The translations under genes and the position numbers were made by a program. From Escherichia phage UE-S1, in the sequence record ON568341.1: a DNA stretch of 64,000 bases, one strand, 5' to 3'. Each line of letters begins with the position of its first letter. Positions within the stretch are counted from its first letter, which is position 1. The notes beneath the pieces are model-generated. The model was not told where the DNA came from, made no database searches, and saw only the letters and a list, made by a program, of their open reading frames with translations. Positions 1 to 64,000 of the stretch are shown one piece after another.

Positions 1-3000
1 GATTATCATTGTAAGTCAAACCACTGAATCCACAACCAACGGCATCATGAATTTTATCATCACTGATATCTTTATAAAGTTTCAATCGGTTGGCTAATGT
101 GTTATACTGAACATATTGTCTAAGGTCAGTAAACATTTCATTATGTGTTGATTCTTTATAAACGCGTTCTAACGTAGCTGTAAATTTATCAGTAGCTTCT
201 AAATCATCTGCATGTTCTTTATACCACTTGTTTACACCATGTGCAGTTCCAAGTGTTACATCCAATTCTGGATAGTAGATTTGCATTAGATAAGCATTAA
301 CAAGGTCAAACGAATTTTCATTATATTCTGGGAAAGAATATATGTAACGTTGTAATTCATAGTTATTAACAGAGTCTTTTTCATTGGTTTGATATTTTTT
401 ATTAACATTAATTAAATCATTAATGTTTGCCAAATCTTCATTTGGTTTACATTGAATGTTATCATAATGCATAATAATATCAATTTCTTGGAATCTTCTA
501 TGTGGGGAAATAAAATCACTAGGTAGTGCACCAACTTGTTCCCATTTTTTAGTAACTTCATTATATTGTGCGTACTCGTAATCCCAAATATCTTTTTCAG
601 TTTTAATCCAAGAACCATCAACGAAAATATACCCATTAGGATCTAAATCGTTACAAAGACCTTTTATTAAATCATCATCAGATGTTTTTTGTTCTATTTG
701 TGAACGAATTTTAGTTCTATAAGGTTTAACCTCTTCAAAGTACTCAACAATTTGATTAATCAAATTGTCATTTGAGTAATTTTGTACTAAAGATTGTTCC
801 AAACCAACAATATAGATATAGGAAGTTTTAAATACCCAATCTACAACACTTTGTTCAACGTGAACATATTTTACCATATCAAAAACAATTTCACTTTGAT
901 GTAAATCGAAAGAATGTTTGAGTAATGCTAGTGCTTTACGAACATTTATTTCACGATTACTAAGGGAACCGTTTTCATTATGAATACTATAGTCTGCATA
1001 AATCAAATCATTAAGTTCAATAGTGCTATGTTGACGACCAATAGCTTTCCAATAAATTGAATCACGCGATTGTGCTTTGATATACAACGTCCAAATATTT
1101 TCACTATCCGTAACTCTGATGATATCACCAACTTGATAATTTTTAGTATTTGCTTCTTCTAAACTAGTCTCTTGAATATAAGCTGTTTTGCTATCATACC
1201 CAACGTCATACCAATCAGCATACGACCAGTACTGAGTCATATCTAATGATGTTCCAAGTGATTCGACATAATCACTTTGCTTAATCATTTTATGTTGTCC
1301 CTCACCTTTATTTTCTAAAGTTATAGTAACAACATTTCCTGTATTGGCTGGGCTGTTCATTAACTGAATATATCCATTTTCATCAAAGTGAATGAAATAA
1401 ACTGCACTAGTGGATAAAGGATTTGGTAGATAACCACTGGAACTTAAAATAACAGCGTCATTTTCTTTAAATTTATCCTGCTCGACTGCAATCACTAATT
1501 CATTATTATAAGACAATACACGGAAAGAAACCTCATTAGGGTTAACTTCTGTTGTTTTGACATTAAACACATCTTCCATAACAACACTATTAGTGGTTAT
1601 GTTTTGTGATCTATAATAATTATTTGCACTTTCTACAAAGTTTCTTCGTGCATCAATTACATTCTGGAACCAGGTTTTATTGGAGCCTATACCATTATCA
1701 ACATCTGGATATAATAAATTTATCACCGAACCTGACTTGGTTGTTTCTTGTCCTATTAGTGAGTTCCACATTGAATCCCAAATTAATGGATTAAAGTTAT
1801 AGCTTTCACCCTCTTTACACAGTTGGTATTGATCATGTTTAACAACTTCAGTACTGTCCATATAGTAAGAAATAGTCAAAACACTAGTGTCATCATTGAC
1901 TTTAAACTGCATATTACTAAGGATAAAGGAGTTTTCATTAATTGGTGCAAACCAAGGAATGTTTAACTGTGATGGATCTTTAATAATACGTGCAATATCA
2001 GTACATGATTTAGTTCTGGTATGTAAAGGTGGTACATAAATTGTATCACGTACCCAGAAATAGTATTTTGTCACATAACTGTCAGTTGAGCTATCATATT
2101 CCAAAAATGTACTATAATTATCTTCAAGTGCAGTTCCGCTTGGAAGATACATATTATTATTTTTGTTTTTCTTAGCAACATCTTTACAGTACTTATCCCA
2201 GTTATATGGTTCTACTGGCGAGCATACCCACTCCAATACATCAATAGTGCTATGTGGCAACAAACGCCCCCAGTTGTATCGTTTGTATTCATTAGTAGCG
2301 TCAATATCAACATTACCATCTGCGTCATAAATGGCACGAGTATAATCCAAATAAAATGCAGTGCTTGTGTTCCACCATACTTGACCTACTTTATCTGCAC
2401 CCCAAGCTTGGACTAATTCACCATTACTATTATATTGTGCAGGGTCAATTGGTGAAGTATATGTCACGTTTTGCATAGCTGCACCTGGAATAACACCATT
2501 AATTGGGTCATAAACGTTTAGATATAATGCAGTAATATTTGTACGTTCATCATACGTTGTTGGTCGTTCAAATAGAGTGCTCTGTGGTGCTTTAAAGCTA
2601 TATTTTTTGTCAATATATTCTTGACGTTTATCAGCACTAGTGAATCGTGACACATAACGATACAAACGTGGACGAGTAGCCGGATCAGTAAATTCAATAT
2701 TAATTGAAGTATCAAATGGAACTACCATAACTTTAGGATCTTCGCCAGCAGTGTAATATTGACTTTCTACAGTTAAGGTATCTGGCATAAAATTCGTTTC
2801 ATCAACAAAATAATAATAATCGCCATCTTCAAGTGGGATTTTATCAGTCAATGTTACTTTACAGAATTGTTCAGCGTAAATATCGGTATTTTCGATTGGT
2901 GTTATAGAAACCATTTGCACATTAGTGTCAACTAATTCAAAAATGTTCCACAAACCATTACCATCTTTAAACATCCAAACTGATTCAGGATTTTCACCTT

Positions 3001-6000
3001 TACCATTAACATAAGAAATGCGGTCGTTATATGCAGTACTGAAATCTTTAGTAGTGTAAGATACTTCATCTAAGGTAACTGGACCAATATCAGGAAGTTG
3101 AATGTGTTCACTTCTCCCACTACGCATTGGAAATGAAAATTTTCCATTCGGGCGTGTAATCCAACGTGGGTCTTTACCTTGATCACCAAAATATACAACA
3201 TTATTACCAGTACCATTTGAAGTTGCATTTTCATCAAAAGACACCATTTGTGGTTGTTGTTTAAATTGGTCATTAATTAATTTAAATTGAAGATTTTTCT
3301 TACCATCAATATTACCATATGTACCAATTTTAAATGCCCATTCTTGTAATGCTTTATACTCATCAGTGTCATATGATTTAGAAACACGCAAAACACGTTC
3401 TAAAACTTGGTTAGTACCTTTATCATGAATAAATCCTTTATAAAAATCAACACGACTAACATCGCTACTAATCATACGTTGTAGATAATCACGGGATTGA
3501 TAGCCAATTAAATGACTAGACAATTCTTGTAATTGTACATCGCTTACTGGACTTTCATTATCATAGTAATGTTGGAAATCAGTTACTAATGTTTCAAATG
3601 AAGGAATTGTACCAGATTCTAATATAATAAAACCAGGTGCTTGTAATCTTCCAGTCCATGAACCAGTAATATAACCGTACATTTTGATTAGTTCCTGAAT
3701 AGAACCATATGTTGGTTGATAGATGTAATCACCAAAAATAGTTTTATCATCAAATATAACCGCATGTTCATATGAACACAAACTTAAACGAAGTAATGCA
3801 ATACGTTTATTAGAATCTAATGTTCTAACAGTGAAAATATTACCAATACGAGAAGTTTCGATTTCATACTGACGAATACCTTGGTTATTATCGTCAAGTA
3901 GTGACCATACTCCACCATTATTTTGTGTAATAGACTGAACTGAACCAAAATCTGAACCAAATTTTGCATTTGCTGCACTTGGTGTACAAGATATAAATTC
4001 ACCAGTTATAAGAGAATTCTGACTCCACATCACAAAATCTTTAGCAATAGTGTTCCAATCTTGTTGAACGCCGCCATCATTTACATCTTCGAAGATCCAT
4101 CCATGTTCTTTAAGATACTCCCCATAACCACAAATAAAAGTATAGACTTCTTGGTAACTGTTAAGAACTGTTCCATATTCAATAGAAGCCTCAGACTTCC
4201 ATTCATTGTAATGGACAACATTACGGTTTTCTAATTTAAGAGTTACTTTTCGACCATTTTTCACTGGGAGTTTATATTTAAATTTAGCCCCAACCAAGTC
4301 ATATCCATCTATTTGATATGCACTACCATTCCAGGTAATTTTGATAGCACTCATCTGTTCATCACGAATATTATTTGAACGTACAAGTCCAATTGTTTGG
4401 TTTTCTTGTGAAATCAACCCAAATGATTTAGCATTGAATGTTAGTTGGTCTGCTTTAGTAAATCCTCCAATTTTATGTCCTACATTTACATTAGAAGAAC
4501 GAACAACATCACCATATTTTGTAGTAATGTTTTTATTTTGATACATCAAATAATCACTAACGAACATTTGATACCCAATTGTTCTTGTGTTATTTTCACC
4601 ATGAACAGTGGTTTTTTTATCAAAATTGATACGATTACGGGTATCCCCATAAAGAAATTGTTCACCACCAGTGAATATTTCTTTTAAATTATCATTTCGG
4701 GTGTCCCAAAAATAGTTTGCGAATTGTGCTGGTTTAGCTTTATACAATAGCATCATTTGGTCATATGCAAATAATGTGGTATTCATGTAAGTAAATTCCA
4801 TGTCACCCATATCACCATATGCCCAAGGTTCGGCTCTATGATTTAAAGAACCAGATACTAAACCTAAAATCTCAGGGGCAATATACTCAACAACACAAAT
4901 ATCCACTCCAGAGGATGTTTTATTTCCAGTTTTTGTAATTTTAAATGGTTGTACACCAAATCTTCTATATTTGTCATACTGACCACGGCGGTCACCAGAT
5001 AAAATTGTACCAGTACTACTATCCCCGATAGTATCATTAATATTCCACAGACCACTAGGAACTAAATCACCTTGTTCATCAGTGACAAGTGCTTCATATA
5101 CATATACAACATCACCATCACGTTCACCAACTTGAACAGCAGTTGGTTCATATTCTTGATTCCACCAAGTAGGACGTTGTGTAAATCCAAACATTTCCCA
5201 TGGATGTGTTGCTGGACGATATGTACCATATTGGTCAGTATAGATTGCACGCCACGAACCACGAGCAGGAATTTCAGTACTTTTACCATTGACCATATAA
5301 TAGGTTCCAGTGTAGTTCCATGTTCTCCAGTTACTGGGATCATAATCATGTGTACTATTACTAATACCATTGGATGCTGTAAAGTTAATATAACCACGCA
5401 ATAAAAGTGTTTGTTTCTCTTCCGCACTATATTCAGTTTTTGTAAAATATGGTGTAGGGAAAAGGTCATCACTATTCAATACTGGAACATAATCAACATC
5501 TTTGAATTTATTATCAATACTATTAAAAATTCTATTTTCTAACTCATAAACAACATCATCCATTTTATCAACACCATTAATTACACGGTATGCTTTTGAA
5601 ATAATACCAGTATGACTAATGTTATAAAAGCTTGGTTTACTACCAGCAGTTAGAAATGTAGCTTTCTCAGGAACATATGCTTGTAAAATACCCAAAAACT
5701 GTGGTGTTGGTGGTATAAATGCACGAACAAGTCCAGATGTGCTTCCTACATTATCATAATAGAACGGGAATGAGCTGTCGCGTCCCATATTGATAGTAGT
5801 TAAAATAGAATCAACAATATTTGCTGCACTATTTTGTAAAAAGTTAGATGGATTTTCATTATACATACGAAGCATTTGAGTATTAAATTTATTAATGAAT
5901 CGGAAATATTCAGATTGCATAAACATAGTTGCTTCAAATAAATCAATATCTTCATTTGCGGTATGAGCCATCAATGGAAGCATAGAAGCTTCATTTTGAA

Positions 6001-7996
6001 TAATTTTAGTTCCTACTCCATTATTCACTAATCCCTTAGCTAAACGTTCTTCATAATCGTTGAAGTCATCAGCATAACCACTAGTGATATTCTGTTGAAT
6101 AATATCCTGAAAATGTAGAGTATAGTCTCCTTGATTAATATATATAATATTGGAGTTATATGGGTTATTTTGTAAGTTAATCGGAACTTCATATGCACCT
6201 AATTCTTTATCAGGTGTTACGGTTCTACTATAAGTTCTAATTTGAATAACAGAATCATCATCTAAATCTACCGAACTATCAAGTGTGATGCTTTGTACTT
6301 GGCCTTTTGATACATTCTTTGTATATTTTGATACATTAACACCATCGACATTAACTTCAATAATATCAGAATCATTATCTAAAACTTTTTGAGCTAATTC
6401 AAACGTATGATCATATTTTAAAATCTGAATACCATCACCACTAATCTGATGCCAGTCCAAATAAGTTTCACGTTCTGCTTTATAGTACTGATATGTTCTA
6501 TCAACTTCAATAACATATGCATACATACCATCAACAGGTTCTTTGAACACTTCCATGTCATATACAGTACTGAATACTCGATACATGTCAGTGCGTTGGA
6601 CCTGTGGAGTTTGTTTTACATATTGTTTAGAGTATTCGTTTGAACGAACCCAATCAGTTTTTAGATTCATTTTATTATTTTCATCAATAATGTTATAATA
6701 ATACAATCCACCAATTTCAACTTCAACACCAAGATGATCATATGTATAACGTTGTGATTGCAAAAAGTTTTCATAGGTGTAATAGTTATAATCACCAAGT
6801 TCAATGTTATACCCATATACACTATCAGTAGCGTAATTATAATTTATTTTAAAACCAAATAATTGTGAACCTTTAAAGTTACTGGATGGGTATGTTGTAC
6901 TATTATCTAGTTTAATCCCATTGCGATCATAAAGTTGGAATTTTGGGAAGACGTTAACACTAGGTTTAGACTGTGCACGAACCCACAAATTACCATTCCA
7001 AAACATAGAACTATTACCATATTCATTACCTTTGGTAATTAAAACAACATCTCCATCCTGTGGTTCACCACTTGGACGAGATTCTGATTCTTCATCGGGG
7101 TCTAGTGCTAAGCCATAAACACGTGTACCATCTTGCATTTTTTTAACATATACTTTATAAATCCTATTGTTTTCACCATCGTTACCAATACTAGTGAATA
7201 GAATACGCATACCATCTTGTGGAATAATACCATCAATACGAATACCACTATTGACATCTTTTTGGATAATATCTTCAGGTTTAATATTATCAGAAAAAAG
7301 TTCAACTGTACCACGGAATTTCGTACCGTAGTTAATTAGCTCAATGTTTTTATTATATTCAATAATTGGTGCACGAGCACGAATAAAACGAGCATCTTGC
7401 ATTAATTCTTCGGTCAAGATTGAACCATCTTCCAGTGTCTCACCTAAAGTATACCAAAAGTTTTGTAATGACCAAGTATTACCATTAAGTGCACCACGTT
7501 CCATGACAATGTAGTCAGGAGTAGTAATATTATAAGAGTTTTTTGTATCCCAAAGATATGAGCTAAAATTATTCATTTTATTTGGGTTAATTGCAGGTGT
7601 CCATGCGTAAAACTTACCGTTAAATAAGCGACTTTCATTATCGGTTAGTGCTCCATAATGACTCATGTACCCAACCAGATCATCATAAAATTGAATTGAA
7701 CGAATAGTCGAATCATCATTTTTAGAGACGTAAGCAGTGGACAACTGATATAGTTGTCGAGCAACAGTACTTTCGTGTAAAAAGATATTACCAGCAGCGG
7801 CTGGAGAACCCATATCACCAATATAACCGTCAACTAATTCGTTTTCAGCCGGATTAAACCATTGTTGAATAACATCATCACTGACTTTCTGAATATCTTC
7901 TAAGCCTTGCATCCACTCAGGCAATCTTTTAATAAAAAGCTTTTTCTGTACTGCTTCAGCCATCTGTGTAGGTTGAAACTTAAAATTATTAGTCAT
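1..7996 (-). CDS. Giant virion structural protein (baseplate wedge / tail-fibre-like), 3' end truncated by window edge
   Basis: Minus-strand frame read by eye from ATG at 7996-7994 (GGAG 8 nt upstream) to position 1 with no stop noticed, more than 2,660 codons. Missing from the ORF track only because its stop lies outside the window. Sits at the distal end of the baseplate module. Confidence 0.6.
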   Translation of the reverse strand, partial: MTNNFKFQPTQMAEAVQKKLFIKRLPEWMQGLEDIQKVSDDVIQQWFNPAENELVDGYIGDMGSPAAAGNIFLHESTVARQLYQLSTAYVSKNDDSTIRSIQFYDDLVGYMSHYGALTDNESRLFNGKFYAWTPAINPNKMNNFSSYLWDTKNSYNITTPDYIVMERGALNGNTWSLQNFWYTLGETLEDGSILTEELMQDARFIRARAPIIEYNKNIELINYGTKFRGTVELFSDNIKPEDIIQKDVNSGIRIDGIIPQDGMRILFTSIGNDGENNRIYKVYVKKMQDGTRVYGLALDPDEESESRPSGEPQDGDVVLITKGNEYGNSSMFWNGNLWVRAQSKPSVNVFPKFQLYDRNGIKLDNSTTYPSSNFKGSQLFGFKINYNYATDSVYGYNIELGDYNYYTYENFLQSQRYTYDHLGVEVEIGGLYYYNIIDENNKMNLKTDWVRSNEYSKQYVKQTPQVQRTDMYRVFSTVYDMEVFKEPVDGMYAYVIEVDRTYQYYKAERETYLDWHQISGDGIQILKYDHTFELAQKVLDNDSDIIEVNVDGVNVSKYTKNVSKGQVQSITLDSSVDLDDDSVIQIRTYSRTVTPDKELGAYEVPINLQNNPYNSNIIYINQGDYTLHFQDIIQQNITSGYADDFNDYEERLAKGLVNNGVGTKIIQNEASMLPLMAHTANEDIDLFEATMFMQSEYFRFINKFNTQMLRMYNENPSNFLQNSAANIVDSILTTINMGRDSSFPFYYDNVGSTSGLVRAFIPPTPQFLGILQAYVPEKATFLTAGSKPSFYNISHTGIISKAYRVINGVDKMDDVVYELENRIFNSIDNKFKDVDYVPVLNSDDLFPTPYFTKTEYSAEEKQTLLLRGYINFTASNGISNSTHDYDPSNWRTWNYTGTYYMVNGKSTEIPARGSWRAIYTDQYGTYRPATHPWEMFGFTQRPTWWNQEYEPTAVQVGERDGDVVYVYEALVTDEQGDLVPSGLWNINDTIGDSSTGTILSGDRRGQYDKYRRFGVQPFKITKTGNKTSSGVDICVVEYIAPEILGLVSGSLNHRAEPWAYGDMGDMEFTYMNTTLFAYDQMMLLYKAKPAQFANYFWDTRNDNLKEIFTGGEQFLYGDTRNRINFDKKTTVHGENNTRTIGYQMFVSDYLMYQNKNITTKYGDVVRSSNVNVGHKIGGFTKADQLTFNAKSFGLISQENQTIGLVRSNNIRDEQMSAIKITWNGSAYQIDGYDLVGAKFKYKLPVKNGRKVTLKLENRNVVHYNEWKSEASIEYGTVLNSYQEVYTFICGYGEYLKEHGWIFEDVNDGGVQQDWNTIAKDFVMWSQNSLITGEFISCTPSAANAKFGSDFGSVQSITQNNGGVWSLLDDNNQGIRQYEIETSRIGNIFTVRTLDSNKRIALLRLSLCSYEHAVIFDDKTIFGDYIYQPTYGSIQELIKMYGYITGSWTGRLQAPGFIILESGTIPSFETLVTDFQHYYDNESPVSDVQLQELSSHLIGYQSRDYLQRMISSDVSRVDFYKGFIHDKGTNQVLERVLRVSKSYDTDEYKALQEWAFKIGTYGNIDGKKNLQFKLINDQFKQQPQMVSFDENATSNGTGNNVVYFGDQGKDPRWITRPNGKFSFPMRSGRSEHIQLPDIGPVTLDEVSYTTKDFSTAYNDRISYVNGKGENPESVWMFKDGNGLWNIFELVDTNVQMVSITPIENTDIYAEQFCKVTLTDKIPLEDGDYYYFVDETNFMPDTLTVESQYYTAGEDPKVMVVPFDTSINIEFTDPATRPRLYRYVSRFTSADKRQEYIDKKYSFKAPQSTLFERPTTYDERTNITALYLNVYDPINGVIPGAAMQNVTYTSPIDPAQYNSNGELVQAWGADKVGQVWWNTSTAFYLDYTRAIYDADGNVDIDATNEYKRYNWGRLLPHSTIDVLEWVCSPVEPYNWDKYCKDVAKKNKNNNMYLPSGTALEDNYSTFLEYDSSTDSYVTKYYFWVRDTIYVPPLHTRTKSCTDIARIIKDPSQLNIPWFAPINENSFILSNMQFKVNDDTSVLTISYYMDSTEVVKHDQYQLCKEGESYNFNPLIWDSMWNSLIGQETTKSGSVINLLYPDVDNGIGSNKTWFQNVIDARRNFVESANNYYRSQNITTNSVVMEDVFNVKTTEVNPNEVSFRVLSYNNELVIAVEQDKFKENDAVILSSSGYLPNPLSTSAVYFIHFDENGYIQLMNSPANTGNVVTITLENKGEGQHKMIKQSDYVESLGTSLDMTQYWSYADWYDVGYDSKTAYIQETSLEEANTKNYQVGDIIRVTDSENIWTLYIKAQSRDSIYWKAIGRQHSTIELNDLIYADYSIHNENGSLSNREINVRKALALLKHSFDLHQSEIVFDMVKYVHVEQSVVDWVFKTSYIYIVGLEQSLVQNYSNDNLINQIVEYFEEVKPYRTKIRSQIEQKTSDDDLIKGLCNDLDPNGYIFVDGSWIKTEKDIWDYEYAQYNEVTKKWEQVGALPSDFISPHRRFQEIDIIMHYDNIQCKPNEDLANINDLINVNKKYQTNEKDSVNNYELQRYIYSFPEYNENSFDLVNAYLMQIYYPELDVTLGTAHGVNKWYKEHADDLEATDKFTATLERVYKESTHNEMFTDLRQYVQYNTLANRLKLYKDISDDKIHDAVGCGFSGLTYNDN

Positions 7997-8045
7997 TTTC
8001 TGGACTCCATATAATTCGTTCATTCATTTATTTTATTTATTAGAT

Positions 8046-8069
8046 AAAAAAGGCGTTCCGAAGAACGCC
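8046..8069 (-). terminator. Rho-independent terminator after gp6-like gene
   Basis: Hairpin GGCGTTC-cgaa-GAACGCC, followed on the minus strand by a T-run. Confidence 0.55.
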
Positions 8070-8078
8070 AGTGTAATA

Positions 8079-11000
8079 TTAAGAACCAATATTTATATTG
8101 CTTTTAGCTAATGAGTTAACTATTTGAACATTTTCTACTGATGCCGTACTCAAAAATATTTGGTCCGAACGTGATGGAATTTCAAATAGTGACCCAAATT
8201 TTGAATTTGGATTTTGTGCAACAATAACAATTGTACTAATATGTCTCCCCAATTGGGAATGTATATAAGTACACAAATCAGTGTAATAGAAACTTTCACC
8301 AAAATCCCAATTATCAACATTAAAATATTCATTTGTTAATGCAATAACATTTTGACGAATTTCATCGTCACTCATAGTACTATTTGGTAATTTAACAACT
8401 TTAAAATCAGCTTTATAGTCTTCAGCAGCACTATTGCCAAACAATGGTAGGTACTCTGCACTATGCCAAATAATACTGTCACTGATGACAATTTTTTGCT
8501 CAACATCTTTGAACATATTTTTCAATTCAACTGATGTAGGTGGTTTTGGGATACTTCCAACTGCATTATTTTTCAACCACACATCAACTTCGGTTTTATA
8601 CGAGTTAGTTAGAACATACATATCAATTAAGTTTGTTCTACTTGGATCAATGCGATTATCGTCAGGTGCATAATGTTTCCAATGGAAGTCAATACTTGTA
8701 CGAGCATTTGTTTTGACTGTGTATTGTGCAGTAACATCTTTATAACCATAGTAATCCAACTTCTGATTCTCATCAGAATTAGTACCCATGTTGTTAATTG
8801 TACGATAAAATGCGAGTTCTGGTGTAACAGTTATGGTGTCATCTGAATATGTCAAATTACTAATTAATTGACCCAAACGATCATTGTTGTTACCAACGGT
8901 TTGTTCGATGAAATAATATTTACCATCATATTTAAAACACACTAAGAATCCAGAACCTTTACTGTACAATCCACTCAATGAGTTAGAACGAATTGCATTA
9001 TTTCGTACAAATTCAGTTCTTTTATATGTATTAGGTTCAGCTAATGCTTGTTCCATCGTATAAGACCAAGATGAATCTAGAAACGTGAATGTATCATTTG
9101 GTAAAGATAGAACTGAAATAGTAAAATCATTATTTTCTTTGAATATCAAAATACCACCATATTTCAATGCATCAGTACCTGACCATTCTGGAACAATTTC
9201 TTTAAATTGGTTTGGTTCCAATGGTATACCATTACTATCTACTTTTCTAGATGTGACAATAATACGAGAGCCATCAAGATATCCATTTTCTTGCTGTATT
9301 GTATCATAAATTTGAAAATCAATATTACTCGTCAGTCCAGAATTGTTAGTACTGGTGGTGTTCGAAGATAAAATTTCAATCTTATCGCTTTGAACAGTGC
9401 CAGTACTAATATCAGTTATTTTTTTGGATGAAACAAAGTAAAATTTCACTTTATCCCCACCAACGAATATATATTCAATACCATTAGCGTCAAATTCCCA
9501 AGTTTCTGCTGTATATTTTACATTTATAACAACCAAAACTTCATGACCATTATACATAATAGTATCATCATTCGTACTTACTTCTACCGGAACCCATGCA
9601 GTTGTTTCTTTGTCATGCACAATGACAAAATCAGTTTTCTTATCCAACATTGCAGAAATAGATTGAACTTCAACGGAATCAAACCTAGTTCTATATGGTA
9701 ATATATAATCAATTGCTTGCATTCTACTTGGTACGGATGTACTTAATACATAAAACCCATTATCTAATACACTAACAATACTTGCCCATACTGTAGTGGT
9801 AGAGTTAGAAAATTTAATCAAAGTACCCACCTGATACGAGCCATATACAGTCCCAGATGAACCCAAAATTCTACCATATGTATTTGTAGTATAATTTGAA
9901 TTATATACAGGCGTCCATGATTGTTGGATTTCAATGCCAATCGTATTGGAAGGGTAAGCTTGATAGCGTTGTATTACCGCATTTTCACCAATCAATGGTT
10001 GAATATTATCAATAACAATGCTGGCATTAGTTTTTGTTGTTGGTAGTAATAGTGACCTATTAAATTTAGTATTTTCTTGATATAATGCCCCGTCATCACT
10101 AAACACATCAGTGTTTTGGTATTTTCCAGTAGGATCATTGATGTCAATAAATCTAGACTGACCACTATAAATTCTATTAATAGCTTTCGACTTAAGCACT
10201 GTATTCCCTAAACTAAGGGGTGCTATATTATAATCTTCACCATTAACAAAGCGGTTTTGTGTATAGTACATTTGTGGTGCACGTGCTTTAATCTGCTCAA
10301 TTGTCTCAGCACTTTGTGCACGATCTGATTCATATTGTAATGAAAAACGTACATCCAACGTACTAGATTCATAACTTGATTGTGTTTTAGTTCGATATGT
10401 ATACTTTACACTTTTATTTTGAATTTCTGATGTTTTAATGTTATACGTTTTACCATTACTGACGCGATACCACACGCGAAAAGTTCCACGCGGCACAACA
10501 CCACTTCTAGAATCTGGATATTTAATTGTTATTTGGTCTTTGTCACGTGTTGAAACAGCAAAAATTGTTTTTAATTGACGGTTAACCGTATTATATGCAA
10601 TACTTTCCATAGATGGTACTTTTGTCCATTTCGCACGCACAATACCATCTTCATTAATTTCTTGAACCCAAACATCAGTTTCGTTTATATTATCAACGTT
10701 TACATCTTGTATTCTATTTTCTTCACGAATATTATATTGATAATCTTGATATGTCAACGTCCCTTGTATAAAATATACAAAAAAACCAGTATTTGGTGAA
10801 CTGAATCCATTACCATCATTTTGATAGACAATATATTTTTGTTCTTGCGGTTCTGGGTGACGTTCCTCAACACCAACGGATGTAATGTCAGGGTTTACCA
10901 CTTCAAATGTCATAGATTCACCATTTACTGTTGCAACAAATGGTATACTTGGTGCAGTCATTGGAATTGTATTCATCCTATACAATTGTCGAGATACACC

Positions 11001-11540
11001 ATTAACATCAATACGTTTAACTGGGTTACCAAATTGATTAGTACTAACAAATGAGCTATTCATAACAAGAATGAAGTTTTCATACCAATTTGCATCCATC
11101 GGGTCATTCCAACGAATAATTTTATCTTTTAGCGATTCATTGAAACTATTACGAACATCTTGGTTAGTTTTAATTTCAGTTAATTTAGCAACTGCACGAC
11201 CAGGATAAGAACGGCGTGGTGCATAAGAAATCATTTTAGCTAGTTTTAGAACTGATGCACGACGTGTTGCAGTATCTAAAAAGTTTTCACGTGTGTTTAA
11301 ATCCATACGAAATGCCAAGTTCTGTCCTAGCATAGAAATTGTATCCAGAATAAAAATGAATTGGTCATTTTCAATCCAGTCATTGAATGAATCAGGATAC
11401 GTTTGACGCAAATAATCAATCATACTCTGGCGAATAGTATCAAAATCATATGCAGTAAGATTGATTTTATAAAAACTTTCATAAACTTGAGTCCAATCTT
11501 CACCACTATATAAATTTGATTGCCTTTTTTGTTGTGACAT
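8079..11540 (-). CDS. Baseplate wedge protein, gp6/gpJ-like (1153 aa)
   Basis: Long ORF directly downstream of the gp25/gpW-like gene, matching the conserved V-W-J order of contractile-tail baseplates. Function inferred from position and size only. Confidence 0.45.
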   Translation of the reverse strand: MSQQKRQSNLYSGEDWTQVYESFYKINLTAYDFDTIRQSMIDYLRQTYPDSFNDWIENDQFIFILDTISMLGQNLAFRMDLNTRENFLDTATRRASVLKLAKMISYAPRRSYPGRAVAKLTEIKTNQDVRNSFNESLKDKIIRWNDPMDANWYENFILVMNSSFVSTNQFGNPVKRIDVNGVSRQLYRMNTIPMTAPSIPFVATVNGESMTFEVVNPDITSVGVEERHPEPQEQKYIVYQNDGNGFSSPNTGFFVYFIQGTLTYQDYQYNIREENRIQDVNVDNINETDVWVQEINEDGIVRAKWTKVPSMESIAYNTVNRQLKTIFAVSTRDKDQITIKYPDSRSGVVPRGTFRVWYRVSNGKTYNIKTSEIQNKSVKYTYRTKTQSSYESSTLDVRFSLQYESDRAQSAETIEQIKARAPQMYYTQNRFVNGEDYNIAPLSLGNTVLKSKAINRIYSGQSRFIDINDPTGKYQNTDVFSDDGALYQENTKFNRSLLLPTTKTNASIVIDNIQPLIGENAVIQRYQAYPSNTIGIEIQQSWTPVYNSNYTTNTYGRILGSSGTVYGSYQVGTLIKFSNSTTTVWASIVSVLDNGFYVLSTSVPSRMQAIDYILPYRTRFDSVEVQSISAMLDKKTDFVIVHDKETTAWVPVEVSTNDDTIMYNGHEVLVVINVKYTAETWEFDANGIEYIFVGGDKVKFYFVSSKKITDISTGTVQSDKIEILSSNTTSTNNSGLTSNIDFQIYDTIQQENGYLDGSRIIVTSRKVDSNGIPLEPNQFKEIVPEWSGTDALKYGGILIFKENNDFTISVLSLPNDTFTFLDSSWSYTMEQALAEPNTYKRTEFVRNNAIRSNSLSGLYSKGSGFLVCFKYDGKYYFIEQTVGNNNDRLGQLISNLTYSDDTITVTPELAFYRTINNMGTNSDENQKLDYYGYKDVTAQYTVKTNARTSIDFHWKHYAPDDNRIDPSRTNLIDMYVLTNSYKTEVDVWLKNNAVGSIPKPPTSVELKNMFKDVEQKIVISDSIIWHSAEYLPLFGNSAAEDYKADFKVVKLPNSTMSDDEIRQNVIALTNEYFNVDNWDFGESFYYTDLCTYIHSQLGRHISTIVIVAQNPNSKFGSLFEIPSRSDQIFLSTASVENVQIVNSLAKSNINIGS

Positions 11541-11605
11541 AATTTATTCCTTTAAATCAGTAAAGTACTAGTTCAGTACTGGGAATTATATAGAAATATT
11601 TATTC

Positions 11606-11637
11606 AAAAAGAAAAGCACTCAGAAGAGTGCTTTTTC
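11606..11637 (-). terminator. Bidirectional hairpin terminator
   Basis: GCACTC-agaa-GAGTGC stem flanked by an A-run and a T-run. Confidence 0.45.
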
Positions 11638-11641
11638 TTAG

Positions 11642-12037
11642 TTATAAAGACGATACAGAATATGTTGCCATTCTATTATTACTTCTTGCATCAAAGACTA
11701 TAGAAAGTTCTTCTACCGTATTCAATACAACGTATTGTAATACGATATTCATTTGGTATCCATATTCAATTCTTGAAATTTGTATGTTTTTAAGATTTAA
11801 GCGTGGATCTAAGCTAATAATCCTACGTGCATCTGCTTCTAAAAGGTTAATAGTATTATATCCTTCCAATTCAAACAACAAATCCCATGCAATAAACCCA
11901 TAGTCTGCATCGAATGCTCTTTCGCCTTTTTTTGTATTAAAATGATTCATCAAATCCTGACGAACCAATTCATTATCATACAACGTTTCAGTTCTACCCA
12001 CAACTGGTGTAGAGAAACCTTTGAAAACAACTGCCAT
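11642..12037 (-). CDS. gp25: Baseplate wedge protein gp25/gpW family
   Basis: 131 aa. Motif KGERAFDADYGFIAWDLLFE parallels T4 gp25 KGSRPFDPEFGCDLSDQLFE. Confidence 0.7.
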   Translation of the reverse strand: MAVVFKGFSTPVVGRTETLYDNELVRQDLMNHFNTKKGERAFDADYGFIAWDLLFELEGYNTINLLEADARRIISLDPRLNLKNIQISRIEYGYQMNIVLQYVVLNTVEELSIVFDARSNNRMATYSVSSL

Positions 12038-12050
12038 TGTCTATTTCCTT

Positions 12051-12539
12051 TTATACGGATTCGACGATACGTGCCATCTTTTCCGCTCTAGAAGTGGTTT
12101 GTTTATACCATGTACTATCACGCAATTCTTTACCAGCAGTTTTATAATCAGCTTTACCTAATGCGGACATTGCTTTTTTGAATTTCAAAACTTTGGTTTT
12201 ACCCATTTGGAATACCATCATCCACAATACACGTTGTACCTGTACTGGTGCTGTCATACCAAACTGTTCATAAATGGATTTTGCGTCATTGTACGCAGTT
12301 TGAGCATCTTTAATAAGAAGTTGGTCTGCTTGTTCTTCAGTTAAACCATTTTTGAAGTTCTCGTTGGGAAGAACTAAATGACCATAACCAATAGTATCAA
12401 GTCCGAGGCTATCTTTATATACCCAAAACTTATCATTTTTAAAATATCCAAGTTTTTTTTGATAAGAAATTGTACCTTCAAACTCTTTAATTTCTTTAAA
12501 AAACTGCTCATCTGTATTTTTAATTTCCCATTTACTCAT
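12051..12539 (-). CDS. Lysozyme (T4-lysozyme-like), free-standing
   Basis: 162 aa. Catalytic-triad context EFEG ... DSLG ... DTIGYGH matches T4 lysozyme E11/D20/T26. Paralogous to the C-terminal domain of the upstream spike protein. A TATAAATA late box lies 17 nt upstream. Confidence 0.8.
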   Translation of the reverse strand: MSKWEIKNTDEQFFKEIKEFEGTISYQKKLGYFKNDKFWVYKDSLGLDTIGYGHLVLPNENFKNGLTEEQADQLLIKDAQTAYNDAKSIYEQFGMTAPVQVQRVLWMMVFQMGKTKVLKFKKAMSALGKADYKTAGKELRDSTWYKQTTSRAEKMARIVESV

Positions 12540-12555
12540 AAAGACATCCTCATTT

Positions 12556-12563
12556 TATTTATA
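12556..12563 (-). promoter_or_regulatory. T4-type late promoter box TATAAATA
   Basis: Plus strand reads tatttata, that is TATAAATA on the minus strand, 17 nt upstream of the lysozyme start. Confidence 0.5.
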
Positions 12564-12575
12564 GTACTGAAATAT

Positions 12576-15239
12576 TTATTGACATGCCTCCAAACGTCGA
12601 GCCATTAACTCAGCACGGCGTGTCGTTTGGCGATACCAAGCCGAATTACGGATTTGTGCTGCTGCTTGTTTATAATTTCCTTTCGCTAATTCAGATAACA
12701 TTGTTTTAAATTTAAGAACTCCACCTTTGCCCATTTGAAATACCATTTGACATAGAACTTGCTGTGCCATATAAGGAGTTTTCATGTTATATGATGCATA
12801 AATTGATTTAGCATCATAAATTGCTTTACTACTATCACGAACAAGCATATCATTTGCTTGTTGTTCAGTTATACCAGAAGAAAAGTTTTCGCCATTCACG
12901 ATTAAATGACCGTAACCAATAGTTGGGTAGCCACGACTATCCAAATAACGCCAGAATTTACCATTTCGATAATACCCTTTTGCTTGTTGATATTGCATAG
13001 TACCCTCATATTCCTTTAATTCGGAAATAAATTGAGAATCACCTGGGACAATTTTCCAATCTATTGCAGTTTTATCTACATTACCGACATTATATGTTGG
13101 TTGTACAACTGGTGTAGATGATACACCACTTCTCTGTGTTCTTCTTTTACGAGGTACATGTCGTGAGCCACGCTGTGAATAACCAGTACCAATTGTTTTA
13201 ATTTTGGTAGTAACGACCAATTCATCACTATCAACGGATGGTTGTACTACTGCTTGCGGTGAAGATTGATTTGTTGCTTGACCTGCAATCAATGTTTTAT
13301 TAGCTGCATCTGCACCAATACCAGTTTGTGATGCATAAAATAATCCTGGGTCAACTGAACCACTAAAGCCGAGGACGTTAGCTGACGTTACACGTATTTC
13401 AAATTGCATAACACCATTTGCTTTACCAATGACCTGTCCCTTTTGAACTACATCCTTGTTTAGTAAATTCGTTTGAATATTATAAAATATAGATTTATAA
13501 CCAGATTTATGTTGAATCAAAATCCCACCATTAGTAATTACAACAACACCACCATCTGGTGCAACAACATCTCCTTTACATTGTATTTCCCATCCAGAAC
13601 GGTCAGTCTTTCCTCCATTTTGTGTTGGAATGCCTTTTCCCCAATAGCCGTATTGACGAATGGTCCCACTACACGGCATATACATATGCAAACCTTCATA
13701 TGTAATGCTATACCCAGTCATTCCAGTATCAGATACCATTAAATCTTGTGTTTGAACTTGTTCGGTTTCGGGTGTATAGTTCACAAACTGAATAGCTTCA
13801 GTTTCTTGAGCTTCAGGAATTTCTGGTGTAACATCATTTGCAGGCTGTGGCTGAACAGGGGATTCACTTGAAATCTTCCCCCCACCTTGTCTTGGTGGTT
13901 CAACATAACTACCATGGTTTTTCGCATCAACCCATGAAACAATGTCATGAATGTGTTCATTAAGACCAGCAGATGGTGTTCTGAAATTTGGTGCAGTAAA
14001 TTCAGCAGTACCGCTATTACCACCACTATTAACTGTTAATGTTTGACCTCCACCACTAACAATTGCTGAAGATGAACCAATTAAGTTTGCAGATGTAGAA
14101 GCAGAAATAGACGCATTTGAACCAGCAGTAATATCAGTACTGCTACCACTTTGCATACGTAAGGACGCAGCAGTGACCAGTCGAAGATCAGCACCGGAAT
14201 TAACCACAACTTGTCCACCAACTTTTGCATCAAGAGTTCCAATTAGATCTAATTTAGTATTGGCTCCTACGCGTGCATTAAAATCTTGACCCGTTTCAAT
14301 ATTATATGAACGACCAGCAGTGATGTTAATATCTTGCCCTGCACGAATATTGATATTCTTATCACAGTGCATGTCAATATCCCCTTCACCAGTAAATTTT
14401 ATACGGGCGGTCCCATCACGATTAATTAAAAGTACATCCCCCGTTGCTTCTGATAATAAAAGTTGTGCACCACTACGGGTTTTTATTACAACTCCTTCAT
14501 TTTTACGAGAACCAACACGGGTGTCGTTTACTGGGTTATTGAATTGTGTATCTTGATATCCATCTGGGTCTTGATCCCATGTGGGTGCAGTTAATTCCTC
14601 TTCGGTATAGCCATCATCAATGATGAAACTATTTCCACGTGGGGATGACATCCCATATACAGTACTCGTTGTTTGGCGAGTACTACTTCGGTTAGCAAGG
14701 CCAGCTTCTTCATCATACAAAAGGTTTTGCTTTTTAAGACCAGCAATAATTGGAACATTTGCATATTTGTCTTGCATATCAGTAGTGAGTGTGTTACGAT
14801 CATAGTCAGTAACAGGAAGAGGCATATCTGTTCCGCTATAATTACTAACATCTGTTGCCATACCAGGGACCATAGTATTCATGCGATGGTCATATACACA
14901 ACCAATCCAATACGCTTGAAATGTACGAGCCTGTGCGAAAATCACAACAACAGTGCACCCAACATCAGGCGGCACAGCCCAGAATCCATAACCTTTAGGA
15001 TACTGTCCATAAGCATCTGCACTTGGAATACCTGGTGTTTTACCAGCAAAAGGAGACATATAAGATGCCTCAATCCATGATTCTTTTGAATTTTTATCGC
15101 TTTGTGAACCTTGTATCCAAACTTTTAACTTTCCAGATTTAGTTGGATCTCTATTATCCATAACTGTTGCTAATTGTGGATAAGCTGGGTCAAAACGACC
15201 CAACTGTTGTTGTGCATACTTTTTACTTGTATCTGCCAT
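12576..15239 (-). CDS. gp5: Baseplate central spike / hub protein (gp5/gpV-like) with beta-helix, M23-like barrel and C-terminal lysozyme domain
   Basis: 887 aa. N-terminal OB-fold pattern resembles T4 gp5. Central Gly/Ser/Thr-rich repeats suggest a beta-helix needle. An M23/LytM-like segment follows. The C-terminal ~160 aa is a lysozyme domain with EYEG ... DSRG ... PTIGYGH. Confidence 0.7.
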   Translation of the reverse strand: MADTSKKYAQQQLGRFDPAYPQLATVMDNRDPTKSGKLKVWIQGSQSDKNSKESWIEASYMSPFAGKTPGIPSADAYGQYPKGYGFWAVPPDVGCTVVVIFAQARTFQAYWIGCVYDHRMNTMVPGMATDVSNYSGTDMPLPVTDYDRNTLTTDMQDKYANVPIIAGLKKQNLLYDEEAGLANRSSTRQTTSTVYGMSSPRGNSFIIDDGYTEEELTAPTWDQDPDGYQDTQFNNPVNDTRVGSRKNEGVVIKTRSGAQLLLSEATGDVLLINRDGTARIKFTGEGDIDMHCDKNINIRAGQDINITAGRSYNIETGQDFNARVGANTKLDLIGTLDAKVGGQVVVNSGADLRLVTAASLRMQSGSSTDITAGSNASISASTSANLIGSSSAIVSGGGQTLTVNSGGNSGTAEFTAPNFRTPSAGLNEHIHDIVSWVDAKNHGSYVEPPRQGGGKISSESPVQPQPANDVTPEIPEAQETEAIQFVNYTPETEQVQTQDLMVSDTGMTGYSITYEGLHMYMPCSGTIRQYGYWGKGIPTQNGGKTDRSGWEIQCKGDVVAPDGGVVVITNGGILIQHKSGYKSIFYNIQTNLLNKDVVQKGQVIGKANGVMQFEIRVTSANVLGFSGSVDPGLFYASQTGIGADAANKTLIAGQATNQSSPQAVVQPSVDSDELVVTTKIKTIGTGYSQRGSRHVPRKRRTQRSGVSSTPVVQPTYNVGNVDKTAIDWKIVPGDSQFISELKEYEGTMQYQQAKGYYRNGKFWRYLDSRGYPTIGYGHLIVNGENFSSGITEQQANDMLVRDSSKAIYDAKSIYASYNMKTPYMAQQVLCQMVFQMGKGGVLKFKTMLSELAKGNYKQAAAQIRNSAWYRQTTRRAELMARRLEACQ

Positions 15240-15252
15240 ATTTTTTTATTCC

Positions 15253-17502
15253 TTAGTCAACTATACTATCGTGACGTTTAAGTGCACGGATTACAATTGC
15301 AGCTTGAATTTGTTGTGTAAAAGAACCACCTGCACCAAAATCATGAACGATTTTATTAACACGATAAATTGTTTGATTAAACGTAGTTGGTGTATTAATA
15401 TCCAATACACCAGTGTTATCATTAATTGACACTACTGGTTGTAATTTTAATAATAGATATGCTTCAGATGTTATGTAGTTTGCTACGTGATAATCATCTG
15501 GATTAATTTCCATATCCTCACCATTAATTACTTGCTCTAGATATTGTAAGTACGAGTAATCACTCCATCCTAACCAATATGGATCACCAACTACACGCAT
15601 ATCAAGCTTGCACAAAAAAGGTCTATTGTAATAGTTGTCACGTATTTTACGTCTATCCATTTCATATGTACTACTGTTATCGTTTAGAGAAGCCGATAAC
15701 GTCGTTTCATTATTGGTTGCTTCAGTAGGCATTGTGAATACTTCACCATAACGATGTCCAATCCCATCAGTTCCTTCATCGTTTTCTTCATATGTAGTGA
15801 CATAATCTTCAATATATTGTGGTAACACATTTACTTGATAATTATTATAACGGTCTTGTTCTTCAGCGTTCCCGACCTGCATTTGGTTTTTAGCCAACGT
15901 ATCAATTTCTGACAATAAATCTTGTTGGTCTTTTGTTAACATTCCACCCATATCACGTGTTACACGCAAATCACTTGTTTTTGCCCATGCATCTGGTATA
16001 CTATTATATTGCACACCTTGTATATTCAATTCTTGTGAGTTATGTGTACCAGAATGGTTTGCCACGTCTTGAATTGGCCCTGGGTTACGGGTAGTGGCTA
16101 CGAAAAATTGTTGGTCAAATTTTAAATCCAAATCAATTATCTCACTATTAAGACCACTAAACTGATAATTATAAGTTTTTATATTCAATTTTGGTTTTTG
16201 ATCGATAGGATCTACATATTTTTCCGCATTCTCAAAGAAATATTCAAATGTGAAATTTTCTGGTTGTAAATCAGATTCATGTACAATATCACCTATCTTA
16301 AATTTAACTATATAAAAAATAACTTTATAAACTGAAGTGTTACGATAATTATCAAAACCAATATATTGTTTTATTGGTATAATATTAACAAATTGTCGTA
16401 CACTGGTGCTCTCATCTGCTTGTACTGTACAAGTATCAATAACATCATCAATAATTCTGGATATAGGAGTACTTGGGTTCCATGAAAAGTTTTTAGAACC
16501 TTGGGTTCCACTTTTAGTTGTTCCAGCTTCTGCCATTTGTTTAGAATCATAATTTATAAACAAATCTTGTAAATCAGGAGCAACTTTAAATTCAAAAAAT
16601 TTGCCATCAGATAATTCACCAAATTTATATCTAAGATACCCATATTGTTGGTCAGCCATCTGATTTAATTTATCTTCCAAATCAAAACAGAAATCACCAA
16701 AGTTTTCAGCCGTACAATTAAATGGTTCTTTAAGTGTCCATTCAATATTATCAACCAATGCTGCTCTATTATGAACTAAACTCATAGAATACATCATAGT
16801 ACTTCCACTTTGTGATGCACTAGCCGTTATACTATTAATTTTAACTGACCATCTTCGTGTTGTTTCAGGAATAATTTCAGGGATTCCATTCTTATTAAAA
16901 CCTATGAACTTTAATTCCAATATCAAAGGTAAGTCCATGAATTTATGAAATCTAAGTTTATTACTTAACGATATTAGTTCATCATATAGACTCATACTAT
17001 TATTTTCAGACATATTAAGAACAGCCGTATTGAAACAATAGTTAGTTGTCATTCCAGGTGTGGATGGTCCAGCTTGCGTCATTTGTACACTTGTGATATT
17101 ATATTTTCCACTAACACCACTTTCAGATATAACATGACGCTGCACGTCGGCATCTGGATAAAGCCAAAAATTTTTAAAATCATCCTTATCCAACGCAAAC
17201 AGACAAAAATGCCAAGTTGGATTATCATATTTTAATAGTTTGTTGTTGTATGGTATCACAAATTGACTTAAATCTAAATCTTCATAAACTTGTCCCATAC
17301 CAGCACTCTGTGATGGCAATGACTCAACATTACTAACATTTGCTTTATAGTTATTTTTTGTAATAGCTTTCACGTCATTTTGTAATGTATTAGCGGTAGC
17401 TTTCAAACTATCCAATGAATTAGATGCAGTTGTTTTTGTCTTCTTATTAATACTTGAAATATCATTTTGAAAATTATCAACTGTACTTCGTAAATCTGCC
17501 AT
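15253..17502 (-). CDS. Putative baseplate hub protein (gp27/gpD-like position)
   Basis: 749-aa ORF immediately upstream of the spike gene. Assigned by synteny only. Confidence 0.3.
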   Translation of the reverse strand: MADLRSTVDNFQNDISSINKKTKTTASNSLDSLKATANTLQNDVKAITKNNYKANVSNVESLPSQSAGMGQVYEDLDLSQFVIPYNNKLLKYDNPTWHFCLFALDKDDFKNFWLYPDADVQRHVISESGVSGKYNITSVQMTQAGPSTPGMTTNYCFNTAVLNMSENNSMSLYDELISLSNKLRFHKFMDLPLILELKFIGFNKNGIPEIIPETTRRWSVKINSITASASQSGSTMMYSMSLVHNRAALVDNIEWTLKEPFNCTAENFGDFCFDLEDKLNQMADQQYGYLRYKFGELSDGKFFEFKVAPDLQDLFINYDSKQMAEAGTTKSGTQGSKNFSWNPSTPISRIIDDVIDTCTVQADESTSVRQFVNIIPIKQYIGFDNYRNTSVYKVIFYIVKFKIGDIVHESDLQPENFTFEYFFENAEKYVDPIDQKPKLNIKTYNYQFSGLNSEIIDLDLKFDQQFFVATTRNPGPIQDVANHSGTHNSQELNIQGVQYNSIPDAWAKTSDLRVTRDMGGMLTKDQQDLLSEIDTLAKNQMQVGNAEEQDRYNNYQVNVLPQYIEDYVTTYEENDEGTDGIGHRYGEVFTMPTEATNNETTLSASLNDNSSTYEMDRRKIRDNYYNRPFLCKLDMRVVGDPYWLGWSDYSYLQYLEQVINGEDMEINPDDYHVANYITSEAYLLLKLQPVVSINDNTGVLDINTPTTFNQTIYRVNKIVHDFGAGGSFTQQIQAAIVIRALKRHDSIVD

Positions 17503-17513
17503 GTGTTACTCCA

Positions 17514-17828
17514 TTAGCCTATGTTTCGAGTACCATTAAGATAGTTTTGTACTCTTTGATTTGCTGGTATTCTAATTGTTACTCCACTTTTAAAATTATA
17601 TATAGGATCTTCTCCTAATATATCTGGATTTAACAATGCAAAAATATAATATAGACGTTCATTGCCATACATCTCGTAGGCTAAACGCCAGGGTTGATAT
17701 TCATACTTCAATGGGATCTCATAAAAATCATCAGTATCAGCAGGAACTATATCTCGTGGTAAATTATAACCAAGATACCAAGATTGTTTCACCTTAGCAT
17801 AAGGTGAGTATTGACTATAGTTGGACAT
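17514..17828 (-). CDS. Small baseplate protein with LysM-like segment (gpX/gp53-like position)
   Basis: 104 aa. A LysM-like pattern ending GVTIRIP. Position upstream of hub and spike. Confidence 0.3.
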   Translation of the reverse strand: MSNYSQYSPYAKVKQSWYLGYNLPRDIVPADTDDFYEIPLKYEYQPWRLAYEMYGNERLYYIFALLNPDILGEDPIYNFKSGVTIRIPANQRVQNYLNGTRNIG

Positions 17829-18559
17829 TAAATAAATCCTCCTTTGCGTAATAGTTCACCTCGTTTAAATGCATTGAGGTTAAACGTTTTAGTCATATAA
17901 TCAGATGTCGGTTGTTCTTCAAGTTGTAACATAACTGATATTTTTTGTGGAACCCAAACTTCATCTTGTGGATTCATATATCCAGTACTTCTAAGTTGTT
18001 CGAAGAATTTTCTACTATCCATATCGGATAAATTAAAAGTACTGTCACTACTATTCAAAGGAACTTGAATATAAGAAACATCATTAGGATATGTAAAATT
18101 ATAAGATTTTAAAATTACCGGAATATCATTATATGTGTAACGACCATATCCACTTAAAAGTAAAATTGGTGGTGGTGCACCAGCAATTGCCAATTCGGGG
18201 TTATTAGCAGATGCTGCTTGTCTACCAAAATCCATCAATGAAACCGAACGTATAAAATGAACACATGCCAATGCATACATGGCTTCTGCTGCCGTATTAG
18301 CATAAAATTCACCCTGAATAGTGAAAACCGTATTGGTGGTGTTTTTGTAATTATTATAGTTACTATTGGTATGTATAGGTGACTGTGTTTCATACTGAAT
18401 TGACCTTTGTTCAGTAATTATTGGTGTTACAGTCCAAACCAACCCATTAGTTGGACGCAGAAACGAAAGTAGTGTTGGTTCGGAGCTATCCCCGAAATCA
18501 CCATATACATAGTTAGCACCTGCGGCTTTAGGTCGTAATCGAATTCTACGATCAATCAT
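17828..18559 (-). CDS. Late structural protein (tail/baseplate), unknown function
   Basis: ORF-track frame. Start refined to ATG at 18559 (MIDRRIRL...) with GGAG 9 nt upstream. The track start at 18616 is a GTG inside the promoter region. A TATAAATA box lies upstream. Confidence 0.6.
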   Translation of the reverse strand: MIDRRIRLRPKAAGANYVYGDFGDSSEPTLLSFLRPTNGLVWTVTPIITEQRSIQYETQSPIHTNSNYNNYKNTTNTVFTIQGEFYANTAAEAMYALACVHFIRSVSLMDFGRQAASANNPELAIAGAPPPILLLSGYGRYTYNDIPVILKSYNFTYPNDVSYIQVPLNSSDSTFNLSDMDSRKFFEQLRSTGYMNPQDEVWVPQKISVMLQLEEQPTSDYMTKTFNLNAFKRGELLRKGGFI

Positions 18560-18593
18560 CTTTTGATTCTCCATCATAAGGGAACATTTGATG

Positions 18594-18601
18594 TATTTAT
18601 A
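18594..18601 (-). promoter_or_regulatory. T4-type late promoter TATAAATA
   Basis: Plus strand tatttata, about 35 nt upstream of the refined start at 18559. Confidence 0.5.
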
Positions 18602-18604
18602 CGT

Positions 18605-18633
18605 GGGACAAAACACTTTTTGGTGCTATAATA
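18605..18633 (+). promoter_or_regulatory. Early sigma70-like promoter (GGGACA-N17-TGcTATAAT)
   Basis: GGGACA at 18605-18610 and extended -10 TGCTATAAT at 18625-18633, upstream of gp55. Confidence 0.5.
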
Positions 18634-18689
18634 ACATTGATGGTATAAGGATTGTATCTATTGGATTTAAACATGGAGAGTTGAATATA

Positions 18690-19529
18690 ATGACAAATAG
18701 ACCAAAGCGTAAAAAGTATCTCAATAATGCTGATTTACTTCGTGAAATACAAAAAAGTAAGATTTCATATTGCTGGTTATTAGACAAATCATATAGTATG
18801 TATGATTATATCGTTTTTCATGAGTCAGAAATTACTGCTGAGTTACTTGAAAAAGCAAAAGCAGCACGAATTAAACGACTTAACAATGAAATGCTTGATA
18901 GTATTCGTGCAAAGGAAAATATGAGTGCTAAAAAAGCGAAAGAATATGCAGAAGAAAATAATCTAGTTATTACTGATGTTCCAATTGATGAAGTAGTTAT
19001 TCGTGTTATTACAGATGAACACATCCCACCAGATACTAGAGTTAATTTTGAACCTTTCAAACATTATATCGTAGATAATGAAGGTATTCTTTATGAAGTA
19101 TGTCGCTCTCATTGGAAAGGTGACCTTGAATCTGGGGAATTTAGTACTGTTCATGGTAAAATAACAAATGAACTAGGGAAAATGTTCATTAAACTAGCAG
19201 AGGAAATCTCACATAAATCTAACTATAGAAACTATACATACTTAGATGAAATGATGGGTGATGCAAGAATACAATTAGTTAAAAATGCACTTCTCTTTAA
19301 AGAGAGTATTCTTTATAAAAAAGACAAACCCGCTGTACAACTAAATCCTTTCTCTTACTATACATCATTCGTAAACAATAGTTTTCGTTCAATTTTGAAT
19401 AGTGAGAAAAATGTTCGAAATATACGTGATGATTTACTTGAAATGCATGGCTTTACACCATCACATACACGTCAAATTGAAATTGAATTGAACATGATTG
19501 AAAGGAAAAATGAAGATGGCACTGTTTGA
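18690..19529 (+). CDS. gp55: Late-transcription sigma factor gp55
   Basis: N-terminus RPKRKKYLNNADLLREI parallels T4 gp55 KPKYNYVNNKELLQAI. C-terminal blocks LGKMFIKLAEEISHKSNYRNYT and NPFSYYTSFVNNSFRSIL parallel T4 [22 protein letters not shown] and NPHAYITQACFNAFVQRI. Start refined to ATG 18690. About 90 aa longer than T4 gp55. Confidence 0.75.
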   Translation: MTNRPKRKKYLNNADLLREIQKSKISYCWLLDKSYSMYDYIVFHESEITAELLEKAKAARIKRLNNEMLDSIRAKENMSAKKAKEYAEENNLVITDVPIDEVVIRVITDEHIPPDTRVNFEPFKHYIVDNEGILYEVCRSHWKGDLESGEFSTVHGKITNELGKMFIKLAEEISHKSNYRNYTYLDEMMGDARIQLVKNALLFKESILYKKDKPAVQLNPFSYYTSFVNNSFRSILNSEKNVRNIRDDLLEMHGFTPSHTRQIEIELNMIERKNEDGTV

Positions 19530-20547
19530 TAAAGCAATTACATTCACTGATATCCATTTAGGTTTAAAGAATAACAGCAAGCAGCACAATGAAGATTGTT
19601 TAAACTTCATTAAATTTATGATTGATGTAGCTAAAAAAAATAATATTAAATTTTGTGTTTTTATGGGTGATTATTTTCACAATAGAAGTAATATAAATAT
19701 CCAAACACTAAACTATGGTTTACAAATACTTCAATTACTAAATGATAATTTTGAAAAAGTTTATTTTCTAGTTGGGAACCATGATATGTATCACAAAAAC
19801 AAACGTGATATAACAAGTATCAACATGGCCCAAGTTTATGAAAATATAGAATTCATAAACGAAATTACAACGATTGATGATTGTACTTTTATTCCTTTCA
19901 TGATTGAAGATGAATATAAGTTGTTACCACAACTAAAAAGTAAGTATGTTTTTGGACACCTAGAATTACCAGGTTACTTACTTAACAAAATGGTCGAAAT
20001 GCCCGACCATGGTAAAGAAACAGAGGGTTCTTTTGGTGGTTGTGAGTATGTTTTTAGTGGGCATTTTCATAAGAGACAATCAAAAACAACATCAAAGGGA
20101 ACTCGTGTAGTTTATACTGGTAATTGTTTCCCACATAATTTTTCCGATACATGGGATGATGCAAGAGGTGTGATGATTTTAGAACATGGAAAAGAACCAA
20201 TTTTCAATTCTTGGACAGAAGCACCAAAATATAGAACATTTACACTTTCAGAACTTTTGACTGACCCAAGTTATTATCTTCAAGAGAATACAATTTCAAA
20301 GGTTCAAGTTGATATTGCGATAACTACAGATGAAATTAGTTTTATTCGTGATACTTTCACTAAACTTTATAACATACGTGAATTTAACGTAGTTACTAGT
20401 AAACAAAGTATATCAGAATTGATTGAAGATGGTAAAAGCTTTGAAAGTACTGAGTCAGTTGATGAGATTGTTTTACAACAAATTATGGAAATTGATTCAC
20501 CAATGTTCGATAAAAATCTTCTAATCCAAATTTACAGATCGCTATAA
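19516..20547 (+). CDS. gp47: Recombination endonuclease subunit gp47 (Mre11/SbcD-like)
   Basis: Phosphoesterase motifs FTDIHLG, FMGDYFH and LVGNHD. Adjacent to the gp46 gene as in T4. Start ATG chosen 9 nt after an AAAGGA RBS. Confidence 0.85.
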   Translation: MALFDKAITFTDIHLGLKNNSKQHNEDCLNFIKFMIDVAKKNNIKFCVFMGDYFHNRSNINIQTLNYGLQILQLLNDNFEKVYFLVGNHDMYHKNKRDITSINMAQVYENIEFINEITTIDDCTFIPFMIEDEYKLLPQLKSKYVFGHLELPGYLLNKMVEMPDHGKETEGSFGGCEYVFSGHFHKRQSKTTSKGTRVVYTGNCFPHNFSDTWDDARGVMILEHGKEPIFNSWTEAPKYRTFTLSELLTDPSYYLQENTISKVQVDIAITTDEISFIRDTFTKLYNIREFNVVTSKQSISELIEDGKSFESTESVDEIVLQQIMEIDSPMFDKNLLIQIYRSL

Positions 20548-20555
20548 GGGAATAT

Positions 20556-22703
20556 ATGCTAAACATTACACGTATATCAATGAGGAACTTCTTTTCATTT
20601 GGGAACGCACCACAATCAATAGAATTGAATAGTTCTGATATTTCATTAGTTCTTGGGCAAAATAATGATGCAGTTATTGAAGGTGGTGATAGCACTGGAC
20701 GACGAAATGGAGTAGGGAAAAGTGCTATTATTCAAGGATTAGTTTTTGGCTTATTTGGGAAAAGTATTGGTAATGATATTAAAATTCCCAACCTAGTCAA
20801 CAAAACTAATGGCAAAAATTGTGAAGTAGTTATAGAGTTTGAAAAAGATGGTGTGCAATATATAGTTGAGCGTGGGAGAAGTCCTACGTATTTCAATTTT
20901 ATCACATTAGGAAAAGATAATAAGATTGAAGATGAATCGAGAGGTGAAAAAAAAGACACACAAGAAGATTTGAATGAAATTCTTGGAATATCTCAATTAT
21001 TATTTGAACATATTGTAGTTCTTAATGCGAACGTAGAACCGTTTTTGGCTTTATCATCTCAAAAACAACGTGATATGATAGAAGAACTTCTTGGAATAAC
21101 ACAGTTGACTGAAAAAGCTGAAATTCTAAAGGAGATGTACAAGGATACTAAACGTTTAGCCGAACAAGAAAAGTTCAAAAATGAAACTGTGGCTGCAAGC
21201 AATGAACGCATTCAAAAAAGTATTGAAGTACTTCAAGAACAGGCTAACCAATTTGAGATTGATAAAAGTAATAGAGTATCTAAGCTAAATGAAGAGTTGA
21301 ATATATATAAAACTTTAGATTTCAATGATCTCTACCAAGCTGCTGAAGAGAAAGAGAAAGCTCTTATTCATAACGCAAAGCGTGGTGAAATTGAACGCCG
21401 TGTACAAGAGTTGGCTTTAAAATATGATGCTTATGAACGTGAACTTGAAACGTCCAAGCGAGTGTTAAATCTAAGCATTGATAATTTAAAAACGATTGAT
21501 ATTAGTTCGGAATTGGAAAATCACAAGGAGTTGGAAATATGGAAACAGTTAGAGGCTATTCTTAAAGAGAATAATAATCAAAAACGTTTCAAAGAACAAA
21601 AGCTCAACTCACTAAAAGTTGCGTTGAATGGATATAAATGTTCAATTAATACTGAAATCGATAAATTATCAACAGTTGAAAGCAGTAAATGTCCACTTTG
21701 TATGTCTGATTTGGAACATAACGAACATACATCTTCAATTAAAGACAAAATTCAAAGTTCTATTAGTGATCTTCAAACCAAAATTGATAGTTCTTCTTCA
21801 GAAATTGAAACATTACTTAAAGAAATTGAGAGTATTGAGATTTTTGATATGCCACCTAAACCAGTGACATACTATAATACACTTTCAGAAGCACAAATGC
21901 ATGAACATAAGCTTCAAGAACTGATTAAAAAGAGCGAAGAAGAACCAATAAACATCTATGCTAACGAACTTATGTCATCATATGATGAACTTAACTCATA
22001 TGAACTAATGGAAGTACCAGATACATTAAACAAGTACGAAGTTAAAGAGCTAGAAATGACCGTAAGCTCGTTATCACAGCAATTAGAACGTGAATTGAAG
22101 ACTACTAACACTTTTATTAGCCAAATTAACACCCTTAAGACAGATTCTTTAGTTACAATAGACTATAGTGACTATAATAATCTTGATAAAATGTCAAATC
22201 ACCAAGATTTTTTGGTTAAATTACTATTGAACAAGGATTCTTATGTCCGTAAGCGTATTATTGAGCAAAATATCTCATATTTGAATACACGACTTCAGTA
22301 TTATATCGATATGTGCGGTTCTGAGCACAATGTTGTCTTTTTGAATGATTTGAGTGTTGAAATTGAGAAAAGTGGGCAGTACTTTGACTATAAACAGCTT
22401 AGTAGGGGTGAGCGTACAAGGGTAAACATCGCATTATCTTGTGCTTTCCGTGATACATATGAGTCATTATACCAAAGTATTAATATTCTTATCATTGATG
22501 AGATGATTGACCAAGGTCTTGACTCAAGTGGTGTTCTACGTGTGTGGTCTATCTTCCAAGATATGGCTGCTGTACGTGGTAAGAATGTTTATGCTATTTC
22601 CCACAGAGAAGAGTTACTTTCTAAGACTGAAAAAATCCTCAAAGTTGTTAAAGAGGACGGATTCAGTACTGTTGAATATGCAACTCTTGATGATGTTTTC
22701 TAA
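20556..22703 (+). CDS. gp46: Recombination endonuclease subunit gp46 (Rad50/SbcC-like ATPase)
   Basis: Walker A GRRNGVGKS near the N-terminus, long central coiled-coil, C-terminal LIIDEMIDQGLD. Confidence 0.85.
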   Translation: MLNITRISMRNFFSFGNAPQSIELNSSDISLVLGQNNDAVIEGGDSTGRRNGVGKSAIIQGLVFGLFGKSIGNDIKIPNLVNKTNGKNCEVVIEFEKDGVQYIVERGRSPTYFNFITLGKDNKIEDESRGEKKDTQEDLNEILGISQLLFEHIVVLNANVEPFLALSSQKQRDMIEELLGITQLTEKAEILKEMYKDTKRLAEQEKFKNETVAASNERIQKSIEVLQEQANQFEIDKSNRVSKLNEELNIYKTLDFNDLYQAAEEKEKALIHNAKRGEIERRVQELALKYDAYERELETSKRVLNLSIDNLKTIDISSELENHKELEIWKQLEAILKENNNQKRFKEQKLNSLKVALNGYKCSINTEIDKLSTVESSKCPLCMSDLEHNEHTSSIKDKIQSSISDLQTKIDSSSSEIETLLKEIESIEIFDMPPKPVTYYNTLSEAQMHEHKLQELIKKSEEEPINIYANELMSSYDELNSYELMEVPDTLNKYEVKELEMTVSSLSQQLERELKTTNTFISQINTLKTDSLVTIDYSDYNNLDKMSNHQDFLVKLLLNKDSYVRKRIIEQNISYLNTRLQYYIDMCGSEHNVVFLNDLSVEIEKSGQYFDYKQLSRGERTRVNIALSCAFRDTYESLYQSINILIIDEMIDQGLDSSGVLRVWSIFQDMAAVRGKNVYAISHREELLSKTEKILKVVKEDGFSTVEYATLDDVF

Positions 22704-22713
22704 TTAAAAGATA

Positions 22714-22738
22714 AAGGGAGCCTTAGCTCCCTTTTTTT
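22714..22738 (+). terminator. Bidirectional rho-independent terminator
   Basis: AAGGGAGC-ctta-GCTCCCTT followed by TTTTTT. Overlaps the stop of the convergent minus-strand gene. Confidence 0.6.
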
Positions 22739-23214
22739 ACATCAACCATATTTAATTTACCGTCCTTAATCAGCTTTCTAGCTTGTTTTGCACGAGTAGT
22801 AGTGTTACTGCCAGGGACAACTCCGAACCCTTCCAGAATCTCGTTTTGCTGCGTTGCTGGGAGCCTTTTAAATTTATTAGTATCCACTGTTAGTGCCGTG
22901 TGATGTATAACTTGCTCTTCTGGTGGAATATTATTGTTCTTTTCAAGGTAGTCAGCAAGGTTGCGTAGTACTTCATGCAATGGCTTATCTGTTAAATGAC
23001 TAAGACAGCGTTTAAATGAATTTGCAACCCTTCCTTCCCATCCATTCACCTCATTTTGAAGAACCTGTCTACAATGTTGATTTCCACCATGATAGTGATC
23101 CAGAACTGGTTTAGTTATTTTTATGCCTATGATGGGGTCAATGCCATTTTGTTTATTTAGCAATTCAGTTCGATAGTTTGCAGCATCCTTACTATCTTTT
23201 AATCTTTTTTTCAT
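22723..23214 (-). CDS. gp49: Endonuclease VII-like Holliday-junction resolvase (T4 gp49 family)
   Basis: LDHYH, KFKRLPATQQNEILEGFG and the overall pattern parallel T4 endo VII LDHDH and EFSRLGKEEMMAEMLQRGF. The first Cys pair of the T4 zinc site appears absent. Confidence 0.55.
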   Translation of the reverse strand: MKKRLKDSKDAANYRTELLNKQNGIDPIIGIKITKPVLDHYHGGNQHCRQVLQNEVNGWEGRVANSFKRCLSHLTDKPLHEVLRNLADYLEKNNNIPPEEQVIHHTALTVDTNKFKRLPATQQNEILEGFGVVPGSNTTTRAKQARKLIKDGKLNMVDVKKGS

Positions 23215-23305
23215 AATTCCTCACCAAACTATTTGTCATCACAATATTTATAGATTAGTTATTTGCAATATTTTAAGTACTTAATGAATATTTTATAAAA
23301 ATAGT

Positions 23306-23333
23306 GAGACAACTTTAAAATTTGTGCTATAAT
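23306..23333 (+). promoter_or_regulatory. Early sigma70-like promoter (GAGACA-N16-TGcTATAAT) driving a non-coding locus
   Basis: GAGACA at 23306-23311 and TGCTATAAT at 23325-23333. Same architecture as the promoters of gp55, gp32, primase, rnh and the clamp-like gene. Confidence 0.5.
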
Positions 23334-23339
23334 ATTTGT

Positions 23340-23810
23340 TGTAGTAATGACAATCCTGTTGAATGCAGAAATGCATATAAATGAGAACCTGATCCTATCG
23401 AAAATGTAGATGGCAGATGAGCAGTTCAACAGTGCGATGAGCAGAAGAAACCCGTCAGATGTGGGCATAGTTTGAACCCCTCACGGCAATGCGGCTCAAT
23501 AAAGAACTCCGATAAGCATACAGAGAGTTCCTAGATAGACATATAAGGATCGCACCTTACCAGATTTGCTAAGGGAGTTTATTAAGTGATTTTAATAAAC
23601 AGCCTGAAGTTTGATTGTATAGACTTTCAGGTGAGTGTCAGGATGATTAAGACTGACGACCGTTGCATATGACCGTGATAGGGAGAAACCGAGCAACCCG
23701 CTTCCGTTTGCGATTGATCTTTTTACAATATAGATCCGTCCAAAATTCACGATACAATAAATGCTGAAACCATCAGCGTCAAGAAATAGAGACTTCATTG
23801 TCTCTTTTTT
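23340..23810 (+). ncRNA. Candidate structured non-coding RNA (about 470 nt), unknown class
   Basis: Bounded by a promoter and a terminator. No plus-strand ORF of 60 aa or more. Locally GC-enriched with several short stem-loops. No RBS-led ORF. Confidence 0.3.
23788..23810 (+). terminator. Rho-independent terminator closing the non-coding locus
   Basis: AGAGAC-ttcatt-GTCTCT followed by TTTTT. Confidence 0.45.
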
Positions 23811-24040
23811 ATTGTCTTCATTCCCCTGCGGGGGGATGAAAATGTCCTCAACAAATCCCGTCAAGTATTAAATCTTTTAAAGTTCTTTATAATTAATTTA
23901 ATGAAATGAATATGAGTTACGTAGTAACGAATATTCTTCAGCTAACGAATGAAATGAGTTAGATGAATCCAATAATATTAAAATTAATTCTTCCATAATT
24001 CAATTCAAATAATTCTGTAGTTTAATGAAAAAAAAAACCA

Positions 24041-24067
24041 GCAACAATGTGCTGGTCGTGTGGGATT
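24041..24067 (-). terminator. Rho-independent terminator of the minus-strand late operon
   Basis: On the minus strand: CCAGCA-cattgt-TGCTGG followed by TTTTTTTTT. Confidence 0.6.
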
Positions 24068-24276
24068 TAGTGCTTCTCGTTTTGTTTTTTAATTTTTTTA
24101 TTAAAAGACTTAACTAATAAGTCTCTATCTATTAATGGCATATTAAGAAGTGTTCCGTAATCAATATTATCCATATACACAGAACACTCCATTAGTGCAT
24201 TTTTGATTTCTGACTTATTCAGTTCTATCTCCTTCAGTACTTCTTGTATTTCTTCAGGAGATGACTGGAGAAGCAT
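24067..24276 (-). CDS. Small hypothetical protein (69 aa)
   Basis: ORF abutting the upstream 278-aa gene (stop and start overlap), followed by a terminator. Confidence 0.45.
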   Translation of the reverse strand: MLLQSSPEEIQEVLKEIELNKSEIKNALMECSVYMDNIDYGTLLNMPLIDRDLLVKSFNKKIKKQNEKH

Positions 24277-25112
24277 TACTCGAAAAAATGACTAGGATCA
24301 TATTTTAGTCCATCAATTTCCCATTGATGATTACATCCATCACACTCAACTTCCATACTATGCGATACTCCAATTTCAAGTACTTCATCCATTTTTTCAC
24401 GAATTAGTTTAAGAACTCCTTTTGATTGTTGTCCAAGCCACTCATTAATGAATTCTTTTTCAACTACTTCATCACCATCTGGAGTGATGATTTTTGCAAT
24501 AACTCCACCAATCATATCAAAGTTTAGTTGTGCCATATTTTCAAATACTTCAGAAAATATTTTTACTTTTTCGTCTTGTTCAATCTCAGCAGTTTCTAGA
24601 AACTTAGTTTTCTGCTGCTCACTGAACATACGCTCAGCAAACGATGAATATTCTTTCCATGTTAGTGGTCTAAACTCTAAACGTAGTCCATTATCTAAAT
24701 CAATAGATGGGATTTCTTCGAATGCTTGTGCAGTTTCAAGAAGATATGATAGATTACGTTCAAAACGACCTTCTTTTTCACATTCAGGACATACAGCGTT
24801 AATATCATATGTTTCTTCTTTAGATGCAACTTTAATAGCAATAAGAAGCATTTCAACGTCATTTACATATAACTCATCAGCATCAATAACATTAGGAACA
24901 CAGTTTTCAATGACACGTGATACTGCATCGCCGTTTAGTAACATATCTGGTGTATTGAGTGTCATTTCATCACGTGCACTACGTGCACAAACGCCACATT
25001 TGACACCTTTTGGACCTAAAACTCCGTCTTTATAAGGAATAATGCCGTTAGTAACTAATTTTGTACTGATCTCTTCAATTTTAGTGTACTTAGCAAGTGG
25101 ATTCATAGCCAT
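24276..25112 (-). CDS. Late protein with three CxxC zinc-ribbon motifs, unknown function
   Basis: 278 aa. CGVCARS, CPECEKEG and CDGCNHQWE motifs. GGAG RBS. TATAAA-like late boxes in the divergent region. Confidence 0.7.
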   Translation of the reverse strand: MAMNPLAKYTKIEEISTKLVTNGIIPYKDGVLGPKGVKCGVCARSARDEMTLNTPDMLLNGDAVSRVIENCVPNVIDADELYVNDVEMLLIAIKVASKEETYDINAVCPECEKEGRFERNLSYLLETAQAFEEIPSIDLDNGLRLEFRPLTWKEYSSFAERMFSEQQKTKFLETAEIEQDEKVKIFSEVFENMAQLNFDMIGGVIAKIITPDGDEVVEKEFINEWLGQQSKGVLKLIREKMDEVLEIGVSHSMEVECDGCNHQWEIDGLKYDPSHFFE

Positions 25113-25203
25113 TTTTGTTAAATCTCCATGTAATAAATGTGTTTATAGTATTTATGACCCCAATAAAAATTAAATAAACCATTTTTTATAATCACAATAG
25201 TTT

Positions 25204-25211
25204 TATAAATA
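25204..25211 (+). promoter_or_regulatory. T4-type late promoter TATAAATA
   Basis: Exact TATAAATA 33 nt upstream of the start at 25244. Confidence 0.55.
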
Positions 25212-25243
25212 TTTCTATAATACATTTATTAAAAGGGAATGTT

Positions 25244-27448
25244 ATGGCTGGAAATACAAGTGATTACCTACTCCAGCAGTTGGTTAATCAAACTAAAGAT
25301 AACAACGATAGTTTGAGTGCTATACGTGAGTTATTGGCTGAAAATATAAAAAATGACAGAAAGAAGTCTGGTTCTAAAAGTGGAAAACGCAATAGTAGCA
25401 ATTCATCAAGTACTGGAAATCGTGGTTCACGAACTAGTAACAAGAGTGCTGATGGTAAAGAATTTGGTAAAATATTCAAATCATTATCATCGGAAGTATC
25501 AAATGTTGGTAAAACTATGATGAGCACTTCTGCAAATGTTAGTAATGTTGTCAATTCAATGGGAATGAGTGCATCTTCATTTGCTGGAACATTGTCAATG
25601 ATTCCTGGTCCTGTTGGTGCAGCAGCAACTGCTTTTAAATTGGTCGCTGACGTTGGTATGGCAGTATATAATGTATTAAACGCACAACTTGAAGTTTATA
25701 ATAGAATAAACAGTGCTGGTGTTGCCCTATCTGAAGGTTATGGTTCCATATTAAAAGGTGCAGGTGCATCAATGATGAGTGTTGATGCATTTGGTGAAGC
25801 ATTACAAACACATAGTTCTGTTGTTGCACAATTGGATGGAGCATATGGTGATGGTGTTTCTACCTTTGGTAAATTATTGGGTACTGTACAACAGGCACAA
25901 AATCAATTAGGCTTATATGGAGTATCACAGAAAACATTAACTGATTTAACTGCACGTAATATTAAATTCCAAAAGCAATTTGGTGGAAGAGAAATGTTAC
26001 GTAGTATGGATCAAGCAAAAAGCACTGAACAGTTTATTATGAGCATGACTAAGTTCAGTAAAAGTATGGGTGAATCAGTTGATGCACTATTAAATAAAAC
26101 ACAAAACTTAGATAAATCATTAGACACACGTTCAATGCAAATAGCATTACAAAACTATTCTGGATTATCTGGTAAAGCAGCGGTTGAAACATCAAAAGCA
26201 TTTAACGAAGCTGCTGCAAGTATGGGTGATGCGGGTGCTGATTTTCTACGTTTGATTTCACATCGTTTGACGATTGGTGGTGTACCAGATGATTTATTGA
26301 CTCCAGTACTTAATCAATTCGCCGACTTAGGTGAGAACTTGGTACGTAGTGGCGTTACTGATTCACAAGAAATTCGTCGCCAGCAGATAGAATTTGTTAA
26401 AAAGAACAAAGAATTAATAAAGCAAGATTTATTACATCAGATTAATTTAGGAAACACTACTGCTGCAATCTTCAACCAACAACTGCTTGATATGGAAGCT
26501 GCGATAAACGATCCTAAGAGTCAACCAGCAGATAAACTAACACAATTCACTGATAGATTCAATAGATGGATTAGTAAAGAATTTTCTGCACCATTTAATA
26601 AAATGTACGCAGATACTCAAAATTCTATTGCCGATTACCTTACTGATATTGCTGATCGAACCGATGGTGCATGGGAGTTTATTGGTCAGTTAGCACTTGA
26701 TGGGTTTGGTTTAGTTCCAATTGCGAAAGATGCAGTTGCGTATTTGGATAGGATTGGTGGTGAGTTTGAGCAGTGGTTAGAAGGTTTAGGTACTGAAATT
26801 TTTGGTAGTGGATACAATAAAGTTTCAGAATCATTTAATAATTTCATGAATAACTTAATGGATTTACCTGGTAAATTATGGGATTCAGTCAAAGGTTGGT
26901 TTGGTGGTTCAAGTGATAAAGTAAAAGTTGATAATAACCCTGTTACTGATGGTGCTGAAAAAGTTAACAGCTACTTCGAAGAAAAAATGAATTCATTTGG
27001 TGATTATATTTCTAATTCATTTGATCATTTTTTAAAATGGAATTCAAGCAGGAACTTCAAACAGCCCAAACCATTAGATGAATCTGTAGCAGAAAAACTT
27101 ATTAGTAGTGGTCTTGAAAATAAACCAAGTGCAACTGCTAGAATAGAAAAATCTGAACATGTTGCACCTTATGTTACTATTACTCCTAAAACATTCGATA
27201 AATCAGCATGGGGTCCGAATGAACCACCGATTCAAGCACAACCTGACGATTATGAGTCAATGAAAGCGATGATAAATAATGGTAGTAGTATGGCAAATGC
27301 TAATAATAATGCCACAATTTCAGAAGACATGAAAGAATTACTTAAAAAACTTGCTGATGTTAACGAGCAATCCCTATCTGCTGTACAACAGACAAATAAC
27401 TATCTAAGAACTATCTCTGAAAACACTCAAGGTGAGAGAAACAGTTAA
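25244..27448 (+). CDS. Late virion-associated protein (734 aa), unknown function
   Basis: Late promoter. Immediately upstream of and co-oriented with the portal gene. Ser/Gly-rich low-complexity N-terminal region. Confidence 0.7.
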   Translation: MAGNTSDYLLQQLVNQTKDNNDSLSAIRELLAENIKNDRKKSGSKSGKRNSSNSSSTGNRGSRTSNKSADGKEFGKIFKSLSSEVSNVGKTMMSTSANVSNVVNSMGMSASSFAGTLSMIPGPVGAAATAFKLVADVGMAVYNVLNAQLEVYNRINSAGVALSEGYGSILKGAGASMMSVDAFGEALQTHSSVVAQLDGAYGDGVSTFGKLLGTVQQAQNQLGLYGVSQKTLTDLTARNIKFQKQFGGREMLRSMDQAKSTEQFIMSMTKFSKSMGESVDALLNKTQNLDKSLDTRSMQIALQNYSGLSGKAAVETSKAFNEAAASMGDAGADFLRLISHRLTIGGVPDDLLTPVLNQFADLGENLVRSGVTDSQEIRRQQIEFVKKNKELIKQDLLHQINLGNTTAAIFNQQLLDMEAAINDPKSQPADKLTQFTDRFNRWISKEFSAPFNKMYADTQNSIADYLTDIADRTDGAWEFIGQLALDGFGLVPIAKDAVAYLDRIGGEFEQWLEGLGTEIFGSGYNKVSESFNNFMNNLMDLPGKLWDSVKGWFGGSSDKVKVDNNPVTDGAEKVNSYFEEKMNSFGDYISNSFDHFLKWNSSRNFKQPKPLDESVAEKLISSGLENKPSATARIEKSEHVAPYVTITPKTFDKSAWGPNEPPIQAQPDDYESMKAMINNGSSMANANNNATISEDMKELLKKLADVNEQSLSAVQQTNNYLRTISENTQGERNS

Positions 27449-27459
27449 GGACGAAAATA

Positions 27460-29199
27460 ATGAGTTGGAAACGACATATGACAGTGGGAAGGTCAAAGCT
27501 ATCGACTATCCCAAATCAGTCCAATAATAGCAATAAATCAACAGGAACAAAAACCAATTTTGCTTCCTATCTTCCAGTTGTATATAATGGATTGGCAAAC
27601 CGTACTGAACGTTATAGTCAGTATGAGCAAATGGACCAAGACCCTGAAATTAGAACTGCATTGAATATCATTGCTGACTTTTGTACTCAAAGTACTGAAG
27701 ATTATGGTTTACCATATAAAATAAAATACAAAGATGATATTGGGGATACTGAAGTAACAACGATTGAAGATCGTTTAGATGCATGGACTGAACAAAATGA
27801 TTTTAAAACACGAATGTATGAGATTGTACGTGGTCTTTTGAAATATGGGGACCAGTTTTTTATCCGAGATCCAGAAACATTTGATTGGTATTGGGTGAGT
27901 CCAAAAAACGTCGAACAAGTATTTGTTAATGAAGCAACTGGGAAAACACCAGTAATTTATTACATACGTGATGTATCATTAAACTTAAAAGATAAAGTTT
28001 ATAGTAATCTACAAGTTGGATTCGATAAAACCGCTTATCCTGGTGCTATTCCTACAACAATGGGTGGTGGTGGTTCTGTCGCTGCTGGCGGTGCATCTGG
28101 ATTCACTAGTCAAGGTAATACTGCTGACCCTTTCAGCACTAATGGTCAATTAGATGTTATTCCTGTTGGTGCAGAACACGTAATCCATTTGACGCTAAAT
28201 ACTGGACAAGATGGAGTATGGCCTTTTGGTACTAGTATACTTGAGGATGTATTCAAAGTTTATAAACAAAAAGAACTTCTAGAAGATAGTATCATAATTT
28301 ATCGTGTACAACGTGCTCCAGAACGTCGTGTTTTTAAAATCGATGTTGGTGATATGCAAGCACATCAGGCAATGGCTTATGTGGAAAGATTTAAAAATGA
28401 AATTCATCAGCGTAGAATACCTTCAAACAAAGGTGGAAGTACTTCTTTAATGGATGCAGCATATAATCCTTTAAGTATATTAGAAGATTACTTTTTCCCA
28501 CAAACTTCTGAAGGTCGTGGTTCGGATGTTCAAACTTTACCAGGTGGTGATAACTTAGGGCAAATTGATGACTTACGCTACTTCAATAATAAATTGATAC
28601 GTGGTCTTCAAATACCAGCTTCCTATCTACCACAAGGTCCAGATGATGGTGGTGTTTCATTATTTGGTGATGGTGCAACACAAGCTATGGCAAGTGAATT
28701 ACGATTCAATAATCAATGTATGCGTTATCAGCGTTTAGTTGCGAAACATTTTGATGCTGAATTCAAAAGATTTATGGTAAAAAATGGATATAATATTAGT
28801 ACTTCATCATTTGAAGTCATTATGAATCCACCAATTAACTTAGCTTCTTATCGTAAAGCTGAATTGGATGCTAAATTAATTAATACATATCTACCTCTTA
28901 ATGATTTACCTTATATGGCTAAACAAACAATTCTTGAGAAAATGGGCTTTTCTAAAGCAGATATTGTTAAGAATGAACAAATGTGGTTACAAGAGAATCC
29001 ACAAGATGGTTCTCAACCTTCTAGTGGTGAAGAAGATTCTGCTGGATTACAGTCTGTTGGTATTGATGCACCAAATGACCCAGGTATGGATCTTGGTATT
29101 GACGGTGATGGTAATTTAGAAAGTGCTGATTCCGAATATCAAGAACAACAAAGTGGAAGTGATGGTTTCAATCCTAATAATTTAGGCAATTCTTTTTAA
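27460..29199 (+). CDS. gp20: Portal vertex protein gp20
   Basis: IIYRVQRAPERRVFKIDVGDM parallels T4 gp20 [21 protein letters not shown]. 579 aa. Heads the portal-protease-scaffold-capsid order. Confidence 0.9.
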   Translation: MSWKRHMTVGRSKLSTIPNQSNNSNKSTGTKTNFASYLPVVYNGLANRTERYSQYEQMDQDPEIRTALNIIADFCTQSTEDYGLPYKIKYKDDIGDTEVTTIEDRLDAWTEQNDFKTRMYEIVRGLLKYGDQFFIRDPETFDWYWVSPKNVEQVFVNEATGKTPVIYYIRDVSLNLKDKVYSNLQVGFDKTAYPGAIPTTMGGGGSVAAGGASGFTSQGNTADPFSTNGQLDVIPVGAEHVIHLTLNTGQDGVWPFGTSILEDVFKVYKQKELLEDSIIIYRVQRAPERRVFKIDVGDMQAHQAMAYVERFKNEIHQRRIPSNKGGSTSLMDAAYNPLSILEDYFFPQTSEGRGSDVQTLPGGDNLGQIDDLRYFNNKLIRGLQIPASYLPQGPDDGGVSLFGDGATQAMASELRFNNQCMRYQRLVAKHFDAEFKRFMVKNGYNISTSSFEVIMNPPINLASYRKAELDAKLINTYLPLNDLPYMAKQTILEKMGFSKADIVKNEQMWLQENPQDGSQPSSGEEDSAGLQSVGIDAPNDPGMDLGIDGDGNLESADSEYQEQQSGSDGFNPNNLGNSF

Positions 29200-29272
29200 A
29201 CATAAATAACAGTGTATAAGAATGAGGGTTTATATTAGCCCTCATTTATAATGCATATTTCAAGGAGATTGA

Positions 29273-29500
29273 ATGTTAAAGGACATCTTTGAATCTAGCA
29301 GTGATTCAATGTACGACCCTGAAGATGATCAGAACGTATATAAAATTACTGACTCCAGAAAACCAAAACTAACATTACAAGTATTAAATAACTTAAGAAA
29401 GTATCGTGAATTTAAAGCACATGAGGAACAACGCCGCAAAAATGTGGTTGCTGTTGTTTATGCATCTACCCCAACAGGTGATGATTCTGGATTAATGTAA
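29273..29500 (+). CDS. Small head-morphogenesis-cluster protein (positional analogue of T4 prohead core genes)
   Basis: 75-aa ORF between portal and prohead protease genes. Assignment by position only. Confidence 0.4.
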   Translation: MLKDIFESSSDSMYDPEDDQNVYKITDSRKPKLTLQVLNNLRKYREFKAHEEQRRKNVVAVVYASTPTGDDSGLM

Positions 29501-29550
29501 ATCAAAAATCGCACTTTTTTAAGCTTTTAAAAAAGGTGATTTTATTCAGT

Positions 29551-29604
29551 ACTAAATAATATCATACTTTATACGAATATAATATATCTATGGAGGATAT
29601 AATG
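29551..29604 (+). repeat. Conserved late-gene leader element, copy A
   Basis: actaaataatatcatactttatacgaatataatatatctatggaggatataATG is near-identical to the leader of the major capsid gene at 32297-32352. Confidence 0.6.
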
Positions 29605-30432
29605 GCGAATTTAAAACTACTACAAGAAGCAATTGCGGCGTTTGCAAATGGTGAACAAGATATTGCTGATAAAAAAATGCGTAAGTATTTTGTTGAGCAA
29701 GCACAAGAAATTAACAAGAAGCTAGAAGAAAGCATGGAAGATGAAGACGAGGAAGTTGAAGTCGAAGATGAAGAACAGCTTGACGAAGATTTTGATGTGC
29801 AACCAGATGCTGGTCTAAATGCTGAAATCGAATACACACTTGGTGAAGAAGATGAAAGTGCAGAAGATGAAGTTGAGTTTTCTGCTGATGCTGATGGTGA
29901 CGGTGAAGATGATGTTGATGTGGAAGTGAAGGCAGATGCTGATGTTCCTTCTGAAGATCAATGGGAATCAATTCAGGATGCTTTCCGTGGTTTACAACAA
30001 ATGTTTGATGAAATTGGTGATGGCGAAGTTGACCTAGATTCCGATGAAGAAGTTGAAGATAGTGAAGAAGAAGTCGGCGTTGACGGTGAAGACGAATTTG
30101 CTGACGTTGAATTCGGTGATGAAAAAATTGGTGAATCCTTCAAACTAGAAAAAGTTGCACCTGTCGACAAGAAAGAAAAAGCTGGTACTCATACTAAATC
30201 CCCAGTAGCACCTGAAGCAAAATCCCCAGTAGCAGGAGCAGAACCAGTTAAATTTGCAAAGAAAACTGATCAAGCACCACTAGTAGACCTAGATGATAAA
30301 TCTGTTCTACCAAAAGATAACCTTGATCTTGGTAAAAATGCTCGCGGTGAAATGAAAGATGTAAAAGCACCAAAAACTACTGCATCAAATTCTAAATCAC
30401 CACTAAGTAAAGCACAACCTAAAGTAAAATAA
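29602..30432 (+). CDS. Highly acidic prohead core / scaffold-like protein
   Basis: Start refined to ATG 29602 after a GGAGGA RBS. Extreme Asp/Glu-rich central region and Lys/Pro-rich tail. Lies between portal and protease genes. Confidence 0.6.
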   Translation: MANLKLLQEAIAAFANGEQDIADKKMRKYFVEQAQEINKKLEESMEDEDEEVEVEDEEQLDEDFDVQPDAGLNAEIEYTLGEEDESAEDEVEFSADADGDGEDDVDVEVKADADVPSEDQWESIQDAFRGLQQMFDEIGDGEVDLDSDEEVEDSEEEVGVDGEDEFADVEFGDEKIGESFKLEKVAPVDKKEKAGTHTKSPVAPEAKSPVAGAEPVKFAKKTDQAPLVDLDDKSVLPKDNLDLGKNARGEMKDVKAPKTTASNSKSPLSKAQPKVK

Positions 30433-30452
30433 ATAAATGAAAGGAGATCATT

Positions 30453-31076
30453 ATGAGTAGTATGATACGTGAATGGTCTTCATTCAATGATTCTAAAGTT
30501 GTTTTGGAACATCGTGATAATGGGTTTGGTGGGCGTGATTGTTACCTTCGTGGTATTGCAATTCAAGCAGACCAACGCAATTTGAACGAGAGAATTTACC
30601 CTTTATCTGAAATTACAAGAGCAGTAAATAATATGAATCAGCGTTTAGCTAAAGGTGAAAGTATTCTTGTTGAATGTGACCATCCAGAAACACTGACTAT
30701 TAATTTAGACCGAGTAGCAGCAATGATTACTAAGGTTTGGATGGAAGGTGCAAATGGTATGGCTGAAATCAAATTACTTGATACTGCACATGGTCAGAAT
30801 ATCCGTAAAATGCTAGAGGCTGGTGTAAAACTTGGTGTAAGTTCTCGCGGTTCCGGTAACGTAGATTATAATGGAATAGTTTCTGATTTTGAAATTATCA
30901 CTATTGATATTGTTGCTCAACCTAGTGCTCCAGAAGCATACCCAACAGCGGTATTTGAATCTCTGATGAGTAAGTACGGATCACCTTGTAATGGTTCTAA
31001 AAAAATCACTGAATCTAAAAAAGTAAATAATTTAGATTCTGAAATATACGATTTTTTCAAGAAATTAAAAGGTTAA
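30453..31076 (+). CDS. gp21: Prohead core protease gp21
   Basis: LGVSSRGSGNV parallels T4 gp21 PGVSSRGLGSL. ERIYPL parallels KRLYPK. Confidence 0.85.
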   Translation: MSSMIREWSSFNDSKVVLEHRDNGFGGRDCYLRGIAIQADQRNLNERIYPLSEITRAVNNMNQRLAKGESILVECDHPETLTINLDRVAAMITKVWMEGANGMAEIKLLDTAHGQNIRKMLEAGVKLGVSSRGSGNVDYNGIVSDFEIITIDIVAQPSAPEAYPTAVFESLMSKYGSPCNGSKKITESKKVNNLDSEIYDFFKKLKG

Positions 31077-31087
31077 CATTTTAAAAA

Positions 31088-31120
31088 TATAAATATCTGT
31101 ATGTTGAAGTACAGATATTT
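31088..31120 (+). promoter_or_regulatory. Late promoter TATAAATA plus 11-bp leader hairpin upstream of the scaffold gene
   Basis: TATAAATA at 31088-31095. Perfect inverted repeat AAATATCTGTA / TACAGATATTT at 31091-31101 and 31110-31120. Confidence 0.5.
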
Positions 31121-31142
31121 CAGTACTTAAAGGAGAGAACGA

Positions 31143-32258
31143 ATGTCTAAATTAGAAAAGCTTCTAAAAGAATCATCTCTTTCTGATGAGGCAAAACAGC
31201 TAATTCAGGAAGCATGGAATGAAGAAAAGAATACACTAGCCGCAGAGATGCGTGAAGAAATGAAAGGCCGTTATCAGCAAGATTTGGCTGAATTAACCGA
31301 AGGGTTGAACACTATGGTTACTCAAGTCATTGCTGAAGAAATGGGTGCTGTATATGAAGAGAAAAAACGTCTTGTTGAAGACCGTGTAACTCTACGTAAA
31401 ACACTAAGCAATTTCTCTGCGTTTTCAAATTCTGTTTTGGCTGAAGAAGTTAAACAAATGCGTAAAGAGCGTAAGCATCTGCATGAATGCATGGGTAAAT
31501 TCGTTAATTTTTCTAACGGTATCCTAGCAGAAGAACTAAAAGAATTCCACACAGAAAAACGTCAACTGGTTGAAGCTCGTGTAAAATTACTTGCAGAAGG
31601 TTCACGTCAAATTGCTGAAGCTCGTAATAACTTCATCAAACGTACATCTGAAAGTGCTGCTAAATATATTGCAGAGACAACACAGAAGAATCTATATGCG
31701 TTAAAACAAGATCTAGTGGAAGCGAAACAAAATATGTTTGGTCGTAAAATCTTTGAAGCATTTGCTCAAGAATTTAATGTCAAACAATTCAATGAAAATT
31801 CATTGCTACGTTCACTAACTGAAACAATTAAATCTAAAGAAGATGAAATTGATCAAGTTAAGCAAGAACTACATGAAACTGTTAATGCGGTTAAAGCTGC
31901 TAAAACTAAACTACGTATTATGGAAGATGCACAAGCCCGTAATGCGATTATGTCAGAACTAGTAAAACCACTAACTGCACAGCAAAAACAAATTATGGAA
32001 TCCCTTCTAGCAACTTCACCTACTGAAAAGCTTAAAGAAGATTTCAGTAAGTACCATAAGTCAGTACTTAACGGTACTAAAGTAAATGAATCTGCTACCA
32101 CTCGTCAAGCAGTTCAGTCTTCCGCTAAGAAAACTCTTGCAGAAGGTAAAGTGATCACTGGCAACCGTCAGGCTATTGTTGAAAGCGAAGAAATGACCGC
32201 TGACGATATGGCATTCCTAAAAGAACTCGATGTTCTTTCGGGTATCAATAAAAAATAA
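31143..32258 (+). CDS. gp22: Prohead scaffold protein gp22
   Basis: 371-aa charged, coiled-coil-type sequence between protease and major capsid genes. Confidence 0.6.
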   Translation: MSKLEKLLKESSLSDEAKQLIQEAWNEEKNTLAAEMREEMKGRYQQDLAELTEGLNTMVTQVIAEEMGAVYEEKKRLVEDRVTLRKTLSNFSAFSNSVLAEEVKQMRKERKHLHECMGKFVNFSNGILAEELKEFHTEKRQLVEARVKLLAEGSRQIAEARNNFIKRTSESAAKYIAETTQKNLYALKQDLVEAKQNMFGRKIFEAFAQEFNVKQFNENSLLRSLTETIKSKEDEIDQVKQELHETVNAVKAAKTKLRIMEDAQARNAIMSELVKPLTAQQKQIMESLLATSPTEKLKEDFSKYHKSVLNGTKVNESATTRQAVQSSAKKTLAEGKVITGNRQAIVESEEMTADDMAFLKELDVLSGINKK

Positions 32259-32296
32259 ACATTTTAAAGCATTTTAATAATCAATTTTTTCAGTTC

Positions 32297-32352
32297 TATA
32301 AATAATATCATACTGAAAAACGAATATAACATCTTTAAGGAGATATATAATG
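32297..32352 (+). repeat. Conserved late-gene leader element, copy B, including TATAAATA
   Basis: ctataaataatatcatactgaaaaacgaatataacatctttaaggagatatataATG. TATAAATA at 32297-32304. Confidence 0.6.
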
Positions 32353-33525
32353 TCACAACTACTAAATGAATCCAAATGGGTAGCAGTAAAAGAGAAACTA
32401 GTTGAAGGTCTACAGGGTACTCGTAAGTCTGTAATGGAAACTGTTCTTGATAACCATCGTAAAGTTATGCTAACTGAATCCGCAACTTCTGGTGCAACTA
32501 CCGCTGGTAATATCGCTACACTAAACAAAGTGATTCTACCAATTATGCGTCGTGTAATGCCAACTGTTATTGCTAACGAAATTATCGGTGTTCAGCCTAT
32601 GACTGGCCCAGTCGGTCAAATTCACACCCTACGTGTACAATATGCTGATAATGCACCTGGTGTTATCGCTGGTGAAGAAATGCTTTCTCCATACAAAATC
32701 GCTAAATCCTACTCTGGTGAACTAAATTCTGATAACAGCAATCCTCAAGCTGCTCCTACTAGCCAACTAGAAGGTACTATGGGTCGTCGCGTTAACATCC
32801 GTATTCTACGTGAAACAGTTGAAGCGAAATCTCGTCGTCTATCTGCACGTTGGACTGTTGAATCTGCACAAGATGCTCAATCCCAACATGGTGTTGACGT
32901 TGAAGCAGAACTAATGGCTGCAATCGCTCAAGAAGTTACCGTAGAAATCGACCAAGAGCTACTAAGCCGTCTACGTGCACTACCTGGTGCTGCTGCTGTA
33001 ACTTATGACCAATCTAAAGTTACTGGTGTTGCAACCTTCGTTGGTGATGAGCACGCTGCTCTAGCAACTCTAATTAACCGTCAAGCAAACGAAGTTGCTC
33101 GTCGTACTAAGCGTGGTGCTGCAAACTGGGCTGTTGTTTCCCCAACTGCACTAACCATTCTACAATCTGCTACTACTTCTAGCTTTGCACGTACCACTGA
33201 AGGTACTTTCGAAGCACCAACTAACGTTAAGTTTGTAGGTACTCTAAATAGCACTATGCGTATTTTTGTTGATACTTATGCAAGTGATTCAGAAGATATT
33301 CTAATTGGTTATAAAGGTAATGCAGAAACTGATGCTGGTGTGTTCTATTGCCCATACATCCCACTAATGGCATCCGGTACTGTAATGGACCCTAACACTG
33401 GTGAATTGGTCACAACCTTCCTCACTCGTTATGGTTACGTACAACTCACTGACTCAACCAGTAGCTTGGGTAATGCTGCGGATTACTACAGCAAAATCGC
33501 TATCAAAAACGTTACTTTCATGTAA
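32350..33525 (+). CDS. gp23: Major capsid protein gp23
   Basis: IIGVQPMTGPVGQIHTLRVQY parallels T4 ICGVQPMNSPTGQVFALRAVY. VEAKSRRLSARWTVESAQD parallels IEAKSRQLKAAYSIELAQD. Only 391 aa against 521 in T4. Confidence 0.9.
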   Translation: MSQLLNESKWVAVKEKLVEGLQGTRKSVMETVLDNHRKVMLTESATSGATTAGNIATLNKVILPIMRRVMPTVIANEIIGVQPMTGPVGQIHTLRVQYADNAPGVIAGEEMLSPYKIAKSYSGELNSDNSNPQAAPTSQLEGTMGRRVNIRILRETVEAKSRRLSARWTVESAQDAQSQHGVDVEAELMAAIAQEVTVEIDQELLSRLRALPGAAAVTYDQSKVTGVATFVGDEHAALATLINRQANEVARRTKRGAANWAVVSPTALTILQSATTSSFARTTEGTFEAPTNVKFVGTLNSTMRIFVDTYASDSEDILIGYKGNAETDAGVFYCPYIPLMASGTVMDPNTGELVTTFLTRYGYVQLTDSTSSLGNAADYYSKIAIKNVTFM

Positions 33526-33571
33526 TATTGATTTTTGTAGAATTTATAGAATAAAAAACTTTTATACTAGG

Positions 33572-33594
33572 GACTCTTCGGAGTCCCTTTTTTG
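33572..33594 (+). terminator. Rho-independent terminator after the major capsid gene
   Basis: GGGACTC-ttcg-GAGTCCC followed by TTTTTT. Confidence 0.7.
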
Positions 33595-33616
33595 GTTTTT
33601 ATATAACTAAAAGATC

Positions 33617-33645
33617 TTGACAGTACTTAACAATTGTAGTATCAT
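33617..33645 (+). promoter_or_regulatory. Sigma70-like promoter (TTGACA-N17-TATCAT)
   Basis: Canonical -35 TTGACA at 33617-33622 and -10 TATCAT at 33640-33645. Confidence 0.45.
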
Positions 33646-33679
33646 ACGTGTAAATAAAGAAAAGAACTCGGAGAAAATC

Positions 33680-35275
33680 GTGTTAGAAGAAATCAAGAAG
33701 TTTTTATCAGAGAAAAATGTTCGTGGTGTTAAATCTGCTCTGCAAGCAAAATCTGTATACATTGAATTCCTGCGAGAGATGTTTGGTGATATCGATCTTA
33801 ATGAAATGATTTATATGGTATTGAATGATATTACTTCAGTGCCGAATGCTGAATGTGGTGACAAAGCTAAGTTTATAAGTATTACCGAAGGATATTCTTA
33901 CAAGTGCAATAAACCATTTCAAGGAAAAGGAAAATGCCTTATCTGTTGCTCCGCAGTTGCTAGGAAACGTAAAGAAACTTACAAAGAAAAAACTGGTTAT
34001 GATAACCCGGCACAGAATCCAGAAATTCAAAAGAAAATAGGGTATACCAATGAACAACGTTATGGCACTCGTATTGCTCAACAATCTGAACAAGTAAAGC
34101 AGAAATCAATAGAAACTAATATTAAAAAGTATGGTGTTGTTCATCCATCACAGTTGGAAAGTAATAAACAGCAACGTTTACAAACGGTACAAGAAAAGTA
34201 TGGTATCAATAATGTATGGCAACTTAATAAAGGTCTTAGTGCACGTTATGAACAGTTTAAAACACGATTTGAACAGGATGGTAAATTTACTCTTTTAAGT
34301 GATGAATCCCATTATGATAATAGCAATGACGCAACTCATGCAATCATGCACTGGAAATGTAATGAATGTGGTAATGAGTTTGATAAAGTTGCTCTTTGCT
34401 TACGCTGCCCTAAGTGTGAACCATATTCATCCAGTACTGAAGAAGTAAATCTTTATAATTACATTACCTCTATCTATAGTGGTGTGGTTATTCAAAACAG
34501 CCGCAACATCATCAAAGGTAATGAGATTGATATCTTCATCCCAGAATTGAAACTTGGTATTGAGTTCAATGGTGAGTATTGGCATCGTGATGAAGTTCGT
34601 GGTAAAAACTATCATCAATCCAAATACTTCAAAATGAAGGAAGCAGGATACAAACTTATCACTATCTATAGTAATGAATGGTCAAATAAAACTGAAATTG
34701 TTAAGAATCGTTTGAAAAGTTTGATTAGTGTGGATAGTAAAATCTATGCTCGTAAGTGTGAAGTTAGATTGGTTGCCCATGAAGAATGTGATAAATTTTT
34801 GTATGAACATCATATTCAAGGACCATGCCAATCATCAATCAAACTTGGACTTTACTATAATGATGATTTGGTTGCTTTGATGACATTTGGTGCACCACGA
34901 TTTAACAAGCAGTATGAATATGAATTACTGCGTTATTGTTCTAAAGGAACAGTTGTTGGGGGTGCATCGAAACTGTTAAAACATTTTGAACGTATGTATC
35001 TTCCTAAATCTCTTCTTTCATACGCCGATATGAACTGGAGTACTGGTAATTTGTATGAAAAAATTGGTTTTACTTTAGAAGAAGTAACTCAACCTGGTTA
35101 TTTTTACTATGATAGAAAAAACGAAGTTGTTTATTCTCGCCATCAATGCCAAAAACAAAAACTTATTAAAAAATATAATTTTGATAGTTCTATGACAGAG
35201 AAGGAAATGACAAAAGAATTAGGATACTTTAGAATCTATGATTGTGGTAACTTAGTTTATAAAAAGATTTACTAA
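33680..35275 (+). CDS. Free-standing homing-endonuclease-like protein: zinc ribbons, tandem KYG repeats, PD-(D/E)xK (Vsr/DUF559-like) core and GNAT-like C-terminal domain
   Basis: Cys pairs CLICC and CLRCPKCE. Four tandem repeats of about 20 aa. Nuclease core EIDIFIPELKLGIEFNGEYWH. C-terminal VVGGASKLL ... LYEKIGF resembles acetyltransferase motifs. Start set to GTG 33680 after GGAG. Sits after gp23, the position of segD in T4. Confidence 0.5.
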   Translation: MLEEIKKFLSEKNVRGVKSALQAKSVYIEFLREMFGDIDLNEMIYMVLNDITSVPNAECGDKAKFISITEGYSYKCNKPFQGKGKCLICCSAVARKRKETYKEKTGYDNPAQNPEIQKKIGYTNEQRYGTRIAQQSEQVKQKSIETNIKKYGVVHPSQLESNKQQRLQTVQEKYGINNVWQLNKGLSARYEQFKTRFEQDGKFTLLSDESHYDNSNDATHAIMHWKCNECGNEFDKVALCLRCPKCEPYSSSTEEVNLYNYITSIYSGVVIQNSRNIIKGNEIDIFIPELKLGIEFNGEYWHRDEVRGKNYHQSKYFKMKEAGYKLITIYSNEWSNKTEIVKNRLKSLISVDSKIYARKCEVRLVAHEECDKFLYEHHIQGPCQSSIKLGLYYNDDLVALMTFGAPRFNKQYEYELLRYCSKGTVVGGASKLLKHFERMYLPKSLLSYADMNWSTGNLYEKIGFTLEEVTQPGYFYYDRKNEVVYSRHQCQKQKLIKKYNFDSSMTEKEMTKELGYFRIYDCGNLVYKKIY

Positions 35276-35292
35276 AATACGGGAGAATACGG

Positions 35293-35643
35293 ATGTTAAC
35301 TGTATACAAATTTAACAAAGAAGAGTACTTAAAGAGTCAGTACTCAAATATAGAAATAAATGTTCCTTATGGTACGTTAGTTGGATATGATGAAGCCACT
35401 GAAACATTGTATTATAATGATGATAGATTGGATTATAGTTTAGATTCTTTCATAGAAGATATACTTAATACACAAACTGAAGATATGTTGTATGAAGAAT
35501 ACATCGATCATTATAGAGAACGTATGTCGGTGCTGCATTCTGATGCTCCTGTACTAAACATAGCACAAGAACCATCGGAATTTCAGCCACATAATCCTTT
35601 TCAACGTTTAATTGATATTGGTTTAAAATTCACTATTAGTTGA
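35293..35643 (+). CDS. Hypothetical protein (116 aa)
   Basis: ORF with an RBS inside the accessory island. Confidence 0.5.
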   Translation: MLTVYKFNKEEYLKSQYSNIEINVPYGTLVGYDEATETLYYNDDRLDYSLDSFIEDILNTQTEDMLYEEYIDHYRERMSVLHSDAPVLNIAQEPSEFQPHNPFQRLIDIGLKFTIS

Positions 35644-35682
35644 TAGATAAATATCTCCATATTAATGATGGAGATTGAATCT

Positions 35683-35991
35683 ATGTCACAGATATGTTAT
35701 GTTATAATAAACTCTGCATGGCCTGACTATGTTAAGATTGGTTTCACTTCTAAATCTGAAATGACAGAGCGTTTGAGAACGTATCAGACAGCTACCCCGT
35801 TTCGTGATTTTGAAGTTTATCATGAAGTTCACTTTGAAGACGCACGTTTAGCTGAAAAAGAGATACATAAAAGGCTTAAACAAATGAATGCAACTAGACA
35901 ACCAAACACGGAGTGGTTTAAAATGTCTAAAAAAATAGCAGCAAACATCATTGATTCTGTGTGGGATGATATGGATAACGACTTGCTATAG
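35683..35991 (+). CDS. T5orf172 / GIY-YIG-superfamily-like domain protein
   Basis: CYVIINSAWPDYVKIGFTS ... RLRTYQTATP pattern typical of T5orf172-type domains. Start at ATG 35683 after a GGAG RBS. Confidence 0.45.
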   Translation: MSQICYVIINSAWPDYVKIGFTSKSEMTERLRTYQTATPFRDFEVYHEVHFEDARLAEKEIHKRLKQMNATRQPNTEWFKMSKKIAANIIDSVWDDMDNDLL

Positions 35992-36031
35992 GAATAAATA
36001 TAGTATATATTAATCATAAAGGGATTTATAC

Positions 36032-37642
36032 ATGAGCATAAGTTTTAATAACCCATTGGATACAATGACCAGTACTGGTGCTAATGGATCTTTAGAACTA
36101 ATAGTGCTTGGTGGTACACCAACTAACCCAAGACCTATTCGTTTTAATTCGTCATCAGTTATTATACCAGTAAAAACACTACCTACTGGTGAGCAAGGTG
36201 CAATGGTTTTTGATAGAAATGAATTAGTTTTGAAGTATCATAACGGTACAAGTTGGATTGCAGTGTACGATAATGATACTATTTTGGAGCCAATTAGGAT
36301 TTCACTAGATGAAGTAAACAGAAAACTAAATTTAAAGGTAGAAAGTGTAACATATAGTAGCAGTTCTGTTCCAAGTGCAAGTATAAGTGGAACTAATTTA
36401 AATATTGTATTCCCTACTGTGTCTACGGGTGGTTCTGGCCCTACTGGACTTTATACTTCACTAAAACCTGGGGCTATTACACAATATTCATTGACTTCTG
36501 GTCAATCGGTTGCTAGTATACGCGAACAAATGTCAGGACAATCGAATGGACAAAGTGGACGAAACGGTTCACAAGGTGCTCCGTGGAAAACGTCAGACGG
36601 TTGGTGTTTTGCTGATGGTATGTGGTGGCAATGGGAGGGGGAAAATGGTACAATTACCAAACAAGTACCAAACCTTAACCAAAACGCGTATTTAAAAGGT
36701 ATATCCACATCGGGTGTAACTAAAACTGATAGTGTTATTGGTAGTAGCGGTAATATTAGCGGCACAGTATTAAGTGTTGCCCAGTTACCATCACACTCAT
36801 TTAGTTTTAGTGGGACCACTAGTGCTGCTGGTCGTCACGGTCATAGTCAGGCACTAAAAGGTAATGACCGTAGTGGTCTAAATGCAATAACATCTAGTAG
36901 AGATAATGGCATCCCAACTGTAATCAGTAATATTAATGAAGCACCCGACCATGTTCACTCATTTAGTGGAAACACAAACACACTTGGTGGAAATCAGCCA
37001 CATTATCATGGCATTAGTAACATTGATGTGGAACACTTAAACGTCGCCTACCTATATAACATTGCTGAATCTAACGTCGCATTGAGCGAAAAAGTTGCAA
37101 ATAAACGTTATGTACTAAAAACTGGTGATACAATGACTGGTTCATTGACTATTGCAAACAGTGCATCCATACAGTCAAATGATACATCATTAGTTCTTTA
37201 TTTCCGCAATGCAAGTGGTGGTGAACGTGCAGCGGTATATCATAACTCATCAAACAATACCTTGAGATTACGTTCCGGTGGTGCTGAAGTAGCTGTAAAC
37301 TCTTCTGGTAACTTATCTGCTCCATCTTTAACTGTTTCTACTAACTCAGCTACTGTTGGTGGCAAAAATATTGTTCGTTCTATTAACGGAAATGCAGCAG
37401 ATGGTAATGGTAATGTTACATTACAAATTAGTGCTAATAATGTACAAAGTGTACGTTTGAGTGCAAGAATTGAAACTGGTAAAATGTCTGACAAGTCGTG
37501 GACATATACACCGGAGGGTTCCTTTATGGATGGAATATATCTTTCTGTAAATGGTAGCTCTGGTACACACGTCGAACGCCTAAGTTATCGTTTTATTCAA
37601 GTACAAATTAATGGCAACTGGGAAACTGTACGTCCACAATAA
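36032..37642 (+). CDS. Tail fibre protein (receptor-binding, His-rich tip motifs)
   Basis: 536 aa, Ser/Thr/Gly/Asn-rich beta-type sequence with HGHSQ, HVHSF and HYHG His clusters. Followed by a tail-fibre assembly chaperone gene. Confidence 0.6.
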   Translation: MSISFNNPLDTMTSTGANGSLELIVLGGTPTNPRPIRFNSSSVIIPVKTLPTGEQGAMVFDRNELVLKYHNGTSWIAVYDNDTILEPIRISLDEVNRKLNLKVESVTYSSSSVPSASISGTNLNIVFPTVSTGGSGPTGLYTSLKPGAITQYSLTSGQSVASIREQMSGQSNGQSGRNGSQGAPWKTSDGWCFADGMWWQWEGENGTITKQVPNLNQNAYLKGISTSGVTKTDSVIGSSGNISGTVLSVAQLPSHSFSFSGTTSAAGRHGHSQALKGNDRSGLNAITSSRDNGIPTVISNINEAPDHVHSFSGNTNTLGGNQPHYHGISNIDVEHLNVAYLYNIAESNVALSEKVANKRYVLKTGDTMTGSLTIANSASIQSNDTSLVLYFRNASGGERAAVYHNSSNNTLRLRSGGAEVAVNSSGNLSAPSLTVSTNSATVGGKNIVRSINGNAADGNGNVTLQISANNVQSVRLSARIETGKMSDKSWTYTPEGSFMDGIYLSVNGSSGTHVERLSYRFIQVQINGNWETVRPQ

Positions 37643-37652
37643 GGAGTGTGTG

Positions 37653-38162
37653 ATGCAATTAACAAATTTTAAGATGTATGACAAAGAAGGTGGTAATTCT
37701 AATTCATTATATATGATTTCTGATGAAGGTATGGATTGGTATGATTCTCGTGGATTGTTTGACATTAATAAAGCAAAATTTATGTATGATAATAATGGTC
37801 TGATTGTTTCAGCATCATACAACATTCACGAATTAGTACCTTTGGGTTTTAGCGTTGCTGAAATAGATTATGATGGGGATATCAATAAACTATATGGTAT
37901 GGTTTATGATGGTAACACTATTAGTGAATATGTTGAAACTAAAGAAGAAAAAAATGAACGCTTAAAAAATGAATTGGCAAATTTAAAATATATGGCAATC
38001 CAAGAAATCAGCCACTTAAAAACCGCTATGGATCTTGGTTTAGCAACGGATGAAGAATCAGTATTGTTTGGGAAATTAAAAGAATATGTAACACAATTAT
38101 CTTCAATTAAACCAGCAGATATGATTAAGAAAACATTTTCATTCCCAGTTAAACCTGAATAA
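37653..38162 (+). CDS. Tail fibre assembly chaperone (Tfa-like)
   Basis: Approximately 170 aa. C-terminal LGLATDEE motif characteristic of lambda Tfa / Mu U-type chaperones. Start ATG 37653 after AAGGAG. Confidence 0.5.
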   Translation: MQLTNFKMYDKEGGNSNSLYMISDEGMDWYDSRGLFDINKAKFMYDNNGLIVSASYNIHELVPLGFSVAEIDYDGDINKLYGMVYDGNTISEYVETKEEKNERLKNELANLKYMAIQEISHLKTAMDLGLATDEESVLFGKLKEYVTQLSSIKPADMIKKTFSFPVKPE

Positions 38163-38199
38163 AAAATTGGGACAGTGGATATAACTGTGATACACTTAA

Positions 38200-38234
38200 G
38201 TCATCTCACTAATGGTAGTGAGATGACATTTTTT
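38200..38234 (+). terminator. Strong rho-independent terminator
   Basis: 12-bp perfect stem GTCATCTCACTA-atgg-TAGTGAGATGAC followed by ATTTTTT. Confidence 0.75.
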
Positions 38235-38259
38235 CAAAACACATGGAGATATACAAAAA

Positions 38260-38562
38260 ATGGCTAAATCTAAAAAAGAAGTTAAAGTAGAAATTCGTGA
38301 TCTAAACGATGAACAACGTAAACGTCTCGGTGATGCACTTAATAACATTGTTGTACAACTTACTTTCATTGATGATACCAAAGCATCCTTGTCAGATTTT
38401 GTTTCTAGTATTTCAGATGAACTAGGTATCAATGCATCTGATATCAAGCAAGCTGCACAGCGTATGTACAAAGGTGATTACTTTGATAAACAAAGCAAAC
38501 TAGATAACATCGAAACTATCCTAAGTGTTACTAATAATCTACCACAAGCAGATGATTACTAA
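38260..38562 (+). CDS. Small protein, possibly DsbA-like dsDNA-binding late-transcription factor
   Basis: 100 aa. MAKSKKE start and DELGINASDIKQAAQRMYKGDYFD weakly parallel T4 DsbA DELGVDGKMFNRLLALYHKDNRD. Confidence 0.3.
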   Translation: MAKSKKEVKVEIRDLNDEQRKRLGDALNNIVVQLTFIDDTKASLSDFVSSISDELGINASDIKQAAQRMYKGDYFDKQSKLDNIETILSVTNNLPQADDY

Positions 38563-38585
38563 TTTCTAATAAAATATATTCAATG

Positions 38586-38613
38586 GCCTCCAGTGACGGA
38601 GGCTTTCTTTTTA
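38586..38613 (+). terminator. Hairpin terminator / possible translational operator upstream of the polymerase gene
   Basis: GCCTCC-agtgac-GGAGGC followed by TTTCTTTTT. Lies 30 nt upstream of the gp43 start. Confidence 0.5.
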
Positions 38614-38641
38614 ACTTAATAAACGTAAGGGAATATAAACG

Positions 38642-41600
38642 ATGTATATCGATGCTTATATGGAACGTAAACGTACTGGTGATATTCTTCATGTTGTGGA
38701 ACGTAAAAATGGTAAACGCATTCTACGTGAATTGGACCCAGTATATGAATATTATGTTGAATCACCACAAGGAACACATAAAACTGTTTATGGTACAATG
38801 GCTAAACATTTTGAGTTTCAAACCCAAGCTCAAATGAATAAAAGTGTAGAGAAACACAAAAGTGAAGGTCTACGTATTTTTGAAAGTGATTGTAATATCA
38901 TATTCAAAACCTTAGCTAAAGAATATATGGGGAAAGGTTCACCAGATTTGAATATCGTATTCTTCGATATTGAGACTGACTTCCATAAGAAATTTGGTTA
39001 TGCTCCACCATCGGACCCATTTAACCGCGTAACTGCTATTTCTTTATATCAATCATGGACTGGAAAAGATTATGTACTTACTTTACCACCAGTTGATATG
39101 GAAATTTATGAAGCACAAGATATTGTTCGTAAACTAAATGAAGAAACAAATGATCCTAACAGTACTGTGATTCTATATACAGACGAAAAGGAAATGTTTA
39201 TGGAATTCTTTAGTTTAATTGATGACTCTGATGTTATTTCAGGATGGAATAGTGAATTTTTTGATATTCCATATATGATCAATCGAACTAAAAAAATCTT
39301 CAATGAAGCAACGACTGCTCGTTGGTGTTTATGGAATAAAAAACCAAATTCACGTGAAGCCGATAACTTTGGAAAAACTGTACAAACTTATGATCTGGTA
39401 GGACGTGTTCATCTAGATTACTTGGCTTTGTATAAAAAACATGCTGGGCAAGTTGAACAATCTTATAAACTAGATTATATTGCTGAAAAAGTAACAAAAG
39501 AAAATAAAGTATCTTATGAAGGTTCATTGGATAAACTTTATAGAGAAGATTACATTACTTTCTTGCGTTATTCTAAACAGGATAGTATTCTTCTTAAAAA
39601 GATTGATGCTAAATGTGACTATATCAACCTACACAATCGTCTTGCACATAAAGAGTGTGTACTTATTAGTACAACAATGGGTTCAGTAGCACTAATTGAC
39701 ACTGCTATTATTAACTTAGCACATAGCCGTGGTGAAGTTGTTTTTAACAAAGCACCTAAAGACGATGTTGAGTTTGATCCAGAAATGGAATATTATAGTG
39801 ATGATGGTGAAGATGAAGAAGAGAAAATCAGTGCAAAAGCCGCAGGTGCATGGGTACAAGATCCAGTTTTGGGACTTGTAAGTGACCTTGGATGTACTGA
39901 CTTTAACTCTCTTTATCCTACAGTTCTACGTACATTGGGAATGAGCACAGAATGTATTCTTGGTCAATTACGTCAAGATTATACGGATGCGTATCTTGCA
40001 GCTAAAATTCAGGAACAGAAAAATAAATCCAAATCTAGATCATTTGAACCAGACTGGACTGCCGCATGGCATGGTTTGTTTGCTGCTGTTGAGTTCACTA
40101 TGGTTCATGAAAAGTCAGAAGAAACATTGATTGTAGATTTAGAAGATGGGAGTTCTTTTAAAGCAACTGGAAAAGAACTATATGATATTATTTTTGCAGA
40201 AGATAGTACTATTGTTCTAAGTGCAAATGGAACCTTGTTTGATAAATCAAAATCTGGTGTAATTCCAGATATTCTTACACAATGGTATTCTGAACGTAAA
40301 GCTCAACAAAAAATGGTTATTGATTACAAACATATGTGTACTGATGGTTGGGAGTTTAATGGTCATGAAAAAGTTGAACCACTATTGACAAACTATACCC
40401 CAGGAACTATGTTTAGAACTAATATCCATGATAACGATCCTGTATACTTACTTCGCAAAGAAATTGGCAAAGGACAATGGGATGAAGTTGCTAAGTTGAT
40501 TGTAGAAAATGGATTAGTACTTAAAGATGGTCGCATTTACTGTCCTAAAGAAGAAAAAGATTACTTCAAACAACGTAGTGCTTTCTGGAAACAGAACCAA
40601 CAGATTCGTAAAATTCTTCTAAACAGTCTATATGGTGCACTACTGAACAAAGGTTCTCGTTTCTTTGATAAGCGTTTGGGTCAATCTGTCACATTAACTG
40701 GTCGTTCGATGACTAAGCATATGGCAAGTCGTATCAATGAAATTACAACTGGTGTATATATTCATCACGGCGGTTCTGTGATCTATGGGGACACTGACTC
40801 TGTGTACTTTAGTGTAACGCATTATCTAAAAGAACAAGGCATTCCATATAATTTATCTAAAGAAGAAATTGTTGATATGTATATTAAAATTGGTGAAGAA
40901 GTTGGTGAATCTTTTCCATCATTTATGCATCAAATGTTCAACACTGGTATTGAAAAAGGTAAGATTGTTGGGGCAGACCTTGAGATGGTTGGTTCCCGTG
41001 GATTATTCTTGAAGAAAAAACGTTATGCAATTTTGAAGTACTGGGAAGATGGATTTCGCAAAGATATTGATGGTAAACCTGGTGAAATCAAAGCTATGGG
41101 TCTTGAAATTAAACGTTCAGATACACCAAAATACATCCAGAACTTCCTAGAAGAGACTCTAATTGCACTACTGGTAGGTGAGAATGAACAACAGTTAAAA
41201 CAGCGTGTACGTGCTTTTAAGGACGTATTTAAAGATATGCCTGTGCATGAAAAAGGCTCACCAAAAACTGTAAAAAACTACACAAATTTAGAGGCCGAAT
41301 ATCAACTAACAGGTAAGTGTAAGGTTGGGCACGTTCTTGCTGGTATTCAATGGAACCGCTTACGTGAAGTTTATGATGATAAAACTGTCCCAGAAGTAAC
41401 TGATGGAACAAAAGTAATTGTTTGTAACTTAAAAGATAATCCAATGGGGATTAAAGCAGTTGGTTATCCAATTGACTGTGTTGAGTATCTACCTGAATGG
41501 TTCTTAGAACTACCATTTGACACTGAAAAAATGGAAGAGATTGTTCTAACTAAAAAATTAGAGAATATTTTTGGTATTTTAGATATGGATATTGGTATTC

Positions 41601-41647
41601 ATGAAAAAAGTACTGCATCAGTAAACAATGGATTCTTCACTTGGTAA
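38642..41647 (+). CDS. gp43: DNA polymerase, family B (gp43)
   Basis: Exo I FFDIETD, motif B KILLNSLYGAL, motif C YGDTDSVYF. 1001 aa, uninterrupted. Confidence 0.95.
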   Translation: MYIDAYMERKRTGDILHVVERKNGKRILRELDPVYEYYVESPQGTHKTVYGTMAKHFEFQTQAQMNKSVEKHKSEGLRIFESDCNIIFKTLAKEYMGKGSPDLNIVFFDIETDFHKKFGYAPPSDPFNRVTAISLYQSWTGKDYVLTLPPVDMEIYEAQDIVRKLNEETNDPNSTVILYTDEKEMFMEFFSLIDDSDVISGWNSEFFDIPYMINRTKKIFNEATTARWCLWNKKPNSREADNFGKTVQTYDLVGRVHLDYLALYKKHAGQVEQSYKLDYIAEKVTKENKVSYEGSLDKLYREDYITFLRYSKQDSILLKKIDAKCDYINLHNRLAHKECVLISTTMGSVALIDTAIINLAHSRGEVVFNKAPKDDVEFDPEMEYYSDDGEDEEEKISAKAAGAWVQDPVLGLVSDLGCTDFNSLYPTVLRTLGMSTECILGQLRQDYTDAYLAAKIQEQKNKSKSRSFEPDWTAAWHGLFAAVEFTMVHEKSEETLIVDLEDGSSFKATGKELYDIIFAEDSTIVLSANGTLFDKSKSGVIPDILTQWYSERKAQQKMVIDYKHMCTDGWEFNGHEKVEPLLTNYTPGTMFRTNIHDNDPVYLLRKEIGKGQWDEVAKLIVENGLVLKDGRIYCPKEEKDYFKQRSAFWKQNQQIRKILLNSLYGALLNKGSRFFDKRLGQSVTLTGRSMTKHMASRINEITTGVYIHHGGSVIYGDTDSVYFSVTHYLKEQGIPYNLSKEEIVDMYIKIGEEVGESFPSFMHQMFNTGIEKGKIVGADLEMVGSRGLFLKKKRYAILKYWEDGFRKDIDGKPGEIKAMGLEIKRSDTPKYIQNFLEETLIALLVGENEQQLKQRVRAFKDVFKDMPVHEKGSPKTVKNYTNLEAEYQLTGKCKVGHVLAGIQWNRLREVYDDKTVPEVTDGTKVIVCNLKDNPMGIKAVGYPIDCVEYLPEWFLELPFDTEKMEEIVLTKKLENIFGILDMDIGIHEKSTASVNNGFFTW

Positions 41648-41660
41648 GGAGTTAGATAAT

Positions 41661-41810
41661 ATGGTTATTGTAAATGAAATCGAACTAAATTATGATGAAG
41701 TAAACGACACTTTCACCAATGCAGTATTGAACATTACTGAAGAAAGTGTAAATGATGCATGGGAAAAATATGTAGAATGGGCTGCATTACAAGGTAAAAA
41801 TAATGAGTAA
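41661..41810 (+). CDS. Small hypothetical protein
   Basis: Short ORF overlapping the polymerase stop, ATG after GGAG. Confidence 0.35.
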   Translation: MVIVNEIELNYDEVNDTFTNAVLNITEESVNDAWEKYVEWAALQGKNNE

Positions 41811-42099
41811 TATATATAAGCGTATTGGAGAAGTTCTGGAAGGTAATGGTATCATTAATTCAGTTCTAGCATACGATAATAATGAAGAGATGGTTCTAAT
41901 TGGTGCTGGTTTTACCCGCACTGGTTCGGTGGAAGTTGATGGCGAAATTGCTGATATCTACACTATTGTGAAAAAGCGTAATGTTGTTTTTGTGGATGAT
42001 GTGTATACATTAAAAGACTTGGCAAATTTACGTAATAAAATTGGCATGAGTTCCACTATTGATAAACCTTATCTTAAACGTTGGAACACAAAATTCTGA
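41803..42099 (+). CDS. Hypothetical protein (98 aa)
   Basis: ORF with translationally coupled start. Confidence 0.45.
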   Translation: MSNIYKRIGEVLEGNGIINSVLAYDNNEEMVLIGAGFTRTGSVEVDGEIADIYTIVKKRNVVFVDDVYTLKDLANLRNKIGMSSTIDKPYLKRWNTKF

Positions 42100-42109
42100 T
42101 AAAAAAAAT

Positions 42110-42138
42110 GAGACAAGCATCATTTTTTGAGATATAAT
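42110..42138 (+). promoter_or_regulatory. Early sigma70-like promoter (GAGACA-N17-TATAAT)
   Basis: GAGACA at 42110-42115 and TATAAT at 42133-42138. Confidence 0.45.
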
Positions 42139-42201
42139 GGTGCTTGTAGTAATCTGACATAAACACATTTTTGATTAACAAATAGAACGGAGAATTATAT
42201 A

Positions 42202-42933
42202 ATGGATCTACGCAACGTATTACGTGACCTTGTAAACACAACCAGTGGTATTGACTTCTCTTGTATTGCTGTAAGTAGTGAAGACCGTGGTGAAGGGCAA
42301 CGTGTATATCTAGAAGCGTACACAGATGACCGAACTCTAGTGATGCGAGCATATACTAAAGAGGATGTTCCTGAAGTTCAGGGTCGCTTTGGGTTAGGAA
42401 ATCTAGGTCTTCTTCAGGGTCTAATGTCTCTAAAAACATACAGTACTGAAGGAACAACAATCACATCAAATGTCAAAGACGGTTCTGTAAAAAGTCTAGC
42501 ATTTAAATCTGAAGATGCAAGCACTACATTTATGGTACAAGCTGAAAAACTTATTCCAGTACAACCACGTTTTCATGAACAACCATATGACGTACAGGTT
42601 ATTCCTAGTGCAGCAAAAGTTCAAGAACTAAAGAGTTTTTCTGGTGTATTTAAATCATTCAGTTCTCTCGTAACTCCGTATACTGATGGTGACACACTAT
42701 ACTTTCACGTTGGTGAGAAAAACAAAAGCAACCACGTTGGTTCACTAGCTTTTTCTAAAACTGATGGAGAATTGGGACTTGGATTTGGATATAATATTGA
42801 TCGAGTACTTCAAGCACTATCTCGTGTCTCTAATGCTGAATCTGTATCACTTGGTATCACAAAAACTGGTATGTTAAATGTCACACTAGATACTGGAATT
42901 GCTGTATACAAATTTTATGTAACTGGTTGCTAA
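42202..42933 (+). CDS. Putative sliding clamp (gp45-like)
   Basis: 243 aa. LVNTTSGIDFS and LGNLGLLQGLMSL weakly parallel T4 gp45 LKNFATINSGIML and LNGFLGILSLV. Size matches. Confidence 0.4.
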   Translation: MDLRNVLRDLVNTTSGIDFSCIAVSSEDRGEGQRVYLEAYTDDRTLVMRAYTKEDVPEVQGRFGLGNLGLLQGLMSLKTYSTEGTTITSNVKDGSVKSLAFKSEDASTTFMVQAEKLIPVQPRFHEQPYDVQVIPSAAKVQELKSFSGVFKSFSSLVTPYTDGDTLYFHVGEKNKSNHVGSLAFSKTDGELGLGFGYNIDRVLQALSRVSNAESVSLGITKTGMLNVTLDTGIAVYKFYVTGC

Positions 42934-42998
42934 TATAAATAACGGGGAACAAGTTGTTCCCCGAATTAGTTTGATTTAAAAGTAAAGGAATACAAAAA

Positions 42999-43205
42999 AT
43001 GCCATTATATACATATCGTTGTGAAAAAGAAGAATGTAAACATAGTATGGAAAAAATTGTTAAAATTGCTAATCGTGATGAACCCCATGACTGTCCTAAA
43101 TGTAATGGTAAAAAGACTATGAAGTTAGAAGTATTCACACCAGGTGATAAAGGTGCTAATCTTTATTTCCGTGGAAAATGGTTTGCAAATACTGGAGGAT
43201 ACTGA
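42999..43205 (+). CDS. FmdB-family zinc-ribbon protein
   Basis: MPLYTYRCEKEEC ... DCPKCNG: two CxxC pairs in the FmdB arrangement. Confidence 0.55.
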   Translation: MPLYTYRCEKEECKHSMEKIVKIANRDEPHDCPKCNGKKTMKLEVFTPGDKGANLYFRGKWFANTGGY

Positions 43206-43206
43206 T

Positions 43207-43506
43207 ATGAAAATTAAAATGATTAATGATTACGTTCTTGTTCGTCAAATTGAAGCACAGAATAAAAGTTCTGGTGGTATTATTCTAGGGAATGTTGAGC
43301 CACCATGCATTGGTATGGTAATTTCCGTTGGTCCAGGTAAAGTTCTACCGAACGGACAACTAGCAGAGCATGATATTAAAGAAGGTGATATGGTTGTATT
43401 TGGACGTTCATCTTTGAACACTCCCCTAACTGAAGATCTTGGTGGTGGAGAAGACACATACTATGTAATGAAAATCGAAGAGATTTTTGGTAAGAAAAAT
43501 GGCTAA
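43207..43506 (+). CDS. GroES-like co-chaperonin (functional analogue of T4 gp31)
   Basis: DYVLVRQIEAQNKSSGGIIL ... GMVISVGPG ... IKEGDMVVFG matches the Cpn10 pattern. Start ATG 43207 after GGAGGA. Confidence 0.6.
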   Translation: MKIKMINDYVLVRQIEAQNKSSGGIILGNVEPPCIGMVISVGPGKVLPNGQLAEHDIKEGDMVVFGRSSLNTPLTEDLGGGEDTYYVMKIEEIFGKKNG

Positions 43507-44224
43507 AAATAAATTTATACCATTTTGGATGATCCCTGCTCACTGGGGACTTTCTGGTAAGGCAAAAGAAATAGCCAAAGCATATTACTACAATGATGAT
43601 TATGAAGCTGATATGAAGATTGCAGAATTGACATATCTAACTCCATATGAAGTTGAAGTAGCACAATTGGATATCAAAAAGAAATATGGTGTAATAGAAG
43701 AGTTAGAATATCTAATTGCTATACTAGATGTAGAATTGAAATATTCCAAAATTACTCGTGAACAGTATGATGTTAAAGTTCTTGATGCAAAATTGAGTAC
43801 TGGTGCAATCACTGAAAAAGAATATGATATGGAAATCATCGAGCTAATGCCAGATGGTGATGAAAAAAGACTAAAGGCTATTGAATTTGCATATCGTTAT
43901 GATGAAATCACACAAAGTGAATATTCTAAGGAAATATATACACTTCGAAAAGAGCCTTGGATTGATTTGAATGTGGTTCTTGACCCTGAAACAAATGAAG
44001 TTGAGTTTGTGTTTGATTATAATGAATATTTCTGGAAAAAACTGAAAGCGGAAGGTCATCCAGGTAATGACGAAGAAGAAATTATCGATAATTTTGTTAG
44101 AGACTTAGGTCGCAAACTTGCTACAGATGATTTCAGTGATGATTATGACGCAAAGTTGGTGAGTGTGAACGAAGGATTAGACAAGCTACCTGGTTTACCT
44201 GAAGGATTTCGTTCATATAGATAA
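43499..44224 (+). CDS. Hypothetical protein with internal ITxxEY repeats
   Basis: ORF start ATG 43499 (MAKNK) overlapping the GroES-like stop. Followed by a bidirectional terminator. Confidence 0.6.
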   Translation: MAKNKFIPFWMIPAHWGLSGKAKEIAKAYYYNDDYEADMKIAELTYLTPYEVEVAQLDIKKKYGVIEELEYLIAILDVELKYSKITREQYDVKVLDAKLSTGAITEKEYDMEIIELMPDGDEKRLKAIEFAYRYDEITQSEYSKEIYTLRKEPWIDLNVVLDPETNEVEFVFDYNEYFWKKLKAEGHPGNDEEEIIDNFVRDLGRKLATDDFSDDYDAKLVSVNEGLDKLPGLPEGFRSYR

Positions 44225-44231
44225 AATATAA

Positions 44232-44256
44232 AAAGGAGAGCGTGTGCTCTCCTTTT
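44232..44256. terminator. Bidirectional terminator between convergent genes
   Basis: GGAGAGC-gtgt-GCTCTCC flanked by an A-run and a T-run. Confidence 0.65.
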
Positions 44257-44269
44257 CTTTTGTAATATG

Positions 44270-44959
44270 TTAAACCAATGCTGGAAGATATTGGAATAGT
44301 TTAATACCGAAATCCCCTGCTGCATCAGCGGCCTGTGAACGTAGATAAACTTCAGTGACCCCATCTTTAGCAAGTAGTGGAACACCAGTTAGATCATCAA
44401 TTAGTAGGCGACCTTCTTCATATTCAGTACTTGGAACGCCTTGTGGTGATTTTAGATCTTTGTTAAAAACACTAGCACGTTCAACTAGGAATGTGATAAC
44501 AGACGCATCATCAAGACTAACTTTACCAGCACTAATAACACCATCTGGTGCGTTGGTGAAACCAGTAACTGGAAACACTTCACTACCATTTCCTGCAATG
44601 TTGGATGTTGCAATAACAACTGCACGTTGTTGTACAACATCTACGATGCGTTTTACGTTAGTTTGTGCCGCATAGGATGCATTGTAATCTGATTCTAGTG
44701 ATTCTAGAACGAAAGCAGAACCATCAACACGCTTGATACCTTTATCATTTAGGTATGCTAGAATTTCTTCTGGGATATCAGTGTTTAGAAAACGTTGTAA
44801 ACCTACATAAGAGGAAACTGCTCCTGTTACAAGAACGTTCACGTCACCAAGTTTACTAATAGCAATAGATGCTAGGGCGTTAGTACCACAAAAGTAACCT
44901 AGAATACGCTCAAATGAATACCCATTGATACGTTCAAAAGAAGTATTAGTATTTGACAT
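44270..44959 (-). CDS. Ala/Val/Thr-rich structural-type protein, paralogue B
   Basis: 229 aa. Shares QQRAVVIATS and ERASVFNKDLKSP blocks with the adjacent 199-aa protein. Confidence 0.7.
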   Translation of the reverse strand: MSNTNTSFERINGYSFERILGYFCGTNALASIAISKLGDVNVLVTGAVSSYVGLQRFLNTDIPEEILAYLNDKGIKRVDGSAFVLESLESDYNASYAAQTNVKRIVDVVQQRAVVIATSNIAGNGSEVFPVTGFTNAPDGVISAGKVSLDDASVITFLVERASVFNKDLKSPQGVPSTEYEEGRLLIDDLTGVPLLAKDGVTEVYLRSQAADAAGDFGIKLFQYLPALV

Positions 44960-44974
44960 AATATTACCTCTCTA

Positions 44975-45574
44975 TTATAGTTGAACTGGAAGAGCAGCAC
45001 GTACTTTAATAGCTACAGCAGTAGATGCACCTGCATCACCAACACCATCAGTTCCTTGACTTACGAAAGTTTTAGTACGAAAAACTTTAGCTTGTGCAAT
45101 AGATTTAGCTAGGTCAACAGTTGGATCAACTGGAGCAGGACATGCAGAACCTGGACGAACTTCTTGTTTATTAAATACGTCTTGACGTTCACAGATGAAA
45201 GTCAATGCAACAGAGTTAGCACCACCTTTAACATCAGTACCGCTAGTACCAAATGCAACTACGTTTGGGTTAGCATTTTTAAAATCTTCAGGAATAACAA
45301 CTTCTGCATCAAGAGCAAGTAGTGAAGTCGTTACAAGAACAGCACGTTGCTGTAGTAGTTGAGTAACCATGAATAGGTTATATTGTGCATTGCTTAGTGC
45401 AGTTTGATATGCATCAGCTTGAGCATCAGAACCATCGGACACAACTTTAGTAGTACCGATTTCAACATCAGTTGGTAGGTCGATTACGATGGTTACAAAA
45501 CCGTTGTTGCCACCCCACCATTCACGTGCAACACCAGACATACCATAGTTACGGTTAAAAGAATTAAGACTCAT
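44975..45574 (-). CDS. Ala/Val/Thr-rich structural-type protein, paralogue A
   Basis: 199 aa. QQRAVLVTTS and ERQDVFNKQEVRP blocks. Tandem with paralogue B. Confidence 0.7.
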   Translation of the reverse strand: MSLNSFNRNYGMSGVAREWWGGNNGFVTIVIDLPTDVEIGTTKVVSDGSDAQADAYQTALSNAQYNLFMVTQLLQQRAVLVTTSLLALDAEVVIPEDFKNANPNVVAFGTSGTDVKGGANSVALTFICERQDVFNKQEVRPGSACPAPVDPTVDLAKSIAQAKVFRTKTFVSQGTDGVGDAGASTAVAIKVRAALPVQL

Positions 45575-45699
45575 GAAAATCTCCTTGTCGAATTTTGTGC
45601 AGGTTCATCCTGCTTAAAGTTATTTATCAAAAAATATTCCTAGCATTTAAATTTACTGGAATAATTAATGAATTTCTATGATATTATTTATCAAAAATG

Positions 45700-51960
<6,261 letters not shown>

Positions 51961-51976
51961 AGAGTGATATAATGAT

Positions 51977-52005
51977 GTTTGTCAAGGTGATGAGCCTTGA
52001 CAAAC
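51977..52005 (+). promoter_or_regulatory. 11-bp perfect inverted repeat (candidate operator / RNA hairpin) upstream of the gp32 gene
   Basis: GTTTGTCAAGG-tgatgag-CCTTGACAAAC, immediately after a TGATATAAT -10-like element at 51965-51973. Confidence 0.45.
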
Positions 52006-52020
52006 AGAGTTAAAAAATAT

Positions 52021-52048
52021 GGGACAGTATAAAAACCTGTGCTATAAT
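52021..52048 (+). promoter_or_regulatory. Early sigma70-like promoter (GGGACA-N16-TGcTATAAT)
   Basis: GGGACA at 52021-52026 and TGCTATAAT at 52040-52048. Followed by an 88-nt AU-rich leader. Confidence 0.5.
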
Positions 52049-52136
52049 GTAAAACGTTGAAGGAACAATTAAGTTTCTGAAACATTGAAGCCAATTAACA
52101 AATAACAAAGAAACCCCAATATCAAGGAAGAAATAT

Positions 52137-53189
52137 ATGAAATCTCTAGCTGAAATTCGTGCACACCTAAAAGCAGAACAAGAAAAAGCAGAAGCTCAAA
52201 AGAATGGTACATTTACTGGCGAGCGTAAAGCTGATTCGTTCTTAGCTTTCTGGAACGTACCTTATAACGAACCACTAAACCTACGTTTTCTACCAGATGC
52301 AGATGAGTCTAACCCATTCTTCTGGCGTGAACGTGACATGATTAACCTAACTTTCAATGGTGTAGTCGGTATGCACACTGATAAAGTTACCGTTCAAGTG
52401 CCTTGTAATGAAATGTGGGTTCCTAAATCTTGTCCGGTACTGAAAGAAGTACGTCAATGGTTCCAAAGTGCGAATGAAACAGGGAATGAAGAGCTAAAAG
52501 CAATGGCTGGTCGTTACTGGAAGAAGAAAACCTATCTAATGCAATGTTTTATTGCCCCTGATAGTGTTGCAGTAAAAGACGACATTGCACCAGAAAATCC
52601 AATTCGTCGAATTCTGGCTAACAAAGATATCTTTGATAAAGTTAAATCTATCCTACTAAACCCAGGTATCAAAGAATCACCAACTCACTACGTTCAAGGT
52701 CGTGATTTTGGTATTGTTAAAACTAAGAATGGTGGTGGTTATAATAGCTATGACATGTCACAATTCTCCATGTCAGAACGCCCACTCAACGAAGAAGAAC
52801 TTGCAGCAATTGAAAAATATGGTCTATTCAATCTAAATGATTTTATGCCAAAACAACCAACTCCAGAAGAGTTAAAAGCAATTGAAGAAATGTTTGAAGC
52901 ATCTGTAAATGGTGAAGCATATGATCCAGCACGTTGGGCATTTGCATATCGTCCAGCAGGTGTACCAAAACCTAATACTGGAACTGTTGCTGAATCAAAA
53001 CCAACTCCTGCTCCAGCACAACAAGAGTCAGTACCTGCATCAGTAGCACCTACTGCACCAGTTACACCAGCACCACAAGCTGCTCCAGTAACTCCAGCAG
53101 CTACTCCAGCAGTAACCACTCCTGAAGCACCAAAAGAACAACTATCTGCATCTGCACTAGTTGCTCGTTTGAAACAACAAGGTAAATAA
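52137..53189 (+). CDS. gp32: Single-stranded DNA-binding protein gp32
   Basis: LRFLPDADESNPFF parallels T4 gp32 IRFLPSKNDEQAPFA. GGGYNSYDMSQFSMSE parallels VSGFSNYDESKFLNQS. Pro/Ala/Thr-rich C-terminal tail. Confidence 0.85.
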   Translation: MKSLAEIRAHLKAEQEKAEAQKNGTFTGERKADSFLAFWNVPYNEPLNLRFLPDADESNPFFWRERDMINLTFNGVVGMHTDKVTVQVPCNEMWVPKSCPVLKEVRQWFQSANETGNEELKAMAGRYWKKKTYLMQCFIAPDSVAVKDDIAPENPIRRILANKDIFDKVKSILLNPGIKESPTHYVQGRDFGIVKTKNGGGYNSYDMSQFSMSERPLNEEELAAIEKYGLFNLNDFMPKQPTPEELKAIEEMFEASVNGEAYDPARWAFAYRPAGVPKPNTGTVAESKPTPAPAQQESVPASVAPTAPVTPAPQAAPVTPAATPAVTTPEAPKEQLSASALVARLKQQGK

Positions 53190-53258
53190 TAGTTTTTGAA
53201 AAGGTAAGGGGCAACAGAGTTTGCCCCGTTTTATTTCATGAAATTCAAGGAGCGAATT

Positions 53259-54377
53259 ATGAAAATGACAAGTGGTTTTGCGAACATTCTTAAAAACAGT
53301 ACTGGTAGTGTTAAAAAGAATACTGGTGTTAGTGTTGGTTTTCATGATCCAGATACATGGGTTAGCACTGGTAACTATGCACTAAACTATCGTATCAGTG
53401 GATATTTTGACCGTGGTATCCCACTAGGAAAAGTAACTATGTTTGCTGGTGAATCAGGTAGTGGTAAATCTTTTATCGTATCTGGTAACATTGCACGTGA
53501 AGCTCAAAAACAAGGCATCTTTGTTGTTATGATTGACACAGAGAACGCATTGGATTCTGATTGGCTTCAAGCACTTGGTGTTGACACTTCTGAAGATAAA
53601 CTGTTGAAAGTCAATATGGGTATGATTGGTGACGTTGCAAAATTCACCTATGAGTTCATTGAAGGCTATCGTAAAGAATACGAAAATACACCTAAAGATG
53701 AACGTCAAAAAGTATTGTTTATTATTGATTCAATTGGTATGCTAAACACTGAAGTAGCCAATGATCAAATGAAAGCGGGTAATCTTAAAGGTGATATGGG
53801 TCATAAACCCAAACAGCTTAAAGCATATATCACAAACTGTGTAAACTCTATTGGTTCATTGAACATTGGCATGGTTTGTGTGAACCATTCATACGAATCT
53901 CAGGACATGTTTAACCCAGATCCTAAAGTTTCAGGTGGTAGTGGTTTGATTTATGCTTCATCTATGGTTATCGCAATGGGTAAATTAAAACTTAAAGAAG
54001 ATGAAGATGGAAATAAAACTTCCGAAGTAAATGGTATTCGTGCTAAATGTAAAGTCATGAAGACTCGTTACAACAAGCCGTTCGAAGATGTAGAAATTAA
54101 AATTCCTTGGGATAAAGGTATGGACCCACGTAGTGGTCTACTAGATATGTTTGAAAAATACGGTCTAATCACTAAATCAGGTAACCGTCTATTGTATGTT
54201 GATATTGTAACTGGCGAACAGATTCTAAAATATCGCAAAGAGTGGATGCGTAATGAAGATTCATGTCTTGATTTGGTAATGCATCAATTTAAAAATCATC
54301 CTTTGATTGAAGAAGTTAAAGAAGAAGAAAAAGGTGATGAAACTTTTGGTACTGATGTTGATATTAGTGAGGAATAA
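53259..54377 (+). CDS. uvsX: UvsX recombinase (RecA-like)
   Basis: Walker A GESGSGKS. MDPRSGLLDM parallels T4 UvsX IDPYSGLLDM. Start ATG 53259 after AAGGAG. Confidence 0.9.
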   Translation: MKMTSGFANILKNSTGSVKKNTGVSVGFHDPDTWVSTGNYALNYRISGYFDRGIPLGKVTMFAGESGSGKSFIVSGNIAREAQKQGIFVVMIDTENALDSDWLQALGVDTSEDKLLKVNMGMIGDVAKFTYEFIEGYRKEYENTPKDERQKVLFIIDSIGMLNTEVANDQMKAGNLKGDMGHKPKQLKAYITNCVNSIGSLNIGMVCVNHSYESQDMFNPDPKVSGGSGLIYASSMVIAMGKLKLKEDEDGNKTSEVNGIRAKCKVMKTRYNKPFEDVEIKIPWDKGMDPRSGLLDMFEKYGLITKSGNRLLYVDIVTGEQILKYRKEWMRNEDSCLDLVMHQFKNHPLIEEVKEEEKGDETFGTDVDISEE

Positions 54378-54838
54378 TGAAACCTTGGCATTGGATTATC
54401 AAAGATGATAAATCTAAAATTATTGAAATGATTGAGTTCTTTAACAAAGAAATTGAAGAGGCTCGTTGTGAAGTAAAGAAGATTGGCATCATTGAAAAAA
54501 TTGCTCAAGAGATTCCTGGCTGGCATGAGACGCGTCTAAGCCAGCTTCAAGAACTTGAAGCAGTATTGGAAATGTTAGAAATTGAAATGCGTCAGATACA
54601 AGCCGAGAAGTTCAAATACTTTCTCGAAGGATACCGCCGTGCACTATCTTCATCTGACTGTAAAAAGTATGTTGAGGGTGATAAAGATGTTTGTGAGTTA
54701 GCAGAACTTATAAACGAGGTATCTTATATAAGAAATACATATTCCAGTATTGTTAAATCCTTAGAGATGAAAGCTTTTCAGTTAAACAATATTGTGAGAC
54801 TACGTGCCGCTGGTATTGAAGATAGCCGACTTGACTAA
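54377..54838 (+). CDS. Possible UvsY-like recombination mediator
   Basis: 153 aa, immediately downstream of uvsX. C-terminal ...LEMKAFQLNNIVRLRAAGIED weakly parallels T4 UvsY ...IKSRGFAIKHIQDMRAFEAGK. Confidence 0.3.
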   Translation: MKPWHWIIKDDKSKIIEMIEFFNKEIEEARCEVKKIGIIEKIAQEIPGWHETRLSQLQELEAVLEMLEIEMRQIQAEKFKYFLEGYRRALSSSDCKKYVEGDKDVCELAELINEVSYIRNTYSSIVKSLEMKAFQLNNIVRLRAAGIEDSRLD

Positions 54839-54854
54839 TATAAATTAAATAAAA

Positions 54855-54881
54855 GACAGTTTAAATAAAACTGTCTTTTTT
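54855..54881 (+). terminator. Rho-independent terminator
   Basis: GACAGTT-taaataa-AACTGTC followed by TTTTTT. Confidence 0.65.
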
Positions 54882-54897
54882 GTTAGGTAATACGGTT

Positions 54898-55617
54898 ATG
54901 GGTGCAAATAATAAAAAGCAAACAACAGAACAATTTATAGAAAAATCAAAATCAATTTATGGTGATATATTCTTATATGATAAAACAGTATATGTGAATG
55001 TAAATTCAAAAGTTATTGTAACTTGTAAAATACATGGTGATTATGAGCAATTTGTTAAAGTCCATTACAACGGTGCTGGATGTACTAAATGTTCAAGACG
55101 CTCCAAACATACAACTGAAACCTTCATTGAGGAAGCTAATAAAATACATAATGATAGATATAACTATGATAAAGTTGTATATGGCAAAAACAACAAGCAA
55201 AAACTCACTATAACTTGTAAAATACATGGTGATTTTTTACAAAGAGCAAATGATCATTTATCAGGAAAGGGTTGTATTAAATGTGCAATATCTAATAAAA
55301 TGTCCAAGGCAGTTAAAGACATACGTGACGTTTTGGATATGAAAAATGTATCGTATGAAATGGAAAAAACGTTTGATGATTGTAAAAATATACTTCCTTT
55401 GAGATTTGATTTTTATCTTCCAACGTTTAATATGTGTATTGAATACGATGGTCTTCAACATTTTGAATCATGTGGTTGGGGCGGTGAAGAAAAACTAAAA
55501 CTAACTCAGAAAAATGATAAAATAAAGAATGATTATTGTATTCAAAATAATATTAAATTGTTGAGAATAAAATACGATGAAGATCATATTAAAATTGTTC
55601 TAGAAAATATATCATAA
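54898..55617 (+). CDS. Free-standing homing-endonuclease-like protein (tandem zinc-ribbon repeats plus PD-(D/E)xK Vsr/DUF559-like core)
   Basis: Two approximately 55-aa repeats (TTEQFIEKSKSIYGD ... CKIHGD ... GCTKCS and TTETFIEEANKIHND ... CKIHGD ... GCIKCA). Nuclease core LRFDFYLPTFNMCIEYDGLQHFE resembles the EIDIFIPELKLGIEFNGEYWH core of the ORF at 33680. Confidence 0.55.
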   Translation: MGANNKKQTTEQFIEKSKSIYGDIFLYDKTVYVNVNSKVIVTCKIHGDYEQFVKVHYNGAGCTKCSRRSKHTTETFIEEANKIHNDRYNYDKVVYGKNNKQKLTITCKIHGDFLQRANDHLSGKGCIKCAISNKMSKAVKDIRDVLDMKNVSYEMEKTFDDCKNILPLRFDFYLPTFNMCIEYDGLQHFESCGWGGEEKLKLTQKNDKIKNDYCIQNNIKLLRIKYDEDHIKIVLENIS

Positions 55618-55657
55618 GGACGCATATCGCGTCCTTTTTCTATGTGAGATTAAAAAA

Positions 55658-56476
55658 ATGACAAAATTAAATGAATTCTTATCAAATATAGCAGTTCTTG
55701 ATACTGAAACCACTGGTGTTGAAAGTGATGATGATATTATTGAATTTAGTATCTCATATCCATATACTTCACATGAAAACATTGATACTATTGATAACTA
55801 TACATTGCGATATAAACCACTGAAAGATATTCCACCAGAAGCATCGGCTGTTCACTTTATCAGTACTGAGGATGTAGCTAATTGTGTTGGGTATAAAGAT
55901 GATTTAGATAACATAGATGCACTTATGGGATGCCGTAAGTATTTTGTTGGTCATAATGTACAATTTGACCGTAGAATGATGGTAGATAATGAATATAAAT
56001 ATCGTAACTCAGTTTCACAGTACTTACTCGATGAAGATAAATGGATTTGTACTCTTCGTTTGGCTAAGAAAATGTTTGCAGAAGATACCGAATATAAAAA
56101 CTTAACTCTAAGTTATTTGTGGTATAAGTTTGGATGCCATCGAGATGTTCACAGACCTATTAATGCTCACGCGGCAAAAGATGATGTATTCATGTGTTAT
56201 CAGGTTCTAATCAAATTGGTTGAAATTGCCATCGAACGTGGTCATATTGATTCCAATGGGGATATTGGTGAACAAATAGTAGCTTTTTGTAACACCCCAA
56301 TGCGTTATCAATTCATGCCATTTGGTAAACATAAAGGTGAGCCAATGAATACAGTACCATTGAATTACATTGAATGGATGATCACTAATAGTGACATTTT
56401 AGATGCAAGTAACCCTAACTGTGATAAAGATTTAGTATATACATTTGAGTACGAATATAATACTCGAACTAATTAA
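55658..56476 (+). CDS. DEDDh 3'-5' exonuclease (DnaQ/ExoX-like) with ExoX-type C-terminal domain
   Basis: Exo I VLDTETTG, Exo II HNVQFD, Exo III HAAKDDV. C-terminal FGKHKGEPMNTVPLNYIEWM resembles the ExoX C-terminal motif. Confidence 0.7.
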   Translation: MTKLNEFLSNIAVLDTETTGVESDDDIIEFSISYPYTSHENIDTIDNYTLRYKPLKDIPPEASAVHFISTEDVANCVGYKDDLDNIDALMGCRKYFVGHNVQFDRRMMVDNEYKYRNSVSQYLLDEDKWICTLRLAKKMFAEDTEYKNLTLSYLWYKFGCHRDVHRPINAHAAKDDVFMCYQVLIKLVEIAIERGHIDSNGDIGEQIVAFCNTPMRYQFMPFGKHKGEPMNTVPLNYIEWMITNSDILDASNPNCDKDLVYTFEYEYNTRTN

Positions 56477-56491
56477 TAAAGGTAATCATGG

Positions 56492-57976
56492 ATGAAAACT
56501 TGTAAGTTAACCTTATTGGATGAGGTGAATTGTAAATTTGAGGGACTTGATCCCTCAATTAGACAAAAGATGATTCGTGCAACTGAATATGTGTTACCAT
56601 ATGCAAAGTTCACACCAGCAGGACGTATTGGACGTTGGGATGGTAAAGTTCAGTTTATGAATTTAGGTGGAACAACTTATTATCATATGTTAGATAAGTT
56701 ATTGCCTATTCTTGATGAAGCTAAGATTGACATTGAATTGGTAGATCATAGGGTAGATTATGGATTTAAATTTGACCCTATTGATGAAGATATTTTTAGT
56801 GATGTTGTATTCGGTGCAGGACACCACATGGAAGGTAAATCCATAAAACTACGTGAACATCAAGTTAATGCGGTTAATGCATGTTTGGCTAATCCACACG
56901 GATTACTATTGGCAGCTACTGGTGCAGGTAAAACACTCATTACTGCTGCATTGTCAAAGAAAGTGCAAGAGTATGGACGTTCTGTTATAATAGTACCAAG
57001 TACTGACTTAGTACAACAAACATATGATGACTATATTATGTGTGGGTTGGATACTGGTATGTTCTATGGTTCACAAAAAGATTTTGGTCACCAACATACT
57101 ATTACAACGTGGCAATCATTTAACTCTCTATGGAAGAAAACCAAGAAAGGTGAAATTGAATTAACTGAACAAGATGTTAATGATTTTATCGATGGAGTAG
57201 TTTGTGTTATCGTTGATGAGTGTCAAGGTGCAGGTGGTGACGCATTAGTTCAAGTACTATCTAAAGTTATGAACAACGTACCATTACGTTGGGGTCTTAC
57301 TGGTACAATTCCGAAAGATCCGGTTGTCGCCGCAAAAATCAAATGTAATGTTGGTGATGTTATATTTAAAATAACTGCAAAGGAATTACAAGATAAACAG
57401 ATACTAAGTACATGTAATGTAAATTGCATAAAACTAAAAAGTAGTATGAAGTTTGCATCATATGCTGAAGAGTTGAAATACTTAGTAACTGACAGAGATA
57501 GAATGGCATATGTAGCATCATTGATATCTGCGTTATCTGAATCAGGAAACACTTTAGTTTTAGTAGATAGGCTTGAAGCGGGTGAGTTGTTATGTGAATT
57601 TTTAGGTATTCCCAAATCAGAATTTGTTCGTGGAGAAACTAAAAAGAAAGATCGAGAATCATCATATGGTGAAATTCGTTGGGCTGATAATAAAATACTT
57701 ATTGCGACATACGGTGTTGCCAGTACTGGTATCAGTATTTCAAGGTTATACAATGTAGTATTGATTGAGCCAGGAAAAAGTTTTGTAAGAACTATACAAT
57801 CAATCGGACGTGGATTACGCCGAGCAGAAGATAAAGACCATGTGGAAATATATGATATTAGTGGTTCTAATAAGTATAGTGCAAAACATTTACGTGAACG
57901 TTTAGCATATTATAAGGAAGCACAATATCCGCATAGTATAATAGATGTTAAAGATTGGGAAAACACAGCGGGATAA
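56492..57976 (+). CDS. uvsW: UvsW helicase (SF2)
   Basis: RIGRWDGKVQFMN parallels T4 UvsW RYGNWDGRIRLLD. Walker A ATGAGKT, DECQ box. ATYGVASTGISISRLYNVVL parallels ASYGVFSTGISVKNLHHVVL. Confidence 0.9.
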   Translation: MKTCKLTLLDEVNCKFEGLDPSIRQKMIRATEYVLPYAKFTPAGRIGRWDGKVQFMNLGGTTYYHMLDKLLPILDEAKIDIELVDHRVDYGFKFDPIDEDIFSDVVFGAGHHMEGKSIKLREHQVNAVNACLANPHGLLLAATGAGKTLITAALSKKVQEYGRSVIIVPSTDLVQQTYDDYIMCGLDTGMFYGSQKDFGHQHTITTWQSFNSLWKKTKKGEIELTEQDVNDFIDGVVCVIVDECQGAGGDALVQVLSKVMNNVPLRWGLTGTIPKDPVVAAKIKCNVGDVIFKITAKELQDKQILSTCNVNCIKLKSSMKFASYAEELKYLVTDRDRMAYVASLISALSESGNTLVLVDRLEAGELLCEFLGIPKSEFVRGETKKKDRESSYGEIRWADNKILIATYGVASTGISISRLYNVVLIEPGKSFVRTIQSIGRGLRRAEDKDHVEIYDISGSNKYSAKHLRERLAYYKEAQYPHSIIDVKDWENTAG

Positions 57977-57985
57977 ACCCGCTGT
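57965..57985 (+). terminator. Hairpin overlapping the uvsW stop (weak terminator)
   Basis: ACAGCGGG-ataaa-CCCGCTGT. Only a short T tract follows, then a TGATATAAT -10-like element. Confidence 0.3.
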
Positions 57986-58031
57986 TTGTGATATAATGTG
58001 TCATATGTAAACAACAAGGATGTGGAATAAA

Positions 58032-58460
58032 ATGGAATTGAGATCTAGTATTGCTTTTGTCTGTGACCAAGAAACGTTAGAGGTTATGGATGTATTGTTG
58101 AATGATGATGGTATTATGGATGACATGGTGTCTTCTCTTGACTATATTCCTGAACTAGAAACGGATGATACTAACGTATGGAGATGTAACATTGATGGCG
58201 ATTCGTGGATTAATATCTATGAATTACAAACACGAATTGATTCTAAGGTTGAATCATTGAAATATGATATCATCTATGCAAGTACTGATACAAAAACTTT
58301 TATTGATGTAGTAAGTCTAAGTGGTAATTTTGATTCATATCTTGATACTGATGTGGATAAAATTCAAGAGATGTGTGATACATACGGACTTGAATTTTAT
58401 GGTGCAGAAGATTTGGATGACGAAGACTATTACGATGATGAAGAAGAATCACAGTACTAA
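58032..58460 (+). CDS. Hypothetical protein with acidic C-terminal tail
   Basis: ORF with AAGGA RBS. C-terminus DLDDEDYYDDEEESQY. Confidence 0.55.
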   Translation: MELRSSIAFVCDQETLEVMDVLLNDDGIMDDMVSSLDYIPELETDDTNVWRCNIDGDSWINIYELQTRIDSKVESLKYDIIYASTDTKTFIDVVSLSGNFDSYLDTDVDKIQEMCDTYGLEFYGAEDLDDEDYYDDEEESQY

Positions 58461-58469
58461 GGAGACGAT

Positions 58470-58967
58470 ATGAACGTATTAACACCAGAAAATACATCTT
58501 TTGATATGGATTTAGTAACAGAACATATCCCTGAAGAAATGTATTGTGTTTTGGATTTAAGTCCAAATGGTGAATCTGATTTTTATTTTAGACATATTCT
58601 AAACACCGTATCATTTAATAGTATTAGTGCTGATCTTCAAATTGGTGAAAAGATTATTCAAGTGCCTTTAGGATGGCAAATTATGTTAGGGGATGAAGAA
58701 ACTGGTATGGTTGAGATGTGCACAATTGAAAACATTCTCAACATGAAAGAACCAAAAGCTTTTGTTTATAATCCTATCCGTTCGATGTATCCTAAGTTTG
58801 AGCCAGTAAAAGTACTACGTGTATTTGCTTTAACAACTAAGTGGCAAATTCCAATGCTACCGAAAAAGAATTTACTCTGTGTGCCGTTACATAGTGGTGA
58901 AAATCCACCATGTGTGTACTTTGCAGATGAAAATGAAAAAATTCAAGATTTGTATCTAGGAGTATAA
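58470..58967 (+). CDS. Hypothetical protein (165 aa)
   Basis: ORF with GGAG RBS. Confidence 0.55.
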   Translation: MNVLTPENTSFDMDLVTEHIPEEMYCVLDLSPNGESDFYFRHILNTVSFNSISADLQIGEKIIQVPLGWQIMLGDEETGMVEMCTIENILNMKEPKAFVYNPIRSMYPKFEPVKVLRVFALTTKWQIPMLPKKNLLCVPLHSGENPPCVYFADENEKIQDLYLGV

Positions 58968-58971
58968 AATA

Positions 58972-59814
58972 GTGTTTGATTTCAGTGATATTAAAAATAA
59001 GTCAGTCGATGATGATAAACCAACACAGCAGTCTTTTTCTATTGCTGAATTTCTAAAACATATTGACCGTGCTGATTATAAGTTCTATAATGACATGACA
59101 GAAAAAGAACGAAAAGAGTTTACACCTTATACTGTTTTGCGATGGGTAAGCTCTTTGGATGATTCTCTTCAAGTTACATATCCAAGTAGTAAAGTTGAAA
59201 AAGTATTTGGTAAATGGAAAGCTGGTGGTAAGGAAACATTAACTGAACTAGTAACTGAATTGAAGTCTTCTGGGACTAATGTTTCATCAGTAACCAAGTA
59301 CTGTCACGGTGACTATGATTGGCGTATTAAATTTGCGGTTCAATCTAAAGATGCCGCACAAAAATTAATATCATCAATGACAGAATTTGGTGTAACTGGT
59401 TCGGAAATTGTGTCATTAGTAGATACTGAAGTTGTAAAATATCAACTTATTATGCTGAATGACATGGTTAATGATGGTTTTTGGGATATGAAAGAACATC
59501 CAGAATTAGTATATCAACTTATGTGCTCAGTGCATGATATGATTGGTGGACAAGAAATGCCCCGTAATTGGTTGAATTTTTCTAAAAATTTCAAAAAAGC
59601 AAACAATGAACTATTTGAATTAATTAAAAGTTCACAACCTGATACTATTTCTACTCAAATGAATGAAGATGAATATAAAATTGTTTTATTACAGTATGAT
59701 AAAAAATCATTTGAAACATTTCTTGACAATAATGGTTTACAAGATAATGAAAAGAAATCTATGATGAAATTGTTTAAAGATGAATGTAAAAAATATGGCA
59801 AAGAAATCAAGTAA
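58972..59814 (+). CDS. Hypothetical protein (280 aa)
   Basis: ORF with AGGAG RBS and GTG start. Confidence 0.55.
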   Translation: MFDFSDIKNKSVDDDKPTQQSFSIAEFLKHIDRADYKFYNDMTEKERKEFTPYTVLRWVSSLDDSLQVTYPSSKVEKVFGKWKAGGKETLTELVTELKSSGTNVSSVTKYCHGDYDWRIKFAVQSKDAAQKLISSMTEFGVTGSEIVSLVDTEVVKYQLIMLNDMVNDGFWDMKEHPELVYQLMCSVHDMIGGQEMPRNWLNFSKNFKKANNELFELIKSSQPDTISTQMNEDEYKIVLLQYDKKSFETFLDNNGLQDNEKKSMMKLFKDECKKYGKEIK

Positions 59815-60505
59815 TAAAGTATACACCTGTAAATTTTGTGACCGTGAATTTAAACGAGAAGAAACTGTCAGCACACATAAATGTATAAAACGTGACCGAT
59901 ACGAAGACCGCCAAAGCCGCCAGATGATGGAGGCTTTTCGTATATATATGCAATTTATGGAATTGAATAAGTTCCCATTTAAAAAAGGCGTGGAGCCTTT
60001 TATTGCTTTTATAAAATCGAAGTACTTTAATGATTTTTATAGTTTCGCAGAATACTATTTGAATAATAGAGATATTATAAATGTGGACGAGTTTGTAAAG
60101 AACTTGATTATCACTAACAGACCAATTACTGAATGGAGTACGTATAAAGCAAAAGATGAATGGATATTAAAAACTATTCGTGCAGAACATCCAAAAGAAG
60201 CTATTGCACGAAGTGTAATATCATTGGTTGAATGGGCTGAAAAGTTGAATGTACAATGGAACACTTTCTTTGAAAATGTAAGTTCTGCTCGTGCAATTGC
60301 ATGGATAGAGAGTGGTAAAATTTCACCGTGGATTATATGGCTTGCTCCTAAAAAAAGTACTAATAAGTTTTTTAAAAAACTATCAAACTCAGAAATTGAA
60401 TATATACTTAAATACATCGATCCAAGTTATTTTGAAATAAAAACTATAAAATACAAAAAGGATTGTGATGAAATTAAGATTATGCTATGTGAGGCAGGAT
60501 TATGA
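59780..60505 (+). CDS. Hypothetical protein with N-terminal C2HC zinc-finger-like motif
   Basis: YTCKFCDREFKREETVSTHKC motif. Confidence 0.55.
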   Translation: MNVKNMAKKSSNKVYTCKFCDREFKREETVSTHKCIKRDRYEDRQSRQMMEAFRIYMQFMELNKFPFKKGVEPFIAFIKSKYFNDFYSFAEYYLNNRDIINVDEFVKNLIITNRPITEWSTYKAKDEWILKTIRAEHPKEAIARSVISLVEWAEKLNVQWNTFFENVSSARAIAWIESGKISPWIIWLAPKKSTNKFFKKLSNSEIEYILKYIDPSYFEIKTIKYKKDCDEIKIMLCEAGL

Positions 60506-60831
60506 ATGGAAAAAGTATATATAACAAAATACCAGAAGGGTATGTACCTGTACCTAAAGAACAAAAATCAAAACAAATATCTCTACTTAGACAAGGATCT
60601 ATTACTGAAATAACACTAGATGGCAAAACATTTCAAGTTCACGATCCGGCTCGTGTTGAAAAAATAATTTCTTTAGTTGAAAGACATGAAGAGCGATTTT
60701 TTAGTTTGAGTCAGGAGTTAGCAAAGACAAAACAAAATTGTAAAATATTAGAGAAACAAATATCAACGTTAGTTAATACAGTTAAACAGTTACAGGAGCA
60801 AATAAAAAATGCAGGATTTGACCGATTCTAA
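60502..60831 (+). CDS. Hypothetical protein (109 aa), C-terminal coiled-coil
   Basis: ORF translationally coupled to neighbours. Confidence 0.5.
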   Translation: MNGKSIYNKIPEGYVPVPKEQKSKQISLLRQGSITEITLDGKTFQVHDPARVEKIISLVERHEERFFSLSQELAKTKQNCKILEKQISTLVNTVKQLQEQIKNAGFDRF

Positions 60832-61447
60832 ACATTATAGAAAGGCCCGAACTGATATTGACATTGACTTCAAGGATAGTAAAAGTGTAATTGCAAAACT
60901 TCCTTGTGTACGAAGTACTGAAAAAATTACGGAGGATGGTTTAATCCCCCATAATAGTGGTGTTCATTTTGACAATATACCAACTGATCCAATTACTGGT
61001 TTGGCTAGTATACAATATAAAGAAGCTGAAAGGTTAGGATATCAAAAAGTTGATATTCTTTCACAGTCAGCTTACGTGTATGTTCGTGATAGAGAACATT
61101 TAAAAGAACTAATGAATCAGGAACCAAATTGGGATTTATTGTTAGAACCCGAAATAGTAGAGCATCTCTCGCAAATTAAAAAACATGTAACATTGTTAAA
61201 TGTATGGAAGCCTAAATCAATCGACGAACTGGCAATGTTTATTGCCATGATTCGCCCAGGAAAAAGGCAGTGCCAAAGTATGAACACATGGGACGAGGTA
61301 AAAGCCACCATATGGGACTACAGTACTATTGGCACGGACCAAGCAGGAAATAAATTACGATATTTCAAAAAGCCACATGCTTATGCATATAGCTTAATGA
61401 TTGTTGTTCAACTAAATGCTTTAGTTGAACATCTTACTTCTTCTTAA
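60809..61447 (+). CDS. Hypothetical protein with motifs reminiscent of C-family polymerase (DnaE) active-site blocks
   Basis: 212 aa. In order: TDIDIDF, HNSGV, LGYQKVDIL, KPKSIDELAMFIAMIRPG. Resemblance judged by eye only. Confidence 0.5.
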   Translation: MQDLTDSKHYRKARTDIDIDFKDSKSVIAKLPCVRSTEKITEDGLIPHNSGVHFDNIPTDPITGLASIQYKEAERLGYQKVDILSQSAYVYVRDREHLKELMNQEPNWDLLLEPEIVEHLSQIKKHVTLLNVWKPKSIDELAMFIAMIRPGKRQCQSMNTWDEVKATIWDYSTIGTDQAGNKLRYFKKPHAYAYSLMIVVQLNALVEHLTSS

Positions 61448-61667
61448 GTGCCACATTACGACGTTTGATGCGTTTCTGTGGCAAATTGCTTAAAGAAACT
61501 ACTGGACCACATACGAAATTCACCGATTGTGTATCGAATCTCTGTGTGTACGGTTCAAATTTCTCCATCTCTTCTTGAAAGAATAGACAAACTGGAATGG
61601 TTCTATTACTTTGCCACCACCAATCATGTGCTATACTTAACAATTCGTCTTGCATTGATTCATTCAT
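61434..61667 (-). CDS. Small basic hypothetical protein (77 aa); coding status uncertain
   Basis: Minus-strand ORF convergent with and overlapping the end of the upstream plus-strand gene. Trp-rich centre, Lys/Arg-rich C-terminus. Confidence 0.25.
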   Translation of the reverse strand: MNESMQDELLSIAHDWWWQSNRTIPVCLFFQEEMEKFEPYTQRFDTQSVNFVCGPVVSLSNLPQKRIKRRNVALKKK

Positions 61668-61806
61668 ATCATCGAAACAATAAAGAGTTGTATACTGTTT
61701 GCTTTTGATTTTGATGATACCAATAAACGTTTTACCATCATACTGGATTACAGTAATGAATGGTGGGATAGTGTTATATGATTCATATTAGTTCCATAAA
61801 TATTAG

Positions 61807-61814
61807 TATAAATT
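61807..61814 (+). promoter_or_regulatory. Late-promoter-like TATAAATT box
   Basis: One mismatch from TATAAATA, about 30 nt upstream of ATG 61844. Confidence 0.35.
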
Positions 61815-61843
61815 TATACCTATTATTTATGGAAGGAAAAACT

Positions 61844-62821
61844 ATGGCTCATCACGGCGTGTTTATGTACCCTTATAATCAGGAAGTATCATTGGGCAAT
61901 TTTAATATGCCATTTAGTAATGAAAAACTAACTATCTATCGAGGGGCAAATAATAATTTATCTTTTACTGTTCACAACGCTGATGGAAAATATACTTTAT
62001 TGAAAGATAATGAATATCTTACATTTATGATTTTTGATGCACGAAATAATACTAAACTATTTGATGTTGTATTGGAAAAGCAAGAACCAAGTTGGTTATC
62101 AGAAAGTGGTCAAGCTCGTCAAACATTGGGAAATAAAAAGAAAGTATACTATGGATGTATTGTTCCAGCAGGAGTTATTCAAGATACCAGTCCTGGTTCT
62201 AAATATAGATGGAGCATTACTAAAGTAACTATGGATGGTTCACTTATAGAACCAACACAATATCTATACACTGGAATGAACTTTGAGGCATCAGCGGAGC
62301 TAATAATTTCAGACCAAGCAGCCCCAGTATTTGTTCCTAGTACTGAAATATCTACAGACAAAAATTCAGCCTGGACATCAATAAAGCGTTTATATAATGA
62401 ACCAATTGGTAATGGTATGATAGGTGAGTATGATATACTCGCATCAACTCCACTTCCAGCACAAATGCAGTATGGGTTGGTTGATGGGCTAAGTAGCATT
62501 GCAATCTATTTTGATAAATTCATTGGAAGAATACAGTTACAAGGATGTTTGTGTAATAATGTACCTAATGATAATGAAAATTATAAATGGTTTATAATCA
62601 AATTAGATGGAAAGGATTATATTGAAAATGGGATTGATATTGATGGATTTCCAAAAGAACTTGATGGTATTCAAGCATTTAATTTCAAAGGAAATTATAT
62701 GTGGTTGCGAATCGTAGTAGCAATTCATCCTAAAAATGTTCCAGTACCATACGACTATGCTGCTGTGCGAAAAGTGTATGATCCTTTATTAACTGTACCT
62801 AAAATTTTGATTCGCAGGTGA
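61844..62821 (+). CDS. Hypothetical late protein (about 326 aa)
   Basis: Start refined to ATG 61844 (MAHHGV...) after a GGAAGGA RBS. Confidence 0.6.
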   Translation: MAHHGVFMYPYNQEVSLGNFNMPFSNEKLTIYRGANNNLSFTVHNADGKYTLLKDNEYLTFMIFDARNNTKLFDVVLEKQEPSWLSESGQARQTLGNKKKVYYGCIVPAGVIQDTSPGSKYRWSITKVTMDGSLIEPTQYLYTGMNFEASAELIISDQAAPVFVPSTEISTDKNSAWTSIKRLYNEPIGNGMIGEYDILASTPLPAQMQYGLVDGLSSIAIYFDKFIGRIQLQGCLCNNVPNDNENYKWFIIKLDGKDYIENGIDIDGFPKELDGIQAFNFKGNYMWLRIVVAIHPKNVPVPYDYAAVRKVYDPLLTVPKILIRR

Positions 62822-62847
62822 GACAAAATTAGAAGGTGTGCTATAAT
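62820..62847 (+). promoter_or_regulatory. Early sigma70-like promoter (GAGACA-N16-TGcTATAAT)
   Basis: GAGACA at 62820-62825 and TGCTATAAT at 62839-62847, upstream of the primase gene. Confidence 0.5.
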
Positions 62848-62876
62848 CATTTGTAAGAAAAGACAAGGATTAACTT

Positions 62877-63932
62877 ATGAACGCTGTACAAAACATAATG
62901 GCACAAATAATGAATGATCCAGTACCTTCAATTGGTACATGGTCACATCACAATTGTCCCGCTTGTGTGTTCAGAGGACATTCAAGGCCGGATACAAAGC
63001 ACCGTGGTAATCATATGTTCAATGCAGATGGTTCCGTATCATATAACTGCTTTAACTGTAGTTTAAAAACGGGTTGGCAGCCTGGAAAATATATGAGCAA
63101 AGATATGGAGTCTTTGCTCATTTCTTTTGGTGCACAAGATAAAGAAATAGAATTAGTTAAGTTTTATATTAAAGAAATGGTTGATAGTGGAGATTACGCT
63201 ACACAAGAAACGGTTGTATCAAAATTATATGATAGAATAACTGTGCGTGATTTACCATCAAATGCTAAAACATTTTGGGAATGGGCTTCGTTACCAGAAG
63301 ACAAAATTCCCCGAGAATTTTTGAGTGTTTTGCATAACGTCAATGAAAGAAACCCATACTTATTAGATTTAGAATTATATTGGTCACCCAATAAAGAACA
63401 TAAAATGTATGATAGATTTATTATTCCTTATTTCATGAATGGGAAAATCATTGGATACACAGCAAGACACAAATTAAAAGATCCCGGAAGTACATACAGG
63501 TTTATAAATCAAGTAAGTACAAATATACTATATAATTATGATTTATTAAAAGATGATAGAATAAAAACAATTTTAGTATGTGAAGGGCCGTTGGATGCTG
63601 CATTGATGGGTGGAGTATCTGCAAATAACTTTAAACTATCCAATGTACAAATTGATGTATTAAAAGATGCACAACAAAAAGGTAAAAAAGTAGTTATTGT
63701 TCCAGACCGAGACAAAGATGGGTTAATAACAATAGAACAAGCACTTGAAAATGGATTCAGTGTGTCGTTCCCAGACTTTGGTGCAGTTAGAGAAGGGAGT
63801 ACTATACGTCACATCAAAGATTTCGAAGAAGCGTGTTCACGTTTTGGAAGGTTATTTTGCTTGCAATTAATACACGATAGTATAGTAGATGAGCCATTTT
63901 ATATAAAAGCTCAAACAGAAAAATGGATGTAA
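62877..63932 (+). CDS. gp61: DNA primase gp61 (zinc-ribbon plus TOPRIM)
   Basis: N-terminal zinc ribbon HHNCPACVF ... YNCFNCSLK. TOPRIM motif ILVCEGPLDAAL and downstream VVIVPDRDKDG. Confidence 0.8.
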   Translation: MNAVQNIMAQIMNDPVPSIGTWSHHNCPACVFRGHSRPDTKHRGNHMFNADGSVSYNCFNCSLKTGWQPGKYMSKDMESLLISFGAQDKEIELVKFYIKEMVDSGDYATQETVVSKLYDRITVRDLPSNAKTFWEWASLPEDKIPREFLSVLHNVNERNPYLLDLELYWSPNKEHKMYDRFIIPYFMNGKIIGYTARHKLKDPGSTYRFINQVSTNILYNYDLLKDDRIKTILVCEGPLDAALMGGVSANNFKLSNVQIDVLKDAQQKGKKVVIVPDRDKDGLITIEQALENGFSVSFPDFGAVREGSTIRHIKDFEEACSRFGRLFCLQLIHDSIVDEPFYIKAQTEKWM

Positions 63933-63954
63933 TACATATAATGAGGGAACATAG

Positions 63955-64000
63955 ATGATTCAAAGCACAATGGATGTGAAACAATATGGGATTAATGCAC
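63955..64000 (+). CDS. Start of a further ORF, truncated by the window edge
   Basis: ATG at 63955 after an AGGGAA RBS-like sequence. Only 15 codons visible. Confidence 0.25.
   Translation, partial: MIQSTMDVKQYGINA

Follow-up and report, generated by a model that had tools for sequence, protein, structure and literature searches.

Does a contiguous block of baseplate genes, found in a phage whose head and replication genes are of T4 type, come from a P2- or Mu-like tail, or is it native to the phage's own lineage? The block lies in a 64,000-nucleotide stretch of Escherichia phage UE-S1 (ON568341.1), the whole of which is referred to below as the window. A preliminary description had read it as small LysM-like protein, putative hub, gp5-like spike, lysozyme, gp25/W, gp6/J-like protein and giant distal protein, and had likened this order to P2/Mu-type tails more than to T4. 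The region very probably holds the late genes for the inner baseplate (hub and wedge core) of a jumbo myovirus from the Asteriusvirus or "Rak2-like" group, as a cassette in which a contiguous order has been retained and nothing has been imported from P2 or Mu.

Gene order and conservation

Read from the sequence, the minus-strand series of open reading frames encodes proteins of 243, 104, 749, 887 and 162 aa, gp25, a protein of 1153 aa and a giant protein (Table 1). Gene order, its conservation, and a family or fold for six of the eight products are established here. The 243-aa frame, which heads the cassette, was absent from the earlier gene list, and the stop of its gene overlaps the start of the 104-aa gene; the baseplate order given in that list is borne out by the coordinates together with the family and fold assignments. 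The giant protein does follow the gp6-like gene, though outside the interval 8079-18559 to which the description had confined the series. All 18 related IMG/VR loci, in which hub identity falls as low as 43%, share this order, as do four far more distant loci; chance does not account for it. Spike, gp25, gp6-like protein and P0061 also occur in this order on a contig recorded as part of a cyanobacterial MAG.

Table 1. Features of the window discussed in the text.
Feature	Position	Strand	Basis or remark
243-aa virion protein	17828..18559	-	phrog_12050, virion structural protein
104-aa gp53-like protein	17514..17828	-	Pfam PF11246 (Phage_gp53), phrog_7145, phrog_232
749-aa probable central baseplate hub	15253..17502	-	gp27 / Mu gp44 / P2 gpD / VgrG N-terminal fold
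887-aa spike	12576..15239	-	OB domain PF04717, DUF2345 beta-helix, GH24 lysozyme
162-aa free GH24 lysozyme	12051..12539	-	Pfam PF00959
131-aa gp25/gpW/TssE-type sheath initiator	11642..12037	-	PF04965, E 8.6e-9
1153-aa enlarged gp6-type wedge protein	8079..11540	-	phrog_219 (T4 gp6 family), E 2e-19
Giant virion protein	2..7996	-	open frame from 8023/7996 to base 2, runs off window
278-aa gp26-like baseplate hub protein	24276..25112	-	outside cassette; PF12322 T4_baseplate 1.1e-23; phrog_150
gp55-like late sigma factor gene	18690..19529	+	phrog_12791, phrog_234, PBECO4 annotation
TATAAATA, T4-type late-promoter-like motif	18594..18601	-	34 nt upstream of first cassette gene
TATAAATA motif	12556..12563	-	16 nt upstream of lysozyme gene
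TATAAATA motif	8090-8097		just upstream of hairpin 8052..8069
Terminator-like hairpin and T-run	11612..11635	-	immediately 3' of gp25
Terminator-like hairpin	8052..8069	-	3' of gp6-like gene
Portal	27460-29199		follows 734-aa virion protein
Terminase	47965-50625		
gp32	52137-53189		

The window is syntenic with the Asteriusvirus jumbo phages ph0011, PBECO4 and 121Q at an identity of about 89%; against ph0011/PBECO4, nucleotide identity is 82-89%. Genes, order and sizes are as in the window in the Rak2-like clusters PBECO4 gp531-538, 121Q, phAPEC6 gp238-245, CBB_236-243, RaK2 and GAP32, which differ from it in species-level sequence; the cluster belongs to giant phages of E. coli that form a known group, the PBECO4/121Q relatives, and the gene block is an ordinary one. 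A 2017 listing for the CBB cluster already names the T4 homologues gp6, gp25, gp5 and gp53, and CBB_236, 237 and 240-243 were found in virions by mass spectrometry (PMC5259590), as were phAPEC6 gp238-241, 244 and 245 (PMC7247149). Homologues of the 243-aa protein (gp238), the spike (gp241), the 1153-aa protein (gp244) and the giant protein (gp245, 382 kDa) are thus among the phAPEC6 virion proteins; the free lysozyme was not found by mass spectrometry of phAPEC6 and CBB virions.

Assignment of the cassette proteins

The functional assignments of the preliminary description hold by Pfam, PHROG, phmmer and fold comparison. Its "LysM-like small protein" corresponds to the 104-aa product, which matches Pfam Phage_gp53 (E 1.2e-4, with 22.3 bits where the cutoff is 21) over only about 45 residues, the part called LysM-like in the literature. 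Matches to gp53 of T4 (5e-4) and KVP40 (1.3e-8) in phmmer, and a value of 32% in hhalign, suggest a shortened gp53-like version that keeps the LysM-like part. The "gp25/W" protein matches T4 gp25 (3.6e-7) and cyanophage gp25 (5.6e-11) and is nearer to T4 gp25 (hhalign probability 94.6%) than to P2 W (37.8%) or Mu gp46 (0.1%). For the "gp6/J-like" protein, the first half of the name stands and the second does not: it matches phrog_219, TIGR02243 (8.5e-4) and cyanophage gp6 (phmmer 1.3e-11, residues 27-127 and 375-441), not phrog_6, the P2 J/Mu gp47 family.

The gp5-like spike was correctly named: an OB fold (residues 23-116) precedes a beta-helix (about 257-450), a weak M23-like region (549-608) and a C-terminal GH24 lysozyme (765-882), the last of T4 gp5 type by sequence comparison. 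The separate lysozyme gene is likewise real, and its 53% identity with spike residues 728-886 identifies the product, on sequence grounds, as paralogous to the C-terminal domain of the spike. For the 749-aa protein, sequence similarity to gp27, gp44 or gpD was looked for and none was found; its fold, in a model of moderate confidence (pLDDT 64.6), points to the central hub, so that the putative hub of the preliminary description is supported by fold and not by sequence. Records of relatives that were examined carry only generic labels for this gene ("virion structural protein", "structural protein", "hypothetical"), which is here assigned to the hub fold.

These assignments bear on the origin towards which the preliminary description leaned, horizontal gain of a P2/Mu-type baseplate module by a phage whose head and replication core are of T4 type. 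The gene adjacency shared with Mu 44-45-46-47 and the hub's match to Mu gp44 by fold would fit such a gain, as would a spike whose OB domain and helix match the general PF04717 and VgrG-type DUF2345 models and not T4-specific gp5 models. However, Foldseek ranked T4 gp27 above Mu gp44, and the proteins assignable by sequence (gp6, gp25, gp53 and the gp5 lysozyme domain) are all of T4 type, closest to the T4 family and not to P2 J, W or X or to Mu gp46 or gp47. G+C over the cassette (0.31-0.38) lies within the window's range, with no sharp change at the borders. Together with the gene orders compared below, this largely refutes a transferred module, which we regard as extremely improbable.

Two products are placed by position. 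KVP40 has gp48, the tube initiator or cap, where the window has its 243-aa protein, and the fEgEco12 record, from a study whose methods include BLASTP and HHpred, labels the homologue gp48; profile and hhalign comparisons of the 243-aa protein with gp48 and gp54 were both negative, and it is a putative gp48 equivalent by position, homology being unproven. The giant protein (at least 2665 aa within the window; 3333 aa in PBECO4) occupies the position of gp7 in T4 and KVP40, a likewise unproven positional equivalence. Its N-terminal domain of about 450 aa is widespread (1293 representative clusters) and defines a large family of proteins of 3-7 kaa, consistently encoded directly after a gp6-like gene in the loci examined. 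Even with a 180-sequence profile, this domain resembled neither gp7 nor P2 I nor Mu gp48, and its AF2 model (pLDDT 42) was too poor to use.

Neighbouring genes and expression signals

The cassette is incomplete: the gp26-like gene (27% against T4 gp26 in hhalign) and a candidate for the tape measure are found 5.7 kb from it, beyond homologues of gp55, 47, 46 and 49. The portal does neighbour a 734-aa gene, as had been claimed; terminase and gp32, said to be adjacent, are close but separated by one 433-aa virion gene. Shuffled topologies of core genes are a known trait of T4-related phages (PMC2993671). Such variety, the rearranged neighbourhoods of the window (terminase near gp32, the gp26-like gene apart from gp25) and an Ackermannviridae phage with gp5 and gp25 adjacent and gp6 elsewhere would suit a contiguous order that is not ancestral, re-clustered independently in Rak2-like and KVP40-like lineages under selection to express interacting baseplate parts together. 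Against this, the order 48-53-x-5-25-6-x is identical in two very distant T4 relatives and recurs in Mu and extracellular contractile injection systems (eCIS), so that retention is simpler than repeated convergence; re-clustering is accordingly thought unlikely, with the reservation that ancestral retention is an argument from parsimony over few genomes.

T4-type late promoter motifs are present, and a gp55-like sigma gene adjoins the cassette, divergent from it across a 130-bp intergenic region. Of the ten TATAAATA sites in the window, seven precede a gene start on their own strand by 16-66 nt (binomial p ~8e-9); the motif is not over-represented (10 against 11.8 expected), and only its placement is non-random.

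In the baseplate that we propose, the 243-aa protein would probably take the tube-initiator position and the 104-aa protein act as a short gp53-like, LysM-type clamp. By analogy with T4, Mu and eCIS structures, a hub trimer would cap the tube and bear a trimer of the gp5-type spike with its predicted cell-wall hydrolase domains, the 162-aa protein being a possible spare lysozyme; a (gp6)2-X wedge core would be bound by the gp53-like protein and gp25, and the giant protein may supply the third chain or a peripheral part of each wedge. Late expression would proceed from TATAAATA promoters. Counted against this retained-cassette reading are the hub's lack of sequence similarity, the KVP40 hub-position gene, the links of the 243-aa and giant proteins, the outlying gp26-like gene and tape-measure candidate, and the motif's ordinary frequency.

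Comparison with other contractile tails

The X-D-V-W-J-I-H cassette invoked in the preliminary description does not exist as such, because P2 carries X, V-W-J-I-H-G and D in three separate operons. Within P2, V-W-J-I-H is contiguous and W is weakly similar to the window's gp25, but J belongs to another PHROG family than the gp6-like protein. What survives of the proposed P2/Mu-type order is its match to Mu 44-45-46-47, with the same hub-spike-gp25-gp6 adjacency, and to eCIS. Mu genes 43-49 show no sequence affinity, the window's families not detecting Mu gp46 or gp47; the Mu baseplate proteins are minimal in size, unlike those of the window, and in Mu the tape measure immediately precedes the cassette, whereas the window's candidate lies elsewhere.

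The eCIS baseplate module (Afp/PVC genes 7-12) has the conserved synteny LysM-VgrG(gp27+gp5)-PAAR-gp25-Baseplate_J-P2_I (PMC4122934), and its tube initiator Pvc7 has a LysM-like domain like T4 gp53 (PMC12546770), paralleled in the window by the adjoining 243-aa and 104-aa genes. The window differs in encoding hub and spike separately, in having no PAAR gene in the cassette and in ending on the giant protein, in which P2_I similarity is not detectable.

T4 shares with the window the gp53, gp5 (lysozyme), gp25, gp6 and gp26 families, the TATAAATA late motif, a gp55-type sigma factor and the sub-order 53-5-6-(7), but splits its genes between 53-5-6-7 and, about 37 kb away, 25-26/51-27-28-29-48-54. 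T4 gp5 is reported by Kanamaru and colleagues (2002) to have the domain order OB-lysozyme-helix, against OB-helix-...-lysozyme in the window's spike. The "dispersed T4 arrangement" is true of T4; it fits T-even phages and not T4 relatives at large, because KVP40 has the cassette order and a cyanophage has gp25, gp6 and a 6064-aa virion protein in series.

KVP40 (Straboviridae; KVP40.0332-0342) reads gp48-gp53-[423-aa tail protein]-gp5-5.1-PAAR-..-gp25-gp6-gp7, as in the window, and homology to the window's proteins is detectable for its gp53, gp25, gp6 and gp5. Its gene in the hub position, that of the 423-aa tail protein, is itself unassigned. KVP40 differs in keeping 5.1, a PAAR gene and recognisable gp7 and gp8; in a gp5 that lacks a lysozyme domain according to its record's note, where the window has a free lysozyme; and in a gp6 about half the size of the window's, in which the giant protein replaces gp7. 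Since the hub-spike-gp25-gp6 order is standard for contractile tails and present in KVP40, it is ordinary here and not a P2/Mu-type graft. The contiguous order would be the one that contractile injection systems commonly have, kept in this lineage as in KVP40, and the split of T4, itself the outlier in baseplate gene order, a probably derived state.

Organization and Conservation of the Baseplate Cassette

The baseplate cassette of UE-S1 consists of seven close-packed ORFs and an eighth, giant open frame that continues past the left edge of the window (see table). The preliminary description had read a seven-part baseplate order on the minus strand (LysM-like small protein, putative hub, gp5-like spike, lysozyme, gp25/W, gp6/J-like, giant distal protein), and this order is borne out. 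Its seven names correspond to ORFs two to eight, so that the 243-aa ORF was left unnamed; the interval to which it had assigned them (8079–18559) does hold seven ORFs, but the giant protein falls outside it.

Features of the window discussed in the text
Feature	Coordinates	Strand	Remarks
Giant virion protein	2–7996	minus	eighth open frame, at least 2665 aa; start 8023/7996; runs off left end of window
Seven close-packed ORFs	8079–18559	minus	243, 104, 749, 887, 162, 131, and 1153 aa
Free GH24 lysozyme, 162 aa	12051–12539	minus	directly after spike gene; own T4-type late promoter motif, TATAAATA
Spike, 887 aa	12576–15239	minus	OB (PF04717), DUF2345 β-helix, weak M23-like stretch, C-terminal GH24 lysozyme
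gp55-like late sigma gene	18690–19529		divergent neighbor of cassette across 130 bp
gp26-like hub protein	24276–25112	minus	PF12322, 1e-23; divergent neighbor of 734-aa gene
734-aa gene	25244–27448	plus	next to portal gene
552-aa ORF	33617–35275	plus	DUF7487 and weak REase_MTES_1575 match; between major capsid gene and next gene
Large terminase ORF, 886 aa	47965–50625	plus	LAGLIDADG/Hom_end and intein-splicing matches at ~residues 121–429

The 10.5-kb region aligns at 100% coverage and 82–89% nucleotide identity with more than 25 jumbo coliphage and Salmonella phage genomes, including ph0011, PBECO4, 121Q, phAPEC6, G17, and fEgEco12. Over the parts of the window compared, PBECO4 and fEgEco12 are syntenic with it gene for gene, and identity and gene order relative to PBECO4, 121Q, and ph0011 place it in the Asteriusvirus/Rak2-like baseplate cluster. 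A 99%-identical hub protein was found in a Logan assembly only; together with the nucleotide identity and the synteny, this marks the window, at the level of sequence, as a new species-level relative of the well-known Asteriusvirus or "Rak2-like" group.

The order 243-104-hub-spike-lysozyme-gp25-gp6-giant is the same in 18 of 18 IMG/VR loci that encode a relative of the hub, down to 43% identity. The cassette, lacking the free lysozyme, is also found in four far more distant contigs (23–36% identity in the N-terminal part of the giant protein), where genes for gp25, a 1269–1481-aa gp6-like protein, and the giant protein follow one another in all four, with the spike upstream in three, the hub as well in two, and the complete upstream set beginning with the 243-aa gene in one. 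Homologues of the 243-, 104-, 749-, 887-, and 1153-aa proteins and of the giant protein have been detected by mass spectrometry in virions of phAPEC6 and CBB (PMC7247149; PMC5259590), and most T4 homologues of the cassette were already published in 2017 (PMC5259590).

Assignment of the Wedge and Tube Proteins

Comparison of the cassette families with T4, Mu, and P2 reference proteins by phmmer, hmmsearch, and hhalign gave signal only for gp53, the gp5 lysozyme, gp25, gp26, and, weakly, gp6; PDB sequence and profile searches with the 749-, 1153-, and 243-aa families returned nothing relevant. The 104-aa protein is gp53-like by its matches to Pfam Phage_gp53 (22.3 bits against a cutoff of 21, over only ~45 residues at profile positions 47–86), T4 gp53 (5e-4), and KVP40 gp53 (1.3e-8), and is half as long as T4 gp53. 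The canonical LysM Pfam model is not matched by this protein; a LysM-like domain has been described in gp53, the eCIS tube initiator Pvc7, and the pyocin glue protein (PMC12546770), and with the gp53 matches this makes "LysM-like small protein" a fair description.

The 131-aa protein is a sheath initiator of the gp25/gpW/TssE type (PF04965, 35.5 bits against a gathering cutoff of 27.2), and hhalign with its family gave 94.6% for T4 gp25, 37.8% for P2 W, and 0.1% for Mu gp46. Homology to the gp6 N-terminal core places the 1153-aa protein among the gp6/gpJ/TssF wedge proteins. It matched phrog_219 (E 2e-19), which a PHROG cross-check identified as the T4 gp6 family (T4 gp6 itself, 1e-216), with P2 J and Mu gp47 in phrog_6; it also matched KVP40 gp6 (2.4e-5) and a cyanophage gp6 (1.3e-11) that in turn matches T4 gp6 (9.5e-27). 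No Pfam match of any kind was obtained for it at E ≤ 0.1.

The 243-aa gene occupies the position of gp48 in KVP40, and the fEgEco12 record names its homologue gp48; the methods of the fEgEco12 paper list BLASTP and HHpred. Sequence and profile tests of the 243-aa protein against gp48/gp54, including hhalign to T4 and KVP40 gp48, were negative, and an attempt at a gp48 profile from IMG/VR yielded near-identical T-even sequences only.

Assignment of the Hub and Spike

The 749-aa protein gave no Pfam, NCBIfam, or PDB sequence or profile match, curated hub families included, and hhalign of its family against the hub references (T4 gp27, Mu gp44, and P2 gpD) gave 0.2%. The family comprises 57 clusters, all with at least 41% identity, and is confined to Rak2-like phages. 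An AlphaFold2 model built with 26 homologues (pLDDT 64.6, pTM 0.65) matched T4 gp27 (1k28_D, E 8e-6) and Mu gp44 (8e-4) in Foldseek; the predicted model has the gp27-type fold common to T4 gp27, Mu gp44, P2 gpD, and the N-terminal part of VgrG. By fold only, these matches support and strengthen the earlier call of a putative hub, and the "virion structural protein" of this size in Rak2-like phages may now be annotated as a predicted baseplate hub.

In KVP40 the hub position, between gp53 and gp5, is held by KVP40.0334, a 423-aa "tail protein" (KVP40 locus L065, 1227–2498; phrog_350), for which phmmer, PHROG, and PDB searches found no similarity to T4 gp27, the window hub, or PDB sequences; it may be another fold-only hub.

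The 887-aa protein begins with an OB domain followed by a β-helix, as do the gp5/gpV/VgrG spikes. The domain order of T4 gp5 is OB, lysozyme, β-helix. In the 887-aa spike the order is OB, β-helix, M23-like, GH24, which puts the lysozyme (residues 765–882) past the helix and the weak M23-like region, unlike gp5 sensu stricto, where it precedes the helix; this layout is like that of "evolved" VgrG spikes, whose effector domains are C-terminal. PAAR, present in T4 (5.4) and KVP40, has no gene in the window cassette. The free lysozyme is 53% identical to the C-terminal domain of the spike. Mass spectrometry of phAPEC6 and CBB virions did not detect homologues of this lysozyme (PMC7247149; PMC5259590), and its gene is absent at L088, one of the four distant loci, which encodes a shorter spike of 686 aa.

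The Giant Protein Downstream of gp6

The ~450 N-terminal residues of the giant virion protein form a domain that defines a very large family. At 50% identity the family contains at least 1293 clusters (689 with E ≤ 1e-30); the proteins carry the domain at the N-terminus, and their length has a median of 3682 aa and reaches 7307 aa (at least 3000 aa in 114 of the best 148). A word-indexed homologue search with the N-terminal region returned 4–6 relatives only. In every locus examined (the window, the 18 and four related loci, and two metagenomic contigs), the giant gene is directly downstream of a 1150–1480-aa gp6-like gene, which is the position of gp7 in T4 and KVP40 and of gp48 in Mu. Similarity to gp7 or Tail_P2_I was not found: hhalign of the N-terminal domain, with shallow and 180-sequence profiles, gave 0.0–0.3% against a T4, KVP40, and cyanophage gp7 alignment, P2 I, and Mu gp48, and hmmsearch was also negative, as was hhalign against T4 gp6, gp8, gp9, and gp10. 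An AlphaFold2 model of residues 1–520 from a 6-sequence alignment (pLDDT 42) was too poor for fold comparison.

We put forward tentatively, as a rather unlikely reading, that this N-terminal domain represents an undescribed, non-gp7 completion of the wedge: across a large clade comprising T4 relatives and other big phages, a protein of 3–7 kaa would have replaced gp7, its N-terminal domain docking on an enlarged gp6 (Pfam DUF8360 by precomputed annotation). Within the locus, only this domain could to some degree be called novel, and the giant protein, as a member of a very large, uncharacterised family, is worth a structural look.

In cyanophage S-MbCM100 (locus L067, 11342 onward), a 6064-aa virion protein is encoded directly after gp25-gp6. 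It was rejected as a carrier of the giant N-terminal domain, since it has only internal repeat domains in common with some members of the giant family.

Predicted Late Transcription

The T4-type late promoter motif TATAAATA occurs at 10 sites in the window against 11.8 expected, and thus shows no overall enrichment; 7 of the 10 precede a gene start on the same strand by 16–66 nt (placement p ~8e-9), in most cases that of a virion gene. Among these are the sites at 18594, 12556, and 8090, which precede the 243-aa gene by 34 nt, the lysozyme gene by 16 nt, and the giant gene by 66 nt, respectively. Both features of T4-type late genes, the upstream motif and a phage-encoded gp55-type sigma factor, are present in the sequence. 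One terminator-like hairpin is located behind gp25 and another behind the gp6-like gene. The cassette has 60 matches to σ70-like promoters, which is about the background number (56 expected). The cassette is likely transcribed late, in T4 style, in a few units.

Other Genes in the Window

The 734-aa gene beside the portal gene, left without a function in the preliminary description, encodes a virion protein that the fEgEco12 record labels pb2-like. A protein of 734 aa would, at 0.15 nm per residue, extend ~110 nm, near the reported tail lengths of 94–123 nm, which makes this virion protein a tape-measure candidate. This gene and its gp26-like neighbor are 5.7 kb from the cassette, behind homologues of gp55, gp47, gp46, and gp49. 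The insertion in the large terminase ORF is an intein; the PBECO4 annotation shows this region as a 545-aa terminase and a separate upstream ORF. No gene is present in PBECO4 at the position of the 552-aa ORF, which is probably a mobile nuclease-type insertion.

Gene Order and Lineage

The cassette order had been likened to an X-D-V-W-J-I-H cassette of P2/Mu-type tails and set against T4. No such contiguous cassette exists in P2 (NC_001895), where these genes lie in three operons: X at 6.5 kb in the O operon, V-W-J-I-H-G at 10.3–15.3 kb in the V operon, and D, last in the F operon, at 22.8 kb. The Mu genes are contiguous [tape measure-43-44(hub)-45(spike)-46-47-48-fibre], and those of T4 are found at 77–92 kb (53-5-5.1-segC-5.3-5.4-6-7-8...) and at 115–123 kb (25-26/51-27-28-29-48-54). 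KVP40 (Straboviridae) has the same order as the window cassette [gp48-gp53-(423-aa "tail protein")-gp5-5.1-PAAR-(two genes)-gp25-gp6-gp7-gp8]; S-MbCM100 has gp25-gp6 and its 6064-aa protein, and an Ackermannviridae phage has gp5 and gp25 adjacent, with gp6 elsewhere. A conserved LysM-VgrG-PAAR-gp25-BaseplateJ-P2_I synteny has been described in eCIS by Sarris et al. (PMC4122934), and multiple core-gene topologies among T4 relatives by Petrov et al. (PMC2993671). Given the KVP40 order, the eCIS synteny, these multiple topologies, and the lack of such a cassette in P2, the order in the window is the general one for contractile tails, and the split in T4 is the exception among T4 relatives. The P2/Mu-like reading therefore holds in part as a description, since the order resembles those of Mu and eCIS rather than that of T4 proper, but its contrast between "P2/Mu tails" and "T4 phages" fails.

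A horizontal acquisition of the cassette from P2/Mu would fit that Mu-like order and was rejected on several grounds. The proteins are T4-type wherever the sequence carries signal (gp25, gp6, which is not of the J family, gp53, the gp5 lysozyme, and the PF12322 gp26-like protein); Foldseek ranked T4 gp27 above Mu gp44 for the hub; and G+C content shows no break across the cassette borders. These make a P2/Mu module swap very unlikely. For the question raised by the preliminary description the locus has little consequence: it belongs to a well-sampled group, and hub-spike-gp25-gp6 contiguity is the norm for contractile tails.

Follow-up and report, generated by a model that had tools for sequence, protein, structure and literature searches.

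The 887-amino-acid product of Escherichia phage UE-S1 (sequence record ON568341.1) appears to be a baseplate spike built much like an evolved VgrG, in which the chain runs on past the needle into a cargo of two enzyme-fold domains: a LytM domain that looks catalytically dead and a GH24 lysozyme, with a duplicate of that lysozyme encoded next to the spike. We put the probability of this account as a whole at roughly 0.72.

Part of this picture is already known. The 2013 study of RaK2 (PMC3622015) reported a "very unusual domain composition" together with three paralogous lysozymes, and the CBB study (2017) reported, cautiously, a central M23 match as well as the lysozyme paralogy, so the architecture, the central M23 match and the paralogous lysozymes have all been published for RaK2 and CBB. 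In its original form the finding restates a published Rak2-like feature and is by itself a small advance. It can be refined in two ways. The domain behind CBB's M23 match has a genuine LytM fold that is strongly conserved and, as judged from its residues, dead in 87 homologs, and a mid-chain HxH with about 450 residues beyond it conflicts with the current rule, under which an HxH identifies the apex, at the C terminus, of tip-less spikes. Neither the catalytic degeneracy nor the internal HxH was found in the published descriptions of the RaK2 and CBB spikes, and both bear on how large contractile phages move enzymes across the outer membrane.

Two adjoining genes in a T4-like baseplate module

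The analyzed DNA was a 64,000-nucleotide stretch of the phage genome (the window). It contains two minus-strand open reading frames, one of 887 amino acids at 12576-15239 and one of 162 amino acids at 12051-12539, where a preliminary description of this DNA had placed a gp5-like protein and its small neighbor; all segments of the spike given below lie on the same strand. The phage is Asteriusvirus-like and of jumbo size, and the two genes lie in its T4-like baseplate module. The spike is surrounded by gp53-, gp25- and gp6-like genes that make up a T4-like baseplate cluster, and the order gp53-like gene, 749-aa protein, spike, lysozyme, gp25, gp6 is common to Asteriusvirus, Alcyoneusvirus, Mimasvirus, 7t3 and Hallingskeid. 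The conserved downstream neighbor, a gp25-like baseplate wedge or inner baseplate protein (11642-12037, minus strand), was identified by Pfam GPW_gp25 (35.5 bits), PHROG 43 and synteny. A strong bidirectional stem-loop terminator at 11612-11635, with a 10-11-bp stem and T-runs on both strands, ends the lysozyme-gp25 unit.

The region is about 88% identical in nucleotide sequence to 121Q and ph0011, with identical gene order, and UE-S1 is a distinct phage, with about 88% nucleotide identity to the nearest record. The 887-aa protein is 91-96% identical in amino acid sequence to annotated proteins of 121Q-like phages, is covered end to end by PHROG 13211 (1788 bits) and has a nearest full-length metagenomic homolog that is 91% identical. 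Its Rak2-like orthologs, RaK2 gp078 (YP_007007233), CBB_240, GAP32 gp234, 121Q gp587 and phAPEC6 gp241, are 886-894 aa long and match it in domain order and synteny. Each stands beside a 162-aa lysozyme, the adjoining lysozymes including RaK2 ORF073, CBB_239 and 121Q gp586, as well as LysUE1 of UE-S1 itself.

The needle half of the spike and its mid-chain HxH

Our results support the assignment of the 887-aa protein as the gp5/VgrG-type central baseplate spike of a Rak2/121Q-type jumbo myovirus. Its chain is laid out as OB fold, conserved middle region, VgrG/gp5-type beta-helix, HxH, linker, LytM/M23 fold, second linker and GH24 lysozyme. The gp5/VgrG-type OB-fold N-terminal domain, which had been proposed earlier, spans residues 1-120 (14880-15239) and matched Phage_base_V (PF04717) at residues 23-116 with 29.8 bits against a Pfam cutoff of 23.8; its dN/dS relative to 121Q was 0.009. 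The stretch that the preliminary description had seen as Gly/Ser/Thr-rich repeats proved to be the triple-stranded beta-helix needle of a VgrG/gp5-type spike (residues 251-415; 13995-14489; pLDDT 76-87), with matches to VgrG profiles and to DUF2345, the VgrG-type beta-helix family, at residues 278-329 (34.2 bits; Pfam cutoff, 30.7). The protein therefore shows the succession of OB fold and trimeric beta-helix by which central spikes are recognized, with PF04717 and DUF2345 both over their Pfam cutoffs. When the N-terminal family profile was searched against the PDB, T6SS VgrG proteins were recovered at 4e-6 to 5e-4, along with phage and CIS central spikes. Between the OB fold and the helix lies a strongly conserved middle region that has no family assignment (residues 121-250; 14490-14879; dN/dS, 0.018). 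The frequency of the majority residue in this region was 0.71-0.84 across 87 homologs and its pLDDT was low in the monomer model; it is probably the part that contacts the hub or tube.

Directly after the beta-helix, an apex-like segment (residues 416-449; 13893-13994) carries an invariant HxH, H429-I-H431 at nucleotides 13947-13955. The preliminary description, whose account otherwise stood, had overlooked this motif between the beta-helix and the cargo. Both histidines are kept in all 87 members of the spike family. HxH is the recognized signature of the iron histidine cage in spike apex domains (bioRxiv 10.1101/2023.02.25.529910), and by analogy the HxH of this spike would bind Fe as such a cage. 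The segment had a pLDDT of 47-61 in the monomer model. An apex is normally the C-terminal end of its chain, yet in every one of the 87 family members the chain continues for 443-524 residues past the HxH. Since the HxH apex is not at the C terminus here, three chains leaving a "sharp" tip would be mechanically awkward; the motif may instead hold the chains in register, like the clamps of fibres, or the cargo may be removed by cleavage. Our search of the PDB and the literature returned no baseplate cryo-EM of a Rak2-like phage and no structure or biochemistry of a spike family member.

Two linkers separate the needle from the cargo and the cargo domains from each other. Linker 1 (residues 450-514; 13698-13892) combines a hinge rich in Gly (G452-G454), a stretch rich in Pro, Gln and Ala and, at 478-501, a short conserved strand with a helix. 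Its pLDDT fell below 50 at residues 450-456 and 495-511 of the full-length model, its dN/dS of 0.14 was the highest of any spike segment, and G452 is kept in 84 of the 87 members. Linker 2 (residues 651-727; 13059-13289), delimited by conservation profile and pLDDT, contains a conserved strand (675-682) and a basic stretch (RHVPRKRR), with pLDDT below 50 at 696-719 of the full-length model. Both linkers are thus predicted to be disordered and the cargo to be flexible, which supports the account given above.

A LytM fold that has lost its catalytic residues

Residues 515-650 (13290-13697), for which an M23/LytM-like topology had been suggested, have a genuine LytM/M23 fold. In Pfam searches, Peptidase_M23 (PF01551) stayed under its gathering threshold of 28.7 bits both in the whole 887-aa protein (residues 549-608; 20.2 bits; E, 6.9e-4) and on the isolated segment (25.1 bits; E, 2.1e-5), and some orthologs exceed that threshold (P0078 with 30.1 bits, and several others with precomputed matches). 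A 33-sequence family profile searched against the PDB recovered LasA at 1.3e-6 as well as SpoIIQ, DipM, zoocin A, TagE, ShyA and EnvC. An hhalign comparison with the LytM domain of Escherichia coli EnvC gave a probability of 95% (E, 2.5e-8), in an alignment that covers only the C-terminal two-thirds of the domain and leaves the amidase-contacting EnvC loop outside. The AF2 model of the domain (pLDDT, 90.2) matched LytM domains with a Foldseek probability of 1.00, led by DipM (3.6e-6) and EnvC (4.5e-6). The segment thus scores as related to M23 and, as described below, the two lysozymes align formally, so that neither of the outcomes named beforehand as counting against the preliminary description arose.

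The residues on which an M23 peptidase depends are replaced. In UE-S1, R547 and E551 stand in place of HxxxD, N587 in place of the catalytic His, and V610 and Q612 in place of HxH; the stretch GVMQFEIRV, previously singled out as the site of the replaced HxH, indeed aligns where HxH-FE belongs. Missing are the zinc ligands, normally supplied by HxxxD and by the second HxH histidine, and both catalytic histidines, the one in YxHL and the first of HxH. Across the family, 80 of the 87 members keep none of the five catalytic and metal positions and the remaining 7 keep one. The H1 position is Arg in 71 homologs and the D position Ile in 50; the catalytic His position is Asp, Gly or Asn and never His (0/87), and the HxH positions are Val, Ile or Thr at the first and Glu, Gln, Thr or others at the second, again with His at either in 0/87. 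The dN/dS of the domain, 0.059 compared with 0.047 for the fused lysozyme domain, nevertheless indicates strong purifying selection. Because five positions are substituted and yet purifying selection is strong, we regard the domain as a degenerate LytM domain rather than a peptidase and predict that it is catalytically dead; a domain that is dead in 87 homologs yet strongly conserved must serve something besides the cutting of peptides.

The family also has near-invariant residues, H577, E614, R616 and D630. H577 and the FE-R motif are kept in noncatalytic EnvC too, which argues that they are structural. A metagenomic spike relative, P0097, has a canonical M23 domain at the same position (HWGID, YRHI and HLHLE; 62.8 bits), and so the LytM domain of the spike family would be a derived, inactivated version. 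The nearest non-spike sequence relative among 1.84 billion proteins was P0124, which resembles EnvC and combines a coiled coil with a degenerate LytM domain, and similarity to active M23 enzymes (LasA and lysostaphin) was about as strong as that to EnvC.

Fused and free lysozymes

The spike ends in a GH24 (T4-type) lysozyme domain (residues 728-887 plus the stop codon; 12576-13058) with the triad E745/D767/T773, in agreement with the C-terminal T4-type lysozyme recognized earlier. Phage_lysozyme (PF00959) matched residues 765-882 with 46 bits against a gathering threshold of 22.3, and PDB searches found T4 lysozyme and the gp5 lysozyme domain at about 1e-9 to 3e-11. The domain is 96% identical to its counterpart in 121Q and 75% identical to that in RaK2. 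Of the 87 spike members, 86 retain E745 and 86 retain D767, and 19 have Asp instead of the Thr. On these grounds the fused domain is predicted to be a muramidase.

The free 162-aa GH24 lysozyme (12051-12539, minus strand; PF00959, 37.9 bits) has the triad E21/D43/T49 and neither a signal peptide nor a transmembrane segment, and its dN/dS was 0.048. It is 53% identical to the fused domain across 159 residues (E, 1e-58), and the triads of both align with E11, D20 and Thr26 of T4 lysozyme, so the paralogy of the downstream gene also held up. The two copies both carry 13 extra residues, absent from T4 lysozyme, between the catalytic Glu and Asp, and they form separate clades, each mirroring the phage tree. 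Judged by these sequence comparisons, the free lysozyme is a true paralog, the product of an ancient duplication of the lysozyme domain of the spike. Muralytic activity in vitro has been shown for LysUE1, the ortholog of the free copy, and the cloning primers used for it match both ends of the 162-aa gene exactly (PMC12805682). Enzymes of the LysUE1 family are already under study as antibacterials.

The 36 nt that separate the spike gene from the free lysozyme gene contain TATAAATA, a T4-type late-promoter consensus (12556-12563, minus strand), 24 nt upstream of the lysozyme start codon and followed by a GAGGA Shine-Dalgarno sequence. It is also present upstream of the orthologous gene in 121Q and RaK2, and the exact TATAAATA was not present upstream of the ortholog in GAP32, 7t3 and Hallingskeid. 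The window contains 10 occurrences against 11.8 expected, with no enrichment, so it is the position of the motif alone that is suggestive. The free lysozyme is probably transcribed late from its own T4-type promoter, and the layout of the unit suggests co-transcription with gp25.

Virion presence and proposed mechanism

Spike orthologs have been detected in virions by mass spectrometry, with 7 peptides for phAPEC6 gp241 and 3 for CBB_240. The RaK2 analysis missed the spike entirely (PMC3622015), and coverage in the other phages was low, at 4-10%. By orthology with phAPEC6 and CBB, the UE-S1 spike should be a virion protein. The free lysozyme is unconfirmed in virions in the cross-phage table of Rak2-like phages in the CBB study and is missing from the phAPEC6 virion proteome, with neighbors detected in both cases, although nondetection of a small, 18-kDa protein is weak evidence for its absence. 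Most likely, virions do not contain it in stoichiometric amounts.

We propose that the N-terminal half of the spike (OB fold, middle region, trimeric beta-helix and HxH) would be pushed across the outer membrane as a mechanical needle when the sheath contracts. The C-terminal cargo, two globular domains per chain, would hang from it by a flexible linker some 65 residues long and would reach the periplasm at the spike tip. There the muramidase could cut glycan strands locally and so let the tail tube pass. The dead LytM domain may be a noncatalytic binding module that either grips peptidoglycan and thereby places the lysozyme or docks and restrains the cargo in the virion. The free lysozyme would be a soluble, active muramidase that probably acts from inside the cell at lysis, presumably as an accessory to a separate endolysin; the CBB authors (2017) regarded as the endolysin a SAR-type paralog encoded at another site of the genome.

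Alternative readings

Two other roles for the M23-like domain were weighed. It could be an active endopeptidase with a noncanonical site, giving a spike with two peptidoglycan hydrolases like phi29 gp13. The M23 fold and homology, the strong purifying selection, the near-invariant H577, E614, R616 and D630, and the frequency of active M23 domains in phage virion proteins, including the spike P0097, all fit that idea, but the three zinc ligands and both catalytic histidines are replaced and not even conserved within the family, H577 and FE-R are shared with noncatalytic EnvC, and DipM and EnvC, whose LytM domains are degenerate, head the structural matches; we consider it very improbable. Alternatively, the spike could be a phage mimic of EnvC/NlpD, in which the dead LytM domain, more than a spacer or wall binder and delivered to the periplasm past an iron-clamped tip, would bind the autoinhibitory or interaction helix of the host amidases AmiA/B/C and switch them on locally at the entry site, as EnvC, NlpD, ActS and DipM do; host autolysins would then help the phage lysozyme to open the wall. 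In degenerate LytM domains of known function, the groove that was once the active site receives a helix of the partner (PMC10268282). The lead of DipM and EnvC among structural matches, the 95% hhalign probability and the EnvC-like nearest non-spike relative point the same way. Against this, the EnvC alignment leaves out the amidase-contacting loop, active M23 enzymes match about as strongly, and the spike has a muramidase of its own. Degenerate LytM domains can also be pure protein-docking modules, as in SpoIIQ. We therefore think amidase activation unlikely, if somewhat less so than peptidase activity. If it were true, Rak2-like spikes would more generally be what evolved VgrG effectors are to the T6SS, with a cargo that can be swapped: lysozyme, GH19, or an active M23 together with a trypsin-like protease in metagenomic relatives.

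Two further alternatives concern the state of the chain and the place of the free copy. If the chain were processed at the Gly-rich hinge that follows the HxH, the products would be a P2-like spike whose apex is truly C-terminal and a separate LytM-lysozyme fragment, either bound non-covalently or released. HxH normally lies near the C terminus of tip-less spikes, the conserved GGG hinge is 20 residues downstream of it, and the hinge segment is disordered and has the highest dN/dS of the spike; T4 gp5 is reportedly cleaved at S351 and the lactococcal Tal (Tuc2009) at a Gly-rich site. On the other side, evolved VgrGs carry C-terminal effectors and are not known to be cleaved, and in the RaK2 study gel position agreed closely with predicted mass for the proteins detected, the spike not being among them. 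We hold processing to be doubtful, though it is the least unlikely of the alternatives. The free lysozyme, for its part, could belong to the baseplate structure, for instance attached to the spike or hub, instead of being a soluble lysis enzyme. This would suit its position between spike and gp25, kept across at least five genera or clades, the predicted co-transcription with gp25 and the separate SAR-type endolysin of these phages. However, the protein is undetected in CBB, phAPEC6 and other tabulated Rak2-like virions whose neighboring proteins were detected, the gene is absent from a distant Vibrio phage relative that has the same spike, it seems to be served by its own late promoter, and its public annotation rests on homology transfer from T4 gp5. 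A structural role thus seems rather unlikely.

Comparison with other spikes and lysins

Like UE-S1, T4 combines an OB fold, a GH24 domain and a trimeric beta-helix in one spike (gp5) and has a separate soluble paralog (gene e). The arrangement differs, as had been claimed: the order is OB fold, lysozyme, helix in T4 and OB fold, helix, degenerate LytM domain, lysozyme in UE-S1, which has the LytM domain in addition and an HxH in place of the PAAR-capped blunt helix end. The free paralog adjoins the spike in UE-S1, whereas gene e is distant in T4. P2 gpV and phi92 gp138 likewise have an OB fold, a beta-helix and an HxH directly after the helix, but the gpV chain ends about 12 residues past the HxH, compared with 456 residues and two enzyme-fold domains in UE-S1.

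Evolved T6SS VgrGs resemble the spike in that its beta-helix matches VgrG profiles and a wall-degrading effector is fused through a linker; Vibrio cholerae VgrG-3, with its peptidoglycan-degrading C-terminal domain, is an example of an evolved VgrG. The UE-S1 spike differs from them in being a phage virion protein, with no gp27-like N-terminal module in the chain and a degenerate LytM domain added to the cargo. With EnvC, NlpD/ActS, DipM and SpoIIQ it shares a LytM fold without metal ligands, and its x-x-x-FEIR resembles EnvC; unlike that group, its LytM domain comes with no coiled coil, lipobox or LysM and is embedded in a phage spike. Among virion lysins, phi29 gp13, the lactococcal Tal2009 and TP901-1 Tal, and mycobacteriophage tape measures pair a glycosidase or lysin with an active M23 endopeptidase domain on a tail-tip protein, much as the spike joins an M23 fold to a lysozyme. 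The M23 domains of such proteins, in contrast to that of UE-S1, keep HxxxD and HxH, and their hosts are mostly Gram positive.

The spike and free lysozyme lie in a conserved baseplate gene block

We found a T4-like baseplate gene block on the minus strand of the window. On this strand it runs from a 243/262-aa virion protein (17828-18616), a gp53-like protein (17514-17828) and a 749-aa virion protein (15253-17502) through the 887-aa spike (12576-15239) and a 162-aa lysozyme, the free copy (12051-12539), to a gp25-like protein (11642-12037), a strong bidirectional terminator (11612-11635) and a gp6-like wedge protein of 1153 aa (8079-11540). The preliminary description had placed a baseplate spike and a separate lysozyme at 12051-15239, and these coordinates are exactly those of the 887-aa and 162-aa ORFs.

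The 3.7-kb spike/lysozyme region shares 88-89% nucleotide identity with Escherichia phages ph0011 and 121Q and 88% with G17, PBECO4 and phAPEC6, all members of the genus Asteriusvirus with genomes of about 350 kb, and about 68% protein-level identity with Klebsiella RaK2-like phages. Given these identities, we place the window in a well-sampled group of jumbo phages, as a somewhat divergent member. The gene order spike, lysozyme, gp25, gp6 is kept in 121Q, GAP32, 7t3 and Hallingskeid, while in RaK2 (L002 6375-7868) four small hypothetical ORFs, two per strand, separate the spike from the free lysozyme. In a distant Vibrio phage the fused spike is present and the free copy is missing. The arrangement is confirmed as it was initially noted, but it has been described previously for this phage group: the RaK2 paper called the domain composition of its 886-aa protein "very unusual" (PMC3622015), and a T4-type lysozyme gene adjacent to the spike was noted in CBB (PMC5259590).

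The spike carries additional domains beyond a trimeric needle

Three Pfam domains scored above their curated cutoffs in the spike: an OB fold (Phage_base_V, 23-116), a VgrG-type beta-helix (DUF2345, 278-329) and a GH24 lysozyme (765-882), the fused copy. For the N-terminal 455 residues, a profile built from 11 diverse homologs matched T6SS VgrG spikes in the PDB (4e-6 to 5e-4) as well as phage and CIS central spikes; the region first described as a Gly/Ser/Thr-rich repeat is the trimeric needle. The full-length monomer model (mean pLDDT 69.7) was confident in the OB strands, the helix (about 250-410), 520-650 and 725-887, and fell below 50 in the linkers (418-428, 450-456, 495-511 and 696-719) and in most of residues 63-89 and 116-246. 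Low confidence in the latter is to be expected when an intertwined trimer is modelled as a monomer, and because such a model is unreliable we left it out of the fold search. Our literature search found no structure of a Rak2-like baseplate. In phAPEC6, gp241 (95.9 kDa) was detected in virions by 7 peptides (PMC7247149), and the CBB supplements report virion mass spectrometry as presence/absence only (PMC5259590).

Directly after the helix, the spike contains the motif GLNEH429-I-H431DI (window 13947-13955, minus strand). Both H429 and H431 are present in 87/87 full-length spike homologs (the family), with 443-524 residues downstream of the motif, and the more distant spikes recovered in the same search are mostly without any HxH after the helix. 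The apex of P2 gpV-type spikes has an Fe histidine cage made by HxH, and the motif serves to recognise tip-less spikes, where it lies near the C-terminus (bioRxiv 10.1101/2023.02.25.529910), whereas in the UE-S1 spike family it lies mid-chain. By the published rule, tip-less spikes have HxH at their C-terminal apex, and this invariant mid-chain motif conflicts with it. One option is that the motif acts as an internal clamp. Another, by analogy with evolved VgrGs, is that the three chains exit at the apex and carry their cargo beyond it. A third option is that the chain is processed at the Gly-rich hinge, where G452 is conserved in 84/87 members; we regard this as rather unlikely. We favor reading the protein as an "evolved" needle, with the M23-like domain and the lysozyme as cargo that would be tethered beyond the helix.

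Related spikes differ in what they carry. P0097, a metagenomic spike (L007 1956-4403), has a canonical M23 domain at the same position (HWGID, YRHI, HLHLE; 62.8 bits), followed by a trypsin-like domain. Among other metagenomic spikes that share the OB and beta-helix front end, P0111 has a GH19 domain as its C-terminal cargo, and P0090 and P0095 have a lysozyme without M23. This variety suggests modular exchange of cargo on phage spikes.

The M23-like segment is a degenerate LytM domain

Pfam Peptidase_M23 matched spike residues 549-608, with a score that stayed below the cutoff of 28.7 bits both for the full protein (20.2) and for the isolated segment (25.1). A family profile of this segment (33 sequences), however, matched M23/LytM entries in the PDB almost exclusively, including LasA (1.3e-6), SpoIIQ (3.3e-6), DipM (1e-4), zoocin A, TagE, ShyA and EnvC, and hhalign of this profile against the LytM domain of E. 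coli EnvC gave 95% probability (E 2.5e-8). An AF2 model of residues 497-652 (pLDDT 90.2, pTM 0.82) retrieved LytM domains in Foldseek with probability 1.00, led by DipM (3.6e-6) and EnvC (4.5e-6), with PrgK and lysostaphin also matched. These three independent lines show that the segment is a LytM/M23-fold domain, as its topology had initially suggested.

The family profile was needed for this result, as phmmer of the middle segment as a single sequence against the PDB returned spurious nanobody matches only. With the isolated 163-aa segment as query, a word-index search for homologs gave no matches; given that the full-length query recovers the family, this empty result reflects a limit of the tool and not absence. 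When 1.84 billion representatives were searched exhaustively with phmmer, the diverged M23 version was confined to the same spike family, and the best match outside it was P0124 (E 7.8e-4), an EnvC-like protein that combines a coiled coil with a degenerate LytM domain.

We compared the catalytic positions across the 87 homologs (36-91% identity). MAFFT alignment of the family with canonical M23 domains (P0097, P0124) mis-registered the short HxxxD and HxH motifs; the motif alignment was re-anchored on invariant neighbours and on spacing to P0124, and hhalign to EnvC agrees with it for the HxH-FE region. In the spike, the HxxxD positions are R547 and E551, the YxHL histidine is N587, and the HxH positions are V610 and Q612. 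None of the five canonical metal/catalytic residues is kept in 80/87 homologs and one is kept in the other 7, with replacements that vary among homologs, so the altered catalytic positions of the preliminary description hold across the whole family. Elsewhere in the domain (515-650), P522, G525, W550, R616 and D630 are invariant, and Y532, W533, H577 and E614 nearly so. Its dN/dS against 121Q (0.059) is close to that of the lysozyme domain (0.047).

We conclude that the domain is a degenerate LytM kept for a non-catalytic function. With its metal/catalytic positions replaced by varying residues, activity as a non-canonical peptidase is hardly credible. The EnvC matches raise the possibility that it mimics EnvC and hijacks host amidases, which we consider very unlikely. 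We favor a non-catalytic binding or docking module, with the lysozyme domain as the likely wall-opening enzyme at entry. Literature searches found no degenerate LytM domains in phage tails, and no report of the LytM degeneracy or the mid-chain HxH in work on Rak2-like phages. Both refine the known system modestly and do not amount to a system of a new kind.

Two anciently diverged lysozymes

Spike residues 728-886 align with the free lysozyme without gaps (53% identity, E 1e-58), and the similarity reported earlier between the two lysozymes is borne out. Both have the T4 lysozyme triad, and between the catalytic Glu and Asp both contain 13 inserted residues that are absent from T4 lysozyme. 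Neighbor-joining with seven phages separated the fused from the free copies into two clades (bootstrap 40 and 68), each of which mirrors the phage phylogeny, with 99-100% support for the window, 121Q and RaK2, and the two copies are 47-53% identical in each of the phages. Since these clades repeat the phage phylogeny and this identity recurs in every phage, the duplication is older than the split of the enterobacterial genera. We also considered recent duplication or gene conversion and rejected it on the same identities and separate clades, with bootstrap values of just 40 and 68.

The free-copy ortholog LysUE1 has muralytic activity in vitro (PMC12805682), and its cloning primers exactly match the ends of the free-lysozyme gene in the window. 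The small lysozyme is unlisted in the phAPEC6 virion proteome (PMC7247149), and in CBB only the spike and gp25 homologs were confirmed as structural (PMC5259590). We consider a structural role for the free copy unlikely, and favor an active soluble muramidase that is probably not a stoichiometric virion protein. Three paralogous lysozymes were noted in RaK2 (PMC3622015), and in CBB the endolysin role was given to a separate SAR-type paralog (PMC5259590); we looked for this third paralog, a predicted SAR endolysin, in the 64-kb window and it was not there.

The equivalent of T4 lysozyme Thr26 (T773, window 12921-12923) is Asp in 19/87 fused domains, including those of 7t3 and Hallingskeid, and the examined free copies retain Thr. 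This variation may reflect a lineage difference in mechanism or activity.

Putative late promoter and minor features of the block

The 36-nt gap preceding the free lysozyme contains the T4-type late-promoter consensus TATAAATA (12556-12563, minus strand); GAGGA follows it, and the ATG is 24 nt downstream. The motif is kept in 121Q and RaK2, reads CTAAATA in 7t3 and Hallingskeid, and is absent in GAP32. A gp55-like late sigma factor gene adjoins the cluster in 121Q and other relatives. Because TATAAATA is not enriched across the whole window, its reading as a late promoter of the free lysozyme is only suggestive. Further copies at 18594-18601 and 8090-8097 likewise lie just upstream of minus-strand gene starts. 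The RaK2 free lysozyme, despite the ORF insertion, is still directly upstream of the gp25-like gene and has an upstream TATAAATA.

The mechanically called 262-aa ORF (17828-18616) begins at GTG, and relatives annotate 243 aa; the copy of TATAAATA at 18594-18601 falls within the longer version, and the true start is probably the ATG at 18559. The 749-aa protein immediately upstream of the spike had no Pfam or NCBIfam match. The distant Vibrio phage 2.275.O relative (L003) is without both this protein and the free lysozyme, and there the gp53-like gene directly adjoins the spike. In 121Q, gene 584 (L001 5207-5971), an HNH endonuclease annotated as "associated with group I intron", lies between the gp25-like and gp6-like genes; at this site the window has just a 100-nt gap (11541-11641), which holds the bidirectional terminator. 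GC content over the spike/lysozyme region (12001-16000) is 0.37-0.38, higher than in the flanking baseplate genes (0.31-0.33).

Follow-up and report, generated by a model that had tools for sequence, protein, structure and literature searches.

In a 64-kb window of Escherichia phage UE-S1, by which we mean the whole 64,000-nucleotide stretch of DNA that was analysed, we found a promoter followed by a putative gene for a structured RNA of about 525 nt. The features identified at this locus were:

23306-23333, plus strand: promoter, with a -35-like GAGACA, a 16-nt spacer and an extended -10 element TGCTATAAT (consensus scan)
23341-23866, plus strand: RNA gene, ~525 nt (nhmmer/blastn homology over 23341-23897; 5′ end placed from the promoter)
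23356-23376, plus strand: leader, whose strand CUGUUGA (23356-23362) pairs with the Hb loop (23426-23432) by covariation
23363-23376, plus strand: small GAAA-loop hairpin after the leader strand
23389-23421, plus strand: hairpin Ha, its loop with near-invariant UCGAAAAUGUAG, then near-invariant GAUGAG
23421-23435, plus strand: hairpin Hb
23438-23442 with 23494-23498, plus strand: helix Hc, enclosing AAGAAACCCGU, helix Hd and conserved CACGGCAAUGCGGC
23452-23455 with 23483-23486, plus strand: helix Hd, almost invariant
23489-23491 (AUG) with 23540-23542 (CAU), plus strand: pairing PK3, 97% paired
23504-23530, plus strand: variable hairpin He, 98% paired, 5 of 5 pairs covarying
23515-23518 (AGCA, He loop) with 23567-23570 (UGCU), plus strand: tertiary pairing PK4
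23531-23577, plus strand: conserved junction GAUAGACAUAUAAGG..CCUUACC..UAAGGGAG, including hairpin Hf (23544-23559)
23577-23600, plus strand: site-A hairpin, 11-26 double changes per pair in 74 non-redundant sequences
23602-23632, plus strand: hairpin Hg, CCTGAAGT..ACTTTCAGG, 16-44 double changes per pair in the same 74 sequences
23614-23620 (AUUGUAU, Hg loop) with 23752-23758 (AUACAAU), plus strand: pairing PK1, 7 bp
23636-23658, plus strand: hairpin Hh, GTCAG..CTGAC, 94% paired, 5 of 6 pairs changing on both sides
23659-23751, plus strand: most conserved core, including ACGACCGUUGC
23662-23666 (GUUGC of ACGACCGUUGC) with 23693-23697 (GCAAC, Hj loop), plus strand: pairing PK2
23674-23678 with 23747-23751 (Hi), 23681-23705 (Hj) and 23708-23743 (Hk), plus strand: three-way junction
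23711-23740, plus strand: optional hairpin module GCGAUUGAUC..UACAAUAUAGAUCCGUCC inside Hk (alignments A1 and A2)
23763-23783, plus strand: hairpin Hl, with repeat motif #1 (U-CAG-CGUCA-A, 23773-23782)
23788-23811, plus strand: terminator-like hairpin Hm, AGAGAC/GUCUCU plus U6, optional (terminator scan; helix 22)
23817-23840, plus strand: hairpin Hn, UUCAUUCCCC/GGGGGGAUGAA, holding largely invariant GGGGGGAUG
23841-23866, plus strand: conserved 3′ tail CUCAACAAAUCCCGUCAAG, with repeat motif #2 at 23856-23864, kept in every member

The promoter had the architecture originally predicted (GAGACA-N16-TGcTATAAT), with TG before TATAAT, and from it we infer a transcription start near 23341. The pattern GRGACA-N15/16-TGNTATAAT recurred at 18624, 45718, 51965, 52040, 57989 and 62839 in the 64-kb window. 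The same promoter class was located upstream of the gp32-like gene, with which a common architecture had been claimed, and also upstream of an RNase H-like 5′-3′ exonuclease gene, among others. Defined by TGnTATAAT, a -35-like hexamer 16-18 bp upstream and a conserved position, the sigma-70-type extended -10 promoter was recognized in the predicted promoter of the window and in the family sequences. The extended -10 TGNTATAAT lies upstream of the first conserved loop, by ~47-95 nt in most members; the match was perfect in 83 of 101 family members and covered at least 7 of 8 positions in 95 of 101, and each copy has its own conserved putative promoter.

The G+C content of the interval is 0.40-0.42 versus 0.245-0.29 in the flanks, which confirmed the suspected enrichment. 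The flanking genes in the window are complete and located on the other strand. The genes next downstream (24067-25112, minus strand) are convergent with their own terminator at 24036-24057, and convergent downstream genes are a trait of the whole endoVII-linked class.

Full-length homologues were found in 72 jumbo-phage records, 56 places in IMG/VR and about 85 metagenome contigs, with elements roughly 490-570 nt long. Each RaK2-like jumbo-phage genome contained two to five diverged paralog classes; these persist from genus to genus, and a genome has a single copy of each. The paralogs are dispersed: those of 121Q are located at 193, 247 and 327 kb, between complete ORFs. One copy exists in the 64-kb window, in which nhmmer and the covariance model R1 (filters off) found no further copy, only 23598-23761; the four to five places per record revealed by blastn are paralogs elsewhere in the genomes together with promoter matches. 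The element was absent from 5,426 E. coli genomes and 72,556 plasmids. Twelve pattern matches were detected in bacterial assemblies, nine of which look like chance and the other three are probably phage contigs, and in the searches made the distribution was phage-only. The carriers comprise the culturable coliphages 121Q, PBECO4 and phAPEC6, and Klebsiella, Salmonella, Erwinia, Yersinia and Cronobacter relatives; a search for transcriptomes of carrier phages gave none.

All copies within a genome are on one strand, which could point to a cis role. However, that strand carries about three quarters of the genes, so the co-orientation is uninformative for such a role and may reflect the general gene strand bias. 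When 1,280 ORFs flanking 149 loci were clustered, no neighbour protein family common to the paralog classes emerged, and there was no conserved adjacent protein gene of the kind expected for a HEARO/omega-RNA-type guide and partner. ARAGORN found no tRNA or tmRNA genes in the window or in 56 family loci.

At least 18 helices were evident in the alignments, together with five pairings of long-range or pseudoknot type, and compensatory changes were abundant; RNAalifold gave compensatory change in 43 of 65 pairs. With the hand-built structure, 87.4% of the cells in 55 sequences were paired versus 39-45% in slid controls; double-change cells numbered 899 versus 112-274 in the controls, and none of 500 shuffles reached the observed value. 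For the core, 91.2% were paired in 74 non-redundant sequences versus 38-43% in slid controls. PK1, PK2, PK3, PK4 and the leader helix all covary, and the structure model of 123 bp is fully canonical in the window sequence. About 70 nucleotides are invariant, concentrated in junctions and loops, and about 150 are conserved at 90% or more. The proposal of a novel structured RNA is supported by secondary and tertiary structure conserved in related phages with massive covariation. G-U exceeded A-C by 233 to 15, and therefore the plus-strand RNA is the functional form.

In the 5′ part, the leader/Hb-loop pairing reaches 8-9 bp in 58 of 94 members and exists in at least 10 different compensatory versions. 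Ha (helix 1) is 93% paired, with changes on both sides at 7 of 8 pairs; UGAG after it is invariant, and a minority of members contain GUUGAG. The direct repeat GATGAGCAG described earlier is present at 23416-23424 and 23436-23444, but only the first GAUGAG is conserved family-wide; the second copy forms one side of a helix that varies, and the repeat is therefore an incidental feature of the UE-S1 lineage. Hc is 99% paired, with double changes in 16, 12 and 21 sequences at three pairs. PK3 occurs as AUG/CAU, ACA/UGU and AUA/UAU, and PK4 shows mutual information of 0.89-0.97 with exchanges among G-C, U-A and A-U. UAAGGGA is invariant in the alignment of the junction at 23531-23577. Of the stem-loops first noticed by eye, CCTGAAGT..ACTTTCAGG (23603-23631) and GTCAG..CTGAC (23637-23657) are real, with strong covariation across homologues; CCCCtgcgGGGG (23823-23834) is real as well, its variation limited to C-G versus U-G.

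In the core, pairing of Hi, Hj and PK2 reaches 99.7-100% across 74 sequences, each pair showing 10-41 double changes, and the covariance model R1 scored 121 bits there (E = 2e-25). The Hj loop of 15 nt is largely invariant with AAAC-G---AACCCG fixed, the invariance of GACCGTT and GAAAC.G...AACCCGC being partly an artefact of the retrieval pattern. PK1 is 99% paired, 7 of 7 pairs covary, and double changes occur in up to 43 of 74 sequences; its sequence is class-specific (AUUGUAU, GUUCAUGU, GCUGAAUU or GGUCGAAU) with a matching partner in each. The GCGAUUGAUC..UACAAUAUAGAUCCGUCC module inside Hk is found at site A, after UAAGGGAGUU, in other family members, and by blastn the window at 23707-23748 matches GAP32 and CBB at the alternative module site.

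Toward the 3′ end, Hl is found in all classes with differing sequences, and Hn (helix 23) is present throughout the family, RaK2 and the divergent subfamily included; the four G's of GGGGGGAUG are invariant and its remainder is conserved at 90% or more. Motif #1 is identical to motif #2 within members, family-wide: columns 23856 and 23773 both hold U in 40 sequences and both hold C in 26, no sequence being mixed, and the motif pyrimidine differs among paralogs within a single genome. Candidate pairings of tail and body (UGA/UCA, GGGA/UCCC) were invariant or varied only between G-C and G-U. Cis partners for the CGUCA motifs and the 3′ tail (GAUGAG, the leader and the ACGGC/GCGGC pair) were tried and rejected, having no covariation support.

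The hairpin and T-run terminator of the original prediction, AGAGAC-TTCATT-GTCTCT plus T6, was found at 23788-23811; it has the intrinsic terminator pattern of a G+C-containing hairpin directly followed by a U-run, and the scan revealed four terminator-like sites in the 1-kb region versus 0.4 expected. Of the bounds proposed for the interval the promoter stands, but not the 3′ end at 23812: it is followed by a CCCC..GGGG hairpin and another stretch of conserved tail, and the conserved unit extends from about 23341 to at least 23866. The latter position is the end of the last block conserved in all members, with slight further extension possible. The columns of Hm are occupied in only 23-26 of 55 members (99% paired and covarying where present) and the downstream 55 nt are kept in every member, so the Hm hairpin and T-run are probably not the functional 3′ boundary. 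In some classes a terminator-like hairpin with U6 precedes the conserved core, within the 5′ leader, and such elements must therefore be read through. Efficient termination at Hm-U6 in the window copy would leave a main product without the 3′ tail.

As stated originally, no long plus-strand ORF exists: the longest in 23340-23870 is 28-36 aa. One minus-strand ORF of 90 aa (23592-23864) was found and is not conserved. The region matching the sole long ORF has stops in every frame in 94 of 106 homologues, no intact ORF is conserved there in related phages, and its length is evenly distributed over the three values modulo 3. Coding potential, including that of the 90-aa ORF, was rejected on these grounds. 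The element thus combines compensatory changes beyond controls with the absence of a conserved reading frame, as expected in general for structured ncRNA. Several GenBank records place small hypothetical ORFs across it.

None of the 4,227 models of Rfam 15 matched the 64-kb window at its gathering threshold; with E values up to 10 allowed, the region 23100-24100 gave only promoter- or terminator-like sRNA fragments far below threshold, and nine homologous loci gave no match inside the element. The statement that the locus is not a tRNA, tmRNA, RNase P RNA or group I/II intron agrees with the lack of matches in Rfam 15 and ARAGORN. A group I/II intron was rejected, as no intron model matched even at E up to 10 and there are no flanking exons, each copy starting at its own promoter between complete genes. 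The helix order of the covariation model fits neither an intron core, judged by eye, nor the RNase P fold. No description of the RNA family was found in the searched literature, and it is apparently undescribed.

The family is like ROOL and GOLLD, the large ornate RNAs of phages and prophages that are included in Rfam and whose biochemical function is unknown, in that all are large (~0.5-0.8 kb), intricate, pseudoknotted and encoded by free-standing phage-borne ncRNA genes. It differs in that their Rfam models have no sequence or structure match here, and in that ROOL and GOLLD are frequently near tRNA genes, whereas the 56 family loci and the window contain none. Unlike them, it has two to five diverged paralogs per genome and is hosted by Enterobacteria-type jumbo myoviruses; ROOL and GOLLD assemble into homo-oligomeric cages. 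That our RNA would also self-assemble, as a homo- or hetero-oligomeric cage or scaffold with PK1 intermolecular, appears unlikely. The class-specific PK1 is consistent with it, since intra- and intermolecular pairing give the same covariation, and an intermolecular PK1 would keep the paralog classes from mixing; several paralogs are also retained per genome, and ROOL and GOLLD are reported to be phage-associated and oligomeric (10.1101/2024.12.08.627333). However, the sequence contains no evidence of intermolecular pairing, and neither ROOL/GOLLD homology, nearby tRNA genes nor a conserved palindromic loop were found.

We consider it quite unlikely that the element is a cis-regulatory leader, in which the large fold, on sensing a ligand or factor, would govern read-through of the hairpin-U6 into downstream sequence, in the manner of a riboswitch or attenuator of very large size. 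In about half of the family the conserved body is followed by a terminator-like hairpin, in one class motif #1 supplies the 5′ half of such a hairpin (GUCAGA..UCUGAC plus U8), and most other paralog classes have same-strand genes downstream. In the window and in the whole endoVII-linked class, however, the next genes are convergent, with their own terminator in the window, so nothing is located downstream to regulate. The downstream genes also differ between classes, many members lack the hairpin yet retain the 3′ tail, and conserved sequence continues past the terminator.

Very unlikely, in our estimate, is an anti-defence or host-takeover decoy, an abundant early RNA that would sequester a host protein or RNA (nuclease, Hfq or ribosome). 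The early-type promoter, one for every copy, is suggestive, as are the hairpin and U-tract modules and the Shine-Dalgarno-like UAAGGGAG and GGGGGGAUG. A precedent for abundance exists in the Pseudomonas jumbo phage PA5oct, in which RNA-seq revealed ncRNA001-004, ORF-free, 236-619 nt and all on the plus strand, two of these lncRNAs being very abundant at 1-5% of phage reads (Lood et al. 2020, PMC7318152). The PA5oct ncRNA004 sits between opposite-strand genes like the window copy; no structure was reported for the PA5oct RNAs, whereas the family has a covariation-supported fold. Homology to them was rejected, as neither nhmmer nor the covariance model R1 (filters off) detected any. PA5oct itself is related distantly to the RaK2/121Q/GAP32 clade. 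Against a decoy, such intricate conserved tertiary structure is rarely needed for one, and five anciently diverged paralog classes are hard to fit to one host target.

ColE1 RNA II and the T4 origin R-loop transcripts are likewise promoter-driven, non-coding, structured and ~0.5 kb, and T4-type phages have promoter transcripts at several origins. By this analogy the element could be a structured pre-primer at one of several origins in a 350-kb genome, with the CGTCA repeats as DNA sites, and the several dispersed copies on one strand, the promoter class common to gp32-like and RNase H-like genes, the G-run near the 3′ end and the direct-repeat pair kept identical would all suit it. We nevertheless hold it to be highly unlikely. 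What is constrained here is an elaborate tertiary fold in which many loop and junction bases do not vary: a primer RNA would need far less than some 70 invariant nucleotides and five tertiary pairings that covary, and G-U-tolerant covariation means selection on an RNA fold. Unlike in those transcripts, neither an origin function nor an RNase H site was identified in the family, nor was any unwinding element, and no AT-rich one is conserved; the copies follow the same strand bias as the genes at large, and the repeat pyrimidine varies among the paralogs of one genome, against a single DNA-binding protein.

A known ribozyme, mobile intron (group I/II), RNase P RNA, tmRNA, coding gene, pseudogene or DNA-only element is largely refuted and scarcely credible: the multi-copy, phage-borne, pseudoknotted RNA of ~0.5 kb is superficially intron-like, sharing with group I introns and RNase P RNA its size, junction-nucleotide core, long-range pseudoknots and movable optional peripheral hairpins, and hypothetical ORFs have been annotated across it, but helix order, the absence of Rfam matches and of exons, the non-conserved ORFs and the G-U over A-C asymmetry, which excludes a DNA-only palindrome, stand against these readings.

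The reading of the locus as a novel structured RNA, made from a predicted non-coding transcription unit of its own, has strong support in the conserved fold, the lack of a conserved reading frame and the absence of Rfam matches. We judge, with some reserve, that it is probably a free-standing gene for a trans-acting, highly structured ncRNA of ~525 nt; as a best guess, it is a ribozyme-like or scaffold RNA that acts in trans, like ROOL and GOLLD in kind and unrelated to them. According to this reading of the predicted fold, host RNA polymerase would start near 23341 from a promoter class common to replication genes, and the RNA would fold into a compact multi-pseudoknotted body with the 5′ leader locked into the Hb loop. 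The hairpin and U6 at 23788-23811 would be read through at least partly, so that the G-run hairpin and CGUCAAG tail would form part of the functional RNA. This RNA may then function in trans, either as a ribozyme or as the core of an assembly made of RNA or ribonucleoprotein, with a separate, non-redundant role for each paralog class. The high structural complexity suggests catalysis or assembly.

More tentatively, and rather doubtful at present, the family may be a new phage-encoded ribozyme class or self-assembling RNA machine, with two to five specialised paralogs cooperating and the identical CGUCA motifs marking two equivalent reaction, docking or processing sites. If this is true, the paralogs could for example be subunits, or enzymes with different substrates.

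The finding corrects the genome annotation, as many GenBank records have hypothetical ORFs over the region. To our knowledge, natural RNAs longer than ~300 nt with such a density of conserved tertiary structure are very rare. Most such large RNAs are ribozymes or major unsolved puzzles (OLE, GOLLD, ROOL and raiA). New candidates for a large functional RNA, possibly a catalytic one, are rare, and this apparently undescribed, intricately folded, multi-copy family is one of them. It would add a new large-RNA class that is tractable, with culturable coliphages, more than 100 diverse sequences and clear paralog classes, and it suggests that jumbo phages invest in several large RNAs of their own.

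The window was about 94% identical to the Asteriusvirus jumbo coliphages, e.g. 121Q, PBECO4 and phAPEC6. The RNA gene was located in an 850-bp unannotated gap, and an AT-rich spacer of 130-170 bp separates it from the baseplate-hub operon. The features of the gap and the related promoters are as follows.

Genes and signals around the RNA gene (window positions)
22723-23214, minus strand: endonuclease VII (endoVII) gene, on one side of the gap
23306-23333, plus strand: predicted promoter of the RNA gene, GAGACA-16-TGCTATAAT, found by sequence scan
23341-23866, plus strand: RNA gene, about 525 nt
24036-24057, minus strand: strong intrinsic terminator (8-bp stem and T8) of the baseplate-hub/small-ORF operon, which is convergent with the RNA gene
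24067-25112, minus strand: small ORF and baseplate-hub gene (Pfam T4_baseplate), on the other side of the gap
45732-46775: RNase H-like 5'-3' exonuclease gene, with a GRGACA-class promoter ahead
52137-53189: gp32-like gene, with two GRGACA-class promoters in tandem ahead
18592-18632, 45686-45726, 51933-51973, 52008-52048, 57957-57997 and 62807-62847: sites of the GRGACA-N15/16-TGNTATAAT class

This promoter class recurs in the window and is common to the RNA gene, the gp32-like gene and the RNase H-like gene. The promoter of the original prediction was present, and its other readings of the interval also held: plus-strand ORFs do not exceed 36 aa, and the G+C content is 0.40-0.42 against 0.25-0.29 in the flanks.

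Folding of the single sequence gave only a modest signal (z = -3.2 for the plus strand and -2.2 for the minus strand), and therefore the case rests on comparative data. In the alignments, invariant blocks alternate with variable stems rich in compensatory changes, and RNAalifold predicted 65 pairs, 43 of them with changes on both sides. A structure model derived from column-pair statistics was tested on 55 sequences: 87.4% of the cells were paired, compared with 39-45% when the partners were slid by 1-3 columns, and double-change cells numbered 899 against 112-274 in the slid controls; none of 500 shuffles reached the observed values. For the core region (74 sequences, pairwise identity ≤93%), the values were 91.2% and 38-43%, and the helices Hi and Hj and the long-range pairings PK1 and PK2 were 99-100% paired. 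G-U pairs (233) far exceeded A-C mismatches (15), and therefore the plus strand is the functional one. No reading frame was conserved among the 106 members. A 90-aa minus-strand ORF was rejected as a gene, as in 94 of the 106 the matching region is interrupted by stops in all frames, and its lengths, taken modulo 3, are distributed evenly.

In the window, the model comprises 123 pairs, all canonical. Two of its hairpins, Hg and Hh, are stem-loops that had been picked out from the sequence alone.

Predicted elements of the RNA, 5' to 3'
Leader CUGUUGA (23356-62): partner of the Hb hairpin loop (23426-32), in at least 10 compensatory versions
Small GAAA-loop hairpin: directly 3' of the leader strand
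Hairpin Ha: near-invariant UCGAAAAUGUAG loop, then near-invariant GAUGAG
Hc/Hd domain: encloses AAGAAACCCGU and CACGGCAAUGCGGC
Hairpin He: variable, its loop pairing with 23567-70 (PK4)
PK3: AUG 23489-91 with CAU 23540-42
Central junction: hairpin Hf, invariant UAAGGGA and the site-A hairpin
Hairpin Hg: CCTGAAGT..ACTTTCAGG, its loop forming the 7-bp pseudoknot PK1 with 23752-58
Hairpin Hh: GTCAG..CTGAC
Core junction: PK2, GACCGUUGC with the largely invariant 15-nt loop of Hj
Three-way junction: helices Hi, Hj and Hk
3' region: Hl, optional Hm with U6, G-run hairpin Hn and tail CUCAACAAAUCCCGUCAAG

The hairpin module GCGAUUGAU..UACAAUAUAGAUCCGUCC lies inside Hk in the window phage and after UAAGGGAGUU in GAP32-type members, behaving as a peripheral element.

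Two features support the 5' end: the leader helix covaries, and the extended -10 is conserved, with 83 of 101 members perfect and 95 matching at least 7 of 8 positions. At the other end, the hairpin and T6 expected from the original prediction were found at 23788-23811, but they probably do not mark the functional 3' boundary, since this hairpin (Hm) occurs in only 23-26 of 55 members. The 55 nt after it (Hn and tail) are kept throughout the family, also in RaK2 and in a divergent subfamily from metagenomes. Judged from this conservation, we place the functional 3' end at 23866 or further downstream; a shorter isoform that stops near 23811 is possible. Two candidate contacts would link the tail with the body, UGA/UCA and GGGA/UCCC; their pairs either do not change at all or only exchange G-C and G-U. 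In the 5' leader of some paralog classes, after the promoter, there is a similar hairpin with U6-7 (GGACG..CCGUCC-UUUUUU, for example; L013 ~690-740, L038 ~2820-2860 and L045, L-numbers being loci from other genomes and contigs). Standing ahead of the conserved core, it is not an efficient terminator in such transcripts; these hairpins are either read through, or attenuators or Hfq-type modules.

Downstream of the RNA gene in the window there are two small hairpins, GTTAC-gta-GTAAC (23916-23928) and CTAAC-gaatgaaatga-GTTAG (23942-23962), and the motif ACGAA(T/A)ATTCTT(T)GAC. Members in other genomes (L003, L021, L054, L069, L006 and L073) are followed by related hairpins, whose loops are of the ACGAAGTGA type, and by AAAATTCTTTGACA. 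These elements possibly represent a phage promoter or a processing signal, or else still belong to the transcript.

Two segments, 23773-82 in Hl and 23856-64 in the 3' tail, are kept identical to each other and not complementary, with the common pattern A-Y-C-(A)-N-CGUCA-R. At the pyrimidine, 40 sequences have U in both segments and 26 have C in both, without a single mixed case; at the purine, 36 have G/G and 29 A/A. All four pyrimidine-purine combinations occur. Even in the rare variants (CUUCAAG, GUGUCA and ACGAAG) both copies change together, and no complementary column was found in cis. The motifs could mark two equivalent sites for docking or processing; they could also take part in alternative pairings, or be recognized by a common trans partner.

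By blastn, the interval matched 72 phage records. Identity was 85-95% in Asteriusvirus and 71-80% in Salmonella phages Munch and 7t3, Erwinia phages, Serratia BF, Yersinia fHe-Yen9-04, Cronobacter GAP32, Pectobacterium CBB and Xanthomonas XaC1, and in Klebsiella RaK2 and K64-1 the match was limited to a core segment. The position after endoVII is kept in most of these phages. No phage record examined carries an RNA annotation at the element. Between one and four short CDSs, labelled "hypothetical protein", were automatically annotated across it on either strand (SHEFM2K, E9.1, JP4, BAU.Micro_ELP-22, SD-*, Hallingskeid, Kaldavass, RaK2 ORF245 and others), and in Hallingskeid an upstream start lengthens endoVII; these, the extension included, are very likely false genes.

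A pattern from the most conserved core matched IMG/VR at 56 places, all full-length and with several in each genome, and it occurred in 117 metagenome contigs, about 85 of which were true full-length members by nhmmer. Twelve matches fell in bacterial assemblies, only three of them real; these three are full-length members, probably on phage contigs. The 185-kb Silvania hatchlandensis (L073) and 299-kb Enterobacteriaceae bacterium RIT714 (L079) contigs probably represent jumbo phages whose genomes were carried along with the isolate or co-assembled with it, and the Clostridium label of the 2.8-kb contig (L080, MAG UBA10317) looks like a binning error. No match was found in 5,426 complete E. 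coli genomes or 72,556 plasmids. The divergent metagenomic subfamily (L098, L099, L101, L113, L140, L142, L143 and L196, on OER*/OEQ* contigs) shares the 3' half, from UAAAGGGAG through the GACCGUUGC/GAAACAGGGCAACCCGC core to GGGGGGAUGGAAA, with a different 5' half, ACGAAG in both repeat motifs and an additional conserved 3' hairpin, GUGCUGCUAAAGCAC.

Clustering gave discrete classes kept across genera. GAP32, CBB, BF and fHe-Yen9-04 carry one member each of up to five classes, 121Q has three copies (at 193, 247 and 327 kb), RaK2 two, and the window exactly one. The copies are intergenic, each with its own promoter, and those of one genome lie all on one strand, as do about three quarters of the genes. 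Neither a common protein family nor tRNA genes were found in their neighbourhoods.

The locus is also a hotspot of gene gain and rearrangement. In Munch, insertion of a 318-aa gene (L002 513-1469) has separated endoVII from the RNA, fHe-Yen9-04 has an adenine methyltransferase after it (L012 1428-1976), and in Kaldavass (L013) and RaK2 (L005) the neighbourhoods are entirely different, the RaK2 copy following a sigma-factor gene. A family of ~325-aa proteins (MAKIAKTKTDNIGG...; L168 1657-2634 and 13 other loci) stands upstream of some copies and downstream of others, while all other neighbours are fixed in position; the gene may be mobile and encode, for instance, a homing endonuclease.

No Rfam 15 family matched, even at permissive thresholds, and the helix order fits neither RNase P RNA nor a group I intron, for which exons are also missing. 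The nearest published item is from the distantly related jumbo phage PA5oct, in which RNA-seq defined four lncRNAs (PMC7318152); neither nhmmer nor a core covariance model detected homology with them. One of these, ncRNA004 (619 nt, L201 617-1235), likewise lies between opposite-strand genes and ends in a pyrimidine/G-run hairpin, UUUCCUUCCC-AAAC-GGGGAGGAAA, which recalls Hn.

The comparative analysis establishes a conserved, promoter-equipped, non-coding plus-strand RNA with several retained paralogs and a compact multi-pseudoknot fold, as predicted from covariation. In size and in the complexity of its tertiary structure, the RNA is on a par with ribozymes and with ROOL and GOLLD, the ornate RNAs of phages. 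Because of this likeness, the independent retention of the paralog classes and the lack of a downstream cis gene in the window, we rather favour, generic claim included, an RNA that would act in trans as a catalyst or scaffold. Of the alternatives, in falling order, oligomeric assembly is unlikely, a cis attenuator quite unlikely, a decoy slightly less likely still, and an RNA priming an origin less likely again; readings as a known ribozyme, coding gene or DNA element are highly improbable. The novel structured RNA originally proposed proved to be a large and real RNA family, undescribed in the sources searched, full-text literature included, and of high interest.

Follow-up and report, generated by a model that had tools for sequence, protein, structure and literature searches.

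Comparative sequence analysis shows that nucleotides 23905-23967 (+ strand) of the 64-kb stretch of phage DNA analysed here (the window) belong to a conserved, predicted two-hairpin element, the constant downstream partner of a multi-copy, ~470-nt structured non-coding RNA (ncRNA); the pairing ranges over the 121Q/GAP32/CBB/BF-type (Rak2-like) jumbo phages. The 63-nt element consists of a 12-nt box (Box A), a bipartite hairpin (HP1) and a second hairpin abutting it (HP2), and its likeliest role would be that of an RNA leader, a processing site or a protein-binding platform. The explanation as a whole, namely a two-hairpin element that would serve as a + strand RNA platform at the boundary of the ncRNA unit, is one that we regard as reasonably probable. 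The region had originally drawn attention for repeats in AT-rich DNA that might be iteron-like, marking an origin or a packaging signal, or might be mere spacer; it is neither an iteron array, a packaging site nor a gene.

The source genome is that of an Asteriusvirus-like jumbo coliphage with ~92% identity to 121Q/PBECO4, and the annotated neighbours of the locus are SbcCD, endonuclease VII (endoVII), a 69-aa ORF, the baseplate hub, a structural protein and the portal. The reported AT-richness of 23880-24040 was borne out, with a GC content of 21.7% against a mean of 34.1% for the window, a value as low being found in only 0.66% of 161-nt windows. The flanks are also as claimed, a gene-free conserved locus lying on one side and a minus-strand intrinsic terminator on the other, the hairpin of which (CCAGCA...UGCUGG) is kept in all endoVII-linked copies. 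No tRNA or tmRNA was found in the 64-kb window.

Table 1. Features of the ncRNA unit, the two-hairpin element and the adjoining DNA (positions in the window).
Feature	Position	Strand	Description
ncRNA unit	23305-23811	+	promoter, ~470-nt structured ncRNA, weak intrinsic terminator
ncRNA promoter	23305-23333	+	TGAGACA-N16-TGCTATAAT
Weak intrinsic terminator of ncRNA	23788-23805 + T6	+	
G/C hairpin	23817-23840	+	UUCAUUCCCC-UGCG-GGGGGAUGAA, then conserved box ...CCUCAACAAAUCCCGUCAAGUAUUAAA, to 23879
AT-rich linker, conserved box to element	23880-23899	+	10% GC; 71% of columns invariant in 8 Asteriusvirus genomes
Repeat copy 1, AATGAAATGA	23900-23909	+	last five bases (23905-23909) in Box A; first five vary among close relatives
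Box A	23905-23916	+	AAUGAAUAUGAG, homologue of AAUGAAUUGAG in all other genera; first rAAyGAAnUGAr copy
HP1	23908-23936	+	basal stem P1a, tandem GA/GA internal loop, upper stem P1b, triloop
P1a	23908-13 with 23931-36	+	GAAUAU/AUAUUC
HP1 internal loop	23914-15 and 23929-30	+	tandem GA/GA
P1b	23916-20 with 23924-28	+	GUUAC/GUAAC
HP1 triloop	23921-23	+	GUA
HP2	23937-23967	+	abuts HP1; stem UUCA-G-CUAAC / GUUAG-A-UGAA, one G.A mismatch
HP2 loop	23947-23957	+	GAAUGAAAUGA, 11 nt; holds repeat copy 2 (23948-23957)
AT-rich filler	23971-24027		16% GC; 35% of columns invariant, 14 gap columns, in 8 Asteriusvirus genomes
Intrinsic terminator, baseplate-hub operon	24026-24057	-	stem 24057-24036, then minus-strand T run; annotated in G17

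The element and its partner RNA

Every copy of the large RNA that we found has the element behind it, with at least three copies per genome, spaced 55-85 kb apart. The element shares the strand of the ncRNA and is found 60-110 nt beyond it, with the terminator, the G/C hairpin and a CGUCA(A)G box preceding it; hairpin and box are always placed between the large RNA and the element, and the parts are arranged in the window as in all other distinct copies examined. The ncRNA promoter scores 25.7 on the weight matrix for the Promoter-1 class of phage CBB, making it the best such site in the window, and the CBB authors found this class mostly upstream of DNA-synthesis genes (PMC5259590).

The exact pattern of G/C hairpin plus box had 0 matches in 185,579 genomes of bacteria and archaea, and a 17-base pattern scan of IMG/VR recruited many loci without the large RNA, which nhmmer and a covariance model of the element (R1) told apart from the true copies. 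Phage PA5oct encodes a 451-nt ncRNA002, supported by RNA-seq, as well as an ncRNA001 (PMC7318152); both were considered as homologues of the large RNA and rejected after nhmmer at maximum sensitivity returned no match. GenBank records either leave the cassette without annotation or cover it with spurious small CDSs, and our literature searches on ncRNAs, repeats or origins in these phages yielded the CBB promoter predictions only and no description of the cassette.

R1 was built from 21 sequences, exclusively of other genera and with no Asteriusvirus among them. Its best match in the 64 kb is 23902-23970 (+), at 25.3 bits and an E-value of ~0.01 (the calibration being rough), and this match covers the full model (1-84) with all pairs standard. 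Over 60 loci, all R1 matches lay beside a copy of the large RNA except for one that stood alone, and with E-values up to 1 it had no match in the pattern-recruited loci lacking the large RNA, nor at the PA5oct locus. Among eight Asteriusvirus genomes, 86% of the columns of the element are invariant versus 35% in the filler that follows it, and a 19-nt exact match to phage Munch is set in DNA that cannot otherwise be aligned. Rfam 15 gave no match at gathering score across the whole window; a search with 23150-24150 returned only sub-threshold junk (E of at least 0.24), and the copy from Serratia phage BF behaved likewise.

Across copies, sequence is conserved in Box A, in the ACGAA-AUUCUU linker and in the G...A-closed loops, and the stems are maintained by compensatory change. 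Five of the seven HP2 pairs have changed on both sides, with 86.7% of cells paired, a result equalled in 0 of 500 shuffles, and slid controls gave pairing of at most 40%. For the whole element, 93.5% of cells were paired and seven pairs carried double changes in a MAFFT alignment, these values being 95.3% and 16 of 21 pairs in the model-fitted alignment. Because orthology or paralogy links many of the sequences, independent compensatory events are few; judging from the stem variants of the HP2 core (CAUUC/GAAUG, CAAUC/GAUUG, CAUAC/GUAUG and CUAAC/GUUAG), we would estimate about 3-4 of them in HP2. The 5-bp core is intact in 27 of 28 aligned sequences, the one from ph0011 lacking a C-G pair and gaining an adjacent pair, and a G-to-U change in Turkey5 makes the extended HP2 stem perfect. 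In Asteriusvirus, an inserted A on the 5' side together with an A-to-T substitution on the 3' side has lengthened P1a by one base pair, and JNE01 and Turkey5 have a 1-nt insertion in the HP1 loop. Loops are of the GNA/GNNA type (GUA, GUCA, GAA, GUAA, GGA) or are G...A loops of 11-12 nt. For the window copy, RNAfold predicts -15.9 kcal/mol (z = -4.1).

Several observations bear on the strand. Read as + strand, P1a, P1b and the G/C hairpin contain G.U or U.G pairs, variant 5' arms of the G/C hairpin forming such wobbles (U.G and G.U) on this strand only, and the orientation matches that of the ncRNA and of downstream genes. Against the + strand, a C.A in P1b of the SerBF_b and CBB_eVII copies would be G.U on the minus strand. 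As to RNA or DNA, hairpins with covarying stems and G.T wobbles would suit single-stranded DNA just as well.

When both strands of 23900-23970 were scanned, no intrinsic terminator was found, HP1 being followed by UUCAG and HP2 by UCCAAUAA. A mini-ORF in Box A (AUG AAU UGA) was rejected because its first codon reads ATG, TTG, GTG, CTG, TCG, ACG or TAG across copies, as was a + strand 18-codon ORF (23906...) that is frameshifted in JNE01 and Turkey5 by the 1-nt insertion. Base pairing between the loop motif and the G/C hairpin's 5' arm (GAAUGAA/UUCAUUC) fits the window and was discarded after inspection by eye, which revealed no covariation among copies of the Serratia phage BF type; for Box B, a pairing with the large RNA (GAUUUGC) was rejected as well, the Asteriusvirus Box B showing, by eye, no covariation.

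The direct repeats and the AT-rich DNA

The preliminary description had pointed to repeated 10-nt units with an (A/G)T extension. Two real copies of AATGAAATGA are present, 48 nt apart, and the extension is as described (AATGAAATGAAT and AATGAAATGAGT), but they form no array, Tandem Repeats Finder run on 23500-24300 having reported none in the flagged stretch. An exact 10-nt direct repeat is within chance, as dinucleotide shuffling of the stretch yields one in 218 of 2000 cases (11%) and 42 of 798 161-nt windows of the 64 kb contain one, and AATGAAATGA itself occurs three times in the whole window, where 0.88 occurrences are expected and 7 of 100 shuffles reach three. A degenerate 12-mer, rAAyGAAnUGAr, exceeds chance and is found twice per element across genera. 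The density of the pentamer A[TC]GA[AG], at 8 per 75 nt, is the maximum of the whole window (mean 0.44), for a pattern that was picked after viewing the sequence.

A lack of conservation of the repeats in relatives, named earlier as the refuting outcome, is not what we observed, although the two copies differ. Copy 1 is lineage-specific, reading AATTAAATGA in 121Q and G17, AAGAAATGA in fEgEco12 and TAAAATGA in JNE01; copy 2 shows no variation within Asteriusvirus and reappears unchanged in Salmonella phage Munch, and Box A and the loop motif are kept degenerately across genera. Copy 1 overlaps Box A and copy 2 sits in the HP2 loop; the two 10-mers are by-products of the element and jointly represent this lineage's version of rAAyGAAnUGAr, displayed twice per element. 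The hunch that the repeats are functional was right in that they mark something functional, but what they mark is a structured element and not iterons.

Upstream of the element, the linker includes TATAAT at 23887-23892, a hexamer absent in ph0011, together with one-mismatch versions of the T4-type late promoter at 23888 on the + strand (TATAATTA) and 23891 on the minus strand (TATAAAGA), both of which are candidates only. The late-promoter consensus TATAAATA, whose expected place is ~6-7 nt upstream of the start, is weakly enriched across 32 copies (14 vs 8.1 +/- 2.2) and variable in position, and promoter motifs are at most weakly enriched in the interval from the CGUCAG box to Box A.

Downstream, two contexts can be distinguished. 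In the non-endoVII copies for which downstream sequence was read, 4-8 nt separate the element from a downstream Shine-Dalgarno sequence, itself followed by the start codon of a + strand gene, genes preceded in this way being BF_0349, CBB_350, XbC2_347, Yen904 g349 and 121Q genes 416 and 517. The endoVII-linked copy and its orthologues have no downstream gene and continue into AT-rich filler, which carries a 12-nt deletion in JNE01 and Turkey5, is unalignable in other genera and ends at the convergent terminator. Adjacency to a Shine-Dalgarno sequence, being absent from the endoVII copies, therefore separates the two contexts and does not define the family, and because the element is conserved in these copies without a downstream gene, a role solely as a leader is insufficient.

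Alternative readings

It is unlikely, in our assessment, that each cassette is an R-loop-type replication origin acting at the DNA level, as in T4 oriF/oriG or ColE1, where the replication-class promoter would yield a structured RNA, a persistent RNA-DNA hybrid would prime DNA synthesis, and the G-run hairpin, the AT-rich DNA and displaced + strand hairpins would help to form or resolve the hybrid. C-GAA-G and C-GNA-G loops give very stable DNA mini-hairpins, which counts in favour of such an origin, and the + strand wobble pairs also suit a displaced DNA strand. T4 oriF/oriG and ColE1 RNA II resemble the cassette in having a promoter, a non-coding transcript and easily unwound AT-rich DNA, with several copies per genome and a G-run element after the RNA. 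The 55-85 kb separation of the copies, the region's place among the lowest 0.66% in GC, the conservation of the element even where no gene follows, and an ncRNA promoter of a class mostly found upstream of DNA-synthesis genes (PMC5259590) all point in the same direction. Against this, the spacing of copies comes mostly from the synteny of collinear genomes, the AT-rich filler is the least conserved part, and no skew or other replication signal is centred on the stretch, the cumulative skew minimum falling at ~18 kb, at a switch in gene orientation. Set beside a T4-type R-loop origin, the promoter and the AT-rich DNA are ~550 nt apart with a terminator between them, whereas T4 origins are not known to have a terminator before the unwinding element or a conserved 470-nt structured RNA; furthermore, unlike in T4 or ColE1, the covarying hairpins of the cassette adjoin ribosome-binding sites, at 4-8 nt in most copies. 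We are more doubtful still of a fuller version, in which the cassettes would be the phage's replication origins, the structured RNA a ColE1-RNA-II-like primer, the twin hairpin (as displaced + strand or as RNA) a device stabilising or processing the hybrid, and the stretch an unwinding element and priming site. Similar doubt attaches to the HP2 region being a promoter that points rightward (here TGAAATG-N16-TAATAT at 23950-23978; TTGACA-N17 in other genera) and that would drive an antisense small RNA against the baseplate operon in this copy and, in others, the gene that lies downstream. A generic scan does list + 23949-23976, Asteriusvirus copies have a -10-like hexamer at a constant 16-nt spacing (TAATAT, TATATT, TATAAA, TATAAT), and TTGACA is present in Mimasvirus and Eneladusvirus copies. 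The paralogue L020 of SerBF, moreover, equals CBB Porf_524, which matches the sigma-70 consensus and which the CBB authors list as an 'RpoD-like promoter' (PMC5259590, Table S5); in it, AGAAAATCC-TTGACT-(hairpin CTTGC-TTCA-GCAAG)-TACACT is placed as HP2 is elsewhere, behind the G/C hairpin and an HP1 bearing a GAACGAAGUGA loop; its consensus -35 and -10 are, however, found neither in the window copy nor in most others. The 23950 site scores -3.9 bits on the Promoter-1 matrix (rank 147 of 127,944) as opposed to 25.7 at 23305, and is without the TGn of that class (TGrrACr, 16 nt, extended -10 TGnTATAAT). TTGACA varies (TAGACA in Munch-like phages, CAGCTA here) while the hairpin is kept, the -10 hexamer is poor in most copies (CAAATA, CTCAAT, GAAAAG), where it would overlap the ribosome-binding site, and TAnnnT is frequent in DNA of 16% GC.

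The remaining readings fare worse. That the stretch is plain spacer with chance repeats, its sole function being to separate two convergent transcription units, is very improbable: the chance-level 10-mer repeat and the neutral-like filler agree with it, and for 23971-24027 the earlier suggestion of spacer DNA stands, but it fails for the element, which is strongly invariant in Asteriusvirus, is recognised by a model from other genera and has covarying stems. We find hardly any room for a minus-strand small protein gene (23996-23898, 32 aa), although the ORF is present, its equivalent is annotated as g341 in fEgEco12 and a core ...NSSNSFHSLAEEYSLL... is common to relatives; this shared core is the translation of the conserved element, the start codons and the N-termini are wholly different (ATG here and in fEgEco12 but with unlike N-terminal sequences, TTG elsewhere in JNE01), the C-terminus is truncated by the 1-nt loop insertion in JNE01 and Turkey5, and the ORF is impossible in genera with an immediately following + strand gene. 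An iteron-type origin or a packaging (pac/terminus) signal, the functions first suggested for the repeats, is just as implausible. Two direct repeats in AT-rich DNA do recall plasmid and phage iterons, and an AT-rich region suited to unwinding adjoins them in the filler, though this is the least conserved part; iterons, in contrast, come as at least three units, usually of 17-22 bp, in helical register with a Rep gene, and here there are two 10-mers without a tandem array or register, one in a hairpin loop and the other unconserved, with no initiator or terminase gene adjacent. As for packaging, the termini of fEgEco12 have been mapped, with terminal repeats of 20,993 bp (PMC13070987), and the orthologous locus lies elsewhere, at 195,601-196,428 of 374,733 bp and hence mid-genome.

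Proposed role and significance

In the explanation that we favour, the element would act as a + strand RNA, reached by transcription either through read-through of the weak ncRNA terminator or from the -10-like box just upstream. Two coaxially adjacent hairpins would form, leaving both copies of the motif unpaired, and the element would then provide a platform for recognition, processing or stabilisation where the ncRNA unit gives way to whatever comes next. In the paralogous copies read downstream, this is the ribosome-binding site of a + strand gene, and at the endoVII-linked copy the transcript would cross the filler into the convergent terminator. The intrinsic terminator that separates the ncRNA from the element is a point against this explanation.

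Known phage RNAs offer partial parallels. The put RNA of HK022, a cis-acting processive antiterminator, consists of two adjacent stem-loops and resembles the element in size (~60-85 nt), in the little or no spacer between its stem-loops, in its internal loops and in being phage-encoded downstream of a promoter, and the element, too, would act in cis on downstream sequence. Unlike put, with which it shares no sequence or model similarity (no Rfam match), the element comes after a terminator and not before one, and in the endoVII copy only a convergent terminator follows. The RNase III sites (for example R1.1) and 5' stabiliser hairpins of T7, which set the ends of RNAs and stabilise them, are similarly intergenic hairpins with an internal loop, lying between an upstream or non-coding unit and the next ribosome-binding site; the internal loop of the element is a conserved tandem GA/GA(A) and not of the T7 type, and the HP1 of the window, with only 11 bp, is too short for a canonical RNase III substrate.

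Unremarkable as repeats, the stretch matters because it leads to an unannotated and strongly constrained non-coding cassette that recurs across several 350-kb jumbo-phage genera (Asteriusvirus, Mimasvirus, Eneladusvirus and the Munch-like phages), and the ORF calls in the gap should be removed from annotations. At 63 nt, with clear stems and one motif exposed twice, the twin hairpin is a compact handle on the reader of the cassette, whether protein or RNA, on the means by which downstream messages are kept apart from the large RNA, and on whether the cassettes are expression units or origins. Replication-class promoter, 470-nt RNA, leaky terminator, invariant G-run hairpin, AT-rich DNA and twin hairpin may together constitute one functional unit of Rak2-like phages, one without an Rfam family.

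Setting and order of parts

Megablast of 22700–25300 showed the window to derive from an Asteriusvirus-like jumbo coliphage, with ~92% identity to PBECO4, 121Q, phAPEC6 and G17 (genomes of ~350 kb). The flagged stretch (23880–24040) lies within an unannotated gap of ~850 nt in G17 and 121Q (window 23215–24066), and its GC content is 21.7% (34.1% on average over the window), an AT-richness reached by just 0.66% of 161-nt windows. The minus-strand terminator reported beside it in the preliminary description is real and is annotated in G17. Elsewhere, cumulative GC skew reaches its lowest point at ~17000–19000, where gene orientation appears to flip from mostly minus to mostly plus (judged from the skew profile and from the ORFs listed, which start at 19.5 kb), and we read this minimum as an effect of transcription orientation rather than an origin signal.

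A distant blastn search with the gap as query recovered window ~23370–23882 at 70–73% identity in very distant jumbo phages (GAP32, CBB, Serratia BF, Yersinia fHe-Yen9-04, Xanthomonas XbC2, Erwinia phages and Salmonella Munch), with matches in 4–6 places per genome. The flagged stretch itself aligned in close relatives only, with the one exception of a 19-nt exact match (TAACGAATGAAATGAGTTA) in Munch. Comparing the DNA 3′ of the conserved block in eight distant phages and in IMG/VR copies from pattern scans, we observed an identical order of parts (numbered in the table) in every copy. An exact-pattern scan for this 3′ flank in 185,579 bacterial and archaeal genomes returned no match.

Features of the gap and its flanking genes, in window coordinates
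Feature	Position	Strand	Description
Endonuclease VII	22723–23214	minus	One flank of gap
Large RNA with its promoter	23305–23811	+	Structured RNA, ~470 nt
Promoter of large RNA	23305–23333	+	TGAGACA-N16-TGCTATAAT
1. Weak intrinsic terminator			3′ end of large RNA; 6-bp hairpin and T6
2. G/C hairpin (with box)	23817–23879	+	UUCAUUCCCC-UGCG-GGGGGAUGAA
3. Box			CCUCAACAAAUCUCGUCAG, then TATAAT-like hexamer
4. AT-rich linker			Short, of variable length
5. Box A	23905–23916	+	AAUGAAUUGAG
6. HP1	23908–23936	+	GAAUAU/AUAUUC, tandem GA/GA internal loop, GUUAC-GUA-GUAAC
7. Linker			ACGAAAAUUCUU
8. HP2	23937–23967	+	Core CUAAC/GUUAG, loop GAAUGAAAUGA
9. Box B			GGCWAAUC
Intrinsic terminator	24057–24036 (stem)	minus	Stem, then T run
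69-aa ORF and baseplate hub gene	24067–25112	minus	Other flank of gap

In an alignment of eight Asteriusvirus genomes, 23900–23970 has 86% invariant columns and 23971–24027 has 35%, with gaps in 14 columns of the latter. The suggestion of plain spacer DNA thus describes the right half, which is filler, but not 23900–23970.

A conserved, covarying two-hairpin element

The element at 23905–23967, consisting of Box A and the abutting hairpins HP1 and HP2, is conserved, covarying and strand-biased, and is part of a non-coding RNA cassette. In a MAFFT alignment including Asteriusvirus rows, HP2 showed double-sided changes in 5 of 7 pairs with 86.7% of cells paired; none of 500 shuffles was as good, and slid controls reached at most 40% pairing. 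Independent compensatory events are few because the sequences are related, and for HP2 we judge that they number about three or four, based on the core stem variants CAUUC/GAAUG, CAAUC/GAUUG, CAUAC/GUAUG and CUAAC/GUUAG. Across alignment A3 (21 elements from other genera, MAFFT-aligned, structure supplied by hand), the whole element was 93.5% paired with double changes at 7 pairs; a model-fitted alignment, which is biased towards the structure, gave 95.3% and 16 of 21 pairs. The upper stem of HP1 (P1b) differs by lineage (GUUAC, GUUUGUU, GUUAAGUAC, AAUUAUGAAUAAC, GAUUCAUU) with pairing always kept, and in Asteriusvirus an insertion in one arm of the basal stem (P1a), combined with a substitution in the other, has added a base pair. 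The 1-nt insertion of JNE01 and Turkey5 falls precisely in the HP1 loop, and a G-to-U change in Turkey5 makes the extended HP2 stem perfect. Loops are of the GNA or GNNA type, or 11–12 nt long with G first and A last. The window copy folds into two abutting hairpins (−15.9 kcal/mol, z = −4.1).

A covariance model (R1) built from A3 without any Asteriusvirus sequence found its top match in the 64-kb window at 23902–23970 (+), at 25.3 bits (E ~0.01 by a rough calibration), spanning the full model with all pairs standard; the next-best matches had 12–13 bits and E > 2. Across 60 loci, every R1 match lay beside a copy of the large RNA except for one stand-alone copy, and at E-values up to 1 the model found none in the loci without the large RNA that an IMG/VR pattern scan had retrieved, nor in the PA5oct locus. 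The stand-alone copy (locus L062, 8801–8873, IMG/VR contig 3300042256_000013) lies between two genes, ~400 nt downstream of a complete cassette, and has a partial HP1, a full HP2 and Box B; the element can therefore occur without the large RNA directly upstream.

Wobble pairs point to the + strand: U·G in P1a of EJP2, G·U in P1b of Hallingskeid, EJP2 and Yen904, and the wobbles formed on this strand only by the G/C hairpin 5′ arm variants UUUAUU and UUCGUU would all be A·C mismatches on the minus strand. Two sequences carry the opposite signal, C·A in P1b. The + strand is also that of the upstream large RNA and, elsewhere, of the genes 3′ of the element.

The repeats noted in the flagged stretch fall within this architecture. 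The 10-mer AATGAAATGA occurs at 23900 and 23948, and once more in the window at 33800, so the direct repeats with their A/G-T extension are present, but as two copies and no array. With Tandem Repeats Finder reporting no array in the stretch and two copies only, the iteron reading was rejected. The packaging-signal reading was rejected on the position of the orthologous locus in fEgEco12, a phage with mapped termini, where it lies in mid-genome (195.6–196.4 kb of 374.7 kb; PMC13070987). An exact 10-nt repeat is not unusual, being found in 11% of dinucleotide shuffles of the stretch and in 42 of 798 161-nt windows of the 64 kb. From the positions of the parts, copy 1 shares bases with Box A and copy 2 makes up the HP2 loop; across the eight Asteriusvirus genomes, copy 2 is invariant but copy 1 differs in its 5′ half (AATTAAATGA in 121Q and G17, AAGAAATGA in fEgEco12, TAAAATGA in JNE01). 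Further short repeats, ATGAGTTA and TAACGAAT (two copies each), reflect internal resemblance between the HP1 and HP2 halves. Most elements match the motif rAAyGAAnUGAr at 9–10 of 11 positions in Box A and at 10–11 in one hairpin loop, a score of 10 being reached by only 0.4% of random 40-nt windows; two exposed motif copies are therefore a conserved trait. It is HP1 that carries the loop copy in 121Q paralogue b and in other genera; in the Asteriusvirus copy beside endonuclease VII, where HP1 is reduced to a GUA triloop, the HP2 loop carries the motif instead. Exact 10-mer identity is a lineage detail on top of this conserved degenerate pair.

The large RNA and its cassette

The block conserved in distant jumbo phages is the large RNA. 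RNAalifold on 18 copies of it gave 70 pairs, 35 with compensatory changes, and no Rfam family matches it. Using nhmmer, at least three copies per genome were found in several jumbo-phage genera, including 121Q (~193, 248 and 327 kb) and Serratia phage BF (~175, 259 and 336 kb); the window holds one. Cassettes also occur at 108, 188 and 270 kb in IMG/VR contig 3300012988_000001, and their spacing is 55–85 kb, much of it conserved synteny of collinear genomes. Within the large RNA, a period-13 tandem repeat of 2.2 copies (TAAGGGAGTTTAA, 23570–23598) overlaps the conserved GCUAAGGGAG block.

The large-RNA promoter is the top-scoring site of the whole window (25.7 bits) by a weight matrix of CBB 'Promoter 1' sites (PMC5259590, Table S6). 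This promoter family (TGrGACA-N16-TGnTATAAT) occurs at + 18604, 23305, 52020 and 62819, which this matrix places as the top four sites of the window. Exact T4-type late promoter boxes (TATAAATA) lie 30–50 nt 5′ of start codons at + 25204, 31088, 32297 and 42934 and − 23252 and 12563; the box at + 25204 precedes a virion structural-protein gene and that at − 23252 precedes endonuclease VII.

Every copy of the large RNA is followed by the G/C hairpin, whose 3′ arm hardly varies, and then by the box CCUCAACAAAUCCCGUCAAGUAUUAAA. CGTCAAG occurs at the 3′ end of the large RNA (23777–23783) and again after the G/C hairpin (23859–23865); in other genera both sites read CGTCAG, so the pair has changed together, and these copies could mark processing sites or a shared binding site.

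'Hypothetical protein' CDSs overlie the large RNA or element in 121Q (gene 516), ph0011 (01640) and fEgEco12 (g340 and g341), as do small CDSs in the JNE01 and Turkey5 GenBank records. They are probably miscalls because their frames and ends are not conserved, and a coding reading of the element region was rejected on these grounds.

Possible function of the element

In paralogues not linked to endonuclease VII, a Shine-Dalgarno sequence and start codon follow within 4–8 nt of Box B (for example BF_0349, CBB_350, XbC2_347, Yen904 g349 and 121Q genes 416 and 517). The endonuclease VII-linked copy is followed in every lineage, including the window, by filler and a convergent terminator only, with no + strand gene next. 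A variant cassette (L020 6480–6620, Serratia phage BF, ~335.8 kb; CBB 336,865–336,902) is without the terminator after the large RNA, and its HP2 occupies the spacer between the two boxes of a consensus sigma-70 promoter. The Serratia phage BF promoter reads TTGACT-17-TAAAAT; that of CBB has TACACT and is listed by the CBB authors as Porf_524 (PMC5259590).

We infer that the element works as + strand RNA. Transcription may reach it by reading through the weak terminator or by starting from the TATAAT-like box. The RNA could then offer two unpaired copies of the motif to a protein or an RNA, and set or stabilise RNA ends or influence how the next gene is translated; the window copy would form the 3′ part of a non-coding transcript. 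This role leaves the upkeep of the orphan copy, with no downstream gene, unaccounted for. Conservation of the element even without a downstream gene would suit a cassette acting as an R-loop origin, as would the several copies per genome, the class of the non-coding RNA promoter and the AT-rich DNA; we nevertheless consider an origin unlikely, given the terminator in between, the ribosome-binding sites that the element adjoins and how poorly the AT-rich part is conserved. That the HP2 region is itself a promoter also seems unlikely: the window site scores −3.9 with the 'Promoter 1' matrix and TTGACA is not conserved, whereas the hairpin is, even though CBB Porf_524, a paralogue, is a consensus sigma-70 promoter and a −10-like hexamer lies at constant spacing in Asteriusvirus.

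In architecture, the element comes closest to the HK022 put RNA, to T7 RNase III sites and to R-loop origins, but it could be assigned to none of them. No description of the element or the large RNA was found in Rfam, GenBank annotations or the literature searched, and the flagged stretch matters as part of this undescribed cassette.
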